Source: Thermoplasmata archaeon (GTDB lineage: Archaea; Thermoplasmatota; Thermoplasmata; Thermoplasmatales; GCA-001856825). Taken from it: a DNA stretch of 64,000 bases. The translations under genes and the position numbers were made by a program. Below the pieces are notes generated by a model that had not been told where the DNA came from, ran no database searches, and saw only the letters and a program-made list of their open reading frames with translations. The stretch is taken from assembly GCA_021792255.1 (NCBI GenBank), contig JAJYUZ010000001.1, positions 288,001-352,000 of the forward strand, written 5' to 3'. Of the stretch, positions 1 through 64,000 are shown in pieces (the first letter of the stretch is position 1; each line of letters opens with the position of its first letter).

Positions 1-3000
1 AGTGCAGAGGAAGTTAGAGCGTTAACTACATTGACCGTAATCGGTGAAGAGGTGCCGGTAATGCCAGTATTGTCGACCTCAGTCGCAACGACTACGAAAT
101 GCCACTCCCCTATTGTAGTAAGGCTACCCGTTCCGACCTTCTCTGGGAAGGTACTGAATTGAGTCGTTGTAGCTATAACAGAGAATGTCGTTGATCCCGG
201 AGCCTCAGCCTTTAGCTGCGCGGTGTAGGGTCCTGTTCCAGTTATGCTAGTGATGCTAATGTTGGTAGAAGTACCGCTATCCATAGTAGCCGCTGCCGAG
301 ATCGTGACGTTCAAGGAAGAATAGACTATGATAGGTTGAGAGTTCACAGAAATAGTGGCGACAGCGAAACCGCTGGCCCCCAATGAATCATTTACGTACA
401 GTTTGATTGTGAAGTTCCCGGTGTTCGTGAAATTGAACAGATTCCCGACGTGTGTTATTCCAGAACCACTAGGATACCCCCATCCGTATGTCGTGGGAGC
501 AGTCCCACCAGTACTCGAGTTGCTGAATGTCACGGAAGCACCTACGTCGATAGTGGCGGATGAGGGGGTGATCGTAACGGAAGGCAAGGTGTTTACGGTG
601 ATCGTCTTGGTAATGCTCGCCGTTTCACCTGCGGAGTCTTTTACCGTGGCGGTTACCGAGTAAATGCCGGCCTTTGTGAACGTGACCTTGTTCCCGGAAG
701 TTGAGTAATATCCGGAAGCTGAGCCAGAAGGGTAGAGAGTGACTGTCCAGCTGTACGAGTATGGAGGTACTCCGGCTCCAGAGGAGACAGTGACAGAGAT
801 CGCGAAGCCAACATCGGTCGTGGCTGGAGTAACAGTCAGTGACGAAGACGTCAGACTGCTTACGACCGTAACGGTGACCGAGGTTGTGGAACTGACGGTT
901 CCGGTCGAGTCGACCACCGTCACATAATATGTTGTGGTAGACGTCAGAGCGGGAGTCTTAAAAGGATTACCGCTGTAGAGAAGATTGGTCAACGCCGAAT
1001 TGGAATACCACTTGAAGGCGTAACCCACTCCCGTTCCTCCAGAGGCTGTGGCAGTAAGAGTCGCTGAAGATCCGCTGCCAACGGTCGTAGAGAGCACAGT
1101 CACCTTTGGATCAGAGTTTACGACGACCGAGGCCGAATTAGATTTCGCGGTGGAGAGTGGAGATGCACCAGAAGTTACTCCAGCATCGGTGAACACGAAG
1201 TAGTATGAGCCGTTGGATTGAGGATTGAAGGCATACGAAGCCACCTTGCCGGTACCTGACGTGACCAGGGAATTCGAAGAAGTATAGAGGGACCACGAGA
1301 AAGTTCCCGTACCTCCGTTCACAGTAGACGAAAGGGTCACTGACTGGCCTGCATCAACAATCGTTGATGTAGGTTGGACAGACACGGATAAGGAAGGATC
1401 TACGACCACGGACACAGTCGTGGAAAAGACGTACTGAGTGCTGTTGTCTGTCACATTGAGATATATCTTATATGCTCTAGCGGAGCTCCCCGCAAAGGAA
1501 TAACTTTTCTCCTTTCCGACGATCGCCGAGCTCCCTCCAATCGACCAGGAATAGGAGAAGGAGCCTGAGCCCCCACTGATGGAAGAGGTCAGGGATATGG
1601 TCTGACCAACATCTATCTGTGAGGAAGACGGTGTGATAGTAACGGTGGGTTGAGTGTTTACAGTTATGGTTGCCTGATTGGAAGTAGCGGTCGCAGCAGG
1701 AGTAGCACCCAAGGTTACTCCCGTGTCTGTGAAGACGAAGTAGTAGGATGTTGTAGTGGTGGGGGAGAGTTGGTAGGATGCTGTTGCCCCTGCCCCTGAA
1801 GCTACCACAGAATTCGAGGATGTGAAGAGAGACCATGAGAACGTCCCAGTTCCACCAGAGACTGTGGATGTAAGGGTGACGGATTGACCGGAGTCAATAG
1901 TCGAGGAAGTCGGCTGCACAGAGATCGCAGGAGCAGCATATACCGTGACTCTCGCTGTCGTAGAGAACACAAACGCTGAATAAGTCCCAGTATCGGTCAC
2001 GTTCAACCAGACCACATAGGTACCGGATGTGGCTTCCGAGAAAGAGACGGAGGTGGCGGTATTTACTATATTCATTGGATTGCCATTTACAGACCACGAA
2101 TAAATGAACTGAGCGGTTCCGCCAGAAACTGAAGAAGTAAGTGTAATAGATTGGCCAGAATCTATACTTGATATCGAAGGAGAAATGGTGACTGTCGGAA
2201 CAGAATCTACCGTGATTGATACCTCTGCCGGGGAAAGCTGATAATTTGGCGTTGTGCCAACATCTGTGACGTTGAGCCATACCACGAACGGACCCGCGGT
2301 AGTGCCATAGAATTTGTATGTGCTTCCGGTCCCGACTACCTTCGAGCTTCCGCCTATGCTCCAGAAGTATGAGAATTGTCCCGTTCCACCAGACGTAGAA
2401 GACGCCAGAGTTACGGACTGACCAGTGTCTAGCACAGCTGAAGATGGAGATACCGAGACCGTTGGGGCTAAAGTCACGGTGATGGTCGCAGAAGTAGAAG
2501 TTGCTGAAGCAACGGGAAAAGCCCCTGATGAAACACCGGTATCAATGAAGACGAAGTAGTAGGATGTTGTAGTGGCGGGGGAGAGTTGGTAGGACGCTGT
2601 TGCGCCAGTCCCTGAAGCTACCACGGAATTCGAGGATGTGAAGAGAGACCATGAGAACGTCCCAGTCCCACCAGAGACGGTGGATGTAAGGGTAACGGAT
2701 TGACCGGAATTTATTGACGTCGACTTGGGTTGAACGGAAATAGTGATCGCGGAATCGAGTGTCACTGACGCTTTAGAAGAGGTTGCAGTTAGGGACGGAG
2801 AGGCCCCTGAGGTCGTTCCAGTATCCGTGAACACTACATAGACTCCAGTATCCGCAGAAGAGAACGTCTGGGAAGCCGTAAGACCAGTGCCGGATGCTCC
2901 AGATATCTTACCAGAAGAATCGTACCACTGCCACGAAAACGAGCCAGTACCACCAACTGCTGTTGAGGTTATCGTGATGGACTGACCGGAGTCAATGGTC

Positions 3001-6000
3001 ACAGAGGATGGCTGAGAGGAGATAGAGGGAGCGGCGAAGACCGTGACGGTTATTGCCCCTGTCGTCGATGATTGTCCATCGCTTGAAGTGATTTGCAAGT
3101 AAAATAGATAGGTTCCCTTTCCGACCGGAGCGAAGAAGTGACTAATAGCAGTTCCCGAAGTGGCAGGACCGGATAGGCCAATCTTCGAACCGCCAGATGT
3201 ACCGTTAAGGTACCATTGATAAGAATACGGAAGTACCCCACCGCTTATGGTCGGGGTAACACTGAGGGATAAGCTCTGTCCAACGTCGAGAGATCCACTT
3301 CCAGAAGATGGGGTGTTTGTGACGAAAGTGACGCTCAGAGTCCCTGGATTTACCTGTACCGTCACGCTGACGGAAAGGGTGTATGGAGGCGTGGTGCCGA
3401 CATCGGTGACGTTTAGCCAGATTTTGTACGATCCAGTGGAAGACTCTGAAAAGGTGTAGGCGTTGGTCGTACTTACGACCGTTGTACTTCCACTTATCGT
3501 CCACGCATAAGTGTATTTACCACTACCGCCCGAAGTAGTCGAAGTGAAGGTCTGTGACTGCCCCAGAGTAAGGGTTGCTGAAGAGGGGCTCACGCTTGGC
3601 GACAATGGGGGATTGACGGAAACAGGTGCATTGCTTGAGGACAAGGTCGAAACGGGAGTCGCTCCAGAAGTGACTCCTGTGTCGGTGAAGACGAAGTAGT
3701 AGGATGTTGTAGTGGTGGGAGATAGCAAATATGATGCCTTTGATCCTGTCCCGGAAGCTACCAAAAAGTTTGAAGAGGTGTAGAGGGACCAGGAGTATGT
3801 TCCTGTTCCTCCAGTAACGGTGGATGTAAGAGTTATGGACTGACCCGAATCTATCGTTCCGGAAAGAGGCTGCACCGATATTGAAAGAGCAGAGTCCAGT
3901 GTTACTGTCACCACCGAGGATTTTACCATTGAAGAAGGTGTCGCAACTGAACTGGTTCCGGTATCTGTGAACACAACGTATATGCCGGTGTCTCCACTGC
4001 TAAACGTCGCAGTTGCGACCGACCCAGTTCCAGAGTCTCCCGTTATCGGCCCGCTAGAGTCGTACCACTGCCACGAATATTTCCCAGTTCCACCAGAGAC
4101 TGTGGAGGTCGGAGAAATGGATTGTCCGCTGTCTATTGTCGCAGAGGTTGGCTGACTGGAAATTGAAAGTGCCGATTCGACCGTTATCGTTACAGAAACT
4201 GGTGAGAAAGCGTAGTTGGGCGTCGTTCCAGTATCCGTGACGTTGAGCCACACTTTGTAAGTGTCCGGGGTCGCTAGCGAGAATGTGTATGAGGGACTCT
4301 GACCTACTACCGTCGAACTGCCGTTGATGCTCCAAGAATAAGCGAAGGATCCAGATCCTCCTGAGACCGTCGAAACCAATGCTACAGACTGGCCCGCATC
4401 TATTACTGCGGAAGACGGCGTCACGGTAACTGTTGGAGCACTGTTGACTGTAACTGTCGCGGAGTTTGACTTAGCAGTCGCAATCGGAGTCGCGCCAGAT
4501 GAAACCCCTGTGTCGGTGAATACGAAGTAGTAGGATGTTGTAGTGGCGGGGGAGAGTTGGTAGGACGCTGTTGCGCCAGTCCCTGACGCGACTCGGGTGT
4601 TTAGAGACGTGTAGAGGGACCACGAGAAAGTTCCCGTTCCACCAGAGACGGTGGATGTAAGGGTAACTGACTGACCGGAGTTGATAGTAAATGACGAAGG
4701 CTGCGTAGAAACAGTCAGGGAATTGTCGACTGTGACGGCCACATTTGAAGAACTCGCCGTTGCTGCGGGAGAGGCCCCTGAGGTCGTTCCAGTATCCGTG
4801 AACACTACATAGACTCCAGTATCCGCAGAAGAGAACGTCTGGGAAGCTGTAAGACCAGTGCCGGATGCTCCAGATATCTTACCAGAAGAATCGTACCACT
4901 GCCACGAAAACGAGCCAGTACCACCAACTGCTGTTGAGGTTATCGTGATGGACTGACCGGAGTCAATGGTCACAGAGGATGGCTGAGAGGAGATAGAGGG
5001 AGAGACATAGACGGTGAGGGATGCGGTAGAAGAGAAGGTATATGACGTAATGCTATCTGTAACCGTTAGAACCACTCTGTAGGTTCCACTCGTGGTTTGT
5101 GTAAACGAATAGGAAGACTTGGTTCCCAGAACGGTAGAACTACTTCCGATAGTCCAGGAATATGAGAATGAACCAGACCCCCCGTTTACTGATGATGTCA
5201 AGAGCAAGGATTGTGAGGTATCAACAATCGCTGATGATGGAGAGACAGTAACCGTCGGGACGGTGTATACTGTTATGGTTGCCTGATTGGAAGTAGCGGT
5301 CGCAGCAGGAGTAGCACCCAAGGTTACTCCCGTGTCTGTGAAGACGAAGTAGTAGGATGTTGTAGTGGTGGGGGAGAATTGATAGGATGCTGTAGCTCCT
5401 GTACCTGAATTAATAAGGGAGTTCGAAGAGGTATAGAGAGACCATGAGAAAGTTCCGGTCCCACCAGAGACGGTGGAAGTGAGCGTGATTGTCTGGCCCG
5501 CATCTATAGACCCCGAAGAAGGTTGAACAGAAATTGACAGCGATCCGTCGACCACAACGGAGACCGTGGAAGAGGCGACTGTAGCAGTCGGAGAGGCTCC
5601 CGAGGTGGTTCCAGTATCCGTGAACACTACATAGACTCCAGTATCCGCAGAAGAGAACGTCTGGGAAGCCGTAAGACCAGTGCCGGATGCTCCAGATATC
5701 TTACCAGAAGAATCGTACCACTGCCACGAAAATGGACCTGTCCCATCGACAGCTGTAGATGTGATCGTTATAGATTCACCCGAATCGATTGTAGCGGACT
5801 TAGGTTGAACAGACACGGACGGATAGACATTCACAGCGATCGGAACTTTTGCCGAAACGACAAGAGGCGAATAGGTACCGGTATCGGTGACGTTGAGCCA
5901 CACCGTATAAGTTCTGGCGGAAGATTCTGTGAAGGAGAAAGTGGATGAAGTTCCGACTACGCTGGGACTTCCTCCGATGGTCCAGGAGTATGAATAGAGA

Positions 6001-9000
6001 CCAGAACCTCCATTCACGGTCGCTGTTAGAAGCAAGCTCTGGGACAAGTCTATGGTGGCAGAAGCCGGAGAAACGCTGACGGTTGGAGAAGAGTCCACAG
6101 TTATTGTAATAGAAACCGGCGAAAGCGAATAATCAGGTGATGTGCCGGTGTCTGTGACGTTGAGCCACACTTTGTAGGTTCCAGCTGTATCTTCGGTGAA
6201 TGATAAGGTCGTTGCAGTCCCGACCACTACCTGACTACCACCGATCGTCCATGAATACGAAAATGAGCCAGATCCACCACTAACAGAAGACGACAGAACC
6301 AGCGACTGGGATGTATCGATCGTTGGAGAACTGGGTAAGAGCGAAACGATTGGTAATTGGTTTTCCTTTACTACAGCTCCATTCGTGGTGACACTTTGGC
6401 CAGATGAATCTTTGAAAACAACATAGTAAGTACCGTTTTGAGTGGGGGTGTAAGTCGAAGTTGCACCACTACCAGAACTACCGGAGATTGCAACTCCGCT
6501 CCCCGGTGACCCAGAGTACCATTGCCAAGTGTACGATCCGCTTCCGTACTCGACAGTTGTTGTTAGAGTTATGAATACCTGGCCGGGATCTATAGAATAT
6601 GACTGGGGTTGAACTTGAACTGTAAGGGGTGACACGACCGTTACCGTTAAAGAAGAACTGACTATGGAGCTAGCTGCGTCCTCAACGCTCAGTGTCACTA
6701 TATAATTGCCTGTTGATGTAAAGGTAAAGGTGTTGCCTGGGTTGCTGGATTGTGTCCATCCCGTGGATGGGGAAACCGAATAAGAGTATGTGTAAGGCTC
6801 AGTTCCTCCCTGAGTAATGTTTGTAAACGTTATGGAACTACCCGCGCCTACCTGAGTACCAACAGGAGAGGACAGCGAAACGGAGAGTTCAGGATTTACA
6901 GTAATTGTCACAGGAGCCGAGGTGGCGACCTTGGAAGTGCTGTCCGTGATCTCAAACTCAAATGCCCACGTTCCGGTAGTTGTGAGAATCCCCGTCGATA
7001 CCGATGCCGCCGAAAGATCGGTGGGGCTGATATAGAATTGATTGGTTAAGTTCAAAAATGAAGACGCTAAAGGAGGTTCTTCCAGCCATTGACCTTTGTA
7101 GGGCGTTATTCCTCCTCCAACTGAAGTCAGAATGAGAGTGGCGGACTGTCCGCTGTCTAGGGTAGTCAGTCCCGACACGGATATCGTCGCACTGAGCAGG
7201 GAATTGATAGTGACAGTCTCCGTCAGGGATGCTGTCACTCCGTTTGCATCAGTTACGGTAACTGTGACTGTGTAGGTACCTGGCGTGTTGAAAACTATCT
7301 GGTTCCCTGTTGTGCTGTAATCCCCAGGAGCGGGTTGGCCAGAAGAAGTCGTCACTGCCCATGAATAACTGAATGGCGCAACTCCATATCCCGACTCGAC
7401 GGTCGCATTAATCGGACTTCCGACTGTCGTGATCGTAGGAGAGATCGAAATTGCGGATGAAGTTAGTGGCTGTGACGGGTGAAGGACTATTATCTCAGCC
7501 GTCGCAACTATGGCAAGACCATCGTCGCCATCCTCATCGTTGTTTGGGGGGGTATTCCCAACGTGATTATTTACAAAGAGGTAAAGATAATAAATGCCGT
7601 AACTCGATGGAATGTAGGTGAAACTTGCACTTGGCTGCGAAGTAGAATTCACGCTGTTAAATGACCTGAATCCTTGCTGCCAGTGAGGGAAATTTGTCGT
7701 GACGTACCACACGTAGGTATACGGCGAAATTCCTCCAGTCCAGTTTGCATTAAAGTTCAAGATTTCACCGATGTTCGAGTCCACTGTAGTCGGGGTCAGG
7801 GTTACCTGACTCACGGTGGGTTCCGGGTTCTTCTTAGAATCCACCTGTGAGACTGCCATCACATAGGCCGCAGAACTAGTACTGTCGACAAACAAATAAA
7901 CGTAATATCTACCATTATCGGAAGGAACAAAACTGAAAGTCGCAGAGTTCTTGCTCGTGTAATTGTATGAGTTAAATTGCAAAATGTATGGAGTCTGAAT
8001 AGTGTCCTTATGTGTGACCATCCAAACATAGGAGTAGGGTGCTGTTCCCCCCGTCCAGTTGCCAGTGAAGATTATCGGGACTCCCGCTTCCGAGTTAGCG
8101 TTGACCGAACTTGGCGATATCGTAAGAGATGAGACTCCTGGTGTTCCCGGCATTAGTACTATCTGAGCGTACGCAACAAGTGAATCCTGCTGGTAGCTGG
8201 AGCCGGGGCCCGTCGACGGGGTGACATAGAGATATAGGTAGAATATTCCGTACGATCCATACTGGGGATTGAAAGTGAAACTCGTGGAAGTATCTGTAGT
8301 GACGTTGTAGTTGTCAATCTGGTTTTTGTCACCCTTGTAATATAACTTCCACTGATTCTGGTCGGTAGTCACGACCCACGCATAATTATAAACATTAGAG
8401 CTTCCCGTCCAGTTCCCGACAAACGTTATTGGGCGGCCTAGATACATTACGGTAGTCGAAGGGGCTAGTGTCACGTTTTGTAGAGAGTACTGATTGTTCT
8501 TGTCTTTGTGACTCTGAGGTTGTTGTTGGACTGAAATGACCGCGCCAGCGCTGAGCCCACTGCCAGAGGTAGATCCATTAACGGTTAGGCTTATGAGGTA
8601 TGTATTAGGATGGTCAGGAGTAAAGTTGAAGTCTGCCGAGTTTAAAGAGCTAGAGTTGTTATAATAACTGGCGTACACTCTATCGGAAGAGGTCTGAGTC
8701 ACATTCCAAACATAACTGTAGGGAGATTGTCCACCAGACCAGACCGCCTTGAGTTCGAGCGTTTGACCTACATATAAGTTGGAAGATGTGGGAGAGAGAG
8801 TGATAGAAGTAAGAGAGTAACTCTGAGTTACGTTAAACGTACTCCCTGAGCCGTGCGTGTCCATCGAGGTGGAATAATTTCTACCAACGGTAGCAGCAGA
8901 AAAACTAGAGAACTTCTCCAAAAGCGTGTTCGTCTGAGAAGATAAATTTCTTGATCCTAGAGAGGCACCGGAGGATTGACCTGCACCGGAAGAAGAACTG

Positions 9001-9257
9001 CTCAAATAACTTCCTGAGGCAGTTGCTGGGGCAGGCCAAGTCTTTACTACCTTCCCATTTTGTACATCCTCGAAATAACTAGAATTCTGACCTCCCACTG
9101 TCGTGGTAACGAGATAAATGTGACCGCCGCTCGAGCCTGACGAAGCTGCAGTGTTAGATGAGTAAAAGGCACTCGAAAATGACGTTGAAAGCATCAAGAA
9201 AACTACTGCTACGGCTATCCCTACCATGAATCCTTTTGCGAACTTTCTGGTTATCAA
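1..9257 (-). CDS. Giant Ser/Thr-rich cell-surface protein (>3,080 aa, 3' end outside window) made of tandem ~90-aa Ig/PKD-like modules
   Basis: Manual translation. TTG at 9257 (alternative ATG at 9227) gives LITRKFAKGFMVGIAVAVVFLMLSTSFSSA, a signal-peptide-like start. The same frame reads GEWHFVVVATEVDNTGITGTSSPITVNVVNALTSSA at the window start. Repeating modules look like SISSQPSSVTIDSGQSITITSTAVGGTGSFSWQWYDSSG...YVVFTDTG. It is absent from the ORF track, consistent with no stop before the edge. Confidence 0.92.
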   Translation of the reverse strand, partial: MITRKFAKGFMVGIAVAVVFLMLSTSFSSAFYSSNTAASSGSSGGHIYLVTTTVGGQNSSYFEDVQNGKVVKTWPAPATASGSYLSSSSSGAGQSSGASLGSRNLSSQTNTLLEKFSSFSAATVGRNYSTSMDTHGSGSTFNVTQSYSLTSITLSPTSSNLYVGQTLELKAVWSGGQSPYSYVWNVTQTSSDRVYASYYNNSSSLNSADFNFTPDHPNTYLISLTVNGSTSGSGLSAGAVISVQQQPQSHKDKNNQYSLQNVTLAPSTTVMYLGRPITFVGNWTGSSNVYNYAWVVTTDQNQWKLYYKGDKNQIDNYNVTTDTSTSFTFNPQYGSYGIFYLYLYVTPSTGPGSSYQQDSLVAYAQIVLMPGTPGVSSLTISPSSVNANSEAGVPIIFTGNWTGGTAPYSYVWMVTHKDTIQTPYILQFNSYNYTSKNSATFSFVPSDNGRYYVYLFVDSTSSAAYVMAVSQVDSKKNPEPTVSQVTLTPTTVDSNIGEILNFNANWTGGISPYTYVWYVTTNFPHWQQGFRSFNSVNSTSQPSASFTYIPSSYGIYYLYLFVNNHVGNTPPNNDEDGDDGLAIVATAEIIVLHPSQPLTSSAISISPTITTVGSPINATVESGYGVAPFSYSWAVTTSSGQPAPGDYSTTGNQIVFNTPGTYTVTVTVTDANGVTASLTETVTINSLLSATISVSGLTTLDSGQSATLILTSVGGGITPYKGQWLEEPPLASSFLNLTNQFYISPTDLSAASVSTGILTTTGTWAFEFEITDSTSKVATSAPVTITVNPELSVSLSSPVGTQVGAGSSITFTNITQGGTEPYTYSYSVSPSTGWTQSSNPGNTFTFTSTGNYIVTLSVEDAASSIVSSSLTVTVVSPLTVQVQPQSYSIDPGQVFITLTTTVEYGSGSYTWQWYSGSPGSGVAISGSSGSGATSTYTPTQNGTYYVVFKDSSGQSVTTNGAVVKENQLPIVSLLPSSPTIDTSQSLVLSSSVSGGSGSFSYSWTIGGSQVVVGTATTLSFTEDTAGTYKVWLNVTDTGTSPDYSLSPVSITITVDSSPTVSVSPASATIDLSQSLLLTATVNGGSGLYSYSWTIGGSPSVVGTSSTFSFTESSARTYTVWLNVTDTGTYSPLVVSAKVPIAVNVYPSVSVQPKSATIDSGESITITSTAVDGTGPFSWQWYDSSGKISGASGTGLTASQTFSSADTGVYVVFTDTGTTSGASPTATVASSTVSVVVDGSLSISVQPSSGSIDAGQTITLTSTVSGGTGTFSWSLYTSSNSLINSGTGATASYQFSPTTTTSYYFVFTDTGVTLGATPAATATSNQATITVYTVPTVTVSPSSAIVDTSQSLLLTSSVNGGSGSFSYSWTIGSSSTVLGTKSSYSFTQTTSGTYRVVLTVTDSITSYTFSSTASLTVYVSPSISSQPSSVTIDSGQSITITSTAVGGTGSFSWQWYDSSGKISGASGTGLTASQTFSSADTGVYVVFTDTGTTSGASPAATASSSNVAVTVDNSLTVSTQPSSFTINSGQSVTLTSTVSGGTGTFSWSLYTSLNTRVASGTGATASYQLSPATTTSYYFVFTDTGVSSGATPIATAKSNSATVTVNSAPTVTVTPSSAVIDAGQSVALVSTVSGGSGSFAYSWSINGSSTVVGQSPSYTFSLATPDTYKVWLNVTDTGTTPNYAFSPVSVTITVESALSISSQPTSATIDSGQSISPTSTVSGGTGKYSWQWYDSSGPITGDSGTGSVATATFSSGDTGIYVVFTDTGTSSVATPSSMVKSSVVTVTLDSALSISVQPLSGTIDSGQSITLTSTVTGGTGTYSWSLYTSSNFLVASGTGSKASYLLSPTTTTSYYFVFTDTGVTSGATPVSTLSSSNAPVSVNPPLSPSVSPSSATLTLGQSQTFTSTTSGGSGKYTYAWTISGSTTVVSTTNAYTFSESSTGSYKIWLNVTDVGTTPPYTLSVSVTVQVNPGTLSVTFVTNTPSSGSGSLDVGQSLSLSVTPTISGGVLPYSYQWYLNGTSGGSKIGLSGPATSGTAISHFFAPVGKGTYLFYLQITSSDGQSSTTGAITVTVFAAPSISSQPSSVTIDSGQSITITSTAVGGTGSFSWQWYDSSGKISGASGTGLTASQTFSSADTGVYVVFTDTGTTSGASPSLTATSSKASVTLDSAITISVQPKSTSINSGQSVTLTSTVSGGTGTFSWSLFTSSNSVVASGTGATASYQLSPATTTSYYFVFIDTGVSSGAFPVASATSTSATITVTLAPTVSVSPSSAVLDTGQSVTLASSTSGGTGQFSYFWSIGGSSKVVGTGSTYKFYGTTAGPFVVWLNVTDVGTTPNYQLSPAEVSITVDSVPTVTISPSISSIDSGQSITLTSSVSGGTAQFIYSWSVNGNPMNIVNTATSVSFSEATSGTYVVWLNVTDTGTYSAFVFSTTARVTVYAAPAISVQPTSSTIDSGQSVTLTSTVSGGTGTFSWSLFTSSNSVVASGAGATASYQLSPTTTTSYYFVFTDTGVTLGATPAATATSNQATITVNTQPTVTITPSSSQIDVGQTISLTSSISGGSGSFSYSWSIGGSSAIVGKEKSYSFAGSSARAYKIYLNVTDNSTQYVFSTTVSVVVDPSLSVSVQPTSTIVDAGQSVTLSSTVNGGTGTFSWSLYTSSNSLVTSGTGKVASYAFNPQSNGSYYFVFTDAGVTSGASPLSTAKSNSASVVVNSDPKVTVLSTTVGSGSSATLTATASGGTGVGYAFKWYSNSALTNLLYSGNPFKTPALTSTTTYYVTVVDSTGTVSSTTSVTVTVVSSLTSSSLTVTPATTDVGFAISVTVSSGAGVPPYSYSWTVTLYPSGSASGYYSTSGNKVTFTKAGIYSVTATVKDSAGETASITKTITVNTLPSVTITPSSATIDVGASVTFSNSSTGGTAPTTYGWGYPSGSGITHVGNLFNFTNTGNFTIKLYVNDSLGASGFAVATISVNSQPIIVYSSLNVTISAAATMDSGTSTNISITSITGTGPYTAQLKAEAPGSTTFSVIATTTQFSTFPEKVGTGSLTTIGEWHFVVVATEVDNTGITGTSSPITVNVVNALTSSA
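1663..1768. repeat. 106-bp direct repeat (partner 5272-5377) inside the giant surface gene
   Basis: gttatggttgcctgattggaagtagcggtcgcagcagg...gtggtgggggaga is identical at both positions by eye. Confidence 0.88.
2551..3031. repeat. Intragenic duplicated two-module block, copy 1 (partner 4522-5002; partial third copy 5608-5732)
   Basis: 2797-3031 matches 4768-5002 with one mismatch seen (gccgta/gctgta). 2551-2615 matches 4522-4586. Both are at a constant offset of 1971 nt. Confidence 0.9.
4522..5002. repeat. Intragenic duplicated two-module block, copy 2
   Basis: Direct repeat of 2551-3031 with patchy near-identity. Confidence 0.9.
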
Positions 9258-9623
9258 TCGCTTGCATAGTTCAAGAAGGTATAAAAACATTTATATTGAA
9301 TAAGGGAGATGTAAGTGTACTTAAATTTGTGTTTGAGCTCGTATTAGACGGGCTCTCTGGAATGAAGTGAATTATGCTTATTTAATAGCATTATTGACAA
9401 ACTGAAATTCCGTTCTAACTATCAAACTTTTTTTGGAAAAAATCAAATCGATTAGTGGAGCTTATTCGACAAAAGATGTACTGCAAGTAAAACTATTGTC
9501 AGTAATTGCTGTGCGCGGTGGACCGCTTCCTATCAGATTTGTAGACTCTGGAGAGAGTATATCTGCCAACCGGTTCTAACGTCTCTTGGCCAAACTTAAA
9601 TATTATACATGCTATCTACGAGC
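9258..9623. promoter_or_regulatory. Divergent promoter region for the two large surface-protein genes
   Basis: AT-rich intergenic region. Minus-strand TTTTTAT at 9287-9281 lies about 25 nt before TTG 9257. Plus-strand TTAAATA at 9596-9602 lies about 22 nt before GTG 9624. Confidence 0.55.
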
Positions 9624-12600
9624 GTGAAATCTAGAAAATTCACAATAGCCACACTAGTACTAATCATTTTGACATCTCTAATTCTAAGTTCGTCCTCGAA
9701 CGTCATAGGATCCGCAAATGAAGGAGGAGTGACCCGTCAGGCGCCTATTTCCTCTTCATCGATGGCAACTGGTCCTTATGCCGGTCAGTCGGTAATTTCT
9801 AACGCCACTTCTATATACAAGGAAAGCACCTCTAATGCTAAAAACTACCTTCCCTCTTTTAATTCTTCGGGAGTACCGATTGGCTCCTTTAACGTACGGA
9901 ACAGTTCTGCGACGCTTTATTCAGTCAGCTTCGAGGTCACTAACAAGGCAAGTGGAGTGGACTGGAGCGTCTACGTCTACACCAATCTTTCGCTAGCCAT
10001 ACCGGATCTTCCTCTCTACAATTCACTGAATCACGAAAGTTATGGCTTGGTATTCTCGGGCTCTAGCTCTTCTTCCACCATCACCGGATCAATATCTTCC
10101 GGAACTTACTATTACTATACTGGTCCCACTTCCACCCTTACTGGTCCTTATGAAATGACAGTATCTGGAACGCAATTGGTGACTGTTACCTTCCCTGCGT
10201 TTTATACGGCCTCTTTCACCGAGACCGGATTAAATGTCGGTACATCGTGGAGCGTGTACGGAACTGCAACCCTTCCGAACGACAGGATGACTATTCTTTC
10301 GGAGACAGCTGCAACCTCGACGATCTCCGTGTCGGTCCCAAATGGGTATTACAGTTTTGCATATGGAGTAAGTTCTACTGTAATAGAGTCTTATCCGTTT
10401 CTTATTTCAGGATCCAACATCACTAGACAGATTTCCATGCCATCATTTTATGAAATAACATTCCGGGAATCTGGATTGACTGCAGGAATTCAATGGCAGA
10501 TATCTGGGCAGTCCCTGACACCCAATCAGTATTCCCTCAACGACTTCTTCACCGTCACCTCGACCTCAAATTCCACTACAGCCCAAGTACCGAATGGTGT
10601 GTACTTCTACGAACCATCTACGGGACAGACCACAATGTCAACCTCATCTTCCATTTACGTCGAAGGAGGTAGCCAGACAATCTCGGTAGTCTTTCCTGCA
10701 ATGTACGCCGTTGTCTTTAATGGTATAGGCTATAGGTCGGGTATTGACTGGCAGGTTTCAGCATATTCTACGGACGGTAAGTTTTCATCCACGAATTATA
10801 GCACCTCTCCGACTTTGAAGCTCGAGCTACCGAATGGCGATTACACTTATACGGCAGGAGAAGGGGGATCCAACCTCCTCAGTGGCACATTTAATGTGTC
10901 CTCGTCCAACTATTCATCTAAAATCACTTTCCCTCAAACGTACCTGTTGAATTTCTCGGAGACTAATCTAGCTAGTGGAATGGGCTGGGGAGTGACTGTC
11001 TACGGGGCCAATCACACAACCGTCTTCTCAAACACCACGCTAGGCACCCACATTTCCATTTATCTCCCGACTGGAAAATACGACTATTCAGTTTCGGAAA
11101 GTCCTTTTGCTACTGTCCTGTACCAACAGGACCAGTCGGTATATTCATCGTCCTCTTTTTCGATTGGAAACTACCAGCTGAATCTCTCAGTAGCATTCCC
11201 TAGACTCGTATCTGTCACGTTTACAGAATCCAACTTAAGAACTGGAATTGCCTGGGGACTGGGTGTATACTCATCCGCCTCCCCCACAAAATTCTCAGAG
11301 ATCTTTTACAACACATCTTCTGTCTATGACAGCGTGGACCTATACCTCATCAACGGGACATTTCATTATTCTGTTGAAGAGGCGGGTGCTTACATCTATC
11401 CTTCGACATCCACATTCAACGTTTCTGGATCTCAACTGTCCGAGGTATATCACTTCCCGTCCCTCTTTTTAACGTCATTTTCTATAACTGGGCTGAAGGC
11501 CTCTACCACCTGGTCTTTAATAGTAGACGAGTCGAATTATTCTGTCATTTACTTTAATTCTTCAGCGTCTTCATTCATGCAAGCATATCTCCCAAATGGG
11601 TCCTATAACTACTCTGTCACTACTACGTCCCATCTTTCGACCAGTTCATCATTCTCAGTTTCCGGTACCGGACTTACCGTTCCTGTGACTATTACCTCAA
11701 CTTACTCAATCACATTTACCGAAACTGGACTACCGTCAGGCACTCTCTGGTACTTGTCTGTAAATGGAGTCTACAGCTTCTCCTCAAACGACACGATCCA
11801 AATAGTCGAACCAAACGGAACGTACAAATATTCCATCATCAGTTCAAGTTACACCGCATCACCCAGCAATGGAACCCTCGTAATTGCAGGAAAGGCTATC
11901 TCGATTACCATCACGTTCAACCAGACCGAAGCCACGTACTCCGTCACTTTTTCAGAAACGGGACTCGCAAATGGAACTGTCTGGTCCGTGACAATTTCGA
12001 ATTCAACGGAGAGTTCGGTACATAGCTCAATAACGTTACAAGAACCAAATGGGACATATACGTACGAAATAAACGCAAGTGGATTTACTCCTTCCCCCTC
12101 TGCCGGTCTGATCTCGGTTAATGGAGCTGGCCAGACCATTTCGGTAGCGTTCGCACCCACTAAACCTGTCCCCAAGTACAACGTTACCTTCTCAGAGACA
12201 GGACTGTCCATCAATACTTTGTGGACTGTCTCACTGACAAATTCGACCAATGCAGGGAAGGTCATTGACGTGATTAGCACTGTTAAGGGAAATATCGATG
12301 TGTACGGAATAACCTATGATAGTTCCAACAGGTACCTGTATGTCTCGGGTGTTGCACAGAATTCTACTTCCGCTTCCAATTATCCTGGGGTGGTCCTAGT
12401 GATAAGCCCCATCACCAACACCGTGATCAATACGATTTCCGTGGGCTCACTTCCAGAATCCAGCGTGTACGATCCATACAACGGTTACTTGTACGTTGCA
12501 AACGCACTATCCAATAACGTATCTGTGATTAACACGGTGACTCAATCTGTAATCGCAACTACACCGGTAGGCAATCAGCCAGTCGGAATTGCGTACTCGT

Positions 12601-14180
12601 CCATGAACCACGACGTTTACGTCGCAAATGGGGCTTCGGGCACTGTCTCAGTGATAAGCAGCGCGTCTAATGTGGTCCTTTCGACGATTGTCCTTGGTTC
12701 ATCCGGACAGACACTTGCTGGAGCAGTGTTTGATCCTTCAAACGGGAACCTGTACATAGGTGGATTTAACAATGTCTCGAAGACAGATAGCGTCTTCGTG
12801 ATAAACACCCTCACAAACGTTGTGGTGTCGGAAATAAATGGTGCCGCCTACTTTGGTACTTACGATTCCTTTAACGGGTACATATATTTCACCGACAATT
12901 CCCTTAATTCTGTTCTTGTAGTCGACGGCTCGACCAACCAGGTTGTTACTACTATAGATCTCCCGTCCCATTCATCACCCATAGGGCTGACGTACGATTC
13001 CTTCGATCACAACATTTACGTCGCTGAACAAAACTCGAGCTCGCTGGCAGTCATAAGTTCACTTACCAATACGGTGATTGCGAACCTGGATGTCACGGGA
13101 TCTCCGCTCTTTCCTACGTACGTTCCCTCAAATCACGACATTTACGTTTCGAACCATTTGGTGGGCGGAATTCAAGAAGTCTCTTCTTATGGTGGACAAA
13201 GCTCAGTACAGTCATCGACGCTCGACACAGTACAGTTTTCAGAGCCAAATGGCACCTACTCTTTCAGCATCGGGAGCATCAACGGCTATACCGTGAATCC
13301 CCAGTCTGGATTCCTGACCATTAAGGGCTCCGCGGTCGATGAAAGTGTTGCATTTTCCGTGGTAATCGGGTACGAGGTAACTTTCTCTCAGATCGGACTC
13401 CGAGCTGGTGTATCGTGGTCCGTGACCCTGGGTGCGAGTACTCAAAAATCCACCTCGCCTAGCGTGACTTTCACTGAAACAAACGGTACCTATTCGTTCG
13501 AGATAGCCAACGTTTCTGGCTACGTAGTTTCCCCAACTGCCGGGGTAATAACCGTGAGCGGCTCCTCGATCACAAAGACCATTACCTTTTCTGAAGTGTT
13601 CACGGTAAACTTCATTGAGTCTAATCTGCCCGTTGGAGCAACGTGGACCGTGACTCTAGCTGGAGTAGCCAAGTCCTCTGGAACAAACACGATAACCTTT
13701 GGGGAACTCAACGGATCGTATACTTACTCGGTAAACTCTTCAAATAACTATACGGCGTCTCCCTCGTCGGGTACTATTATCGTCAATGGTGCCACGTTGA
13801 ACCAGACTGTTCAATTCTCTCCCGTCCAGATCCCGCTGTTCCTCACAGGCACCATCAGCCCGGCCAATGCCACCCTGTACATCAACGGTCAACGGGTTTC
13901 CACAATAAATGGAACGTTCAACGTCTCGATTAATCCCGGGAGCTATGATATAAAGGTCGTTTTAAGTGGATACGTTACATACTATCGCAACGTTACCGTG
14001 ACTTCTAATCAGACCAATGTATCTGCCCTTACCATCACTCTTACCAAGGTAACTCCGCCATCCCCACTGTCAACCACCGAAATCGTCATCATAGCCGTCG
14101 TGGCAATAGCGATAGTTGCAGCCGTCTCGATGTCAATAGTCAGGTCACGTAAGAGAACTGAATCGAAGCGCAAAGAGTGA
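9609..14180 (+). CDS. Large membrane-anchored surface glycoprotein: thermopsin-type 'ETGLPxGTxW' repeats, YVTN/YncE beta-propeller, PEGA-like domain, C-terminal TM
   Basis: Signal peptide; many FTETGLPSGTLW-type repeats; propeller blades YDPYNGYLYVANALSNNVSVINT; ISPANATLYINGQ; hydrophobic tail followed by RSRKR. True start may be GTG 9624. Confidence 0.88.
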   Translation: MLSTSVKSRKFTIATLVLIILTSLILSSSSNVIGSANEGGVTRQAPISSSSMATGPYAGQSVISNATSIYKESTSNAKNYLPSFNSSGVPIGSFNVRNSSATLYSVSFEVTNKASGVDWSVYVYTNLSLAIPDLPLYNSLNHESYGLVFSGSSSSSTITGSISSGTYYYYTGPTSTLTGPYEMTVSGTQLVTVTFPAFYTASFTETGLNVGTSWSVYGTATLPNDRMTILSETAATSTISVSVPNGYYSFAYGVSSTVIESYPFLISGSNITRQISMPSFYEITFRESGLTAGIQWQISGQSLTPNQYSLNDFFTVTSTSNSTTAQVPNGVYFYEPSTGQTTMSTSSSIYVEGGSQTISVVFPAMYAVVFNGIGYRSGIDWQVSAYSTDGKFSSTNYSTSPTLKLELPNGDYTYTAGEGGSNLLSGTFNVSSSNYSSKITFPQTYLLNFSETNLASGMGWGVTVYGANHTTVFSNTTLGTHISIYLPTGKYDYSVSESPFATVLYQQDQSVYSSSSFSIGNYQLNLSVAFPRLVSVTFTESNLRTGIAWGLGVYSSASPTKFSEIFYNTSSVYDSVDLYLINGTFHYSVEEAGAYIYPSTSTFNVSGSQLSEVYHFPSLFLTSFSITGLKASTTWSLIVDESNYSVIYFNSSASSFMQAYLPNGSYNYSVTTTSHLSTSSSFSVSGTGLTVPVTITSTYSITFTETGLPSGTLWYLSVNGVYSFSSNDTIQIVEPNGTYKYSIISSSYTASPSNGTLVIAGKAISITITFNQTEATYSVTFSETGLANGTVWSVTISNSTESSVHSSITLQEPNGTYTYEINASGFTPSPSAGLISVNGAGQTISVAFAPTKPVPKYNVTFSETGLSINTLWTVSLTNSTNAGKVIDVISTVKGNIDVYGITYDSSNRYLYVSGVAQNSTSASNYPGVVLVISPITNTVINTISVGSLPESSVYDPYNGYLYVANALSNNVSVINTVTQSVIATTPVGNQPVGIAYSSMNHDVYVANGASGTVSVISSASNVVLSTIVLGSSGQTLAGAVFDPSNGNLYIGGFNNVSKTDSVFVINTLTNVVVSEINGAAYFGTYDSFNGYIYFTDNSLNSVLVVDGSTNQVVTTIDLPSHSSPIGLTYDSFDHNIYVAEQNSSSLAVISSLTNTVIANLDVTGSPLFPTYVPSNHDIYVSNHLVGGIQEVSSYGGQSSVQSSTLDTVQFSEPNGTYSFSIGSINGYTVNPQSGFLTIKGSAVDESVAFSVVIGYEVTFSQIGLRAGVSWSVTLGASTQKSTSPSVTFTETNGTYSFEIANVSGYVVSPTAGVITVSGSSITKTITFSEVFTVNFIESNLPVGATWTVTLAGVAKSSGTNTITFGELNGSYTYSVNSSNNYTASPSSGTIIVNGATLNQTVQFSPVQIPLFLTGTISPANATLYINGQRVSTINGTFNVSINPGSYDIKVVLSGYVTYYRNVTVTSNQTNVSALTITLTKVTPPSPLSTTEIVIIAVVAIAIVAAVSMSIVRSRKRTESKRKE

Positions 14181-14190
14181 GGACCAAAAC

Positions 14191-14217
14191 CTTTTTCCTT
14201 TCATTTTTCTTTTTTCC
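14191..14217 (+). terminator. Oligo-T archaeal terminator
   Basis: ctttttcctttcatttttcttttttcc immediately after the stop codon. Confidence 0.55.
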
Positions 14218-14319
14218 TCGACTTCTCTTGCGGTCGGTATCTCCAGTCTATAGCATCATTAGTTCTAGAGTTAGGGGAGTACCTGTAATTGTTTATATCG
14301 TTGTCCGACTTACGTCTTT

Positions 14320-15960
14320 GTGACTATTAAAGTTCTCCGATACGTAGAGATTCCCGTGAGAGATGCCACGATCCTCACTGGGGACTTGTACCTCCCAGAA
14401 TCGGATCCTCCCTATCCTTCAATCGTCTTCAGGACACCTTATGGACGAGACGACAAGGCATACAGAAAGTACGCAAGTTTCTTTGCTTCAAATGGCTTTG
14501 CTTATCTTAATTCTGACGTGAGGGGGAGAGGCGATTCTGAGGGGAAATTCGAGCCGTACTTCAATGAAGGGAGAGATGGCAAAGATGTCATAGACTGGGT
14601 TGCTAAACAGCCCTGGTCGAACGGAAAGATCGGGACGTTTGGTGCTTCATATTCGGCAAGGATACAATGGTTAACTGCCCTTGAAAAACCCGCGAATCTT
14701 TTGGCGATGATCTCTAAGGTATCTCCCTCTGATCCCTTCGTGGAGAGTCCAACAGGCGTTTACGACCCGATGCACATTTCATGGAGATACCTCGTGAGCG
14801 GAAGGACCCTAAAGAATACGGACGATATTGACTGGGATAGCGTGTACAGAACTCTACCCATAAAGGACATGCCGAAGGCGCTCGGCATAGGCTTCCCAGA
14901 TTGGGAAGAGAACTTATCTCACCAGACTTTCGATTCATTCTGGGACAAAATGAGCTACCAGACCAAGTTCGACAAGATAGACGTCCCGACGATGCACATT
15001 TCTGGATGGTACGACGACGAACAGGTTGGTACTTTTATCAACTACATGGGGATGCGAACTGGGTCTGCTTCACCCCGATCTCGAGAAAATCAGGCTATTG
15101 TCATTGGCCCCTGGGGGCACAACGTAAACTCCACCTCCAAACTGGGAGACGTGGATTTTGGACCTGGTGCAATCATAGATCTAGACACGTTGCAGCTAAA
15201 CTGGTTCAGGAAGTGGTTGGTCGACGAGAGTGCCTCAGTCGGAAAGAGAGCAAAGATATTCCTAATGGGGGAAAACAAATGGATCGACTTTGAAGACTGG
15301 CCACCTTCGAATTCAAGGCCATCTAGGCTATATATCACCAGCAATGGTCGAGCGAACAGTAGATATGGGGACGGGAGGCTCGTCTGGAGAGAAGAAGAAA
15401 TCTCAGGTGGAAAAGACGAGTACAGGTACGATCCTTCCGATCCGACTCCTTACGTAACAGAAATAACGGCCTCTCAGATCGGCGGACCCGACAACTATTC
15501 CTCAGTCCAAAGGAGAGATGACGTTTTGGTCTATACCACTCCGCCACTGGAAAGAGGCATCACTTTTCTCGGAGCAGTAGGTGCAGAAATCTTTATGGAG
15601 ACTGATGTCCCCGATACGGACATAATGGCTATGCTCCTGGATGTGTGGCCTAATGGATATTCACAAAGGCTGTGCGATGGAATGACTAGGGCCCGCTACA
15701 GGAAAGGCATGGACCAGATAGAACTTCTCGAGAAGGGAAAAGTCTACGATATCAAGGTTGACCTTTGGAACACCGGTCACAGATTCGCAAAGGGGCATAG
15801 GATTAGGTTCAGCATTTCTTCTGCGGCCTTTCCGAAATATTCGAGAAATCTTAACACGGGACTCGATCTTGCCACGGACTCCACCATGAACGTTGCCAAC
15901 ATCAGGATATTGCACTCAGCAAAGTATCCATCCAGCTTTCAGTTCTTCGTTTATGACTGA
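14320..15960 (+). CDS. CocE/NonD family hydrolase (peptidase S15-like)
   Basis: RTPYG, DVRGRGDSEG, nucleophile GASY, GWYD, GPWGH, and C-terminal jelly-roll KGHRIRFSISSAAFPKY. Confidence 0.93.
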   Translation: MTIKVLRYVEIPVRDATILTGDLYLPESDPPYPSIVFRTPYGRDDKAYRKYASFFASNGFAYLNSDVRGRGDSEGKFEPYFNEGRDGKDVIDWVAKQPWSNGKIGTFGASYSARIQWLTALEKPANLLAMISKVSPSDPFVESPTGVYDPMHISWRYLVSGRTLKNTDDIDWDSVYRTLPIKDMPKALGIGFPDWEENLSHQTFDSFWDKMSYQTKFDKIDVPTMHISGWYDDEQVGTFINYMGMRTGSASPRSRENQAIVIGPWGHNVNSTSKLGDVDFGPGAIIDLDTLQLNWFRKWLVDESASVGKRAKIFLMGENKWIDFEDWPPSNSRPSRLYITSNGRANSRYGDGRLVWREEEISGGKDEYRYDPSDPTPYVTEITASQIGGPDNYSSVQRRDDVLVYTTPPLERGITFLGAVGAEIFMETDVPDTDIMAMLLDVWPNGYSQRLCDGMTRARYRKGMDQIELLEKGKVYDIKVDLWNTGHRFAKGHRIRFSISSAAFPKYSRNLNTGLDLATDSTMNVANIRILHSAKYPSSFQFFVYD

Positions 15961-16846
15961 TCCTCTCTACAACTCTAGGAATGCCAGGGTGCAAGTGATA
16001 AGCGGAAAAGGACAGAAAGTCATAATTTTCAAGGAGAATCCCCTTTTCGATTATTTTTCCAGCGATGAAAGGGCAGAGTCCGTTCTTCTGCACGACGGTC
16101 AGATATCGCTCATAGGAGATGCGGAAGTAGACAAGAATTTTTGTAGCCTTGACGGACACGACTACTGCGTAGCACCTCCGTACTTCGAGTTCAGGAAGGG
16201 AAAGTTGTGTTCAACGGAGACTAATGAATGGTTTGAATATCCGCTCCAAGAGGAACTTAGGTATGTACTGAAACACAAGAAAAAGATAGGAGAACTGATA
16301 GAGTCAGTAACTTCCGAAATGAGAACGGACGACACCGAAAAGACCATATCGGAATTGATTAGAAATCGGCTCTGCAGTTCAGGCTATTCCTTGTATTATG
16401 GCCCCGTCGTGGCGTTCGACCAGAATACGCTTAGTGTCTGGAACAAACCCGGGGACAGCTCTCTGAAGAAGATAATGTACATAGAAGTCGCTTCAAAGAA
16501 GAGGGGACTGACAATACTCTACTCGAATTCGTTTCTTGCAACCAGCGAAGAAGCGTACGTCGACAAGTACAAGCAAAGCATCGAGGCGTTAGAGCTTCTC
16601 AAGAAGAAGTTCGTCGAAGGGAACACGACGGCAGAGATCTCATCAGAGTTTGAGATGTTCAGAAACGATAAGCTGTATCTCACCACTCCACTCTTTCCCT
16701 TCAGCTACCACCCCGTTCCCGGAACGAACACGACAATCAAGACGGGAGATACGGCAGTATTCGACTTCTGGGTCTCCACGCAAGAATTTAGTTTCAGACG
16801 AAAGGCGATAGCGATTGCAGGGAGTTATCGAGGCTCCGTAATCTAG
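15953..16846 (+). CDS. Degenerate M24 (aminopeptidase P/prolidase-fold) protein, metal ligands not recognisable
   Basis: ATG 15953 overlaps the cocE stop. EELRYV...TEKTISELIRNRL...YGPVVAFDQN...KPGDSSL...EGNTTAEI follows the pita-bread pattern. Confidence 0.55.
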   Translation: MTDPLYNSRNARVQVISGKGQKVIIFKENPLFDYFSSDERAESVLLHDGQISLIGDAEVDKNFCSLDGHDYCVAPPYFEFRKGKLCSTETNEWFEYPLQEELRYVLKHKKKIGELIESVTSEMRTDDTEKTISELIRNRLCSSGYSLYYGPVVAFDQNTLSVWNKPGDSSLKKIMYIEVASKKRGLTILYSNSFLATSEEAYVDKYKQSIEALELLKKKFVEGNTTAEISSEFEMFRNDKLYLTTPLFPFSYHPVPGTNTTIKTGDTAVFDFWVSTQEFSFRRKAIAIAGSYRGSVI

Positions 16847-17664
16847 ACCTTATCAACCGTGAAAGATGCATAGCCTACCCCCGTTTCCCCTCCAGTCATT
16901 TCGATTGAATTTGAAAGTTTCAGGAGATCTACCTTTCCAGAATAAGTGGAGAGAAGGGTCACGATAGGGCCAAATCCACAGGCGCTGACTTCTCCAGAAT
17001 ACTCGTACCTATATAGCGCCTTGAAGTCCCTGTGAAGCACTGCAGTGGAAAAATATCCGTCCAGCTGTTTTAATCTTCTCAAGGCAAGGTAGTGATTGAG
17101 ATCAGAGCTGGCAATGACGGTGAAATTTCCGCTCAGCTTTTTAAGTCTCAAAGCAAGGTGTTCTGCAGCTTCTAGGCTCTGGTCCATCATGACTATGGGG
17201 ACAATTTCCACTTCTCCATAAATGAACTGTAGGAACGGAATTTCCACTTCCACGGAATGCTCTTGCAGATGGGCGAGATTGTCCACCACGATCAGATCAT
17301 CCTGGAGTTCTTCTATCGCTTCCTTTTTGATTTTAGCTCGTCCTAGCGGGGTCAGGTAATCTTCGTCTCCAATCGAAATCGGAGCGCCAAGACCCGTATG
17401 ATTGGGACCCACCACGACGTAGTAATCGTACTTTCCTGAATTAGCGAGCGAACCGAACGAAAATGCCGCAACAGGTGCACTGTAATCGTAACCTGCGTGA
17501 GGGACCACCACACCCTTTTCTGGATCGATACGTTTTATTTCCGGAATATAACCAGGTCCATTCCAGTGAGTGAAAGCCCATTCTATCTTTTCCTTTAGAG
17601 CTTCGGGATCAGAAGGATAAAAATAACCTGCAACATAAGGCGTCCTCATGGCTTCCTCAGACAT
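16843..17664 (-). CDS. MEMO1 family protein (AmmeMemoRadiSam protein B)
   Basis: AGYFYP, VPHAGYDYS, GPNHTG, EHSVEVEIPFLQ, ASSDLNHY, ACGFGP, VGYAS. Confidence 0.93.
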   Translation of the reverse strand: MSEEAMRTPYVAGYFYPSDPEALKEKIEWAFTHWNGPGYIPEIKRIDPEKGVVVPHAGYDYSAPVAAFSFGSLANSGKYDYYVVVGPNHTGLGAPISIGDEDYLTPLGRAKIKKEAIEELQDDLIVVDNLAHLQEHSVEVEIPFLQFIYGEVEIVPIVMMDQSLEAAEHLALRLKKLSGNFTVIASSDLNHYLALRRLKQLDGYFSTAVLHRDFKALYRYEYSGEVSACGFGPIVTLLSTYSGKVDLLKLSNSIEMTGGETGVGYASFTVDKV

Positions 17665-17736
17665 GTAAACTGGAAGAATTATTGAGTTTTTCGCAAGTAT
17701 GTGATATATTATTAGGATACATATGGCACTTTTAGG

Positions 17737-18129
17737 TCAATATCGTTCAATTGACAGACCATCAATTCCGGCAAAATGTTTAACATTTCTGGTCAGCAGG
17801 AAGTCATCTCTGGACTTGCATATTCCAGCTATCATCGCATCTTCTGTCTGGATTGGCTTTCCAAGTTTCTTTTTATGAGTGTAGATCATTCCCGCTTCTC
17901 TACTGGAAATTTCATCCAACGGATGAATGGGAAGCCCTTCTATAATGTCGAGAATCTTAGCTACCTCATCTTCTCGCTTATTCATAGCTCCGACTCCAAC
18001 TTAAAGTTCGAAGATTGATACTGAGGTAACCGATATGGGCGAATTCTCAGGCTGCAATAGTTTGGCCTTCTGTATTGCGTCGTGATCACCATTCATTACG
18101 TCTATTATGAATGAAGTATCTGCGATCAT
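17737..18129 (-). pseudogene. vapC: VapC/PIN-domain toxin with in-frame TAA at codon 43
   Basis: MIADTSFIIDVMNG...SVTSVSIFEL*VGVGAMNKRE...EDAMIAGIC...LLTRNVKHF. The stop is at 18003-18001, and both halves are in the same frame. Confidence 0.88.
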
Positions 18130-18364
18130 TTTTTCTCACTCTTTCTGTTATTTCATTCATTCTATTTTCGCTCTCTTTTCGCAGATTAGCTATCGCAGAT
18201 TTTACTTCATTTGTCTCTCTCTTAGACAACACTCCCGCCAAGTCAAGGATATTAGTCCTCTTCGTGAGTCTGTTTATGACATCTGTGAAACTTTCTTTCT
18301 TGCCTTTGAGCTTGTAGAGCTACATGTATGCTTCGTCGGAGATACTTATGTTTCTATTTCCCAT
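18086..18364 (-). pseudogene. vapB: VapB-type antitoxin (archaeal DUF217-like) with in-frame TAG at codon 15
   Basis: MGNRNISISDEAYM*LYKLKGKKESFTDVINRLTKRTNILDLAGVLS...; the stop is at 18322-18320. It lies directly upstream of and overlaps the PIN gene. Confidence 0.82.
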
Positions 18365-18377
18365 ATGTATACATATG
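18362..18377. promoter_or_regulatory. Perfect 16-bp palindrome over the antitoxin start codon; candidate TA operator
   Basis: catatgtatacatatg is its own reverse complement. Confidence 0.6.
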
Positions 18378-18543
18378 TGTGTGTAGCATATACCTTTACC
18401 CTCCAGGCACTGCAGCAACAACTCTGCGTAGCATTAGGTTACGGCAATCGAGGAAAACTTAAAAAATGGTAAATCTGAGTAAACATCCTAGTTTACCCGA
18501 AATTAGAAGAAAAGAAGGGAAAAGGGTAAATTTAAAAGAAAAT

Positions 18544-19128
18544 CTAAAGATCGGCTAAGAATTCCTCTTGCTTTAGTTGCGATGCGTCTTTTCCGTTTTG
18601 CGCCATGACTCCCTTCGTCAGTAGGTAGTATATCAGGGCAAGACTCTCTCTCCCCTTGTTATTTCCCGGTATGACAAAATCGACGAAGGATGTGCTGTTG
18701 TTTGTGTGGCACAGTGCTACTACAGGTATGCCGTTTATGACTGCTTCCTTCTGCGCCTGATTGTCAGTGGCTGGATCGTTAATAATCACCACATCGGGTT
18801 CTATGTAACCATTCAGTGAGGGATTCGTGAACGAACCCGGTATGAATCTGTCAGTTATGAATCTTGCACCTAGGGCAGCAGCTGAGGCCTTTACTGGTTT
18901 TTTGGCATATTCTCTTGAAGCTACGAATACTACTCCATTCGGGTCGAATCTGGACAAGAACTTGGCCGCGATCTTAATCCGCTCATCGATTTTCTTAATG
19001 TCGAGGATGTTCAGTCCCTCTTTGTTGACGTAGGCAGTAAACTTCTTCATGTCTGCACTTCTTATCTTTGTACCTATGTGTATAGCTGAATTCCTGTACG
19101 TGTCTTCTGATGCTAGTAGATCACTCAT
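18544..19128 (-). CDS. rpsB: 30S ribosomal protein S2 (uS2)
   Basis: IHIGTK, DERIKIAAKFL, RFIPGSFTNP, EPD, DNQAQKEA, IPGNNKGRESL. Confidence 0.96.
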   Translation of the reverse strand: MSDLLASEDTYRNSAIHIGTKIRSADMKKFTAYVNKEGLNILDIKKIDERIKIAAKFLSRFDPNGVVFVASREYAKKPVKASAAALGARFITDRFIPGSFTNPSLNGYIEPDVVIINDPATDNQAQKEAVINGIPVVALCHTNNSTSFVDFVIPGNNKGRESLALIYYLLTKGVMAQNGKDASQLKQEEFLADL

Positions 19129-20330
19129 TCTTGTCCACCCATTTCTTCCTGAATTCTTACGAGTTCATTTAATTTTGCTATCCTCTCTCCACCTACAGTT
19201 CCGGTCTTCAGATAGTCAGCGCCTATTGCGACGGCGAGGTGGGATATGAAATAATCTGTCGTCTCTCCAGACCTGTGGGAGACCACGACACTCATTCCGT
19301 TGTCTTTAGCTAGTCTCCAAGTCTTGAGCAGTCTTGAAAGCGTGCCGACTTGGTTTGGCTTGAGCAGAATTGCATTGCTAGATTTCTTCTTGATCCCTTC
19401 CTGAAGCCTCTGGTAACTGGACGTGTAGATATCGTCACCGATAATGATAGCCCTGTCTCCGACCCTCTTCGTCAGCTCCGCAAAACTCTCAAAGTCGTTC
19501 TCATCGAAAGGGTCCTCTATGATTGTATACCCTCTGTCCTTTACTATTCCCTCGACAAAATCCACTTGCTCCTCTCTCGTCAGCTTACCGTTTCTGTAAA
19601 TGTAGTGACCCTTTTCGTAGAAGTTGGATGCAGCGAGGTCCATTCCATTTTCAATAGTGAGGCCAGTCTTGTCCGAAATTTCGTCCGCGACTTCTTTCAC
19701 CATTGTAATGACTTTTTCGTCATCAAACGGCAGAACCCACGCCTTTTCGTCACCCATTCCTACCGGAATGTCGAGTTCCTTAGATGCTCTCTCTTTGATC
19801 CTTTTATGGACCAGTGAATTGGTCCTGATGGCATCATAAACGTGATTAGAATGAGATGCTATGAGGAATTCCTGGATCGTTGTTCCATTGACTGCGTGTT
19901 TTCCCCCACCAACTACATTTCCTAGAGGAACCGTCATCTTCGAATTGAGTCCCCCGAGATATCTGAATATGGGAATCCCCAGTTCATCAGAGGATGCAAA
20001 GGCATTAGCGAGCGAAATGGCAACGGCCAGATTGCCGCCTATCGAAGAAAAATTGTCCGTGCCATCAATGTCTTCCAGAAATCTGTCAAATGATTCCTGC
20101 TCACCTGATTCCAGACCGATAATTTTCCTGGAGATTTCTGATCTGAAGATCTTTACCGCCTGATCTACCCCTCCTTCTGGATAGTCCTTCACTTCGTTTG
20201 CTCCCTTAGAAGCTCCACTGGGTGCGGCAGAGATCCCGTGACCATACTCAGTGAATATTTCGACTTCCACCGTTTCGTTACCTCTGGAGTCGAGAATCTT
20301 TCGAATCTTGGAATCCACTATCCCGGACAT
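19125..20330 (-). CDS. eno: Enolase (phosphopyruvate hydratase)
   Basis: ILDSRGNETVEVE, PSGAS, IQEF, IEDPF, GDD, LLKPNQVGT, SHRSGET. Confidence 0.96.
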   Translation of the reverse strand: MSGIVDSKIRKILDSRGNETVEVEIFTEYGHGISAAPSGASKGANEVKDYPEGGVDQAVKIFRSEISRKIIGLESGEQESFDRFLEDIDGTDNFSSIGGNLAVAISLANAFASSDELGIPIFRYLGGLNSKMTVPLGNVVGGGKHAVNGTTIQEFLIASHSNHVYDAIRTNSLVHKRIKERASKELDIPVGMGDEKAWVLPFDDEKVITMVKEVADEISDKTGLTIENGMDLAASNFYEKGHYIYRNGKLTREEQVDFVEGIVKDRGYTIIEDPFDENDFESFAELTKRVGDRAIIIGDDIYTSSYQRLQEGIKKKSSNAILLKPNQVGTLSRLLKTWRLAKDNGMSVVVSHRSGETTDYFISHLAVAIGADYLKTGTVGGERIAKLNELVRIQEEMGGQE

Positions 20331-22985
20331 TTAATCCGCCCCTTTACTCAAGGTGTTGGCCTGTGCTGCAGCCAGGATCGCTATGGGCACTCTATAGGGT
20401 GAGGCCGACACATACTTAAGCCCAATCTTGTGACAGAACTTTACGGAATCAGGATCCCCACCGTGCTCTCCACATATTCCTACTTCAATATCCGGTCTTG
20501 ACTTCACTCCCCGCTCAAAACAAATCTTCATCAGTTCTCCGACTCCGTTCTTGTCTAGTGACTCGAACGGATTCGACTTGAAAATTCCGTATTCAAGATA
20601 TTTTGGAAGGAAAGTCGCTTCCACGTCATCCCTCGAAAATCCAAAGGTCATCTGCGTAAGATCATTGGTTCCGAAGCTGAAAAATTCAGCGACTTCTGCG
20701 ATCTCTCCTGCAGTCAGCGCGCCTCTTGGGGTCTCAATCATCGTCCCGAACTTGTACTTCAGATTCTTCCCTTTCAGTTCCTCATCTATTACTTTCTGGA
20801 GCCTTTCGTGAACTAGCTTTAGTTCCTTCACTTCTATCGTAAGGGGAATCATTATCTCCGGAATGACCGTCTTTCCTTCCTCTTTGACTTTTAGTGCCGC
20901 CCTTATGATTGCCCTTGTTTGCATTTCATATATCTCTGGATAAACTATACCGACTCTTATTCCTCTGAACCCGATCATTGGGTTGAACTCGCTCAGAGAG
21001 TTGACCCTCCTCAGTAATTCTTCCTCCTCTTTCAGTTTCTTTTCATTTTCTGCACTCTTCCTCTCGTGTTTTATTTCTGCTATATCCACCATTAGCTCTT
21101 CCTTTTTCGGGAGGAATTCGTGGAGGGGAGGATCCAGAAGTCTTATTATGACCGGATACCCATCCATTGTCCTGAAGAATTCGACAAAATCGTTGTATTG
21201 GAGGGGAAGAAGTTTGTCGAGGAGTGCAACCCTCTCTTCCAAGCTGTCACTCATGATCATCTCACGCATTATCGGAATCCTTTCCGCACCTAGGAACATC
21301 CTTTCTGTCCTTGCCAATCCAATCCCTTCAGCCCCATTCTTCCTCGCGAGGATCGCTTCCTCGGGAGTGTTTGCATTAGCGAGCACCCCTAGTCTCTTTA
21401 CCTTCCTGCACAGGTCCATGAATTCTTGAAACTCTCTTCCCATCTCAGGAATAGTCAGAGGCACCGTTCCCTTGAACACCAATCCCGTCGTACCGTCGAC
21501 AGTCACCTCTTGGTGTTCCCACATCAGTTCTTGCTTAAAATTCACAGCCCTCTTGTCCAAGTCTATTTTGAGATCATCGGAACCAACTATTGCTGGCTTG
21601 CCCATCGCTCGTGCAACGACCGCAGCGTGAGAAGTCATTCCTCCTCTCGCAGTCAGTACCGCTTCAGATACCGCAATCCCGTGCACATCGTCTGCGAGAG
21701 TCTCGTTCCTGACCAACACGACTTTTTCTCCTTTCTCGTTCATCTTGACCGCTTCGTCTGGATCAAGCACGATCTTCCCTGCACCCGCTCCAGGACTAGC
21801 GGCGAGCCCCTTCGCTATGGGGGACCCCGCTCTCTTGGAATCCACTTGAGGGTGAAGCAGCTGATTCAGTTGCTCCGGTTGGACCATGTTGACCGCCTCC
21901 GTGTCCGTCACTTTCCCTTCTTTCCTAAGATCCAATGCAATCCTGATGGCCGCCATAGCACTCCTCTTTGCAGCCCTCGTTTGAAGGAGGTAAAAAGTTC
22001 CGTCCTGAATCGTAAATTCGATGTCCTGCACATCCTTGTAGTGTTCTTCGAGTATGTCGGCAGACTTCTTGAGTTCGACATAAGCGTGAGGGATTTCGTT
22101 TCTCAGTTTGTCGACCGAGGAGGGAGTTCTTATTCCTGCAACCACGTCTTCCCCCTGAGCGTTTATGAGGTACTCTCCATAGAGCTTCTTTTCTCCCGTG
22201 TTCGGATCTCTGGTGAATGCGACCCCAGTCGCCGAGTTGGGTCCGAGGTTCCCATAAATCATCGCTACTACGGAAACCGCAGTTCCTAAGGAATCTGGAA
22301 TGTTGTTGATCTTTCTGTAGACGATCGCCCTCTCGTTTTTCCACGAATCGAAAACGGCGTTGACTGCAAGCTCGAGTTGCTTGTATGGATCGCTGGGCAA
22401 CTCCTTTCCAGACGACTTGATTATCTGCTTGAAATCTCCGACAATCTCCTTCCAGTCCTTCTCCCCTAGTTCGAAGTCGTTTTGAACGTTGAGACTACTC
22501 TTCTTTCGTTCAATGACTTCATCGAACTTCCTTCCGTTAAGTCCCAGCACTATCCTTCCGAACATCTGGATGAATCTTCTGTAAGAATCCCAGGCAAACC
22601 TTGGATTGTTGGTTTCTTTGGAAAACAACTCGACGTTCTGGTCATTCAGTCCCAAATTCAGGACCGTATCCAGCATTCCTGGCATGCTTACTGGGGCACC
22701 AGACCTTACTGACACGAGCATGATCTTTGGAGCACCCCCGAAGATCCTACCCGTTTTGGCTTCGAGATTTTTCACCGATTGAACCACTCTCTCCCACAGT
22801 CCGGCTGGGAGCTTGTTGTTCTTGAAGTAGTAATTGCATACCTCAGTAGTGATAGTGAATCCGGGAGGAGTTCTTAACCCAATTCTGGTCATTTCGGCCA
22901 GACCAGCTCCCTTTCCGCCAAGAAGATTTTTCATGTCCTTTGAGCCTTCTTCGAAACTGTAAATGTACTTGGGTTCAGTAGACAT
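20331..22985 (-). CDS. ppdK: Pyruvate phosphate dikinase
   Basis: LLGGKGAGLAEM, SVRSGAPVSMPGMLDTVLNLG, phospho-His GGMTSHAAVVAR, FFSFGTNDLTQMT, ICGEHGGDP. ATG 22985 is preferred over the track start at 23006. Confidence 0.97.
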   Translation of the reverse strand: MSTEPKYIYSFEEGSKDMKNLLGGKGAGLAEMTRIGLRTPPGFTITTEVCNYYFKNNKLPAGLWERVVQSVKNLEAKTGRIFGGAPKIMLVSVRSGAPVSMPGMLDTVLNLGLNDQNVELFSKETNNPRFAWDSYRRFIQMFGRIVLGLNGRKFDEVIERKKSSLNVQNDFELGEKDWKEIVGDFKQIIKSSGKELPSDPYKQLELAVNAVFDSWKNERAIVYRKINNIPDSLGTAVSVVAMIYGNLGPNSATGVAFTRDPNTGEKKLYGEYLINAQGEDVVAGIRTPSSVDKLRNEIPHAYVELKKSADILEEHYKDVQDIEFTIQDGTFYLLQTRAAKRSAMAAIRIALDLRKEGKVTDTEAVNMVQPEQLNQLLHPQVDSKRAGSPIAKGLAASPGAGAGKIVLDPDEAVKMNEKGEKVVLVRNETLADDVHGIAVSEAVLTARGGMTSHAAVVARAMGKPAIVGSDDLKIDLDKRAVNFKQELMWEHQEVTVDGTTGLVFKGTVPLTIPEMGREFQEFMDLCRKVKRLGVLANANTPEEAILARKNGAEGIGLARTERMFLGAERIPIMREMIMSDSLEERVALLDKLLPLQYNDFVEFFRTMDGYPVIIRLLDPPLHEFLPKKEELMVDIAEIKHERKSAENEKKLKEEEELLRRVNSLSEFNPMIGFRGIRVGIVYPEIYEMQTRAIIRAALKVKEEGKTVIPEIMIPLTIEVKELKLVHERLQKVIDEELKGKNLKYKFGTMIETPRGALTAGEIAEVAEFFSFGTNDLTQMTFGFSRDDVEATFLPKYLEYGIFKSNPFESLDKNGVGELMKICFERGVKSRPDIEVGICGEHGGDPDSVKFCHKIGLKYVSASPYRVPIAILAAAQANTLSKGAD

Positions 22986-23101
22986 ATTCCAGTATACGAG
23001 TTCCAATTTTAATATTTACGTTGAGAATCGCTCTAAGTAAAGGGCATCTGAATGCATCCAATTAAAATTTCGTAAAAAAGACGATATTCCAGCGGCAACC
23101 A

Positions 23102-24340
23102 TCAACTGTATCTCAGTATTGCACCGATACCGCCAAACGAATTTAAGAACAATGCACCCTCGTCCGATTCGTCACCTACAAGTTCAATCTTTGAATCGCT
23201 GCTCTGTCCCTTTTCGATGTACTCCTCTATCAGGTCTGTCTGAGCAATCATCACCATTGGTTTCCCGCACTTGGGGCAAAGATGTTCCTTTTCCTCCTGT
23301 GAGATCTCTGACAACTCTGTTCCGTCGTCCTCGCACCTGTACGTAAACTTCATTTTCCTGAGTCCCTTGGATATGATCAGAGTGTCGACCCTTCCTTGGT
23401 TCAGAACGTTTGAGACTTCCTTGTCCCCATACGCCGCCAGTCCTGTCCCTTTCTTTATTTCAACGAGCAACCTTTCTATTATCTTCTTCTCCTTCGCAAT
23501 CTCGAGGCTGTTGAGAGTTTGGGACGCCTTGTCTACTAGTTCCTTCAGGCCGTATTCATTAGTGTAACCCACGTCATAAAGATCTACAACCTTCTCTTGA
23601 ATCTGGTACTGAAGATAGCTGTGTTTGTAAAAGAAATCCTTGGTCGAACCAGGGCCCCCGATCAAGACTCCTTTTAATCCCTGCTCTCTAAGAAAGGCTG
23701 TTGAGGCCAACTCGCCTATTTTGGTGAAAAATTCGTGAGCTGCAAGCTCTATTAACCTCTCGTACCTTCTCGAGCTCTGACCACCCTGGTGATGCTTGCT
23801 AGGAACCTGAGAATCCTTGTTTTCTATTACCTCGATTCTTGAACCCCTGAGAACCCCTACCGTAGCCTCCGCTCTATCAATGACTATCAGTCCATAGACC
23901 TCCTTCTTCTCCAGCATAGGAAGGATCGGATCGAGATAGAATTTTGAATCGCACCTGTAGAGGAAACTTGTTACGGATTGAGGGGGCTCTATGAAGTAAG
24001 AGACCATGTCGCTCTTATCGCCTCTTGTAGGTACGTATCCTACGAAAATTGCTAGTCCATGCTCTGGAGGCTTTCTGTAGTACTTGAGCTTGCTCATTAT
24101 GCTTTCAATAGCAGTTGTTACGTTCTTTCTGGTCGTCTTACTTTTGATATTGCTAGAAGTGGAGTACTCATCCCTGAGATAAGCAACGACGTCACTGATC
24201 TGCCTCTCCGGGGGAACGTAAACGGATATAAGCTCAGTGCCTCTTCCTTCTAATTTTTTGATCTGATCTACGTACTTTTTAAACTGATATTCCTTTAAAG
24301 ACTTTTCAATATCTCTCTTGTTCTGTTCAAGTTCAGACAT
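23102..24340 (-). CDS. prf1: Peptide chain release factor aRF1
   Basis: GRGTELISVY, NIKS, YRCDSKF, GGQSSRRY, and a C-terminal zinc-ribbon insertion. Confidence 0.97.
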   Translation of the reverse strand: MSELEQNKRDIEKSLKEYQFKKYVDQIKKLEGRGTELISVYVPPERQISDVVAYLRDEYSTSSNIKSKTTRKNVTTAIESIMSKLKYYRKPPEHGLAIFVGYVPTRGDKSDMVSYFIEPPQSVTSFLYRCDSKFYLDPILPMLEKKEVYGLIVIDRAEATVGVLRGSRIEVIENKDSQVPSKHHQGGQSSRRYERLIELAAHEFFTKIGELASTAFLREQGLKGVLIGGPGSTKDFFYKHSYLQYQIQEKVVDLYDVGYTNEYGLKELVDKASQTLNSLEIAKEKKIIERLLVEIKKGTGLAAYGDKEVSNVLNQGRVDTLIISKGLRKMKFTYRCEDDGTELSEISQEEKEHLCPKCGKPMVMIAQTDLIEEYIEKGQSSDSKIELVGDESDEGALFLNSFGGIGAILRYS

Positions 24341-24349
24341 CTTTCTCCG

Positions 24350-25120
24350 TCAGCTGGTCGCATTAGCCTGTTGTGTCTGTTCCACCTTCTTCTCTTCTTC
24401 CTTCTTTTCTTCAGCTCTCTTTTCGAAAATTTCTTTGAAAATGACGGTTTTATTGGCAACGTACTCTCTTATCGCACCGACTATTGCAAATTTCGCTAGT
24501 GGCCACGAATCGTCTATCTTGGCTGAATCTGGAATTGTTATCGTTATCTGATCTCCCGTCTCGATGTTGAATTTGTCGTTGTCTTTCGTAAAATTGATTT
24601 CGATTATCGCTGCTATCTTTTTCTCTTCCCCATCAATTTTCTCCAGGACCTTATAACTGTACTTTATCGTTTTACCAGCGAGTGGATGATTAAAATCTAC
24701 TACTACCCTTCCAGCCGTTACGGTAAGTATCTTTCCATATTTGTCCCCGATTCTTACCATCTTTCCTGGTTCGGCAAAAACGTCTTTTCCGCTCCTTCCT
24801 GCTCTTTTCTCTTCTTCGATAAGAGACCTTTCCACCTCTCGGTAAGAGCTGACTCGGACGTTGTTTGTATCTCTTACGCCGAATGCCTTTTCCGGGGAGA
24901 GCGATATCTCTTTTTCCTCTCCGACGTTCGCCTTTTCAATATCATCTTCTAGGTCTTTCAACAGTCTGCCAGATCCTAATATTGTAACGATTGGTTTATA
25001 GGAGGAGTGTTCGTCATAGATTCCATTATCTTTTGCTTTCTTTTCATCCGTGGTTTCAACTAACTTGCTATCATCAGTGTAGGTATCGAATTGCAATTTT
25101 ATGATGTCCCCTTTTTCCAT
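24350..25120 (-). CDS. Long-type archaeal FKBP peptidyl-prolyl isomerase (SlyD-like)
   Basis: ETTDEKKAK, LSPEKAFG, GRVVVDFNHPLAGKTI. Confidence 0.93.
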   Translation of the reverse strand: MEKGDIIKLQFDTYTDDSKLVETTDEKKAKDNGIYDEHSSYKPIVTILGSGRLLKDLEDDIEKANVGEEKEISLSPEKAFGVRDTNNVRVSSYREVERSLIEEEKRAGRSGKDVFAEPGKMVRIGDKYGKILTVTAGRVVVDFNHPLAGKTIKYSYKVLEKIDGEEKKIAAIIEINFTKDNDKFNIETGDQITITIPDSAKIDDSWPLAKFAIVGAIREYVANKTVIFKEIFEKRAEEKKEEEKKVEQTQQANATS

Positions 25121-25370
25121 TTATCCCACTCTTTCATCCATAACAATCAAAACTATAAAAAGGCTAGGAACGTCTACAAACTCAAATTCTTCCACGACTT
25201 TCCTCTTTTGAGGTAACTTTTGCAGCAAATTCAATTCATTTAGTACCAGTAGAATAAATGGAGTGATTAGGAGGGCATAATAAGCACCGGATTTAGTTAA
25301 CCTCTTGACAATAGGAAGAAAACTTCTGGAGTGGCCTATTTTTATTTACTACCTCGCAATTACTCTCATT

Positions 25371-25443
25371 AGCCCCGTGGTGTAGTGGCCAAGCATAGCG
25401 GGCTCTGGACCCGTTGACAGCAGTTCGAATCTGCTCGGGGCTA
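25371..25443 (+). tRNA. tRNA-Gln (anticodon CTG), no encoded CCA
   Basis: Acceptor stem agccccg/cggggct; D arm gtgtagtggccaagcat; anticodon arm gcggg-ctCTGga-cccgt; T arm agcag-ttcgaat-ctgct; A1-U72 pair typical of archaeal tRNA-Gln. Confidence 0.95.
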
Positions 25444-25558
25444 CTTGTTCAGCCGAAATGGATTGTTTCTGATATCTTCGGACCTTTTTAGAAACAGTTT
25501 AGATTGAGATTTTTGAATTCCTTCTCATTTTGTCCGAGAGCTTGAGAAACACCACAAA

Positions 25559-26667
25559 TCATGTTGGATATAAGATGTCCCATGAATTGTTCCAAGTCTC
25601 CTGAGAATAACCGTAAACGTTCGTATCGTAAGTTCCGAGTTGCATAACGTAAGAAGAATCAACGTTATTATTCTCATAAGGATCTTCAACCATATCATAG
25701 ACATTGTACCAGGTAAGATTGTGAAGAGTAGTAAGATATACAGTTTGATAAGAGCCGCCAGGACCTGCACTGTATATAGTTCCTCCCTCAAAACTTATGG
25801 AGGTATTAAATTCGGGAATTTGTTGTGTGAGAATAAGACTATCATCACTGTAAACAAAATTTCCAGCTTGAACTATTGTTGCGGTATAATAACCATGCTT
25901 GAAGAGATATTGCCATAATAGGCGTGACAATTGTTGTAGTCATATATTGTGGTATACCACGTTCCGCTTATCTTCTGTATGTTCAAGGAAAGTATGTTTC
26001 CGAACTGTATTGGGTAAGTTTGCTGCCCTTGATAAAAGTCCATTGCACTGGGATAGTGCTCATTCCATAAGAAAAGATGGTGAGGAAAAACTGTACTATT
26101 ATTGTCTGTCCATCCATATCCTGCTTGAATCATTTGATCTCCTCCTGCAGATTGGTCTTCAAGTCCGATTCAGGTTATTCCAAATCGATAGTAATTTTGA
26201 TAAACACCATCAGAATCATAGACATGATTTATCCTTTGGTTTGAAGGAGGTTCCGTAAAGTGAACCACGTTAACGTTGGCTGAGGCCGCACTTATTGAAT
26301 CCGCTATTCCAGTGTAAACATCATAGTATTCATAGTCTGCAGCTGTTTCAGAGTCTCCACCATACGTACTCAGTTTTTTGACTTGTTCTGAGCTGTGGCT
26401 AGAGCTAGCATCGTATAGAGGGCCACTATAATATATGGGGTACTCAGTAAGTTCAGGCCCCACTACTTGGTTAGAAGTAGTATTCAGCGCCCATGTATAA
26501 GTCGATAGGGTTGTAGCGGTAGCTGAACTAAGCGAAAAATAAGCAAGAATAGAAATGGCTCCCACAAACTGGGCCCCCAAATCTACTTGTAATGTCGAAT
26601 TTCCGAAGAGAGATTCAATATCAGCAACCGAAGTCGAATTAACAAGAGATTTATATTCTCCTACCAT
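25559..26667 (-). pseudogene. Fragmented secreted protein resembling G1/A4 (eqolisin-type) glutamic peptidase
   Basis: ORFs 26170-26667 and 25873-26133 share a frame and read FGIT*IGLEDQSAGGDQMIQAGYGW...LWNEHYP, with TGA in place of the W of 'W-I/V-G-L'. A frameshift near 25910 leads into YTATIVQAG...IPEF. Further stops lie upstream. Confidence 0.6.
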
Positions 26668-26961
26668 TTGAGATAAAACATCAGTTTCATTTTCCGAATG
26701 CTATTGTGAATGCTGTGCGAAACTGCGGTACAGTGAAGCTGAGTGAGGACCGGTGATGGTCTTTGTCTGTAACTGAGCTAGAACACAAATAAACTATTTG
26801 TGAATCGGTAATAAGTCAAATTGTGTTATCAACCCAAAATCAACAACTATGCCTGTACATCCAATAGTTAACAGAACTTAACGTTGATCAAGATCCAACA
26901 TTGAAATTGGTCTAAAAATCGAAGTTTTTGCTGGTTCTGAATTCTGTAGCATCATTTACGA

Positions 26962-28302
26962 TCAACTACCCTTGAGTATGCGTTTGGCCTCCGCAGTTAA
27001 TTTTCGGGGTATGTCCTCCCTTATTGCTTTAATCGAGCCAAGAGTTTTCTCAATTTCTTCCAGCTTTACATCTTCTAGAGCAATATAACTGTCCGGAGGA
27101 TATTCTCCAATTTGTTCTCCCCGTCGCAATTTGGTCCCGACAGTTCTGTAAGCGTCTTTCCATTTTAAGCCGCTTACGAAAAGGGAATAAGCCTCCATTG
27201 TAGAGTTCGTTGAATTCTCGATTGCCTGATGCGCCTTTATCTCATCAATCTTGATGCCAGCAAAGAACTCTTTCATTGCCTCAAGTATTTTAGCCACCGT
27301 CAGAGTCATTTCTATGGTCTCGTCTTTGGAAAGCTGAAATTCCCTGTGATACCCTGTACCTTTGTTCATATTTATTGAGATTGCCGTGACAAGTTTACCC
27401 AAGGCGTCGGATGCAAATCCCTGAATCATTTCCAAAAAATCTGGATTTTTCTTATTCGGCATCAGCGAACTTCCGGTAGTGAAACCCTTCGGAAACTCAA
27501 CGAATCCATTTTCACCGGAACTGAATCCGATCAAATCCTGGGCGAACCGTGAAAGAGCAGAAAGAATGCGTGCCACAATAAATGCTACTTCAGTGTCGTC
27601 AGCGGATCTATAAAATGAGCCATGTACAGGATTATCATATGCCTTTTCGAATCCGAGTTTCCTGGCTATTTTATCCAGATCAACGTGTAGGGGAGAGCCA
27701 TAGCCGGAACCGTATCCCAAAGGGGAGTGTTCCTTAAATTTGAGATAGAGTGTCAACGAGTCCTGAGAGAAATCAACAAGAACCAGACCGACATAGTCAA
27801 AATATGTCGCGAAAGCAACCGGCATGGCCTGCCTATAATGAGTATGTCCTGCCATGTATCCATTAGTTCCTGCGAGATTTTCTCTGATAACTCTGACATT
27901 TTCTAAAAGGAGGCTGGCAATTTCCAACAGCTTATCGAGATAGAAGGATCTGATATCGAAATGGCTCTGGTCGTTCCTGGAGAGGAATATCCTCAGGTTT
28001 TTTCCTGCTTCAGTCCTTTCATTAGCCAAGGTATCCACAAACGAATGAATATCTTCGAACTCTTCCTTCAATGCAGGTTTCTCCTTCAGCAGATCAAGAA
28101 GGGTCTGGATTATTTCTTTAGAGTCCTCTTTCGGGATGACGTGTTTTTTGAACAGCTCGATGTGATACGCAAGAAGTCCGTACAGTTCATAGTTCAGCAT
28201 AAAAGAGTCTATCTTGTTATCCTCTGCAGTCATCAAGGCTGACAGATCAGGCCCTCCAGAGTCCGAGGCACCTCCAGACCAGATTCGGTTTCCCGATTTC
28301 AT
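26962..28302 (-). CDS. argH: Argininosuccinate lyase
   Basis: EDIH, SRNDQ, GHTHYRQA, SPLGYG, TGSSLMPNKKNPDFLE; coupled to argG. Confidence 0.93.
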   Translation of the reverse strand: MKSGNRIWSGGASDSGGPDLSALMTAEDNKIDSFMLNYELYGLLAYHIELFKKHVIPKEDSKEIIQTLLDLLKEKPALKEEFEDIHSFVDTLANERTEAGKNLRIFLSRNDQSHFDIRSFYLDKLLEIASLLLENVRVIRENLAGTNGYMAGHTHYRQAMPVAFATYFDYVGLVLVDFSQDSLTLYLKFKEHSPLGYGSGYGSPLHVDLDKIARKLGFEKAYDNPVHGSFYRSADDTEVAFIVARILSALSRFAQDLIGFSSGENGFVEFPKGFTTGSSLMPNKKNPDFLEMIQGFASDALGKLVTAISINMNKGTGYHREFQLSKDETIEMTLTVAKILEAMKEFFAGIKIDEIKAHQAIENSTNSTMEAYSLFVSGLKWKDAYRTVGTKLRRGEQIGEYPPDSYIALEDVKLEEIEKTLGSIKAIREDIPRKLTAEAKRILKGS

Positions 28303-29522
28303 GCCTTCAATTCAACCTCAACACCGATTCCATTTCTTGCTTTCCTTGTCAGGATGGTTTCGTTGCCATATACGTAAATAAATCCTGGGGATTTGCTTTG
28401 ATCGAACGTCTGTCCTTTGCCATAGCTAGAAAACTCGATATTGTAAATTGAATTCTTGCTCTCTATACCAATCGGAATAATATTCCCCTTATACAGCTTG
28501 AGACTGACACTACCGTTGTAAGCGTGGTTTATACTCTTCTCAATATTGTTTATGTGGTCCATTACGGGATCAAACCATAGTCCCGAGTAGACAAAATCTG
28601 AGAAGTGGTTATCAATGGTTTTCTTTAGATCGAGTTCCTTCTTGTTAAGAACGGCATTTCCAAGATATTTGTGCGCCGTGATGAGAGTCACTGCTGCTGG
28701 GCACTCATAAAATTCGTGACTCTTTATCCCTACAACCCTGTCCTCTATGAGCTGAATACCTCCAACGCCATTGTCCCCTGAAAGTTTGTCTAACTCAATA
28801 ATCAAACTTTTCAGATCCATCTTCTTATTGTTCAGTGCAACGGGTATTCCATACTCAAAGTCAATCGACACTATGTCTGGATCGTCCTTTGCTTTTTCTG
28901 CAGGCTTCACCCACTGGTAAGCATCATCGGGAATACCCTGAGCAATGTCTTCAATAGAAGACCCTTCCACAGACCTCCCCCAGAGATTTTCATCCACCGA
29001 ATATTTCCCTCCATAGGGGATTTCGATACCATTCTTTATTGCATATTCGATTTCGTCATCCCGGTTCATGTTCATGTCTCTTACTGGTGCTATTACCTTG
29101 AGAGAATCATCGAGCGCCCTTATGGATACCTCGAAACGGACCTGATCGTTCCCTTTACCAGTGCTTCCATGTACAATTGTATCACAGTCAAGATCGTGGG
29201 CTATTTCTACTGCCTCCTTCGCCATCAATGGCCTGGCAAGACTAGTAGAGAGAGGATAAACCCCCTCATAAAGTGCGTCACTCATTATTCCCTTCGCTAC
29301 ATATTGGTTTGCAAATGTCTCAGTTACATCGCGAGTAATTGTCTCTCTCGCTCCAAGCCGCTTGGCTTTCTTTGCTATTTCTATAAGATTATTTTTCTCC
29401 TGACCGACATCAAGTGTCAAGGTTGAAACTTCGTATCCAAGTTTCTCTTGCAACCATTTTATCATGACCGAAGTGTCAAGCCCTCCGGAATATAACAGCA
29501 GTGCTTTTCCTTGCATGTTCAT
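28299..29522 (-). CDS. argG: Argininosuccinate synthase
   Basis: YSGGLDTS, HGSTGKGNDQVRFE, YSVDENLWGRSVEG, EDRVVGIKSHEFYECPAA. Confidence 0.97.
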   Translation of the reverse strand: MNMQGKALLLYSGGLDTSVMIKWLQEKLGYEVSTLTLDVGQEKNNLIEIAKKAKRLGARETITRDVTETFANQYVAKGIMSDALYEGVYPLSTSLARPLMAKEAVEIAHDLDCDTIVHGSTGKGNDQVRFEVSIRALDDSLKVIAPVRDMNMNRDDEIEYAIKNGIEIPYGGKYSVDENLWGRSVEGSSIEDIAQGIPDDAYQWVKPAEKAKDDPDIVSIDFEYGIPVALNNKKMDLKSLIIELDKLSGDNGVGGIQLIEDRVVGIKSHEFYECPAAVTLITAHKYLGNAVLNKKELDLKKTIDNHFSDFVYSGLWFDPVMDHINNIEKSINHAYNGSVSLKLYKGNIIPIGIESKNSIYNIEFSSYGKGQTFDQSKSPGFIYVYGNETILTRKARNGIGVEVELKA

Positions 29523-29543
29523 CTTGAATTAATAATGCGATAT

Positions 29544-29569
29544 AAATCTCGTTATCAAGAACGATATTT
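29544..29569. promoter_or_regulatory. Imperfect inverted repeat adjoining the argG TATA box; candidate operator
   Basis: aaatctcgtt-atcaag-aacgatattt has a 9/10 arm match. Minus-strand TTTATA is at 29546-29541. Confidence 0.45.
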
Positions 29570-29624
29570 CTGACATTAAATTTCACAATTATCATAAGGA
29601 AATGTTAATTTATACAATCAACAT

Positions 29625-30230
29625 ATGTACGAGATGAATAGAAATATGGGGAAAAATCTGAGCGTAGAAGACGTCGTTCTCATTTACCTGAAGGAGAACC
29701 CCGAAATTTCTGTTGCGCTGGACCAGGGGATAATTAATGTCAGTCGGCTAGCCAAAACAATTACCAAGTCGAGGACAGGACTTAACCCGATTTCTGTTAG
29801 GGCAGCCTTGAACAGGGCAAAGGAAAGGGGAATAGGTCCGGGACAAAAGGAAAAAGCAGACAACTTACTGAGGCGCAGCAAGATATCACTTCAGGATAAG
29901 ATAAGCGTCCTGAAATCTTCTGGGCCGTTGCAATTAAAATACATTTCAGCAACATTCCTCGAGAACAGCGTGGTATACATCATTGATGAAATGATACAGA
30001 AACTTCCCCCTTCTTCCGATGGGGTTTTGGTAGATAGTCACGTGAGTATGGTTCACATACTTTCGCCCAAAGAGATTGAAGTGACGCCTGGATTCGTCAT
30101 GCGTATTACTCATAAGTTGTTTGCGCGTGGTATCAATATCCTTCAGCTTATTTCCTGCTATAATGAAACCATACTCATAATAGAAAAGGAGAAGGGGATT
30201 TCTGCGTATGAAATTCTGAGTACTGCGTGA
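29625..30230 (+). CDS. Putative transcriptional regulator, N-terminal HTH-like region plus C-terminal ACT domain
   Basis: LDQGIINVSRLAKTI...SVRAALNR; SPKEIEVTPGFVMRITHKLFARGINILQLISCYNETILII. Confidence 0.72.
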   Translation: MYEMNRNMGKNLSVEDVVLIYLKENPEISVALDQGIINVSRLAKTITKSRTGLNPISVRAALNRAKERGIGPGQKEKADNLLRRSKISLQDKISVLKSSGPLQLKYISATFLENSVVYIIDEMIQKLPPSSDGVLVDSHVSMVHILSPKEIEVTPGFVMRITHKLFARGINILQLISCYNETILIIEKEKGISAYEILSTA

Positions 30231-30498
30231 CTGTTCAATTGGTAAAGTTCAGAGCTAGATATCGAGGATTATGCATTGAAACATCAAAATTGAAATATTT
30301 ACCGATTTACGAGAATATTTAGGTTCACCAGTACAACTCTTCCTGCATTCCAGACTTCCTTCCCGTCCAAAATGAAGCAACAGCAAATTGTCGAAAATCT
30401 AAAACTAATATTCCAACCGGCGATTTACACACTGAATGAGGTGTCGTTTTTAGAAAAACGGAGGCAACAATTTTTAACTCTAGAACTCATCGCTAAAG

Positions 30499-31080
30499 GT
30501 GTCGCCTCGACTTATCATTCTACAAGGTGGCGAAGATGTCAAGAGGAGAACGAATAGCGCAATGTTCGAGAAGATCGTTCGAATCTCAGAGAACGGGACG
30601 ATACTCGTAGTACCCTGGACATCCAATTCAATGACCAAGGAAACTGAATATAGGGCCTTGTTAGGGAAATATTTTATTGACGTTGGATTCGAAGACGTTG
30701 TTTTCCTAGAAAGAAATGATTCGGAATCGGAAATTTCATCCAAATTCGCGAGAGCAGGGGCATTGTATCTCCCGGGAGGAGATCCCGTGATTCTAAAAGA
30801 GGAGATGCAATTGAAGGGCATTCATGAAAAGATACGTGATTATTCTGGAATAGTCATTGGAAATTCGGCTGGAGCAATTGTGCTATCGAATGGAGCATAT
30901 GTTGCTGGGAAGTTCTTGAAAGGGTTCGGTTTCGTGGAAAAGACGATTAAAGTACATTTCGAATTAGAGAGACAAGATCGTGTACCGAATGTTGAGGGTC
31001 CAGTGGTAGGAATCCCTGAGAATATGTGGATATCGATTTCAACGAGCCTCCAAACAGAGGTAGGAGAAAGAAAGGCGTAG
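30499..31080 (+). CDS. Peptidase S51 (dipeptidase E-like, class I GATase fold)
   Basis: YLPGGDP, nucleophile GNSAGA, GFGFV...VHF. Confidence 0.85.
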   Translation: MSPRLIILQGGEDVKRRTNSAMFEKIVRISENGTILVVPWTSNSMTKETEYRALLGKYFIDVGFEDVVFLERNDSESEISSKFARAGALYLPGGDPVILKEEMQLKGIHEKIRDYSGIVIGNSAGAIVLSNGAYVAGKFLKGFGFVEKTIKVHFELERQDRVPNVEGPVVGIPENMWISISTSLQTEVGERKA

Positions 31081-31316
31081 AGAGATTCTTAGAGAGACAA
31101 CCACTGATGTCGTCTTATAGAATAGAGAATGCAACTCCCGGCGCGAGGATTTGGATTCACAAGAAGTTTGATGTGTGAAAAAGCCTCAGTAGGAATGGTT
31201 CGATCTAATATGCTTCTAAGAATTCGAGTCTCTTTCTTGCATATCAATGAAACTCCTGGTACTATTAACTATCCTAAAGGAACGATTTTTATACCGTGAT
31301 TTGCTTTATACTTATT

Positions 31317-31751
31317 ATGCTCGATAGCGATGCATCCACTGCGAAGACACTTACATTAGTCGCCATAATATTACAAACCATCTTCTTTGCAATAGGAGCA
31401 TTTGCCACATTGATCTTATCATTATTTTTCGCTGCGTCAAGAACAATTACATATAATGGAACCGTCACTAGGACTGTCGTCAGCACGGGCGGCGTTACAA
31501 TTGTGGGATTGATTTTCTCAATATTTTTCGTAATAGCAATAGTATGGATCCTCCTCGATTATTTCTTGATCTATAAGAAACTCGCAGACGGAAAAGTGCA
31601 AGAGGCAGAAACACCGTCACTGGTGCTGGGCTTGATTCAGTTAATACTAGGGGGAGTCATTACCGGGATTTTGCTGATACTTGCTTATGTGAAGATCAGA
31701 GATTCCTTACAGAAGAACCCGCCCCAGACAATCAATATGCCCCAGCAATGA
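31317..31751 (+). CDS. Small hypothetical membrane protein (3-4 TM)
   Basis: Hydrophobic segments; LVLGLIQLILGGVITGILLILAY; TTTTTATA about 24 nt upstream of ATG 31317. Confidence 0.75.
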   Translation: MLDSDASTAKTLTLVAIILQTIFFAIGAFATLILSLFFAASRTITYNGTVTRTVVSTGGVTIVGLIFSIFFVIAIVWILLDYFLIYKKLADGKVQEAETPSLVLGLIQLILGGVITGILLILAYVKIRDSLQKNPPQTINMPQQ

Positions 31752-31842
31752 TGCCGGAAACTGATACAATGCAAACGCGAATTTCTTTTTAGCGCAAGCG
31801 ATGATAGTTACTCCATATTAGAAACAATAGAAATTAACTGAA

Positions 31843-32955
31843 TTATTTTACTTCATTCTCGTACATTTCAGAGATAAGATCTGAGATGGCGGGAGATGCC
31901 GTCAAGCCTGGCGATTCTATTCCAATAAGATTTATGAGTCCTGGCAGTCCATTCCCTTCCTCATTCATTATCACGAAATCCTTGAATGAATCGTTCGGTC
32001 CTTGAATCTTGGGTCTTATCCCAGAAGAATCTTCGTTTATCTGGGCGTTATCAATAGAAGGTAGATAGCCCCTTACGTCCTTACGGAACTCTTCTTCCCT
32101 GGTCTCAACCCTGTAATCTATTTTGTCGACGTAATACGAGTTTGGTCCCATTTTGATCGAGCCAGAAATGTCTGGAGTAAGGTGTATTCCGAGTCCCGCC
32201 CCTGCAGGAACTGGATACACTAAACGCCTTACCAGAGGAGTGCCGGTTATTCTAAAGTAGTCGCCTTTGCAATAATGGAGGCGGTATCCAAGTCTGTCCA
32301 CGTCCAGTCCCGCCATCTCTGCAACTCTATCAGCGTATAAGCCCGCAGAATTAATGACAGTATTCGCCACGATTACGAATTCGTCGTTTGAGCTCCTCGC
32401 AGTAATCTCATATCCTGAATTTCCTTTCCTTATCGACTTGACAACAGTATTTGTCGAAATAATTGCGCCGTTTATGCCGATCTTAGCTTGATAGTAATTC
32501 ATGAGTTCATCGGGTTCTACTATGCCGGAAGAAGGAGAATATAAGGCCCGGTCTGCTGCGACATTCGGTTCCATCTTTTTGATCTGATCACTGTCAAGGA
32601 GCTCCAAGTCCAGTATCCCATTTTCTTCCCCCTGCCTCTTGAGTTTTTCTATCTCCTTTATCTCTCTTTCTCCTCTCGCTACCGTCAGCTTACCCAGTCT
32701 CTTGTAAGGAATTCTATTCCTCCCACAAAGGTCGTACATTTTCCTATTTCCTTTGACGCACAGTTCTGCCTTCAGGGAATCCCTGGGATAGTGAATTCCG
32801 GAATGGATGACGCCGCTATTGTGGCTACTCACTTCCTGGCCAACTCTCTTGTTCTTTTCAAATATGAAAACGTCTTTGTTAAGCTCGGAAAGTTTGGCAG
32901 CGATTGCGAGCCCTACCACGCCCCCTCCGATTATCACTATATTTGCTCTTTCCAT
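31843..32955 (-). CDS. FAD-dependent oxidoreductase, L-2-hydroxyglutarate oxidase (LhgO) family
   Basis: IIGGGVVG, SSHNSGVIHSGIHY, NSAGLYAD, KGDYF, LGIHLT, GIRPK, GIESPGLTASPA. Confidence 0.9.
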   Translation of the reverse strand: MERANIVIIGGGVVGLAIAAKLSELNKDVFIFEKNKRVGQEVSSHNSGVIHSGIHYPRDSLKAELCVKGNRKMYDLCGRNRIPYKRLGKLTVARGEREIKEIEKLKRQGEENGILDLELLDSDQIKKMEPNVAADRALYSPSSGIVEPDELMNYYQAKIGINGAIISTNTVVKSIRKGNSGYEITARSSNDEFVIVANTVINSAGLYADRVAEMAGLDVDRLGYRLHYCKGDYFRITGTPLVRRLVYPVPAGAGLGIHLTPDISGSIKMGPNSYYVDKIDYRVETREEEFRKDVRGYLPSIDNAQINEDSSGIRPKIQGPNDSFKDFVIMNEEGNGLPGLINLIGIESPGLTASPAISDLISEMYENEVK

Positions 32956-33070
32956 GGATTACAGGAATGAAATCTGTTTTAATGGAAGTTCTTTTTGGTG
33001 TTTTCGACCTGACTGCTAACATATCGCTATAAATGTCAGATCGGAGGACTTAGTACGAATGACCCTTAAC

Positions 33071-34870
33071 TCATTCTGCCTTGCCCGAAAATGTATTTAA
33101 GCTTCTCCTGTAGAGCTCCGTGAAAATACCCTCCTCCTTTGATAGATAGTCTAGGGTACCCTCCTGGACAACCATGCCTTTTTCCAAAACGATAATCCTG
33201 TCTGCAAGAGTGATGAGAGAGAATCTGTGGGAGATTAGAATCAGGGTCCCGTTCTTAGTATAATTTCTCATTGCAGTGATTATGCTCTTTTCAGACTTCG
33301 AATCTATCTGGGCGGTAGCCTCGTCCATGATTATGATATCGGGATTTCGGACAAACGCCCTCATTATTGAGACTGCCTGTCTCTGTCCCTCAGAAAGATT
33401 CCTGCCCATTTCTCCTACAGGAGAGTCTAAACCCTTTGGAAGCGAGTGGAAGATTTCATTCATTCCGTATCTTTTGATGAGCGACAGAACCTCCTCTCTT
33501 GTAATTCCTCTCTTAGAGTATTCGATGTTCTCAAAGATCGAACCATTGAATAGGAAGGGCTCCTGTAGAACGGGGATTATGAGCTTTCTGTACTCTCTCG
33601 TCTCGACACTCCAGAGATTTTTCATGTCTATCGTTATTTCCCCTTCCTCTGGGGATTTAAACTTCAATATGACGTTCGTGAGGGTCGTCTTGCCAGCTCC
33701 GGTCCTTCCAACTATCGCAACGCACTCACCTTTCTTTATTTCGATCGAGATGTTTGACAATGCAACACTGCTTTCGTAGGTCGCCTTAATCTTGTCCGTA
33801 ATTATGGAATCCGAGAATGCCGGGATCGGATCTTTCCCGAAATCACTATCAGGGTTGCTATCTATGATGCTGTAAATTCTCGAAGCTCCTACGACAGAAT
33901 TCTGGTAAGTATTGTAGAGTTGTGATAGCTGTACGATAGGATTGAAAAACTGCTGAACGTACGCAATGAATGCAACGACGATTCCTAGACTGATCTGACC
34001 ATTTAGCAGAGAAATCGATCCCTCGTAGATTACGAGGACCATTCCCACTGCCTCTATTACCCTTATAATCGAACTATAAAATGATGACAACCGAGTAGCG
34101 ACCATGTTTGCTCTGAAATTATCGGAATTGAGTGATTCGAATTTGCTCTCCGTGTGTGACTCGATATTGAATGCTTTTACGGTCCTGATCGCTGCAATCG
34201 TTTCTGCCAGATTCCCGGTTATGGCTGCTATCGCCCTCCTCGTCCTGAGATAATTTGATCTAACTCTCGTTTGCAATGTGATCGTAAAAATTCCAAGTAT
34301 GGGCATGACGATAAGACTGTAGAGGGCAAGTCTCGTATCAAGATGAAACATTATTCCTGCAGCAATGATTATGGTCGTGACCCCTGAAATCACTTGAGGA
34401 AGCTGGTAAGTGAGAAAGTCGGAAATTGACTCAGAATCGTTCGAAATTCTGCTTATCAGATACCCGACCTTAACCTTGCTGAAGAACTCGAGGGGAACTC
34501 TCTGCAATTTCTCGAATGACCTGTCCCTCATTCTCTTGATCACTCCCTGAGCGACCTTGGTTGAGCTGAGCGCCATCCACCTGTTGCTGAAAAACTGAAC
34601 GAAATATAGCAGGAAGAAGAGGGTCGCATACACCAGGAGTAAGTGTGCATTCCTAGACAGAATAGAATTTACGGCAAATCCTAGAGCTAGAGGATAAAGC
34701 ACCCCGGCGATAGCCGTGACCACTACCGAGATGACAAACTGCGCAGATTCCTTCTTCCAGTAAAAGATGTCCTTGACCATTCTGAGCATTGTTCTTTTCC
34801 CTTTCTCCGGTTTTAGGAACTTGTCCTCTAAAGCATCATATCCTGTCGACATACCGACCCTCCTCCCCAT
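33071..34870 (-). CDS. ABC exporter half-transporter (TMD+NBD), consensus Walker B subunit
   Basis: Six TM segments; GRTGAGKT, LSEGQRQ, IMDEATA, ISHR. Confidence 0.93.
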   Translation of the reverse strand: MGRRVGMSTGYDALEDKFLKPEKGKRTMLRMVKDIFYWKKESAQFVISVVVTAIAGVLYPLALGFAVNSILSRNAHLLLVYATLFFLLYFVQFFSNRWMALSSTKVAQGVIKRMRDRSFEKLQRVPLEFFSKVKVGYLISRISNDSESISDFLTYQLPQVISGVTTIIIAAGIMFHLDTRLALYSLIVMPILGIFTITLQTRVRSNYLRTRRAIAAITGNLAETIAAIRTVKAFNIESHTESKFESLNSDNFRANMVATRLSSFYSSIIRVIEAVGMVLVIYEGSISLLNGQISLGIVVAFIAYVQQFFNPIVQLSQLYNTYQNSVVGASRIYSIIDSNPDSDFGKDPIPAFSDSIITDKIKATYESSVALSNISIEIKKGECVAIVGRTGAGKTTLTNVILKFKSPEEGEITIDMKNLWSVETREYRKLIIPVLQEPFLFNGSIFENIEYSKRGITREEVLSLIKRYGMNEIFHSLPKGLDSPVGEMGRNLSEGQRQAVSIMRAFVRNPDIIIMDEATAQIDSKSEKSIITAMRNYTKNGTLILISHRFSLITLADRIIVLEKGMVVQEGTLDYLSKEEGIFTELYRRSLNTFSGKAE

Positions 34871-36563
34871 AAGTTTCTTCCTTGAGCTCCCCTTCTTCTA
34901 TCACAAGCACCTTGTTGGCAAATGATAATGCAGAGGCTCTAAGACTGATCATCAGAATTATCGTGTCCTTGAGCGATGCCTTCAGATTGTCAAATATGCT
35001 GATCTCTGTGTCAGGATCCACGCTGGACGTGGCATCATCGAGGATCAGTATCAAAGGATTCCTGAGAACTGCCCTAGCTATCGCAATCCGCTGTCTTTGC
35101 CCACCAGAAAGAGTGATTCCCCTCTCGCCTATGACCGTATCATATTTCAGAGGAAGGGACTCTATAAATTCCGAGATCGATGCAAGTGCGGATGCTCTCT
35201 TTACCTCGGCGTCGGAGGCCTGAATTCCAAACAGAATGTTTTCCTTGATGGTACCGGACAACAGAATTATCTCTTGTGGTACTATTGATATTCTGCTCCT
35301 AAGCAGACTAATAGGAATGTCCTTGATGTTTCTCGATCCTATAGAAATGACTCCGGAGTCAGAATCATAATATCTAGTTATCAAGTTTACCATCGAGGTC
35401 TTGCCTGCACCCGTCTTTCCCGTAATTCCAATGAACTCTCCCGGAAGGGCTCTGAAGGTCACGTCTTTCAGAATAACGATATCACCTCTGGTGAACCTTA
35501 CGTGATCGAAACCTAGCATACCCGGGAGAAGACTTTCGCCGGAGCTAGCAACATCCTCCTCTCCGCCGGAAGCTGTTATCTCCTGTATCCTTCCGATTGC
35601 TGCCCTGGAATTTTCAGAAAACACTATCATTCTGCCTAGGAATGATACCGGGCTCGTCAGCATGGCGAATATTGTCACCGCCGCCACCAGACCACCAACA
35701 CTAGTCCTGTTGACCAGATCTAAATACCCTCCAAAACCGATAACAGAGCTAGATACCACGGCAACCGCCAAAGGCATGAGATTGTTGAAGGTGTTCCTCG
35801 ATTTTACTACCCTATAGTTTTCATCGTAGTACTCCTTGGTCATTGCAGAGTACTTATCCACTTCCTGGTTCTCGGCTGCCAAGCCTCTTACGACCCTTTG
35901 ACCGACTACGTTCTCTTGAAGGGTCTCTCCAAGCTTTCCGTAAGTCGTCCTTATCTCCTTCCATATTGGTCTCTGTCTCCTAGACGAAAGCATGCCCAGG
36001 ATGATCAAGACCGGAACTATCAGAGCGAGAAGGAGGGAGAACAAGGGAGATACAAGAAAGAGAAGAACGAAAGCTTCGATGATTAGGAATATTGTAGGAA
36101 ACAAGTTTGTGAACATGGATAGATTGAAATTCCGTGTTGCCTCGATGTCCATGGTCCCTCTCGAAAGCAAGTCTCCGGAAGTTTGTGTTTCAAAGAACAA
36201 AAACCGCTTCCTTACAAGATGGGCGACGAGATCCTTTCTCAGATTGAACGCGAACGTCTGGCTTATGTACTGCCCCCCATAGTTGACTATGAAACTCACC
36301 ATGCCCGAAATGGAGTAGGCTATGACGATCAGAATGCTTATGTGAAGTATTGATGAATAATCTCCAGCTTCGAGTGCTGAAACAGCATCTCCTATGTAGA
36401 TTGGGACGAGAAGGAGAGTAAAATTTGAGACCATTCCAGCTACTATGACCAACGTGAAAATTCCCCGCCTGTTCTTCAGATAGGGTCTGGCAAAAAGTAC
36501 TGGTTCGAACACTTTCAAGAATGATCCTAATCTCACCTTTAGTTGCACTCGGTCAACAGACAT
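34836..36563 (-). CDS. ABC exporter half-transporter (TMD+NBD), degenerate-site subunit
   Basis: GKTGAGKT, LSGGQRQR, Walker B ILDDATS (E to D), switch ISLR (H to L). Confidence 0.93.
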   Translation of the reverse strand: MSVDRVQLKVRLGSFLKVFEPVLFARPYLKNRRGIFTLVIVAGMVSNFTLLLVPIYIGDAVSALEAGDYSSILHISILIVIAYSISGMVSFIVNYGGQYISQTFAFNLRKDLVAHLVRKRFLFFETQTSGDLLSRGTMDIEATRNFNLSMFTNLFPTIFLIIEAFVLLFLVSPLFSLLLALIVPVLIILGMLSSRRQRPIWKEIRTTYGKLGETLQENVVGQRVVRGLAAENQEVDKYSAMTKEYYDENYRVVKSRNTFNNLMPLAVAVVSSSVIGFGGYLDLVNRTSVGGLVAAVTIFAMLTSPVSFLGRMIVFSENSRAAIGRIQEITASGGEEDVASSGESLLPGMLGFDHVRFTRGDIVILKDVTFRALPGEFIGITGKTGAGKTSMVNLITRYYDSDSGVISIGSRNIKDIPISLLRSRISIVPQEIILLSGTIKENILFGIQASDAEVKRASALASISEFIESLPLKYDTVIGERGITLSGGQRQRIAIARAVLRNPLILILDDATSSVDPDTEISIFDNLKASLKDTIILMISLRASALSFANKVLVIEEGELKEETYGEEGRYVDRI

Positions 36564-36785
36564 TGTTTGGTTTTTCTCCCTGACTTATGATTTCCGAGAT
36601 GATGGCTGTAGATATTATTTTTTGGATTAGGGCAATAAATTTTCTATTGAATTTTTGGGAGTTTTGAATCTGTAATTGGCATCGATCCTAGAGAGCGGTG
36701 AAAGAAATTCTAGACTATCTCTTCATTTTTACATTCACCTTTTTGCTACGCTAATGATTAAATAGAGTGTCCGTCATGTCAAAAC

Positions 36786-39263
36786 ATGACGCGGAAATTA
36801 CTCGTCTTTTTGGTGCTTGTGATTTCAGTCGTAATGCTCGTGCCTGGCATTTCGATGCTCCAAAATTCTCACGCACCTACGGCCATAAAAACGCCTTCTA
36901 TCACGTCGGTCAGTCCCGCCGGTCTCGGAACAAACATCGTAAGCAGCCCACCAACCACGTATAAGCACTATTTCCCACCGAACTTCAATGCAAGGACTAA
37001 GGAAGTTAATGGTGTTGTGACGCCTCTGTACTCGACAAGCCCTGCTCCAATGGGAGTTGGTTCATGGGGAATCACCAACAATTCTGGTGCGATTACTGGA
37101 TATGTTCTCAACACATCAAGTTTTGAGGGGACTGCGGTTCTAAACAATCTTACGACGGTAGACTTGACGAACGACGGACCTGATCAGTACACGATGCAGC
37201 TCAATACGATATTAAGAAACGTTACGCTCTTTGGGAATTCGAGCTTCGTCTTCTGGAATCAGAATGTAGTTCTCTACACGGCACACAATCACACTCTGAC
37301 TTTCGAAGACAATATTTGGAATTTCACTAGCTCTTCTTTCCTTATGAATAATAACACCTTTTACAGCTATGATGGCAACCTTATTGCTCCATACTATTAC
37401 TACGCAGTCGGACCCTCCCTGTCAGTGAGTTACCCATTCACCGTTCACCTTTTCCTCAATTCTACCATGATAAACAACAGAGATGCAGTTTTCTTCAATT
37501 ACTCAGTAATTTCTTCTAACGGGACATACACAGGTTCCTATGACAGAGTCATTTTCAACAGCACCTACGGAATGCCTTCGACTTTCAGTACTCCTACTGC
37601 ATACTACCAGATAAACGGATTCCAAGTCACCCCTAACGGGTTTTTGCCATATGACGCAGAACTCATGATAGGAGGACCTGGAGGAGGAAGTACGACAAAC
37701 GTATTCTCCATAAACGGTACTATGACCTTATCATACCTTCCATCCGGATCAACGACCAGCCAGTACATTTCTGTGCCTTCCGCATATGACTTTGGAACGG
37801 ACACTGGTGAGACAGCATCCGGCATTGCAGAATGGTGGACTGGAAATACCGTTCACTTAGGTACGGGACCTTCCTTACTCTATCCAATGTGGAATATATC
37901 TTCGAATTCGGGGTACCAGACCTTGTCCGGTACTGTGACTCCGTCCAATTCGTTTATCTTCATGAGCAATGGGACGTTCAGTGATCCTTATGCAGCTTGG
38001 GCTCCGGTCAACAATGATGGATCGTTCAATTATCAGCTTGCTCCTGGAATTTACTCTGGAAGGGTTCTGATGAGCGACTATGTTCCTCAGAATTTCTCAT
38101 TCACTTCATCCGCATCCGTGAGCATATCTCTTGTGAAGAACACTGCAAAGGGCATCTACACACCTCTGGTCGCTATGAACAACCAGCAACTCCAGTATAT
38201 CTCTTCGAGCGGAAATGGTACCCAGGGCAACCCTTACGTGATTGAAAACAACCAGTACTTTGCCATAGATCCTCTGTTCTGGGAATGGAATGACTATCTC
38301 TTCCCTGTGTTCTCCGGTATATTGCTTGTGGACACCAGCGCATATGTGCTGATATCGCATGCAGCGCCATTCCTGATATACTATCCATCCTTCACGTACC
38401 CGGTTTTGGACTATTACGGCCTTCCAACCTATAACTTCATGCCAACGGAACTCTACGGCACTTCGCACGTTTCTATAATGAACAGTCAGTATACGGGATG
38501 GTTCCCTTCGGCTTTCCAGTCAACCTACGGTTATCCGGTGATAGGAAATGTAATCACTTGGAATGCCTCTTCTACTCTGATAGCAAACAATGACTTCCTC
38601 GATATGGGCGCCTCAGTTACTGTATATGGAGGATCAGGCAACCTGATCTGGGGGAACTATTTTGAGCAGAGTGAGCCGATCGCACCAGCTGGTTTACTTG
38701 CGTTCGGACCCGATCCGATTGGACTGACAATATATTCTTCGGACAACACGATATTCAACAACAATTTCTACGTTCTTATCACGACCTTGTCTCCTGCGTA
38801 CAACATATACAACGGAGCAACAACGCTCTATAACAACACCTGGAATGTCACGGCTGAGCCTTCTACAACCGCCACAGCGTTCAACGGTCAGTCTCTATCA
38901 GGCAGCGTAGTGGACAATGGTTACGTCTCTGGAAACGTCTACTGGGATGAAATCCCAGGACAGCCTTACAACGATTCTGGATTCGTCGCCAGCGGCTATG
39001 ATTATTCACCGGTCGTTCCGAATGTGTACAACGTCACAGTAACGTTAAACAACCTCAAACCCGGAATGACGGCAAACGTATATCTCGTCCAGGATAGTCA
39101 GTACCAATATCTTTTCGAGAACTCGGGTACCTCCACTGTGACAGTTCCGACTTTCAACGGAACTTACTTCATTGTAGTCGTTGCCCAGGGACAGTTCTAC
39201 TTCGATTACAAACAGACAGTAACAGTCAACGGAAACTCAGTAGCAGTCACAATAAACCTTTGA
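36786..39263 (+). CDS. Thermopsin (peptidase A5) family secreted acid protease with beta-helix-like C-terminal region
   Basis: PAPMGVGSWG, MQLNTIL, FWNQNV, DNIWNFT, DAELMIGGPGGG, PSAYDFGTDTGET; SGNGTQGNPYVI. Confidence 0.93.
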   Translation: MTRKLLVFLVLVISVVMLVPGISMLQNSHAPTAIKTPSITSVSPAGLGTNIVSSPPTTYKHYFPPNFNARTKEVNGVVTPLYSTSPAPMGVGSWGITNNSGAITGYVLNTSSFEGTAVLNNLTTVDLTNDGPDQYTMQLNTILRNVTLFGNSSFVFWNQNVVLYTAHNHTLTFEDNIWNFTSSSFLMNNNTFYSYDGNLIAPYYYYAVGPSLSVSYPFTVHLFLNSTMINNRDAVFFNYSVISSNGTYTGSYDRVIFNSTYGMPSTFSTPTAYYQINGFQVTPNGFLPYDAELMIGGPGGGSTTNVFSINGTMTLSYLPSGSTTSQYISVPSAYDFGTDTGETASGIAEWWTGNTVHLGTGPSLLYPMWNISSNSGYQTLSGTVTPSNSFIFMSNGTFSDPYAAWAPVNNDGSFNYQLAPGIYSGRVLMSDYVPQNFSFTSSASVSISLVKNTAKGIYTPLVAMNNQQLQYISSSGNGTQGNPYVIENNQYFAIDPLFWEWNDYLFPVFSGILLVDTSAYVLISHAAPFLIYYPSFTYPVLDYYGLPTYNFMPTELYGTSHVSIMNSQYTGWFPSAFQSTYGYPVIGNVITWNASSTLIANNDFLDMGASVTVYGGSGNLIWGNYFEQSEPIAPAGLLAFGPDPIGLTIYSSDNTIFNNNFYVLITTLSPAYNIYNGATTLYNNTWNVTAEPSTTATAFNGQSLSGSVVDNGYVSGNVYWDEIPGQPYNDSGFVASGYDYSPVVPNVYNVTVTLNNLKPGMTANVYLVQDSQYQYLFENSGTSTVTVPTFNGTYFIVVVAQGQFYFDYKQTVTVNGNSVAVTINL

Positions 39264-39266
39264 TCA

Positions 39267-39299
39267 CTTTTCTTTCTCCTTTTTTTTCTTTTTCTTTTT
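39267..39299 (+). terminator. Oligo-T terminator after thermopsin
   Basis: Long T-rich pyrimidine run directly after the TGA. Confidence 0.6.
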
Positions 39300-39330
39300 A
39301 AAACCAAGATTATTTATGCCATTTTTATGA

Positions 39331-40098
39331 TTGATATCCCGTATGGATTATGGTTACACCAGCATCATAGGCAAGACCAGGGAAAAAGATGAAGACTCGT
39401 TATTGATCCTCTCGGCACTGTCTTCGTCGAATCAGACTAGCGAGGAGAGGATCCTGGCAGTGGTTGCTGATGGCATGGGTGGAGGGGAATCGGGAGAGAT
39501 CGCTAGCAAGATAGCAGTGGATGCATTCAAGAGCTCCCTTGGTCCTCTAATTCTCAGAGACAAATATCGGAGCATGGAGATTAGGGATATGATGAAGGAA
39601 AGCTTTGTTAGGGCAAATTCCGATATATTGCAGTATGCGAGGGTACAAAACTTCTACTTGATGGGCACAACCGCGACAACCGTGTTCCTCTCTGGGGATC
39701 ACTTGGCTGTCGGAAACATAGGAGACTCTAGAACGTACATTTTTGACTCAAATGGACACACCAAATTCAGAACCAGAGATCACACTTATGTCCAAGGGCT
39801 TGTAGATTCAAAAGAGATTTCCGCGGAAGATGCGCGAAGTGATCCCCGCAGAAACGAACTCACTAGGGCGCTGGGAATAGAAGCAGTTGCTTCACCCGAT
39901 TACTACAGAATAAAAATTAGAAGCGGGGACTCTATCCTGCTCTGCTGTGATGGATTATGGGAAGCTTACAGCGATGAGGAAATCGGAATGTCTGTCGCTT
40001 CTCAAGCTCCCGCTCAAGAAATTGCGAATAGCCTTACGGCATCTGCGAACGAGAAAGACGGGAGTGACAACATCTCCATGATACTTATCAGAACATAG
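39331..40098 (+). CDS. PP2C/PPM-family Ser/Thr protein phosphatase
   Basis: REKDED, VADGMGG, MGTT, NIGDSRTY, TRDHT, LTRALG, LLCCDGLW, DNIS. Start may be ATG 39343. Confidence 0.93.
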   Translation: MISRMDYGYTSIIGKTREKDEDSLLILSALSSSNQTSEERILAVVADGMGGGESGEIASKIAVDAFKSSLGPLILRDKYRSMEIRDMMKESFVRANSDILQYARVQNFYLMGTTATTVFLSGDHLAVGNIGDSRTYIFDSNGHTKFRTRDHTYVQGLVDSKEISAEDARSDPRRNELTRALGIEAVASPDYYRIKIRSGDSILLCCDGLWEAYSDEEIGMSVASQAPAQEIANSLTASANEKDGSDNISMILIRT

Positions 40099-40187
40099 CC
40101 AATCAAACGTGGAGCGCTGTAAATATGCTCTAATTTTTTTAATATATGTAAGAAAGATTTATTAGACTTAACTTCTATCGGTCTATA

Positions 40188-40439
40188 TTGAAAATCGACA
40201 AGAAAGCGAGGGCAGCGATCATAATATTCGCTGAGGGCGTCATTGTCTATTTTATCACCTCCTATTTCATAATAGGTCCTCTTTTCCGAGAGTTCTACGT
40301 CAGCCAGCCCGTGGTCGGTCAGCTTCCGTATATTACTGCTTACATTTCGGTGGGAATTGCAGCCGCGTTCACTAGCATAGCCCTGGTCGTCTACCCTGCA
40401 TTGAAGTTTAGAGAGTCTGGTGAGGAAGTTGGACAATAA
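40188..40439 (+). CDS. Small 2-TM protein heading the oxidase operon
   Basis: Two hydrophobic helices; overlaps the start of oxidase subunit II. Confidence 0.65.
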   Translation: MKIDKKARAAIIIFAEGVIVYFITSYFIIGPLFREFYVSQPVVGQLPYITAYISVGIAAAFTSIALVVYPALKFRESGEEVGQ

Positions 40440-40866
40440 GACTAAAGTGGAACTGATCTGGATTGTTGCGGTCATTGCAATCCTGGGCTGGGCAGCAGTT
40501 TCGAACGCTTCCTACCTCCACACAAATTCGGTCAATATTGCAAACCCGGTCGGAAGTAGTCCAGAGGGAGTCGTTATCAACGTAACTGGCTATCAATGGG
40601 CTTGGGCCTTCCAGTATCCCAACGGAACTATTAGCACTGATGTTTTGTATCTAAACAATAACACAACCTATACTCTTATGGTCTCAAGCAAGGACGTCAT
40701 CCACGATCTTTACATCCCCCAGTTCGGAGTGAATGTCTACGCGGTGAATGGACATCCTAACCAGATAACGTTCAAGCCTACGAAGGCTGGGACTTACATA
40801 TTTGAATGTGTGGAGTACTGTGGCGAATACCACTACGAGATGAGGGGGACGGTGGTGGTCACTTAA
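40420..40866 (+). CDS. coxB: Heme-copper oxidase subunit II (CuA, single TM)
   Basis: GYQWAWAFQY, DVIHDLYIP, CVEYCGEYHYEM. Confidence 0.95.
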   Translation: MRKLDNKTKVELIWIVAVIAILGWAAVSNASYLHTNSVNIANPVGSSPEGVVINVTGYQWAWAFQYPNGTISTDVLYLNNNTTYTLMVSSKDVIHDLYIPQFGVNVYAVNGHPNQITFKPTKAGTYIFECVEYCGEYHYEMRGTVVVT

Positions 40867-42503
40867 TGGGCTTTTCTTTTGAGCTTGCAGTATTTGGTTC
40901 CACCATCGCAATATTGATCATAATGGGATTCCTCCTGTACTATTTTGCAGTCGATTATAGAAGGAACCTTCTCGGTAACGGAAATTCGGAACTTCCGAAG
41001 AAGGAATCCAATGCCATTCTCTCAAAAATGAGTAGGGAACTGAGCTTCACTGCATTCATAATGGACGACAGCAAGTCGATCGGTATCAGGTACATAATTA
41101 CGAGTCTTGCGTTGTTCTTTATAGCGGGACTTGCGGGGATAGGAATGAGATTATCACTCTGGTTTCCAAACCCCAGTTTCCTTACGCCAGTTCAGTACAA
41201 CATCCTTCTCACTGCTCACGGAACGCTTATGTTATACGGGTGGGCAGTCGGAGGTATCCTGGGCCTAAGCTATTATTTGCTTCCTACTTCGATTCGGCTC
41301 AGGAAAGATTCGCTTGGGGTTGTAAGCTCAATAATGTACTGGATGTTCTTGGTTGGCTCACTATTCATTATCTTTTCTAGGAGTACTGCTACTTGGTACT
41401 TTTACTACCCACTGGTCGACCAACTCACCGCATCGGGTGGAGGGACACTTTCCTTCGGTAGTCTCATAGGAGTCATGCTCATACTCGTAGCAACTGTCGT
41501 GTCGAGCATCATATTCCTGAAGATGATCTTCCTTGATAGGGATGAGTCGATCAGGCTGTCAAACCTTCCCCTATTCGCTTGGTCAATTGTATCGACTGCA
41601 TTCTTGATAATCGCTTCCGCTCCAGTATCTATTATCGCAGATGGATTCCTAATATACGACCTCATAAACCCGATATTCTTTCAAGCAGCGAACGGCACTG
41701 CTCTTGCATATGCAATCCTCTTCTGGTTCTGGGGGCATCCTATAGTCTATGTTGCGGTCATACCTGCATTTGGACTCATTTATGAACTTCTTCCGAGATT
41801 TACTGGAACGAAGATATACAGCTACAAGGCGGGAGTTCTTTCCCTGCTGTTGCTCATGGTTCTCAGTGGCACCGTCTGGGGGCACCACCTGTTCAACAGT
41901 GGTCTTGGAACCGTCTGGGACCTTATCTTTTCGACCACCTCTTTCATCGTTGCAGTACCATCAGCTATGTCCGTTTTTAACTGGATAGCGACTATGTGGG
42001 TCGGAAGGATTAGAATTACCGTTCCCACTTTGTTCATAATCAATGCAATTATCGATTTCATCATTGGTGGAGTTTCTGGAGTGATGGCTGCTGATGTCGG
42101 AGTAAATCAGCTCATTCACGGGACTTACGCCATAACCGCACACTTTCACTTCATACTTCTGGGCCTAACGACTGGGATGGCCTTCGCTGCAATCTACGTG
42201 TTGTTTCCTACCCTTACCGGGGGAAGAAATTACAACATTCCAATGGCAAAGGTACACTTCTATCTGACCTCGATTGGTACCTGGGTGATGTCTGGATTTT
42301 GGCTCGTAGGTGGTTTTGCGGGAATGCCGAGAAGAGTCGCAGGTTATTTCGGTATCTTTCAGACTTATCAGGACGCAGCAGCCATAGGAGGAGTCATACT
42401 GGGACTGGGGTATCTGATATTCTTGATAAACTTCCTTTACTCGGGGAGTAGACCAGTTGAGACAGGAACGGGAAACATCCTGGAAGAGGAGGTATCAGCG
42501 TGA
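40866..42503 (+). CDS. coxA: Heme-copper oxidase subunit I (non-A1; GHPIVY)
   Basis: TAHGTLM, FWFWGHPIVY, WGHHLF, AHFHF, GMPRR; TAATG overlap with coxB. Confidence 0.95.
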   Translation: MGFSFELAVFGSTIAILIIMGFLLYYFAVDYRRNLLGNGNSELPKKESNAILSKMSRELSFTAFIMDDSKSIGIRYIITSLALFFIAGLAGIGMRLSLWFPNPSFLTPVQYNILLTAHGTLMLYGWAVGGILGLSYYLLPTSIRLRKDSLGVVSSIMYWMFLVGSLFIIFSRSTATWYFYYPLVDQLTASGGGTLSFGSLIGVMLILVATVVSSIIFLKMIFLDRDESIRLSNLPLFAWSIVSTAFLIIASAPVSIIADGFLIYDLINPIFFQAANGTALAYAILFWFWGHPIVYVAVIPAFGLIYELLPRFTGTKIYSYKAGVLSLLLLMVLSGTVWGHHLFNSGLGTVWDLIFSTTSFIVAVPSAMSVFNWIATMWVGRIRITVPTLFIINAIIDFIIGGVSGVMAADVGVNQLIHGTYAITAHFHFILLGLTTGMAFAAIYVLFPTLTGGRNYNIPMAKVHFYLTSIGTWVMSGFWLVGGFAGMPRRVAGYFGIFQTYQDAAAIGGVILGLGYLIFLINFLYSGSRPVETGTGNILEEEVSA

Positions 42504-43063
42504 GAAAGACGACTCCGCTAGCAATTTTTGTGATAGTGTTGCTTGCTGCCGGCGGATCATTTGTCTGGTTTGTGGAGCAATCCGGGGGTAGCTCGGCGAC
42601 AACAATAGCTCCCTACAATTCGACGCAGGTCATAGTTCTCTATGCCAACTATCAGGGATGGAACTACAATTCCTCCATTCCGAACCCCACTCTCTATGAA
42701 AAGACTCACGTTCTCCTGGAATTCAAGGTGATAGAACAGGACAATCTACCTCATACTCTTACTATCAATCCTGGTTCCAACGAAAGCGCCTCTAATTACA
42801 TAGTGAGCGTGAATATCCCTGCAGTTACAGGCACTATTGTCTGGGTAAACTGGTCCTTTGCAAATCCGGGGATCTACACATATTGGTGCGAGGTTCATCC
42901 AGAGACAATGGTGGGAAAACTGGTTCTGAATTCCACAACGAGCAATACCACAAATGCGTCCGTCGCATCGCCCCTACCCCCTGAAATAGCTGATATCGTT
43001 GGTTATTCAAGTTCGATACACAGCCCATACGCTCTAAGGGATGCGAATGAAGAAGTTTGGTAA
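42500..43063 (+). CDS. Membrane-anchored blue (type 1) copper protein, cupredoxin fold
   Basis: N-terminal TM; LPHTLTI and YTYWCEVHPETMVG provide His/Cys/His/Met ligands; GTGA overlap with coxA. Confidence 0.88.
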   Translation: MRKTTPLAIFVIVLLAAGGSFVWFVEQSGGSSATTIAPYNSTQVIVLYANYQGWNYNSSIPNPTLYEKTHVLLEFKVIEQDNLPHTLTINPGSNESASNYIVSVNIPAVTGTIVWVNWSFANPGIYTYWCEVHPETMVGKLVLNSTTSNTTNASVASPLPPEIADIVGYSSSIHSPYALRDANEEVW

Positions 43064-43916
43064 ACTATTTGGTTTGACTAAACCCGGAATCGCAGTTCTC
43101 CTTGACCTGGTAGCCGTCACAACTTTTGTGCTTGGACTCCGGAGTTTGAGCGACCTTTGGAAGATAGTGCCGCTTCTCGTTTCGGGAACACTCGCATCGT
43201 TTTCTTCCTCACTGGCTAACAACTTCATCGATAGAGACATCGACTCAAGAATGCGCAGAACCGAGTGGCGGTCTTCAATAGGAAGCAGAATAGGGTATTT
43301 CGTGTCGATCCCCTTATTACTGGGAATTTCTCTCTCGGTTGCGTACCTGTTTCTCAATTCCACGACTGCATTGTGGATTTTCGGAGGTTTCCTAAGCTAT
43401 TCGTTTCTCTATACCGTGGTCCTAAAGAGACGGACGTCTTGGAACATAGTTATTGGTGGAATTGCTGGTTCATTCCCTGCTCTTGCAGGGTGGTCAGCGG
43501 TAAATTCACCATACTCTTTGGTGTCGATATTTGTCGCATCGATCGTGTTCCTCTGGACACCAACCCACTTTTGGACCCTAGCACTCAAGTACAAGGATGA
43601 TTACAGAGATGCAAATATCCCCATGCTACCGGCAGTCAGAGATGAGAATTTTACTATTAATGCGATTATTGTGAACACCATAATCTTGATCGCGTTCTCA
43701 TTCCTTCCTTTAGCCATAAATATGGGTTTCCCGATACTTTACGACGTGCTGGTGGTCCCGATTTCGGCCTATTTCCTTGTGAGAGTTTTACTGTTGAAAT
43801 TCAAGAAGGGAAGTGCCTTGTTGAAGTCATCGCTTGGGGCTTTTCTCGCGAGCAACTATTATCTTACGGCATTTCTAGTCATCGTGATTGTTGGCACTGC
43901 AATAAGATTGGTGTGA
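43041..43916 (+). CDS. cyoE: Protoheme IX farnesyltransferase (heme O synthase)
   Basis: LTKPG, NNFIDRDIDSRMRRT, YTVVLKRRT, NIVIGGIAG, WTPTHFW, DYRDANIPMLP. Confidence 0.95.
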   Translation: MRMKKFGKLFGLTKPGIAVLLDLVAVTTFVLGLRSLSDLWKIVPLLVSGTLASFSSSLANNFIDRDIDSRMRRTEWRSSIGSRIGYFVSIPLLLGISLSVAYLFLNSTTALWIFGGFLSYSFLYTVVLKRRTSWNIVIGGIAGSFPALAGWSAVNSPYSLVSIFVASIVFLWTPTHFWTLALKYKDDYRDANIPMLPAVRDENFTINAIIVNTIILIAFSFLPLAINMGFPILYDVLVVPISAYFLVRVLLLKFKKGSALLKSSLGAFLASNYYLTAFLVIVIVGTAIRLV

Positions 43917-43920
43917 GAAG

Positions 43921-45264
43921 ATGCAAAAAAAACTTCTAAACGCTCTGCCATTGGTTGCTATCTACATTTTTTGGAATGCCCCCTTTCTGCTCAAGGGGTT
44001 TACCGTCCAGAGCGGTGTTCTCGGAGAGTTCATCCTCCTCGAGGTGGGGGTGCTTGCTTTTTTCACTGTGGCTGCTCTGTACACCGGTAGATTGGGCAGG
44101 TTGTACTTCGCTCTGTCTCTGTGGTCGATCATTTTCGGAGTGACGTTTGGAAGCGTGAGCGAAGCTAGGTTCAGTCCATTCTTCTTTGTCGCTTTTGTGA
44201 TAGCGATCCGATTCTTCTTATCGAACAGGGAGAAAGGCGATCTGTCTGTCGGTTCAGCATCTGTCGCATTATTTTTCATACTCCTCTTACTCTCGACGAG
44301 TCTAAGATTCGTTCACTTGAACTCTGTTACACCTAGTTCCGGCTATCTCTTTTCCATATACGACAACACATCACATTTGGGCGTTCCAATCACCTACGTT
44401 TATGGACTGGTTTTCGCAATAGGTCAAGTCAGCCTTACCCTGTCTCCCATAACGGCGCTTCTATTCCCTCTGATTGCTTATTTGACTGCAGACAATACTT
44501 TCCTGATAGTCCGTTCATTCAGGTCCATTGGAGGATCTTCTATAACTGCAGCTATCGTAACAGCAATTGCATGCCAGTGTGAGAATACTATAGGACTGAT
44601 ATCTGGTACGGTATCTTCGCTGGCGCTTTCAATTCTCCCCTACTTCATCTTCTTGGCTGCTGGAATGTTGATTCTCACTAATTTTTATCTGCACCGACCA
44701 AGGAAATTGTTGGTCCCCCGGATAAACAGACTTTCTGCCCTTCTATTTTTCATTTTGACGCTCGCAGTAGAATTCGCTATAGTCTATACAGGTGCGATCT
44801 ACAATCTAGCGGTGTTCGGATTCAATTCATTTCTCTCGCTCTTTTCTGGATTTCTGTTGGGTCAGGTCACTGGAGTCAAGTGGAGGATGCCCGTCCATTA
44901 TGTTGCGTTTGCATTTGCGCTGCAGACTGTTCTGTTCATTCCGTCGCTCATAAGGTACGCTCTAGTTTCACCACCATTCTTTGAATTGTACAGCGTTGCT
45001 GGAATGGCGGCGGGATTCATCATCTCTTTATCGTTTAGAAACAGAGACAATCTCTCAAGGATAGGCATATTCGAATTCGTGTTCTCGATGGAGGCTATGA
45101 TCGCATCTGTGTTGTTGTACCTGACACTGTTCTCTGTTTCATTCTTTTCAGGCTATTCAGAGATAGCTGTGATAGACTTCTCGGTTTTCATCCTCTTGGT
45201 CAGTCTCCCGGCAATGTGGTTTTCTAACATTTACCTACTTAGTGTCAGGGCTTTTGGAAGCTAG
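43921..45264 (+). CDS. Uncharacterised polytopic membrane protein with a CxC motif
   Basis: About 12 hydrophobic segments; AIACQCENTIG; starts 4 nt after the cyoE stop. Confidence 0.75.
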   Translation: MQKKLLNALPLVAIYIFWNAPFLLKGFTVQSGVLGEFILLEVGVLAFFTVAALYTGRLGRLYFALSLWSIIFGVTFGSVSEARFSPFFFVAFVIAIRFFLSNREKGDLSVGSASVALFFILLLLSTSLRFVHLNSVTPSSGYLFSIYDNTSHLGVPITYVYGLVFAIGQVSLTLSPITALLFPLIAYLTADNTFLIVRSFRSIGGSSITAAIVTAIACQCENTIGLISGTVSSLALSILPYFIFLAAGMLILTNFYLHRPRKLLVPRINRLSALLFFILTLAVEFAIVYTGAIYNLAVFGFNSFLSLFSGFLLGQVTGVKWRMPVHYVAFAFALQTVLFIPSLIRYALVSPPFFELYSVAGMAAGFIISLSFRNRDNLSRIGIFEFVFSMEAMIASVLLYLTLFSVSFFSGYSEIAVIDFSVFILLVSLPAMWFSNIYLLSVRAFGS

Positions 45265-47193
45265 TCCAACCTTTATCACATTTCTAATGTCGTAGAAATG
45301 TATGTTATCGTACGGACAGGCAAGGATGCAAGATCCGGAACCGACGCACTTCGAACTCTTGAAGTATCCGTTCTTTATGAATTGAGCAGGCAGATCCCCC
45401 AGTCCCACTTCGCACGCGGTCACACAATCCTTGGTGGGGCACTTTGCGCATACGTTAGAATCTATCGCCTTGATTCTGAAAAAACCAAGTCTGCTGAAGA
45501 ACCCTACGAAAACTCCAGTTGTGCACCACCCGTATCTCCTGCAGGGGCTCATTCCAACGAAAGGGATTGAGATGAAGAAGAGGTACCACAGCAAATTCCA
45601 AATTAGGTACGAATAAAGGATGGCGGGATCGAAAGGAAGTTTGATGAGTTCTACTGATATTGCAAAGCTAGCAACGGCAGAAGCGAGCATGAACATCCAG
45701 CTACCCCCTGCAATTTTCTTTACAAAAGGCGAATATCTGCTGCCTATGTTCTTTTTGCTTATTTTCGATTTGTAGTTCAACTCGATCATTTCTTGACCGA
45801 GAGTACCGCCGTACATTACTGCAGAAGGGCACAGTGTGCTGCAGTAAGAGCGTCGTCCGAACAGCAGGGCCAGCACGGCGTAGACCGCATACGAGAGGAC
45901 CATCGGTAAAATCAGGTCTCCTCTTACCGGCCCCAGTGCACCAACGTTTGCCCAGAGAGGGATTCTCGACCAACCGGCGACATAACTGGGACCATAGAGA
46001 GTGTAGGTGAAGTAAGCGAGCAGAGCGAAGGAGAGGCTGATCCTCTTTTCTAACCACTTGATCTTCTTCATTCTGAACAATACGAGTGCTCCCATCTCCA
46101 GACCCATCAAAAAGAGAAACACGGGAGAGGCCGCAGTGACCGCAATGAAAGGAATAATGGAGAGGTAAACGTTGCTCACGAGTGCAGGTCTCACTGCCTC
46201 AGTTATGAGATATGATAACGAACTCAAACCAGATCCACGGAGCGTGTACAATCCGGCAAGTATGTCGAGAGGAATGCTCATGATCAATTCAGCGACAAAT
46301 GTTCCAGATAGCAGGAAAAATAACCACATCTTTTTGACGATCCAGCCATCCACTGTCCGCACATCCCTTCCCGTAAATACGAAAAAGAAGTAGAGCCCCA
46401 TTCCAACTAGCACTGATATAGCATAAAATGACCAACTTACCAGATTATCTGAGCCCAGAGAATATGACAAGAAAAAACCTATCGAATTGAGTAGATAGAC
46501 GAAAAGAGATATGTCTATTATTCTCTTCTTTTCAGAAATGATTTTGCTCTTTGAATTGGATGCCTCTTCTAGGAGGATTATCATCCCCGCAACCATGATG
46601 AGCGCATTTGCGGCTAGCAACTCGAGATGAAACGAGGAAAACAAAGCGGGGGAAGCTATATCCATTCCCGCCAGTGCAATCAGAAGATACCTTACCGTCC
46701 CCTTTATTCTGAAGAACAATATGGATGCCACCATTTCGACTTCCATAGGTAGCACAAAATACAGAGAATTGATGGTCTGAGGGATATCAATAAGCGTGTT
46801 GCTACTGAACTTGAAACCCAGGACTATTAGGACAAATACCGTCATCAGGACTTCGTTCAGGACGAAAGTCGCCGGCAAGAAGATCCTGTCGGTCTTCAAC
46901 CCTCCCTTCCATTCCATAGAGTAGAAGAAGAATAGAAGGACCAGGAAAGAGACCATTGGAACCATTATTATGTTTATTGCAACGACAGAATTCAGGAACC
47001 CCTTAGGTTCCACCAGATACCAGCTCAGGCCGACAAACATGCTGGCCATCATCACGAGGATGTAGTACAAAGCGTACTTCATCTTCTTGGATACGTTCAT
47101 TCTGGAGAATGTGAATTCAGCGTACAGAATGAAGAATACCATGAAGGATATTATTCCCAGGGCGATCATTTCTCCAGAAGACACTATTTTCAA
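45235..47193 (-). CDS. Membrane-bound 4Fe-4S protein of NapH/CcoG(RdxA)-like type with extended N-terminal TM region
   Basis: GRRSYCSTLCP, PCRRYGWC, CAKCPTKDCVTAC, CVGSGSCILACP; many TM helices. Confidence 0.85.
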   Translation of the reverse strand: MKIVSSGEMIALGIISFMVFFILYAEFTFSRMNVSKKMKYALYYILVMMASMFVGLSWYLVEPKGFLNSVVAINIIMVPMVSFLVLLFFFYSMEWKGGLKTDRIFLPATFVLNEVLMTVFVLIVLGFKFSSNTLIDIPQTINSLYFVLPMEVEMVASILFFRIKGTVRYLLIALAGMDIASPALFSSFHLELLAANALIMVAGMIILLEEASNSKSKIISEKKRIIDISLFVYLLNSIGFFLSYSLGSDNLVSWSFYAISVLVGMGLYFFFVFTGRDVRTVDGWIVKKMWLFFLLSGTFVAELIMSIPLDILAGLYTLRGSGLSSLSYLITEAVRPALVSNVYLSIIPFIAVTAASPVFLFLMGLEMGALVLFRMKKIKWLEKRISLSFALLAYFTYTLYGPSYVAGWSRIPLWANVGALGPVRGDLILPMVLSYAVYAVLALLFGRRSYCSTLCPSAVMYGGTLGQEMIELNYKSKISKKNIGSRYSPFVKKIAGGSWMFMLASAVASFAISVELIKLPFDPAILYSYLIWNLLWYLFFISIPFVGMSPCRRYGWCTTGVFVGFFSRLGFFRIKAIDSNVCAKCPTKDCVTACEVGLGDLPAQFIKNGYFKSSKCVGSGSCILACPYDNIHFYDIRNVIKVGLASKSPDTK

Positions 47194-47381
47194 GATTTAA
47201 CCTCAATTAAAAAAACTTTCTTAGTCGCCAAGCTATCAAACTTGAGCTGATTTTCCCTATAAAAAGACGAGAAGAGATTTTGTGGCATTGACCACGATCT
47301 TCGCGGAGGGGGAACGACCTCAGAAGGACGTTCTTGGCTTGAACTTCCGGATAACTCGTCTCATATCCTATCAAGGAAATC

Positions 47382-47993
47382 TCAGGTCGGAATCAGAGTT
47401 GAGGCGAGGCCCGGATAGTGTACGAGAATTGGAAAGAGGGACCAGATGATAAAATGCACGGTTGAAGAGAGAAGGCAATTTTTTGTAAATTTTGCCAAAA
47501 GCCCATAGAAAATCCCCATACCGAAAACAGACGATAGCATCAGAAGATTGTACGGGTATGGATAGCCTGCTCCGTTGTCTGCAATCACGTACTTTGAATA
47601 GTATAAGACGTAGACGAGTGCCTGGACGATGAGAGATAGGTAGGGAGAGATCGACCTTAGAAACAACCGCTGAAGCAGATATCTAAAATTAAATTCCTCG
47701 ATGAGGATGGGTGCGATGAGAATACTGGGAAGCACTACCGCCCAACTAGGGTCCGTAATAGAGAAGTAGAATACTGTAATCACGAAACTCAAAAGGAGCA
47801 TCGAGAAAGGGACGATGGAAGACTTAAAATCTAGACTAATTTCAGTCCTGAAAAGATAGACAGAAAGGGGAATGGTGATAATCCCCGTTACAATGTTCAG
47901 GAAGAAGAATATACGACTGTTCATTAAGATAAAGAGAAAGCTAGTCGCGATAAATATCAGAAAAATAGCAACCAAAAAGTACTTCTTATTCAA
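47382..47993 (-). CDS. CPBP/Abi (CAAX protease-like) membrane protein, degenerate motifs
   Basis: APILIEEFNFRYLL motif 1. Motif 2 His is missing (VYVLYYS) and motif 4 reads HFIIW. Start TTG 47993 is inferred; the track start at 48098 overlaps the Rieske gene. Confidence 0.7.
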   Translation of the reverse strand: MNKKYFLVAIFLIFIATSFLFILMNSRIFFFLNIVTGIITIPLSVYLFRTEISLDFKSSIVPFSMLLLSFVITVFYFSITDPSWAVVLPSILIAPILIEEFNFRYLLQRLFLRSISPYLSLIVQALVYVLYYSKYVIADNGAGYPYPYNLLMLSSVFGMGIFYGLLAKFTKNCLLSSTVHFIIWSLFPILVHYPGLASTLIPT

Positions 47994-48073
47994 TTCAGTT
48001 CGGTGCTTAATTATCCTTAAAATTAATAAGTTTACTAAAAAGATTAAAATACTTTCCATCAATTTGACTTTGA

Positions 48074-48799
48074 ATGAATGAGGGGATCGATGAAACAAAG
48101 CGAAATTTTCTCAAGTTAATGGTTACTGCATCTGTCGTTGCCGGTGCCGGTCTATCTCTTGGAGTCGTCGTTAAATCCCTTTCTCCACCGCAGGCAGGGA
48201 TAAACAGTTTCCCAACTCTAAAGCTGGTAGACTCTTCTGGTAATCCAGTGCTAACATCGAGCCTTCCCACGAATGATCCCTCTGCGATGCAATTCAGTTA
48301 TCCTCTCCAGAGCACTCCTAATTTCTTATTGAGTATAGGAGATTCAAATGGAACGCCAGTCAACATTGGCGCAACACAGGTTTCTATACCCGCCACAGGT
48401 GCCACTTACCAGTCATATTCGGGAGTCGGTAAGAATGGATCTGTAGTTGCGTACAGTGCAATTTGCCAGCATCTGGGTTGTATATTTCCAGAACTCAGGT
48501 TTTACCCGGCCGGCGTAGAATCTATTACTCTTGGTGGGAAGACTTACACGGGCGTCCTCCACTGTCTCTGTCACGGGAGCACTTACGATCCTGAGAAGGG
48601 TTGTTCAGTGCTGACCGGACCGACAACCCATCCTCTTCCAATGATCAAGTTGGTCTGGGATTCTTCTACGGACGAGCTGTACGTATCGAACATGGTAGGT
48701 CCTACCATCTACGGAAGGGCATCAGACTTGACCGGAGAGACCCCAATATCCGGTACCACCACAGAGGTGACCAACTTGGGGAATCCATTTACTGCGTGA
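48074..48799 (+). CDS. Rieske 2Fe-2S protein (SoxL/SoxF-like)
   Basis: Tat-like KRNFLK plus TM; CQHLGC and CLCHGSTYD boxes. Confidence 0.95.
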   Translation: MNEGIDETKRNFLKLMVTASVVAGAGLSLGVVVKSLSPPQAGINSFPTLKLVDSSGNPVLTSSLPTNDPSAMQFSYPLQSTPNFLLSIGDSNGTPVNIGATQVSIPATGATYQSYSGVGKNGSVVAYSAICQHLGCIFPELRFYPAGVESITLGGKTYTGVLHCLCHGSTYDPEKGCSVLTGPTTHPLPMIKLVWDSSTDELYVSNMVGPTIYGRASDLTGETPISGTTTEVTNLGNPFTA

Positions 48800-48808
48800 G
48801 GAGCAAAG

Positions 48809-50455
48809 ATGTCATCAATAAAAGAGAGAGTGAAAAAAGCCAGAGATTTTGGAACTGGTGCATGGAATTGGTTCATGAACCGGTCTCATCTTGACAGACT
48901 TCCATTAAGAAAGACTCCAGATTACATGCGTCAGTGGGGAGGAAAATGGTACTGGACAGGAGCTCTAATAACTATAGCATTTACTTATGAGGTCCTTACC
49001 GGAGTAATCCTCCTGCTCTATTACAACCCAGCCAGTCCCTATCCTTCTACTCAGTACATCCTGAACTCGGTTCCGTTTGGAAAACTCTTACTCGCAACTC
49101 ACCTTTACGGAGCCTACGCCATGATAGTGCTGGTCTACATCCACATGTTCAGGAACTATTTCGTCGGTGCATACAAGAAACCGAGAGAGCTTCAGTGGAT
49201 CATTGGAGTTCTTTTGCTCGCACTCACGATAGGTGCAGGATACTTTGGCTATTCTCTCAGCGGAGACGTACTTTCCTATGATGCTCAAGACGTCGGCAGA
49301 GGTATCGCGAGTTTAATTCCAGTGCTTGGCCAATGGCTAGTATCAGTCGGTTTTGGAAATGGCACTACAACTAGCCTCTTTACAAAGTTCTTGGGCTATC
49401 ACATCATAATGGTAGGACTGATCGCACTGCTCTTTGGGTATCATTTCTATCTCGCAGAGGCAAACACGATGCTTCCGTCCTCGAAGATCAGCAAGTACAG
49501 GGCGCCTGCTAGCACTCCTGAAACAGAAAACATGAAACCCTGGTACCCCTCCAACCTCCTGTATCTTGTAGAGTTAGGCTTGCTGACAATAGGGTTCATA
49601 GTATTTATTCCTAGCTTTGTCGGGCTTTTCCCCAATACTCCCATACTGATCTCCCCGTTCCCTGGACCATTACCGACGAGTGCAGCCGCTGCTCTGATAC
49701 CGCCATATCCTCCGTGGTTCCTATTGTTCGTGTACAAGGCCGTCGATTTCGGCATGTTTACGAATTATATGGGACCGCTCAATGCCTCAATAGTCTTCGG
49801 CCTGTTACCTCTAATCTACTTCTTGGTAATCCCTTTCTTGGACCGTGGTAACTCACTTCATCCCCTCGATAGGCCAATTACGACGTCACTAGGAATTATC
49901 AGTATCGTTTACCTCATAATACTCAGTGTATGGGGGGCGTTCACTCCGGGCTTGATTATACCCTCCACCCAGGTCGCCTTGGTCCTCTTACCTCCAGCAA
50001 TAATTACGTTTGCAGCAATCTTTGGAATTTCGAAGATGTGGAAGAAGGGGAAGTTAAAGATCGGAAACAAATCCACCACTTCTTCCTTTTTTATTTTCAT
50101 ATCGGGCCTTGTCGTGGCTGTAATTCTTACTGGCTACTCATTCTCCTACTTCGTGGGCCACGCATCCATTTTGTCCCTGGGTAAGCTTGTCTTATCTGGC
50201 GGAGCCATGGGATTCCTCGCCATTGGGACTGCTAAGACTTCTGACCAGTTACCAGATCAGAAGTTCAAAAAGATACCTACAGGAGCCTATGTTGCAATCG
50301 CTCTATTGACCTTTATGTGTTGGGTGCTTCTCGGTCTTTCGTTAAAGCTAGACCCGATCAGCCAAGCAATGACAGTCGGAATGGCACTCGGAACCGTCCT
50401 TATCTTTTCAGGAATAGCACTCGCAATATACAGACGAATAATCTATGGTGAGTGA
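48809..50455 (+). CDS. Cytochrome b of an archaeal Rieske/cytochrome b complex
   Basis: LTGVILLLYYNP, THLYGAYAM...IHMFRNYFVGAYKKPRELQW, YHII...YHFY, PPWFLLF (PEWY-equivalent). Confidence 0.94.
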   Translation: MSSIKERVKKARDFGTGAWNWFMNRSHLDRLPLRKTPDYMRQWGGKWYWTGALITIAFTYEVLTGVILLLYYNPASPYPSTQYILNSVPFGKLLLATHLYGAYAMIVLVYIHMFRNYFVGAYKKPRELQWIIGVLLLALTIGAGYFGYSLSGDVLSYDAQDVGRGIASLIPVLGQWLVSVGFGNGTTTSLFTKFLGYHIIMVGLIALLFGYHFYLAEANTMLPSSKISKYRAPASTPETENMKPWYPSNLLYLVELGLLTIGFIVFIPSFVGLFPNTPILISPFPGPLPTSAAAALIPPYPPWFLLFVYKAVDFGMFTNYMGPLNASIVFGLLPLIYFLVIPFLDRGNSLHPLDRPITTSLGIISIVYLIILSVWGAFTPGLIIPSTQVALVLLPPAIITFAAIFGISKMWKKGKLKIGNKSTTSSFFIFISGLVVAVILTGYSFSYFVGHASILSLGKLVLSGGAMGFLAIGTAKTSDQLPDQKFKKIPTGAYVAIALLTFMCWVLLGLSLKLDPISQAMTVGMALGTVLIFSGIALAIYRRIIYGE

Positions 50456-50538
50456 GAAGAAAGCAAGATTATCTGGTTTTTTATTTTCACATAGACGTAA
50501 TTTCGGAAATCTTTAGTTAGTTTCATCCATGCAGGTAA

Positions 50539-51252
50539 ATGGATTATTTTGCCAGTTTTTTTGGTGGAAAAGTCGGAATCGTATCAGGAGCTGGAATGGG
50601 ACAGGGAAAAGCAGTAGTGAAACTCCTACTAGAAAATGGTGCTAACGTCGTGGCTTTTTCTAGGAGTGGAAACAAACCGGACCTCAACCACAAGAACCTG
50701 AGAGTCATGAAGGGTGATTCTTCAGATCTTGCATCGCTTCAGAACGTACGAGACTTTGTGGAAAAGGAATATGGAACTCTGAACTTTTTGTACAACAATC
50801 ATGGGTTTTTTGCTCCTCACAGCACGAAATTCAGCGGAGACACTGCTACGGAATTCTTCAACCGAAATGTGGTTTCTTCTATCAACACGATCGAAACATT
50901 ACACTCATTGATGAGACAAGGTGGGAGTATTGTAAGCGTTGGCGCTTCGCCTGCCATTTACCACCTAAGCTCGCTCGAATACGCAGTATCGAAGAGAGCA
51001 GTGGAAGAGATGACAAGAAAAATGGCTTCGATCTTAAAGGCGAAGAACATCAGAGTCAACGCCATAATGCCCGGAAGCGTGGATGCTTCCAAGGAGATAG
51101 AGGAGATCTCTCCCTTTGGATTCAAATCACTGGAGGGAAAAAAAGATGTGTCGACCCTTGAGGTCGCATATACTGCCCTATTCCTTCTAAGCGATCTATC
51201 ATACGGAATAAACGGACAATCCATTAATGTCGACGCAGGAATGCGTCTGTAG
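50539..51252 (+). CDS. Short-chain dehydrogenase/reductase
   Basis: SGAGMGQG, YAVSK, IRVNAIMPG, GQSINVDAG. Confidence 0.9.
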   Translation: MDYFASFFGGKVGIVSGAGMGQGKAVVKLLLENGANVVAFSRSGNKPDLNHKNLRVMKGDSSDLASLQNVRDFVEKEYGTLNFLYNNHGFFAPHSTKFSGDTATEFFNRNVVSSINTIETLHSLMRQGGSIVSVGASPAIYHLSSLEYAVSKRAVEEMTRKMASILKAKNIRVNAIMPGSVDASKEIEEISPFGFKSLEGKKDVSTLEVAYTALFLLSDLSYGINGQSINVDAGMRL

Positions 51253-51375
51253 GTAGATCTCAAGATATCGATAGGAGAAGCATTCTTTTAAGGAACGTAT
51301 CGAGTCTCTGATGATGATTTTCGTTTCGGATTTTTAAAAACAGTAATTAAATAATTGTATTGACTGAGAGAGAAG

Positions 51376-52290
51376 ATGTCTGAAAATGTCATCAAAGTAT
51401 CTAATCTGGTTAAGAGCTATTCTGATGTACGTGCGGTAGATGGCATTTCCTTCTCGATCGAAAGGGGTGAAGTCTTTAGCATCCTAGGGCCTAATGGCGC
51501 TGGAAAAACCACCACCGTTGAAATACTTGAGGGAGTAAGGAACAGAACATCTGGCGATGTTCAAGTGCTGGGACAGGACCCAGAAAAAAGTAGATCCTTG
51601 GTCTTTAAAGTCGGCATATTACCGCAGGATTTTTCATTCGTCTACAATAGCACTCCAAAGGAGGCCCTTGATTTCTATAAGGGAACTCTAAGGGCATCTA
51701 GCGATCTACACGAGATTCTTGAAATGGTTGAATTGGAAGACAAGTCGTCAACGCCATTCCAAAAACTTTCTGGCGGGCAGAAGCAAAAATTAGGCCTCGC
51801 ACTTTCCCTGGTAAATAATCCAGAAATACTTTTCTTGGATGAACCAACTTCAGGACTGGACCCCCGTGCGAGGCGTAACATTTGGAAAGTCATAAAGGGC
51901 CTGAAAGATGCGGGGAAGAGTATCCTCCTTACGACGCACTATTTGGAAGAAGCAGAACTGCTGGCAGACAGAGTCGCTATAATGAACAAGGGGAAAATAA
52001 TCGACTCGGGTCGACCAATGGAGATAGTCGAAAGGCACCACGAGGACGACAATCTCATCATAAGAGGAGATGGCGAAGTGGAGAGACTTCTGACAGCTGG
52101 TGGATTTCTATTTCATAGAGAGGGTGCCTACTTAAAGATAAATCTCAAGAGTATAAAAGACGCAACCGAGATAATCAATTACCTTTACGAACGAAAGGCA
52201 GCATTTGAAGACTTCACGCTAAAGAGAGAGAGTTTGGAAGACGTGTTCGTGAGAATGATAGGAGCGATCGAAGAAGATGAATCTGAATAG
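51376..52290 (+). CDS. ABC transporter ATP-binding protein (ABC-2/drug export type)
   Basis: GPNGAGKTT, LSGGQKQ, FLDEPTSGLDP, TTHY. Confidence 0.95.
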   Translation: MSENVIKVSNLVKSYSDVRAVDGISFSIERGEVFSILGPNGAGKTTTVEILEGVRNRTSGDVQVLGQDPEKSRSLVFKVGILPQDFSFVYNSTPKEALDFYKGTLRASSDLHEILEMVELEDKSSTPFQKLSGGQKQKLGLALSLVNNPEILFLDEPTSGLDPRARRNIWKVIKGLKDAGKSILLTTHYLEEAELLADRVAIMNKGKIIDSGRPMEIVERHHEDDNLIIRGDGEVERLLTAGGFLFHREGAYLKINLKSIKDATEIINYLYERKAAFEDFTLKRESLEDVFVRMIGAIEEDESE

Positions 52291-53377
52291 AACAAGCGCC
52301 TACTTCGTTCTTCACGCAAAATCCTATATGAGGTCTAGATCCGCTCTGTTCTTTCAATTAGCGTTCCCAATCATTCTCATACTCCTTTTTGGAGCTATAT
52401 TCTCGGGATCTTCTTACTCTCCTTCTACTTTGATAGTCCAGAACGAAAGTCCATCGGTTGCTTCCTGGGGGGTTGTAAATGCTATCAACGAATCGGGATT
52501 ATTTAAGGTCCACGTGATTCCTGAGAACGAGAACTTGACAAAATATATCACAAACAACTCGGTGGAAGCAGCTCTTCTGATTCCATCTAATTTTACAACA
52601 AATATTTACAGCGGAGGTAAGGGATACATAATGCTGGAGGGACACTCGAACCCAACAGTGGCAAGCGTAGACTATCAGACACTAAATGGAATTTTCACAG
52701 AGATAAATTTCAGATCCAGTAACACTACCCAAAAACTCGTTCTTTCTTCTCAGATTGCGATTGGCAATACGGGAAAGACAATCAACTATTATGTCCCTGG
52801 CTTGATCGGCTTCACCGTTCTGAGTACGATGTTCAACATGGTCTATACTGTTCCTAACTATAGACGAGAAAAACTGTTCAGACAGCTGTCTTTCAGTGGA
52901 TTGACGAAATCAGAGTGGATAACTGCAAATATGATGTTCTCGTTCCTGATGTTGATCCTTTCGGACGTCATTCTTGTAGCCATTGGAATTTATGTTTTCG
53001 GAGCTTCACTAGTCCTGAACATCCAGACAATTTTGACTTCTGCGCTAATCATCTTTGGAGGACTCTTCTTCTTTACGAGCGTAGGAATCCTAGCGGGGCT
53101 AGTATCTGACAACGAAGAAACGGTATCCGTAGTTGGTAATTTGGTCATGTTCCCGATGATGTTCCTCTCAGGAGTCTTCTTTCCGCTGACGTTTGCGCCA
53201 GCCTATTTAGTGACTATTTCAAAGTTTCTTCCATTGACCTATTTCATCAATTCCTTGATCTCGGTTTTAGATTACGGAAACATATCGTCTGTCGCCCTTC
53301 AGATTCTATGGCTTCTTTTGGGTTCTGCAATCCTATTCATAATAGCGGTGACATTATTCAGCTGGAAACAGAAATGA
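52277..53377 (+). CDS. ABC-2 type permease
   Basis: AFPIILILLFG, an extracellular loop, YVPGLIG, MFLSGVFFP, LPLTY. Confidence 0.92.
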   Translation: MNLNRTSAYFVLHAKSYMRSRSALFFQLAFPIILILLFGAIFSGSSYSPSTLIVQNESPSVASWGVVNAINESGLFKVHVIPENENLTKYITNNSVEAALLIPSNFTTNIYSGGKGYIMLEGHSNPTVASVDYQTLNGIFTEINFRSSNTTQKLVLSSQIAIGNTGKTINYYVPGLIGFTVLSTMFNMVYTVPNYRREKLFRQLSFSGLTKSEWITANMMFSFLMLILSDVILVAIGIYVFGASLVLNIQTILTSALIIFGGLFFFTSVGILAGLVSDNEETVSVVGNLVMFPMMFLSGVFFPLTFAPAYLVTISKFLPLTYFINSLISVLDYGNISSVALQILWLLLGSAILFIIAVTLFSWKQK

Positions 53378-53417
53378 GTGCTTAACTTCTTATACTAATT
53401 TTTTATTTTTAAAGTAT

Positions 53418-56060
53418 ATGGGAAAATTGACAGCGGTACTTTCGGGGATCGCAATTTTGCTCATTTTTTCATACTACCTCTTGTCTGTGTCCTTTAACCC
53501 GCTCATAAACTGGATAGGGCCGATTATTGGATTTAGACTGAATCTTATTCTGGGGTTGTTGTGGCTTGATCAGGGCACCCCACTCCAGTACGTATCCATA
53601 TTTGCGATCTGGGCTATTGTTGGACTGATTGTCGGACTCTCTTCGAAGAAATTCGGGGGCGTCTTTGGCACTGCAATCACTATCTGGGTAGTCGTGGGTT
53701 TGATAATGACGATCTCAATAGGTGCAATTGCCATTGGATTTTTAAATGGGTCTAATCTAAACAATCTATTTAATTCACTACCTAACCTAAGCAATGTCCC
53801 ACCTGGTTCTGACATATATTCGATCCTTCACGAACCAGTAATTTCAAGGTGGTTCGACCTGTTGCTACCCTTGATCTCGGGAGGAACGTTGACCACGCTG
53901 CTCAGCACGTGGTCTAAGTTAAGCACTGTTTCCAAAGTATCGGAAATTTTCGGTATCGTATTCCCATTCATTCTAGGGCCGTTAGAGGCCTTCATCATCC
54001 TCGTAGTTTTCGGCGTGATTGGACTTTACATAAAGAGACTGTTCTTTGGTTCTTCCAAAGGGCCCAAGAGAGGATGGAAACTGAAGAAGAGCAAGGTCGC
54101 ATCGATCTTATTTGTTTTAATCCTGATTGGTTCTTCAAGTGCAATTGTCCTAGACCACGGTACTAATGTGGGATTTAGTACAACGACCACAATGGAAAAA
54201 ACAGCAATGGCAGAGCTAGGATCAGTTTCAATGATTCTTCCTTCGGTAGCCCCAAACGGTATAGGATCTTCAACCGCAACTGCCCTCCAATCGGTGAATA
54301 ATCTGATCAGTGGTACAGGAAATATTCAAGCTTACTCTAACTCACCATACGGATATCCGCCATCTTCAGTAGTATCGGGACTATCTAATGGATCAATAAG
54401 AGGGGACCTCGCCATCTCCCTGTTGGAAAAGCAAGGGAGCCTCTTAAACGTATATGCAGCGCTGAATTTTTCCAACAAGACTAATGGTTTTCTTACACAC
54501 CCGGCCTTCGAGAACAGCGAGTTCAGCTTTTTGATTTTACAATCGAACTTGACCCAACTCGTCCAGTCATTTGAAAATTCGACCAATTCGTCTAGTGGAT
54601 CGCGGTCCAATTCCAGTTCCTACAATCTGTCTGGTACGTCCCTTTCGGGCCTTACCGGGTATGTGAATCTTGTCCCGGGATATATTTTTGTCATCGCCTA
54701 CAATGGGTCGATAGCGGCTACAAAGGATTACGCTGACAGTGCAGCTTCTTATGTGACCTCGAGCCTAGGAATGCCTAGTTATCAGAGTCTAATCGCAATT
54801 AACTCGGCGAGCATCAATAATCTGACAAAACTGGGATCGAGTTCGGGAGGAAGCAATTCGAGCAATGGAATAAGTGTATACGTTTATGCGGCTACACCCA
54901 ATTTCAAAGATGTGGCTCAGAATTTTTCTAAAAATCTGCTGGGTCAGATCGATAGTGGCCCAGTTGGCACCTTGCTCGGAAACTCTATAGATTCAGGGTA
55001 CCTCGTACCTGGATCAAATTCCTTGAGTTCAAGCTCGAGTTTAATCGTACTCGGTGATCTCAATTCGGGATTATTTTCTGGCCTTCTTAACAACACCGCT
55101 GCGAGTGCCTATTCTGCTTTCACGAGTGGGGGATCTTTCGTCCTTGAGCTCTCGGAGTGGCAGCACAGGTTTTACTCCTCTGATTCCAACTCTGTCACCG
55201 GCGGAACCCTATTTAATTACAACGGACCCCTGAACTTTTCCAGTAACGAGATGACTGTGCTTGGATTCGGTAGTGAACTTTCGATGTCATTTACCAATAT
55301 GACTTCAGTGCTGTCTGGTCTCAGTGCGAACTTGTTCACAAACAATGCTACTTTGGCCAAAGGACTCAGCGCATACACCAACAACTCTTCCAAAATCAAA
55401 ACCATTATGATTGCCAATGGACCCTTCTATCTTTCCCAACACGGGTACAACGTAAGCAGTCCGTTCCCTGCGAACCTATCATTCAGTCTAAGCGACAGGT
55501 ATATTGCCTATGGAGAAGTGGCCCTCAATATTTCTGTGACAAACAACGACAATCAGCCTCTAAACAACTTGAATATCTCACTCCAGAAGTTCTTCTCCGA
55601 TTATGGAAGCACTATAGGGAATCCAAACGGCAACCCAACGACCATTTACATTGGCACAATTGCCCCGGGTCAGACTGCATCTTTCGTGTACAATATTACC
55701 CTTAAGGGGACAGGACTCTACTATCTGCCTCCCCCAACAGCAAGCTATAATTACGGAGGCACTTCCTTTTCGACCCAGTATGGATCTGGGTATTTCATCT
55801 CTACGCAGAAGCCCTCGGTGGCTTATGCAGTCACTTCCTCAGTGCTGGTTCTGATGAACCTGTATGGACCTCTGCGACCTTTGACCCAATTCCATTTGGG
55901 ACCGTTGAACATCGTCGAGCTGATCATCCTTCTGATAATAGTTCTTGACGTCTTCCTGGAATACAGGTCATTCGTCAAGTGGAGAACAGAGAAAAAGAGG
56001 ATTAAGGAAGGACCCAGTGACGGAAACAAAGATGCGATTGCGGGAGAACCTCCCAAATAA
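53418..56060 (+). CDS. Large uncharacterised membrane glycoprotein (N-terminal TM bundle, Ser/Asn-rich ectodomain, Ig-like CARDB/BatD-type domain, C-terminal TM)
   Basis: Hydrophobic N-terminal third; many NxS/T sequons; VALNISVTNN...IGTIAPGQTASFVYNITLKGTGLYYLPPPTASY. Confidence 0.75.
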   Translation: MGKLTAVLSGIAILLIFSYYLLSVSFNPLINWIGPIIGFRLNLILGLLWLDQGTPLQYVSIFAIWAIVGLIVGLSSKKFGGVFGTAITIWVVVGLIMTISIGAIAIGFLNGSNLNNLFNSLPNLSNVPPGSDIYSILHEPVISRWFDLLLPLISGGTLTTLLSTWSKLSTVSKVSEIFGIVFPFILGPLEAFIILVVFGVIGLYIKRLFFGSSKGPKRGWKLKKSKVASILFVLILIGSSSAIVLDHGTNVGFSTTTTMEKTAMAELGSVSMILPSVAPNGIGSSTATALQSVNNLISGTGNIQAYSNSPYGYPPSSVVSGLSNGSIRGDLAISLLEKQGSLLNVYAALNFSNKTNGFLTHPAFENSEFSFLILQSNLTQLVQSFENSTNSSSGSRSNSSSYNLSGTSLSGLTGYVNLVPGYIFVIAYNGSIAATKDYADSAASYVTSSLGMPSYQSLIAINSASINNLTKLGSSSGGSNSSNGISVYVYAATPNFKDVAQNFSKNLLGQIDSGPVGTLLGNSIDSGYLVPGSNSLSSSSSLIVLGDLNSGLFSGLLNNTAASAYSAFTSGGSFVLELSEWQHRFYSSDSNSVTGGTLFNYNGPLNFSSNEMTVLGFGSELSMSFTNMTSVLSGLSANLFTNNATLAKGLSAYTNNSSKIKTIMIANGPFYLSQHGYNVSSPFPANLSFSLSDRYIAYGEVALNISVTNNDNQPLNNLNISLQKFFSDYGSTIGNPNGNPTTIYIGTIAPGQTASFVYNITLKGTGLYYLPPPTASYNYGGTSFSTQYGSGYFISTQKPSVAYAVTSSVLVLMNLYGPLRPLTQFHLGPLNIVELIILLIIVLDVFLEYRSFVKWRTEKKRIKEGPSDGNKDAIAGEPPK

Positions 56061-56079
56061 TCTGAACTCTGATGTTGCT

Positions 56080-57315
56080 TTATTTCAGGACGCCCTGTTC
56101 ATTCGGACTAGTTGTAAGCACGGCTGCACTCGTAGCGTACCTACTAGAAATTACCGTGAAACTGATGGAACCTGCCAGTATGCTAAATATGACGACGTAA
56201 AAGACTGTGTTTCCAAAAGTGCTGAAGAGGGCCGGGTTGGTCGATAGAACTATTCCTAATAGTACTATAACCGTGGGCCCTCTGTGGACAAAGGAAGAGA
56301 CCAAGAGGCTGTCTCGACCAAACCACTTTGTGATTCCATTCACAGAAAATACTTCAAAGAAGCGCATTGCTATTATAGCCGCAGTTAAAATAGCAGCCAC
56401 TATAAGCGCCTGAAAGTCGAATATGTTTACCAGAATTCCAGTGTAGACATAGAAAATGGTGAGCACTATGAACGTTATTTCTTGGTTGAAAAAGTCCAGC
56501 TGGGTGATGTCGACCGTGCCGGACACCTTCAGTATCTTGGATAAAGCATGAGAATTCGCTATGAGTATAGAGAATATGAAAACCGCTAGGATAGCTGAGG
56601 CCCCAATGTAATCGGCGACTCCCCAGATCACAAACAGAACTGCGATAGTTGCTATGTAATAGTGAGGCGCTGAAGCCTGTTTTAGAACGATGAGCCAGAG
56701 TATTCCCATGACTCCTCCAAGAACTATTGCTTCTGAAAAACTACTGAAGAGGTAAGTGGTGATACTCACTATCGTAGACGGCTGGTCTATTAGACTGAGA
56801 ATGAGCAAAGCGCCTATGACGTTCAAGACAGAATTGAAAATGGTTTCGACTTCAATCGTGTGCTTGGTGGCTTCATCAAGCTTTATTCTTGCTAAGAGTG
56901 GAATGATGAAAGGAGCAGCCGTCTCGCTTAGTATTGTAGAAATCAATAACGAAACGAGGAGAGGCATCTTGAAGACGAAATAGAGGATAGGGGTCAACAG
57001 TCCAATGACAAACGCTAGGTCAGCGATGGCTGTTCCGATCCCTTTGGATAAAGAGTGGCCAAACTTTTGCAAATCGAGCTTCAAGAGTCCCCCAAAAACG
57101 ATGAGAATCAAAGCAACGATCCCAACAAAACTCAGCAGAGATCTTAGAATAGATATATAAACGGAAGGAATGATTCCAGAATAGTGGATGAGTATCCCGA
57201 TGAGCAGGAGGAGAAGCATATCGGGAATTCGCTTCTTTCGGAACGCTATCTCCCCAACGAAACCAAGAAGCATGATCCCTGACAGCAACAATAGTAGTTC
57301 ATCGGTCGTTATCAA
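56080..57315 (-). CDS. Cation/proton antiporter (CPA1/NhaP-like)
   Basis: RIPDMLLLLLIG, ILIVFGGLLKLD, LSETAAP, ETIFN, HRGPT; about 12-13 TM segments. Confidence 0.85.
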   Translation of the reverse strand: MITTDELLLLLSGIMLLGFVGEIAFRKKRIPDMLLLLLIGILIHYSGIIPSVYISILRSLLSFVGIVALILIVFGGLLKLDLQKFGHSLSKGIGTAIADLAFVIGLLTPILYFVFKMPLLVSLLISTILSETAAPFIIPLLARIKLDEATKHTIEVETIFNSVLNVIGALLILSLIDQPSTIVSITTYLFSSFSEAIVLGGVMGILWLIVLKQASAPHYYIATIAVLFVIWGVADYIGASAILAVFIFSILIANSHALSKILKVSGTVDITQLDFFNQEITFIVLTIFYVYTGILVNIFDFQALIVAAILTAAIIAMRFFEVFSVNGITKWFGRDSLLVSSFVHRGPTVIVLLGIVLSTNPALFSTFGNTVFYVVIFSILAGSISFTVISSRYATSAAVLTTSPNEQGVLK

Positions 57316-57458
57316 TGCCTCAAAACTCTCTTCTCGCTAATAACATTTTTTGTCGTCAAAACATACATACTTGAACTTTTTGATTACTGCCTGAAAGAAA
57401 TTTTAGACGACAGGGAAATGAAATATTGAGAATTAACTCCGAATGCAAGGATTGAGTT

Positions 57459-57932
57459 TCACTCTTTTGTGAACTTCGTCATGTTTTTCAATAAGAAGGT
57501 CACGTTCATCGTCACGATAGCAAACCCTACAACGTTTAACGAACCGAATGAAGGTATAAGCAACGTCAGTTTCTCGATAGAGGGAATGTAAATTCCCAGC
57601 ATGGAGAATACCAGCATTAGAAACAAAATCGTCGGTAGAACGTTGTTTTTAACTAGTTGATCATTGGACCCTGATTGTCTTTTGGAGAGAAAAAATGAAG
57701 CAAAAAGTATTGCAACTGGGAGATAGAACAGGAAAGCCAGTACGACCAGTAGGAATGGAAGCCCGAAACTGTTCAAGACTCTGAAATTGAAGGTGAGAAA
57801 CAGAACAATTGAAGGCACTATAATCAGTAGATCTACGAGAGTGATTATCGATATTGCGTCCTTCGGATTCTTGATGGATAACCTCTGTCTTATAACATTA
57901 TTGTTCAATCCGTCAGACAACACATTTCCCAT
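57459..57932 (-). CDS. Hypothetical 4-TM membrane protein
   Basis: 157-aa ORF with four hydrophobic segments filling an intergenic gap. Confidence 0.6.
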   Translation of the reverse strand: MGNVLSDGLNNNVIRQRLSIKNPKDAISIITLVDLLIIVPSIVLFLTFNFRVLNSFGLPFLLVVLAFLFYLPVAILFASFFLSKRQSGSNDQLVKNNVLPTILFLMLVFSMLGIYIPSIEKLTLLIPSFGSLNVVGFAIVTMNVTFLLKNMTKFTKE

Positions 57933-58143
57933 TGCAATTAATTACATAGTATCCAGGTATAAATAATTGTCTGCTTAATGTCATACAATTGTCAGAGTTA
58001 TACGTCGATGACAGGGAATAATCCATAGAAGGTGTGTGAGCAAGTCGATAAGAATGAAGGTTTGCGGTGCAAGGGAAGAAAGGTGTTTCCACTTTCGTTA
58101 GGACTTTGCACAACTTTTATTTTGAATCACACGATACTTGTAA

Positions 58144-59574
58144 ATGGAATTCTTGAAGTATTCAGAGAATTATTCCAAAGGAGTCAACGCACTGATAGTA
58201 CCCGTTTTTGAAGATTTCATTCCTGTCGATACAAGAAAGATAGAAAACGAGACTCATGTTCTTACAATCGCAAAGAAGTCTGAATTTTCTGGAAAGAAAG
58301 GCGAATCATTTGACACTTTTGATTCTAAATTGGGTAAGAGAATACTTCTTATCGGACTTGGAAAGAAGAAAGAAATGGAAAACGAGTCCCTGAGAAGATC
58401 TTACTCTGCAGCCTTTAATTCGGTCAAATCGATCCCAAAAGGGGTTGTGCAAGTTCTCCTTCCCGGAGTTTCTCCAGAGGAGCCAAAGGAAGTCACGTTT
58501 GCAATCGCGGTTGCAGCTTATGATTTTGATAAATATAGGAAAGAAAAGAGCAAAATCAAAATCAAGAGCATTTTACTGACCTCCAAATATGATGAAGCCT
58601 CAATCAAGGAAGGTAAGGCTATAGCAGACGCCGTGAACTTTACAAGAGACATAGCAAATCTTCCTCCATCGATTGGCACTCCGTCATATTTCGAAGAGGT
58701 TGCGAAGAAGATCTCTGGAGTGAAGGTCAAGTCGTTCGCCAGAGAAGACTTTCTGAGACTCAAAATGGGAGGGTTAGAAGGAGTATCTAGGGCAGCAAAG
58801 GAAGCAGCAAAGTTGCTCATCATGGAGTACGGACCCAAAGACAAGAAACCGGTTCTCTTAGTTGGAAAAGGTATAACCTTTGACAGCGGAGGGATATCGA
58901 TAAAGCCTTCCGAAGGGATGGATGAAATGAAGTTCGATAAGTGTGGAGCTTCGGCTGTCGTTGGAACAATGAAACTGATTGCTGAACTGAAATTAAAGAG
59001 ACACGTGATAGGAATGGCCCCTCTCACCGAAAACTTGCCTGGTGGGAACGCGTACAAACCTGGGGACATACTGACTCATTACAATGGTGTGACGTCAGAA
59101 GTACTATCGACGGACGCAGAAGGAAGACTGGTGCTTGCGGATGCACTCAGCTATGGGACCTCGAATTTTAAGCCATCAGAAGTAATAGATTTAGCCACTC
59201 TGACGGGTGCTTGCATTGTCGCTCTGGGAAACAACTATGCGGGTATGATGGGAAACAACGATTCATTAAAGAACAAGATCATGAAGGCATCAAAGAAGTC
59301 CTGGGAGAAAGTGTGGGAATTACCCTTGGACAGTGATTTTCAGGACCAGATAAAGAGCAAAGTTGCGGACATAAAGAATACTGGCGGAAGGGAGGGAGGA
59401 GCTGAGACGGCTGGCGCTTTTCTAAGCAGATTCGTCGGAGAGACCCCTTGGGTCCACCTCGATATTGCAGGTACGGCATGGACCCAGAAGAATAACTCCC
59501 ACAGAGCTTATCTACCACCTGGAGCGACGGGTTTTGGCGTGCGACTATTGTACGAGTACCTAAAAGGAGAATGA
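58144..59574 (+). CDS. pepA: Leucyl aminopeptidase (M17)
   Basis: VGKGITFDSGG, MKFDKCGA, STDAEGRLVLAD, DLATLTGA, HLDIAG. Confidence 0.96.
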   Translation: MEFLKYSENYSKGVNALIVPVFEDFIPVDTRKIENETHVLTIAKKSEFSGKKGESFDTFDSKLGKRILLIGLGKKKEMENESLRRSYSAAFNSVKSIPKGVVQVLLPGVSPEEPKEVTFAIAVAAYDFDKYRKEKSKIKIKSILLTSKYDEASIKEGKAIADAVNFTRDIANLPPSIGTPSYFEEVAKKISGVKVKSFAREDFLRLKMGGLEGVSRAAKEAAKLLIMEYGPKDKKPVLLVGKGITFDSGGISIKPSEGMDEMKFDKCGASAVVGTMKLIAELKLKRHVIGMAPLTENLPGGNAYKPGDILTHYNGVTSEVLSTDAEGRLVLADALSYGTSNFKPSEVIDLATLTGACIVALGNNYAGMMGNNDSLKNKIMKASKKSWEKVWELPLDSDFQDQIKSKVADIKNTGGREGGAETAGAFLSRFVGETPWVHLDIAGTAWTQKNNSHRAYLPPGATGFGVRLLYEYLKGE

Positions 59575-59800
59575 CGTTAGTCTACAGCCGGTAGATAATA
59601 GAGGTCTAAGAATTACTCAGTTAAGTGGAGGGAATAGCTTTCAGACCGCACTTTATAGATCTATGTATTCAGCCGACTTATTGAAATTCGGCGGCAATTT
59701 TTCACAACAATGCCTCTTAAATGTCATCCGTCAGATGCCTGAATATTGCCATGGTTTTTGCCATAAAAATGATTATATAAAGGAAAAACAATGATTTGCG

Positions 59801-62302
59801 ATGAAAAAGAGAGCTGTAATCGCCCCGATAATAGGCGTTTTCATTATCGTGGTTGTTCTAATATTGGGTTCGTTCACTCCGTTGATCTCAATTCTTAATC
59901 CTACTACGGGTGTAATTCAGAACTCCAGAGATCTCGTGGTTGGTAACAGTTCAATCAATCTGCCTGGCATATCCAGCAAAGTTGTCGTCGTACAGGACAA
60001 GTACGGCGTCTATCACTTCTATGCATCAAACACGAAGGATCTGTTCTATTCGCTCGGCTTTATGCAGGCAAAAGAACGACTTGAAGAAATTGAAGTTTTT
60101 GGACTTGAGGGAATGGGTCAAATGCACACGTTGTTTGGGAGCTCGTATTTGAATTATGATAGGTTCCAAACTCTTACGGGAGCACCCATTACGGCTGAGA
60201 AGGACTGGAACAGCGTTCTCAATAATTCCTCCTCCAACTCCACCGATCTTCTGACAAAGAATGCGATGATCTCATACGCCAGCGGAATAAATGCCTATAT
60301 TAACTATTCAGAATCTCATAATACCGTACCTCTTCTTTTTAAGCTCTTGGGAGTCAAACCGTATTACTGGTCGCCAGTATATTCATATGCCGTGCAAGAA
60401 CTAATGGCACAGCAGCTGGAATTTGGGGATGACAGTCTGCAGTTTGCGGTCCTCTACAGTCTGCTTGGTAACCTCACCTACGATCTGCTCCCGACTTTCT
60501 CCTCGGTCCAGACCTATTACTACGGTGGGTATTATGGACTCCCCAATCAAGGGGTTTTGCATATGTCTCACAACACATATCCAATGAATTCTACCGTGCT
60601 CTCTTTGACCAAGACTCTACTCTATCGGTTTAAGTATGACCCTCCAACCTACTTCAATTTCAGTACAAGCGATCACAGCAATGAGCTAGTAGTCGCTGGG
60701 AATAGAACGACAACCGGGTATCCCATCCTGATGGGAGGCCCTGTTCTGGGTTTCTCACTTCCAGCAATCTGGTTCCAAGTTCAACTAGTAGCACCAGGAC
60801 TGGATGTCTATGGAGTCGTTCTTCCGGGGGCTCCCGCCGTCGTTATCGGGTTCAACAATAACATCGCTTGGACGCTCACCGACACCCAAGCCATATCTTC
60901 GGGCACTTTCTTCTTTTCCCAACAGGTGATAGGAGACTCGTACATCTGGAATGGCACAGCGTATCCACTTCAGACTTACAAGATAAATGGATTTGAAGTG
61001 AACTGGACTAACCTTGGACCCGTTATGGCTCAGCAGGGAAGTACTGCCCTGGTTATGGACTGGATGGGCAACATCGTAAGCAATGAGATTGGTACCCTCA
61101 TCGAACTCAATTCTGCGTCTAACTGGTCGCAGTTTAGAAGCGATTTATCTACCTGGATCGCACCGTATCAAAATTTCGCATTTGCCAACAGGACTACAAT
61201 AGCCGATATTTCACCTTCCTATTATCCTATTTTTGGTGGTGCTACCTACAACCCAGCATCAATAATGCCGGGGAACGGAAGCGAATACATATCAGGTTCG
61301 ATTCCATACAATCGAGTCCCACAAGTCGTAAATCCCTCGCAGGGTTTCATCGTGAGTTCTAACCAGAGACAGGTTGGCCCGAGTTATCCTTACTGGTTCG
61401 GAATCTCGAACAGTTTCTCCTCCGGATACAGAGCACAGATGGAGGTTAACTATCTTTCGAGTCATTCCACTGTCTCTCCAAACAATATCGTGAGCTTCCA
61501 GGGAACCAACTATACCGATTATGAAGCTCAAGTTGCCGTCCCGTACATCCTGAGCTATCTCAAAGGAAACACTAACGCTTCCGTCGAAAAAGCATACTCC
61601 CTTCTTTCGGGTTGGAACTTTAACATGACCACTGAATCAGATGCGGCCTCGGTCTGGTTCTTCACGTATATGTATCTTTTCAACGATACGTTCTTCCCCT
61701 TCTTAGAAGACCACGGAGTGATGCCGGAGTACAATACGACCCTGGGAGTACCATCTGGAATGGGAGGAAGCTACCCGAATACCACCGGTTCTGCTTCGAT
61801 GGATATTGTCTTGCTGAACGCATTAGTGACTGGATCGGCAAGTCCGTTCTCCAACCAGAGCATGGAGAACCTTGTGACAGAGTCGGTCGTGCAAGCGATG
61901 AATTTCCTGAATGAGAAGTACCCTTCTGGAAACTATACCTGGGGAAAATTCTATGGATTCCTTTTCCCTAACCTTTTCGGATTTGGTGAGTTTAATGCCG
62001 GTCCGATCTCCAAGGGAGGGGATTTCAATAGTCCAAACGATGCATCCGGTGTTGGACCAAATAATTATCCGACGGGAGGGCAGAGCTGGGAAATGGTCGT
62101 AAATATGTCCAACGTTTCTCATTCATACGGCGTATATCCCGGCGGTCAGAGCGAAAATCCGGCGAGTCCCCTGTACTCCAATTACGTGAATGATTGGATA
62201 AACGATACCTATCTGCCCCTCCTCTTCTATCCGGCGTACTCTTCGTTCCCCACTCAAGAAGTGATGGATACTATCTCTCTGGTTCCGGAGGGATCTCAGT
62301 GA
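59801..62302 (+). CDS. Membrane-anchored penicillin acylase family Ntn-hydrolase (S45)
   Basis: DKYGVYHFYA, LGFMQAKER, processing site HSNELVVAGNRTTTGYPIL, QNFAFA, VNPSQGFIVSSNQ, PGGQSENPASPLY. Confidence 0.9.
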   Translation: MKKRAVIAPIIGVFIIVVVLILGSFTPLISILNPTTGVIQNSRDLVVGNSSINLPGISSKVVVVQDKYGVYHFYASNTKDLFYSLGFMQAKERLEEIEVFGLEGMGQMHTLFGSSYLNYDRFQTLTGAPITAEKDWNSVLNNSSSNSTDLLTKNAMISYASGINAYINYSESHNTVPLLFKLLGVKPYYWSPVYSYAVQELMAQQLEFGDDSLQFAVLYSLLGNLTYDLLPTFSSVQTYYYGGYYGLPNQGVLHMSHNTYPMNSTVLSLTKTLLYRFKYDPPTYFNFSTSDHSNELVVAGNRTTTGYPILMGGPVLGFSLPAIWFQVQLVAPGLDVYGVVLPGAPAVVIGFNNNIAWTLTDTQAISSGTFFFSQQVIGDSYIWNGTAYPLQTYKINGFEVNWTNLGPVMAQQGSTALVMDWMGNIVSNEIGTLIELNSASNWSQFRSDLSTWIAPYQNFAFANRTTIADISPSYYPIFGGATYNPASIMPGNGSEYISGSIPYNRVPQVVNPSQGFIVSSNQRQVGPSYPYWFGISNSFSSGYRAQMEVNYLSSHSTVSPNNIVSFQGTNYTDYEAQVAVPYILSYLKGNTNASVEKAYSLLSGWNFNMTTESDAASVWFFTYMYLFNDTFFPFLEDHGVMPEYNTTLGVPSGMGGSYPNTTGSASMDIVLLNALVTGSASPFSNQSMENLVTESVVQAMNFLNEKYPSGNYTWGKFYGFLFPNLFGFGEFNAGPISKGGDFNSPNDASGVGPNNYPTGGQSWEMVVNMSNVSHSYGVYPGGQSENPASPLYSNYVNDWINDTYLPLLFYPAYSSFPTQEVMDTISLVPEGSQ

Positions 62303-62667
62303 AAATTAATGGCGCTCTCGGATTCATACTCTCTACGCTGATCGTCATAGTACTGGGAGTCGCACTCCTATTCACAAGCATATGGTACACAGTTCTATTT
62401 TCAGGACTCGTTGCTTCTATTGTTATCAGAAGGGGTTATCTTATCTCCATTCTGTCGAGCTTCGCCGGAGGAGTGTTGGGTATTCTAATCATCTTCCTTA
62501 TGCTTCCCACAGGATACTTGGGACCGGTGATGAATGAAGTCGGTGCGATTGCTGGAATTCCCTCAGTGGCGCTGTTCGCGCTTATCTTTCTTATTAACGG
62601 AGGCCTATGCGTCTCAGGAGCACTGATAGGGACTTTTGTCGCTAGATTTATTCAAAAGAGTCGGTGA
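62299..62667 (+). CDS. Small 3-4 TM membrane protein translationally coupled to the S45 acylase
   Basis: GTGA start/stop overlap at 62299-62302; hydrophobic throughout. Confidence 0.7.
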   Translation: MKINGALGFILSTLIVIVLGVALLFTSIWYTVLFSGLVASIVIRRGYLISILSSFAGGVLGILIIFLMLPTGYLGPVMNEVGAIAGIPSVALFALIFLINGGLCVSGALIGTFVARFIQKSR

Positions 62668-63169
62668 GGAAAATACAGAATACGCCCATCTGAAGTTGGA
62701 GCATGCTGAGCACTGAAAAATTCCACCTTATCAGGTATCTAGCCTAGCATTACTTCTCTTCATCTTAATAGACGCCAGTAATTGACTGTACTTTAAGCAC
62801 ACATTATTTCCTTTATTAATTAGAGAACCTCCAACGAAGTGAGAATCTATGCAGCAGTGAAGAGGCTCATTGATGGCATGAGCCGTTGGGATATCTCGAG
62901 GAATATGGGCACAGGGATAAGCCTGTCCTGTGTCAGGAGCACAGTATCAGAGCTCATAGACGGAGGAGATGATGATCATTGCACACGGTTCAAGAGGGAA
63001 GTGACTGGAAAGCGTCGATGCCATTTGAACATGACCATGTTTTAGCGCCACAGGAGGATTCATAAAATTGAAATATATCTTCGTCGTTGGGTTATTTTGA
63101 TGAAGAGACAGGATTTACGTCCTGAAAATATATTTTTTTACGGGAACCAACAAAAAAGGTGAAAAAAAG

Positions 63170-63601
63170 ATGCCTACATACGTTTTGGATTCTAAATGCA
63201 AAGGAAATGGCAAATGTGAAGAAATCTGCCCCAGTGACATCATGCGGCTGGATCGTGAGACAAACAAGGCCTACAACGTAGAGCCTGATATGTGCTGGGA
63301 ATGTTTCTCCTGCGTAAAAGCATGCCCTGAGAACGCTATAAGCGTGCGTCCGTATGCAGATTATGGGCCACTGGGCTCGGAAATATCTGTCAAGAGGGAC
63401 GAGGAAAGAAACGACATTAAATGGGATATCGTCTACCGGGATCAAAGGAAGAAGCATTTTGAGTTTGCAATCAGAACTACTACATGGGGTTCTATAAATA
63501 TTGAGGAAAAGGAAGTTAGAGATCTTGATGGTGAAGAGCTTGCCGGCGAGCCACAGATGCTTTTCACTGGAAAGCCTCTACCGGTTATTGAAAGGAAATG
63601 A
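63170..63601 (+). CDS. aprB: Adenylylsulfate (APS) reductase beta subunit
   Basis: MPTYV...ICPSDIM...KAYNVEPDMCWECFSCVKACPENAISVRPYADYGPLG...IRTTTWGSI; SD-like aggtga upstream. Confidence 0.95.
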   Translation: MPTYVLDSKCKGNGKCEEICPSDIMRLDRETNKAYNVEPDMCWECFSCVKACPENAISVRPYADYGPLGSEISVKRDEERNDIKWDIVYRDQRKKHFEFAIRTTTWGSINIEEKEVRDLDGEELAGEPQMLFTGKPLPVIERK

Positions 63602-63616
63602 GGGGAGGTGATCTAA

Positions 63617-64000
63617 ATGTTGATAAAAAGGGTGGATTCTGATATCCTGATTATAGGTGGTGGAATGGCAGGCTGCGGTGCTGCATACGAAGCAAGAAAA
63701 TGGGGAAAGAATCTCAAGATTATAATAGTGGAGAAAGCAAACATCGATAGGAGTGGCGCTGTTGCAATGGGGCTTTCGGCAATAAATACCTATCTCGGAA
63801 TGCGATGGAACGAGAACACTCCAGAAGATTACGTAAGCTACGTTAGAGGAGACCTGATGGGCATAATAAGAGAGGATCTTGTATATGATATTGGAAGGCA
63901 CGTGGATTCCAGCGTCCACCTCTTTGAAGAGTGGGGCCTCCCCATCGTAAAATCTGAGGAGACAGGCAGATACACCCGGGAAGGCAGATGGCAGGTTCTG
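63617..64000 (+). CDS. aprA: Adenylylsulfate (APS) reductase alpha subunit, 5' part (truncated by window edge)
   Basis: Manual translation: DILIIGGGMAGCGAAYEA...EKANIDRSGAVAMGLSAINTY...DLMGIIREDLVYDIGRHVDSSVHLFEEWGLP...REGRWQV; SD ggaggtga at 63604-63611. Confidence 0.95.
   Translation, partial: MLIKRVDSDILIIGGGMAGCGAAYEARKWGKNLKIIIVEKANIDRSGAVAMGLSAINTYLGMRWNENTPEDYVSYVRGDLMGIIREDLVYDIGRHVDSSVHLFEEWGLPIVKSEETGRYTREGRWQVL

Follow-up and report, generated by a model that had tools for sequence, protein, structure and literature searches.

A 4,600-residue Ig-module protein, probably an anchored surface fibre, and its conserved A9 run in an I-plasma-group archaeon

Giant surface fibres built from tandem immunoglobulin-like modules are known from bacteria. 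In SiiE, LapA and MpIBP, a rod of several thousand residues with tens of beta-sandwich modules carries the distal end far out, and the number of modules differs among relatives. Adhesins of this type are exported by type I secretion, contain RTX repeats and have an N-terminal retention module. The giant protein described here, P0002, has the same kind of rod and the same variation in module number, but it is archaeal, and a Sec-type signal and, at the other end, a C-terminal transmembrane (TM) anchor are predicted for it. A type I-secreted RTX adhesin was rejected, as no RTX or hemolysin-type calcium-binding family was matched in Pfam (E <= 0.01) and the protein ends in a TM helix with a basic tail. 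The PDB entry 4p99, region II of MpIBP, was among the PDB entries met in the comparison.

The modules are also related to those of the SprB/CHU_C-associated Ig proteins (T9SS) of Bacteroidota. P0002 matches Pfam Ig_7 and, weakly, the SprB repeat, and proteins annotated as 'gliding motility-associated-like' or 'T9SS type B sorting domain' are found among the database matches. However, the sorting domain PF13585, present in the Bacteroidota matches, is absent from P0002, which ends in a TM helix, and this type was rejected as well.

Within the archaea, Jing et al. 2002 are said to have described PKD/YVTN surface proteins of Methanosarcina mazei. As far as the available passages of the sources go, these proteins and those of the Mia14 Micrarchaeon (PMC5498576) resemble the present locus in being archaeal and in combining PKD/Ig-like modules with YVTN propellers; the propeller is here found in the neighbouring protein P0003. 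The Methanosarcina mazei and Mia14 proteins are, however, much shorter, and in those passages the stalk module and tail motif are not described, the comparison being by description and not by sequence.

We suggest that P0002 is probably a glycosylated, membrane-anchored adhesin-like fibre of an acidophilic I-plasma-group Thermoplasmata archaeon. Such giant fibres are a known kind; the gene of this one carries a strictly conserved A9 run.

The giant reading frame and its parts

The window, i.e., the whole stretch of 64,000 nt that was analysed, covers C3:288001-352000 of a 1.587-Mb genome. An earlier note on this DNA proposed a minus-strand frame of more than 3,000 aa, hidden from the ORF track and running from 9257 to the window edge. 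The frame is there: on computational translation 3..9290 is stop-free and encodes 3,096 aa within the window. Its 3' end is open and the frame is listed only when open ends are allowed, which explains its absence from the ordinary ORF list. The small ORFs that are listed, 355..663(+), 1477..1836(-) and 1894..2280(-), all lie inside it in other frames and are indeed its shadows. The start needs correction. There is an in-frame codon (TTG) at 9257, but the longest ORF begins at ATG 9290, and as the 'MFLY' start is retained in three orthologs (P0007, P0008 and P0053), ATG 9290 is the likelier start.

Extension to the left, as the same note had advised, finds the stop at C3:283488 after 1,504 further codons, together with an anchor consisting of five stalk modules, a predicted TM helix and a basic tail. 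The whole ORF (C3:283488-297290) is 4,600 aa long with no internal stop and zero N; it is the largest of the genome and takes up 0.87% of its DNA. The parts of the protein and the adjoining features are collected in Table 1.

Table 1. Parts of P0002 and adjoining features; positions are those of the window unless preceded by C3 or given as residues.
Feature	Position	Strand	Basis or description
Window part, codons 1-3096	3..9290	-	ORF listing, translation
Remainder, codons 3097-4600 (modules 32-42, linker with A9, five stalk modules, predicted TM helix, basic tail)	C3:283488-288002	-	left of the window
Predicted signal peptide, residues 1-42	9165..9290	-	basic n-region, hydrophobic core, c-region SSA↓F; hydropathy 2.19
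Ser/Gly-rich N-terminal (distal) region, residues 43-162	8805..9164	-	gap before the first module; no recognised domain
Modules 1-8, residues 163-981	6348..8804	-	diverged Ig-like, 87-118 aa, collinear with orthologs
Modules 9-27, residues 982-2728, central array	1107..6347	-	three module subtypes, ~277-aa super-repeat
Modules 28-31, residues 2729-3096	3..1106	-	collinear with orthologs
A9 run in the linker	C3:287117-287125	-	left of the window
Five stalk modules	residues 4141-4545	-	stalk-module profile
Intergenic region, 318 nt, between the giant gene and its divergent neighbour	9291..9608	.	by eye
P0003, divergent neighbour, 1,523 aa	9609..14180	+	predicted signal peptide, C-terminal TM helix, basic tail

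From the N to the C terminus, the order is signal peptide, 42 tandem Ig/PKD-like modules, five stalk modules, one TM helix and a conserved basic tail, where the signal peptide and the TM helix were called from hydropathy and conservation only. The signal peptide is read as a cleaved Sec-type signal, and the motif 'SFSGA/SSA-FY' is retained in orthologs. A class III (type IV pilin-like) signal was rejected: P0002 has 'AKG↓F', while the orthologs have K or another residue there, and the later 'SGA↓F' is the conserved site (by eye). At the C terminus the hydropathy is 3.39, and the tail after the helix has 22 residues, nine of them K or R. The protein is not a likely archaeosortase substrate either, as PF09721 was absent from the one genome searched (0/1; its own, 93.6% complete, with a control genome that matched) and no NCBIfam CTERM model was matched.

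In composition the protein is rich in Ser and Thr (33.6% together) and acidic (pI 4.6), with a mass of 474 kDa when unglycosylated. It contains 85 sequons, i.e., 1.85 per 100 aa compared with 0.73 in the background, and its sole Cys is in the signal peptide. No ligand-binding tip domain was recognised. The N-terminal region has no Pfam match above cut-off.

Modules, relatives and the likely role of the protein

Using a profile built from one module, 31 modules were counted in the window part (residues 163-3096), close to the about 30 tandem beta-rich modules estimated previously, and 42 in the whole protein. The module motif given in the earlier note (IDSGQS...) fits the central modules. In Pfam, the protein scores 227.7 bits for Ig_3 (PF13927; cut-off 30), 128.6 for PKD_3 (PF16820; 26.3) and 78.5 for PKD_4 (PF18911; 27). 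An AF2 model of one module (pLDDT 84.3) has nine strands in an Ig fold; its best VIA matches are the Ig domains of Tyro3 and NCAM (Z 9.8, rmsd 2.0-2.4 A over 79-86 residues), and 83 chains are found at Z >= 8. A PDB profile search gave an E-value of 1e-26 to 9ncf, a phage Ig-like domain protein. Foldseek against the PDB returned zero rows at E <= 1e-3 for either this model or that of the stalk module. The proposed very long array of beta-sandwich modules, read as extracellular, is thus borne out by the Pfam scores, the predicted Ig fold and the VIA match.

The central array consists of a three-module super-repeat, whose units reach 89% identity in amino acids and 63-91% in nucleotides. Length differences between orthologs trace to this array, modules 9-27. 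Tandem Repeats Finder reported no repeats, since the period of ~830 nt is above its limit and adjacent modules are too diverged. Among the paralogous internal modules, dN/dS is 0.13-0.36 at dS 0.18-1.9, i.e., the internal repeats show purifying selection; together with the existence of orthologs, this makes the ORF more than chance. The count of 42 could be off, as the central part was assembled from short metagenomic reads, two of its units have 91% DNA identity, and the closest relative, P0004, has 36 modules.

The stalk module is a 'GLP..GT.W' repeat of ~80 aa. W25 and G49 are invariant in an alignment of 22 repeats, and no Pfam family was matched above cut-off. With its profile, 7,609 representative clusters are matched at E <= 1e-3, and this very large family has no catalogue entry. 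The AF2 model is all-beta (pLDDT 86.5). As the VIA matches do not exceed Z 7.4 and Foldseek gave no row at E <= 1e-3, we limit the description of the fold to a prealbumin/CnaB/CBM20-like arrangement; a weak Foldseek row is to SlaA/SlaB (E 0.13).

Collinear orthologs of ~3,460-4,600 aa were, among the genomes searched, found only in the same genus, which includes a genome carrying a protein named 'Thermoplasmatales archaeon I-plasma' in a source. A 620-aa N-terminal query matched in 10 of 17 genomes of this genus and in none of 12 genomes of other families. The full-length orthologs from the database (3,462-4,035 aa) are collinear and have the same ends as P0002, and all related proteins are annotated as unnamed or hypothetical. 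Outside these, a whole-protein search of the genome collection gave one distant locus, in a 'Thermoplasmata archaeon' MAG (35% identity), while a metagenome scan with the junction region gave 23 loci with no ortholog spanning the junction, the best of which (L033) is an unrelated PKD array. In the parts of the literature compared, no description of the giant protein was found.

As the source is a repeat-rich metagenome assembly, the long ORF might have arisen in assembly or be a pseudogene in decay; G012, a reference from the same genus, has a copy broken by a frameshift, and the copy in G002 is split. However, another database sequence reads through the G012 site, 4,600 codons are free of stops, the orthologs are collinear and most repeat units are 9-37% apart in DNA. 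The gene is under purifying selection within and between species (pN/pS 0.23-0.27 against the G002 ortholog). Contigs from three studies also match the C-terminal third (5.7 kb) with no differences. We consider an artefact or pseudogene very improbable. The contig comparison also contained weak joints and loose ends, which represent related, co-occurring organisms.

The giant gene lies together with those of two further anchored proteins in which the stalk module recurs. In one of these, the divergently transcribed P0003, there are 13 matches to the stalk-module profile, a PEGA domain and a YVTN beta-propeller (~residues 897-1167) like those of archaeal PKD/YVTN surface proteins. A/T-rich, TATA-like stretches are seen ~30 nt upstream of ATG 9290 (by eye).

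From these features, we infer how the giant protein could be exported, glycosylated, extended and used in adhesion. A Sec signal peptide would export it as a 474-kDa type I membrane protein, and the single C-terminal TM helix with its conserved basic cytoplasmic tail would hold it in the membrane. The five prealbumin-like stalk modules may then raise the chain off the membrane, while the 42 Ig-like modules would form a flexible, Cys-free, Ser/Thr- and sequon-rich fibre that is probably heavily glycosylated. Domains of this kind measure ~4 nm each. From this general domain size, the fibre could reach roughly 150-200 nm, a length that would be set by the central three-module super-repeat, which differs among species. 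Its likeliest job would be long-range adhesion or surface spacing in acid-mine biofilms, between cells or from cell to matrix or mineral.

A protein that is anchored, acidic, Cys-free and sequon-rich and that lies beside two other anchored proteins with the same stalk module could also be a structural component of the cell coat (S-layer-like or glycocalyx), shielding a weakly walled acidophile, and not an adhesin. The available part of PMC3750248 speaks of surface layers on acid-mine 'plasma' cells and of putative S-layer genes in I-plasma. However, the mass of P0002 is far beyond the range of 40-200 kDa that the available part of a preprint gives for S-layer proteins, and the variation in module number among species suits a fibre better than a lattice. 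Compared with archaeal S-layer proteins, there was no match to an S-layer family in Pfam or to an S-layer protein in the PDB profile search (E <= 0.01 in both), although S-layer proteins are so diverse that one could go unmatched. We consider a coat component an unlikely, though not negligible, alternative to the anchored adhesin-like fibre. Three outcomes had been named beforehand as speaking against the giant surface protein; what was found instead is a frame with no in-frame stop, module models that are beta-sandwiches and no match to a characterised S-layer protein.

Relation to Micrarchaeota

The module style had also been said to recall surface proteins of Micrarchaeota, with a host-symbiont role or gene exchange as possible consequences. 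Part of this holds. Modules of this type also occur in proteins from Micrarchaeota-labelled MAGs (E <= 1e-79), and a 29-module set mixes modules from the I-plasma group, from Micrarchaeota- and Bathyarchaeia-labelled sources and from unlabelled ones. The available part of PMC5498576 moreover describes Micrarchaeon PKD/YVTN surface proteins, some of them inferred to be of acidophilic euryarchaeal origin. The protein might from this be a contact protein on the host side for Micrarchaeota (DPANN) episymbionts, or one exchanged with them.

However, the Micrarchaeota-labelled protein on the longest contig, P0068, is 42% identical over 93% of a three-module query, with 34-54% identity per module, and closer relatives are labelled Thermoplasmat* or Bathyarchaeia or are unlabelled. 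Taxon labels on short contigs are unreliable, as a 'Micrarchaeaceae' fragment has modules 94-100% identical to those of a fragment labelled Nitrososphaerota. In the module phylogeny that had been called for, the labels interleave, but its resolution is poor (76 columns, 73 of 165 inner branches open). No recent exchange is evident, and we regard a role in contact or exchange with Micrarchaeota as improbable, more so than a cell coat.

The A9 run in the linker

The A9 run lies 880 nt left of the window in codons 3388-3391, 74% into the coding sequence. The linker that holds it, between modules 34 and 35, is the only long one outside the modules, and 'QKKT' is its sole invariant motif among the seven read-through orthologs aligned. 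Five species have exactly the same DNA, 'GC-A9-CAT', while the 55 nt ahead of it can barely be aligned and synonymous change between species has reached saturation (pS 0.79). Elsewhere in the giant gene the preferred codons are AAG (66%) and CAG (61%), and both of the remaining KK pairs are written AAGAAG; from this codon usage, the codons of the run have P ~0.01 per lineage. Runs of >=9 A/T are rare, with 14 in the genome, four of them within ORFs of >=150 aa.

A sixth species, G002, carries A10, and its upstream ORF stops seven codons later. The downstream frame is nevertheless open for 1,266 codons to a normal TM anchor and is under constraint (pN/pS 0.27), although its first 95 codons beyond the run contain no start codon. 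Six database clusters with 47 members, which share 75-88% identity with one another and with G002, end at the same site, and none reads through.

It can be speculated that slippage is programmed at the A9 run (A10 in one clade), giving an anchored 4,600-aa form and a released form of ~3,400 aa, a reading that we put forward as tentative. The RNA polymerase or the ribosome would shift frame at the run in a fraction of events. This reading supplements that of the anchored fibre and does not compete with it. In the A10 clade, the anchored form might then be obtainable through slippage only; this too we hold as a possibility with somewhat less than even chances. The identity of the run in spite of saturated synonymous sites, its codons against the preference of the gene, the rarity of such runs, the intact and constrained anchor-encoding half of G002 without a nearby start, and the absence of read-through in the A10 clade all argue for it.

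There are also precedents. According to the available part of PMC1088944, the A9 of Thermus thermophilus dnaX likewise lies late in the coding sequence and yields an in-frame form and a shorter by-product, while in Shigella mxiE, as would be the case here for A10, the long product of an out-of-frame form needs slippage. Those slippage-dependent genes encode a replication and a regulatory protein, while here slippage is proposed from DNA for an archaeal surface fibre. Archaeal shift sites of the type A_AAA_AAR are given in the part of PMC5009743 that was compared.

On the other side, the five A9 species are related and not independent draws, the more distant orthologs of G008 and G004 lack the run, and KK may be retained for a reason at the protein level, e.g., if it marks where the protein is processed. 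With A10, function may have been lost recently, or the homopolymer may be systematically miscalled. The parts of the literature compared do not document that an archaeal RNA polymerase slips on A9. Phase variation in DNA is less likely than slippage at the RNA or translation level: the tract length is constant within each clade, and also in contigs from three studies, although contigs hide minority lengths.

If the slippage reading is true, a cellular gene of an archaeon would contain a recoding switch, by which a giant adhesin is either kept on the cell or released to the biofilm matrix, i.e., a rare and testable case of archaeal cellular recoding and a simple choice between tethered and released for a matrix protein. 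At the very low pH where cells of the I-plasma group live, they have a scant wall or none, and their covering is poorly known. One gene that is under selection and makes up 0.87% of a 1.6-Mb genome must matter in acid-mine biofilms, and P0002 is a concrete candidate for the fibres that may tie these cells together or bind them to minerals or episymbionts.

The giant gene and its protein

With open-ended ORFs allowed, the ORF listing of the window contains a minus-strand ORF at 3..9290 of 3,096 aa, open at its left end, and its translation is free of stops. This confirms a frame of more than 3,000 aa running to the window edge, which an earlier note had described as hidden, with only small ORFs listed in its place as shadows; three ORFs of at least 100 aa do lie inside it, all in other frames. 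The start proposed there, 9257, is an in-frame TTG, but ATG 9290 is the better choice, since the longest ORF begins at it and the 'MFLY' start is kept in three orthologs. The note had also suggested extending leftwards for the stop and the anchor. On contig C3, where the window occupies 288001-352000, the frame continues for 1,504 further codons to a stop at C3:283488, and a TM anchor is found. The complete ORF (C3:283488-297290), whose DNA contains no N, encodes a protein of 4,600 aa, P0002. It is the largest of the genome (1,587,011 bp, 11 contigs, 93.55% complete), the second largest having 2,040 aa, and takes up 0.87% of the DNA; the predicted product has 474 kDa and a pI of 4.6.

The giant ORF is a real gene under selection. 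Its paralogous Ig modules show dN/dS of 0.13-0.36 at dS 0.18-1.9, and against the ortholog in the same-genus genome G002 pN is 0.18-0.22 at a pS of 0.79, where synonymous sites are saturated. Over L008:3300-9000, the C-terminal 5.7 kb of the gene, four runs belonging to three studies (labelled as mine drainage, sediment and mine tailings metagenomes) supplied contigs with no reported differences, one run possibly being the source of the window DNA. An assembly artefact or a pseudogene can hardly account for these observations. The number of central modules comes from one short-read assembly, and one unit pair there is 91% identical in DNA, so the module count is provisional.

This count is 42, from a profile grown from one module (86-120 aa each, residues 163-4139); 31 of the modules lie in the window, close to the roughly 30 noticed earlier. 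Modules 9-27 belong to three subtypes recurring as a three-module unit, with mutual identities of up to 89% in amino acids and 63-91% in nucleotides. The remaining segments are listed in the table, where the signal peptide and TM helix are assigned by hydropathy and conservation only. Ser and Thr make up 33.6% of the protein, N-X-S/T sequons number 85 (1.85 per 100 aa vs 0.73 background), and the sole Cys sits in the signal peptide. Genome-wide, only two ORFs carry the tail motif 'S[LF]F.R[DE]G', the giant gene and the gene directly downstream.

Features of the giant protein P0002 and of its locus
Feature	Position	Strand	Description
Signal-like segment	before the Ig modules		hydrophobic; conserved 'SGA/SSA|F' site, then Ser/Gly-rich stretch
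Five stalk modules	residues 4141-4545 = L008:3656-4870	minus	~80 aa each; differ from Ig modules
TM helix	after the stalk modules		hydropathy 3.39
Basic tail	C terminus, after the helix		22 residues
864-aa paralog	C3:280719-283313 = L008:719-3313	minus	directly downstream of giant gene, same strand
P0003	window 9609-14180	plus	1,523 aa; divergent, upstream of giant gene
KaiC/RecA-type ATPase gene	L008:2-658 = C3:280002-280658	plus	Pfam PF06745, E 8e-32; just past the 864-aa paralog

In Pfam, P0002 matches Ig_3, PKD_3, PKD_4, Ig_7 and PKD above the cut-offs, and no NCBIfam model scores above cut-off. The Ig module was modelled with AF2 (module 14, the 42 modules as alignment), giving nine strands at pLDDT 84.3. 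VIA aligns this model to Ig domains of Tyro3, NCAM and ICAM with Z of 9.8-9.6, while Foldseek gave no row below E 1e-3; the module profile matches the phage Ig-like protein 9ncf (E 1e-26), PKD domains of KIAA0319L and phage decoration proteins.

The AF2 model of the stalk module, from an alignment of 22 repeats, has pLDDT 86.5. Its best VIA rows (Z at most 7.4) are to the anthrax TIE protein, CBM20, CnaB2 and pilin domains, and its profile weakly matches a 'SpaA-like prealbumin fold' protein (E 2.7e-4). On these models we assign it to prealbumin/CnaB-like beta-sandwiches and claim nothing narrower. The module ('GLP..GT.W') has no Pfam match above cut-off, and its profile matches 7,609 representative protein clusters at E <=1e-3 and 2,982 at E <=1e-30; it is a very large domain family without a catalogue entry. 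Ten ORFs of the genome contain it, one at window 36786-39263 on the plus strand; only two contain the Ig module.

Neighbours and relatives

The 864-aa paralog combines a signal peptide with 2-3 Ig modules and seven stalk modules and shares the giant's anchor and tail motif; the two genes stand in the same order in G002 and in G012, another genome of the genus. P0003 combines 13 stalk-module matches with a PEGA domain, a TM anchor and a YVTN beta-propeller (TIGR02276, 79.5 bits vs a cut-off of 27.85; ~residues 897-1167). Because the propeller lies between two partial stalk-profile matches (residues 848-924 and 1179-1245), it may be inserted into a stalk module, by analogy with 'plug-in' adhesins. 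The remaining neighbours are housekeeping and archaeal genes, including eRF1.

A search with the N-terminal 620 aa matched 10 of 17 same-genus genomes (five at E <1e-200) and none of 12 genomes from the order's other families. Over 700 aa, the G012 copy and a protein source-named 'Thermoplasmatales archaeon I-plasma' are 100% identical, which places the window genome in that organism's genus. The G012 reference copy has a single frameshift inside a central module (L056:6213-6631, G012:C1), with frames of 1,703 aa and 3,060 aa on either side (joined ~4,620 aa); the database sequence P0066 is uninterrupted at this site, and the frameshift could reflect either misassembly or strain variation. Complete database orthologs have 3,462-4,035 aa, besides one of 2,714 aa without a full N terminus; all align collinearly at their two ends, and it is the central array that sets them apart. 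The more distant giants P0011, P0012 and P0014 keep stalk and anchor, and further matches are Ig arrays with different ends, Bacteroidota T9SS proteins among them. By the source names given, all archaeal relatives are unnamed or 'hypothetical'.

The earlier note had also linked the module style to Micrarchaeota. Related modules are indeed present there, but closer ones stand under other labels. Searching shorter proteins with a unit of three modules yielded 158 matches among 7,999 scored candidates, the named ones including Thermoplasmat*, Bathyarchaeia, Nitrososphaerota and three Micrarchaeota labels. P0068, on the longest Micrarchaeota-labelled contig (74 kb), is 34-54% identical per module, compared with 63-71% for a Bathyarchaeia-labelled fragment. 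The partial proteins P0072 ('Micrarchaeaceae') and P0120 ('Nitrososphaerota'), on contigs of 4.2 kb and 2.6 kb, have modules 94-100% identical, so at least one of the two labels is wrong. In a FastTree built from 170 modules over 76 columns, with 73 of 165 branches unresolved, the labels are interleaved. The best shorter match to the unit is P0049 (1,275 aa, 3.05-Mb contig; 54% identity, 100% coverage), whose modules group with the central subtypes in this tree. The module type is common to archaea of such habitats, and module exchange with Micrarchaeota is possible from the sequences. PKD/YVTN surface proteins are described for a cultured Micrarchaeon in PMC5498576. That P0002 serves contact with a DPANN partner seems quite improbable.

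A conserved A-run in the linker

Modules 34 and 35 are separated by the sole long non-module linker (~residues 3375-3400), which contains nine A's in codons 3388-3391 (CAA AAA AAA ACA; C3:287117-287125). In an alignment of seven read-through orthologs only 'QKKT[FL]' is kept within an otherwise freely varying linker. At the DNA level 'GC-A9-CAT' is identical in five species (G000, the window's own genome, G014, G012, G009 and G006), among which the preceding 55 nt are barely alignable. The gene prefers AAG (66%) and CAG (61%), its two other KK pairs are AAGAAG, and under this preference the codons of the run have P ~0.01 per lineage. Only 14 A/T runs of at least 9 exist genome-wide; four are in ORFs of 150 aa or more, including two within 30 nt of the ORF start. 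The only other 9-homopolymer deep inside such an ORF is a T9 at C9:62201-62209 (plus) in ORF C9:61967-63127 (plus). In the own species the A9 length is kept in contigs of three studies; in more distant orthologs the run is missing.

G002 has A10, and its upstream frame stops seven codons on. The downstream frame has no stop over 1,266 codons and leads into a normal anchor and tail; its pN/pS is 0.27, and it lacks ATG, GTG or TTG for 95 codons past the run. Six database clusters (47 member sequences), 75-88% identical mutually and to G002, have a common end point, with no read-through version of this A10 clade among them. From A9, an mRNA with one A fewer would reach a stop after 10 further codons and one with an extra A after 6; the shifted-frame product would be anchor-less, of ~342 kDa.

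These observations would fit a slippage site used at the RNA or translation level, a reading that we regard as possible rather than probable. The A9 state would resemble Thermus dnaX, where A9 slippage gives a shorter by-product, and the A10 split would resemble Shigella mxiE, where the long product requires slippage (both in PMC1088944). Archaeal A_AAA_AAR shift sites (PMC5009743) would be matched as well.

Proposed function

The ORF, modules, fold classes, topology signals, selection and genus-wide conservation of P0002 are established, and we suggest the following function. The protein would be exported via Sec and its signal cleaved. As no archaeosortase was found in the own genome (93.6% complete), the TM helix would be a permanent anchor, and the sequon excess points to probable N-glycosylation. 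It would extend as a fibre some 150-200 nm long, going by general domain size, and most likely act in adhesion or spacing in biofilms; a coat or S-layer-like protein seems an unlikely alternative to such a fibre. In its working P0002 would be like the bacterial giant Ig-repeat adhesins, but it has neither the RTX or T1SS features of RTX/T1SS adhesins nor the T9SS domain of Bacteroidota surface proteins.

The literature covered by our search holds no account of P0002. As a giant surface fibre of archaea it is not the first of its kind; the novelty lies in the joining of an Ig array to an uncatalogued stalk and a conserved tail motif and, most of all, in the conserved A-run and its clade-wide split.
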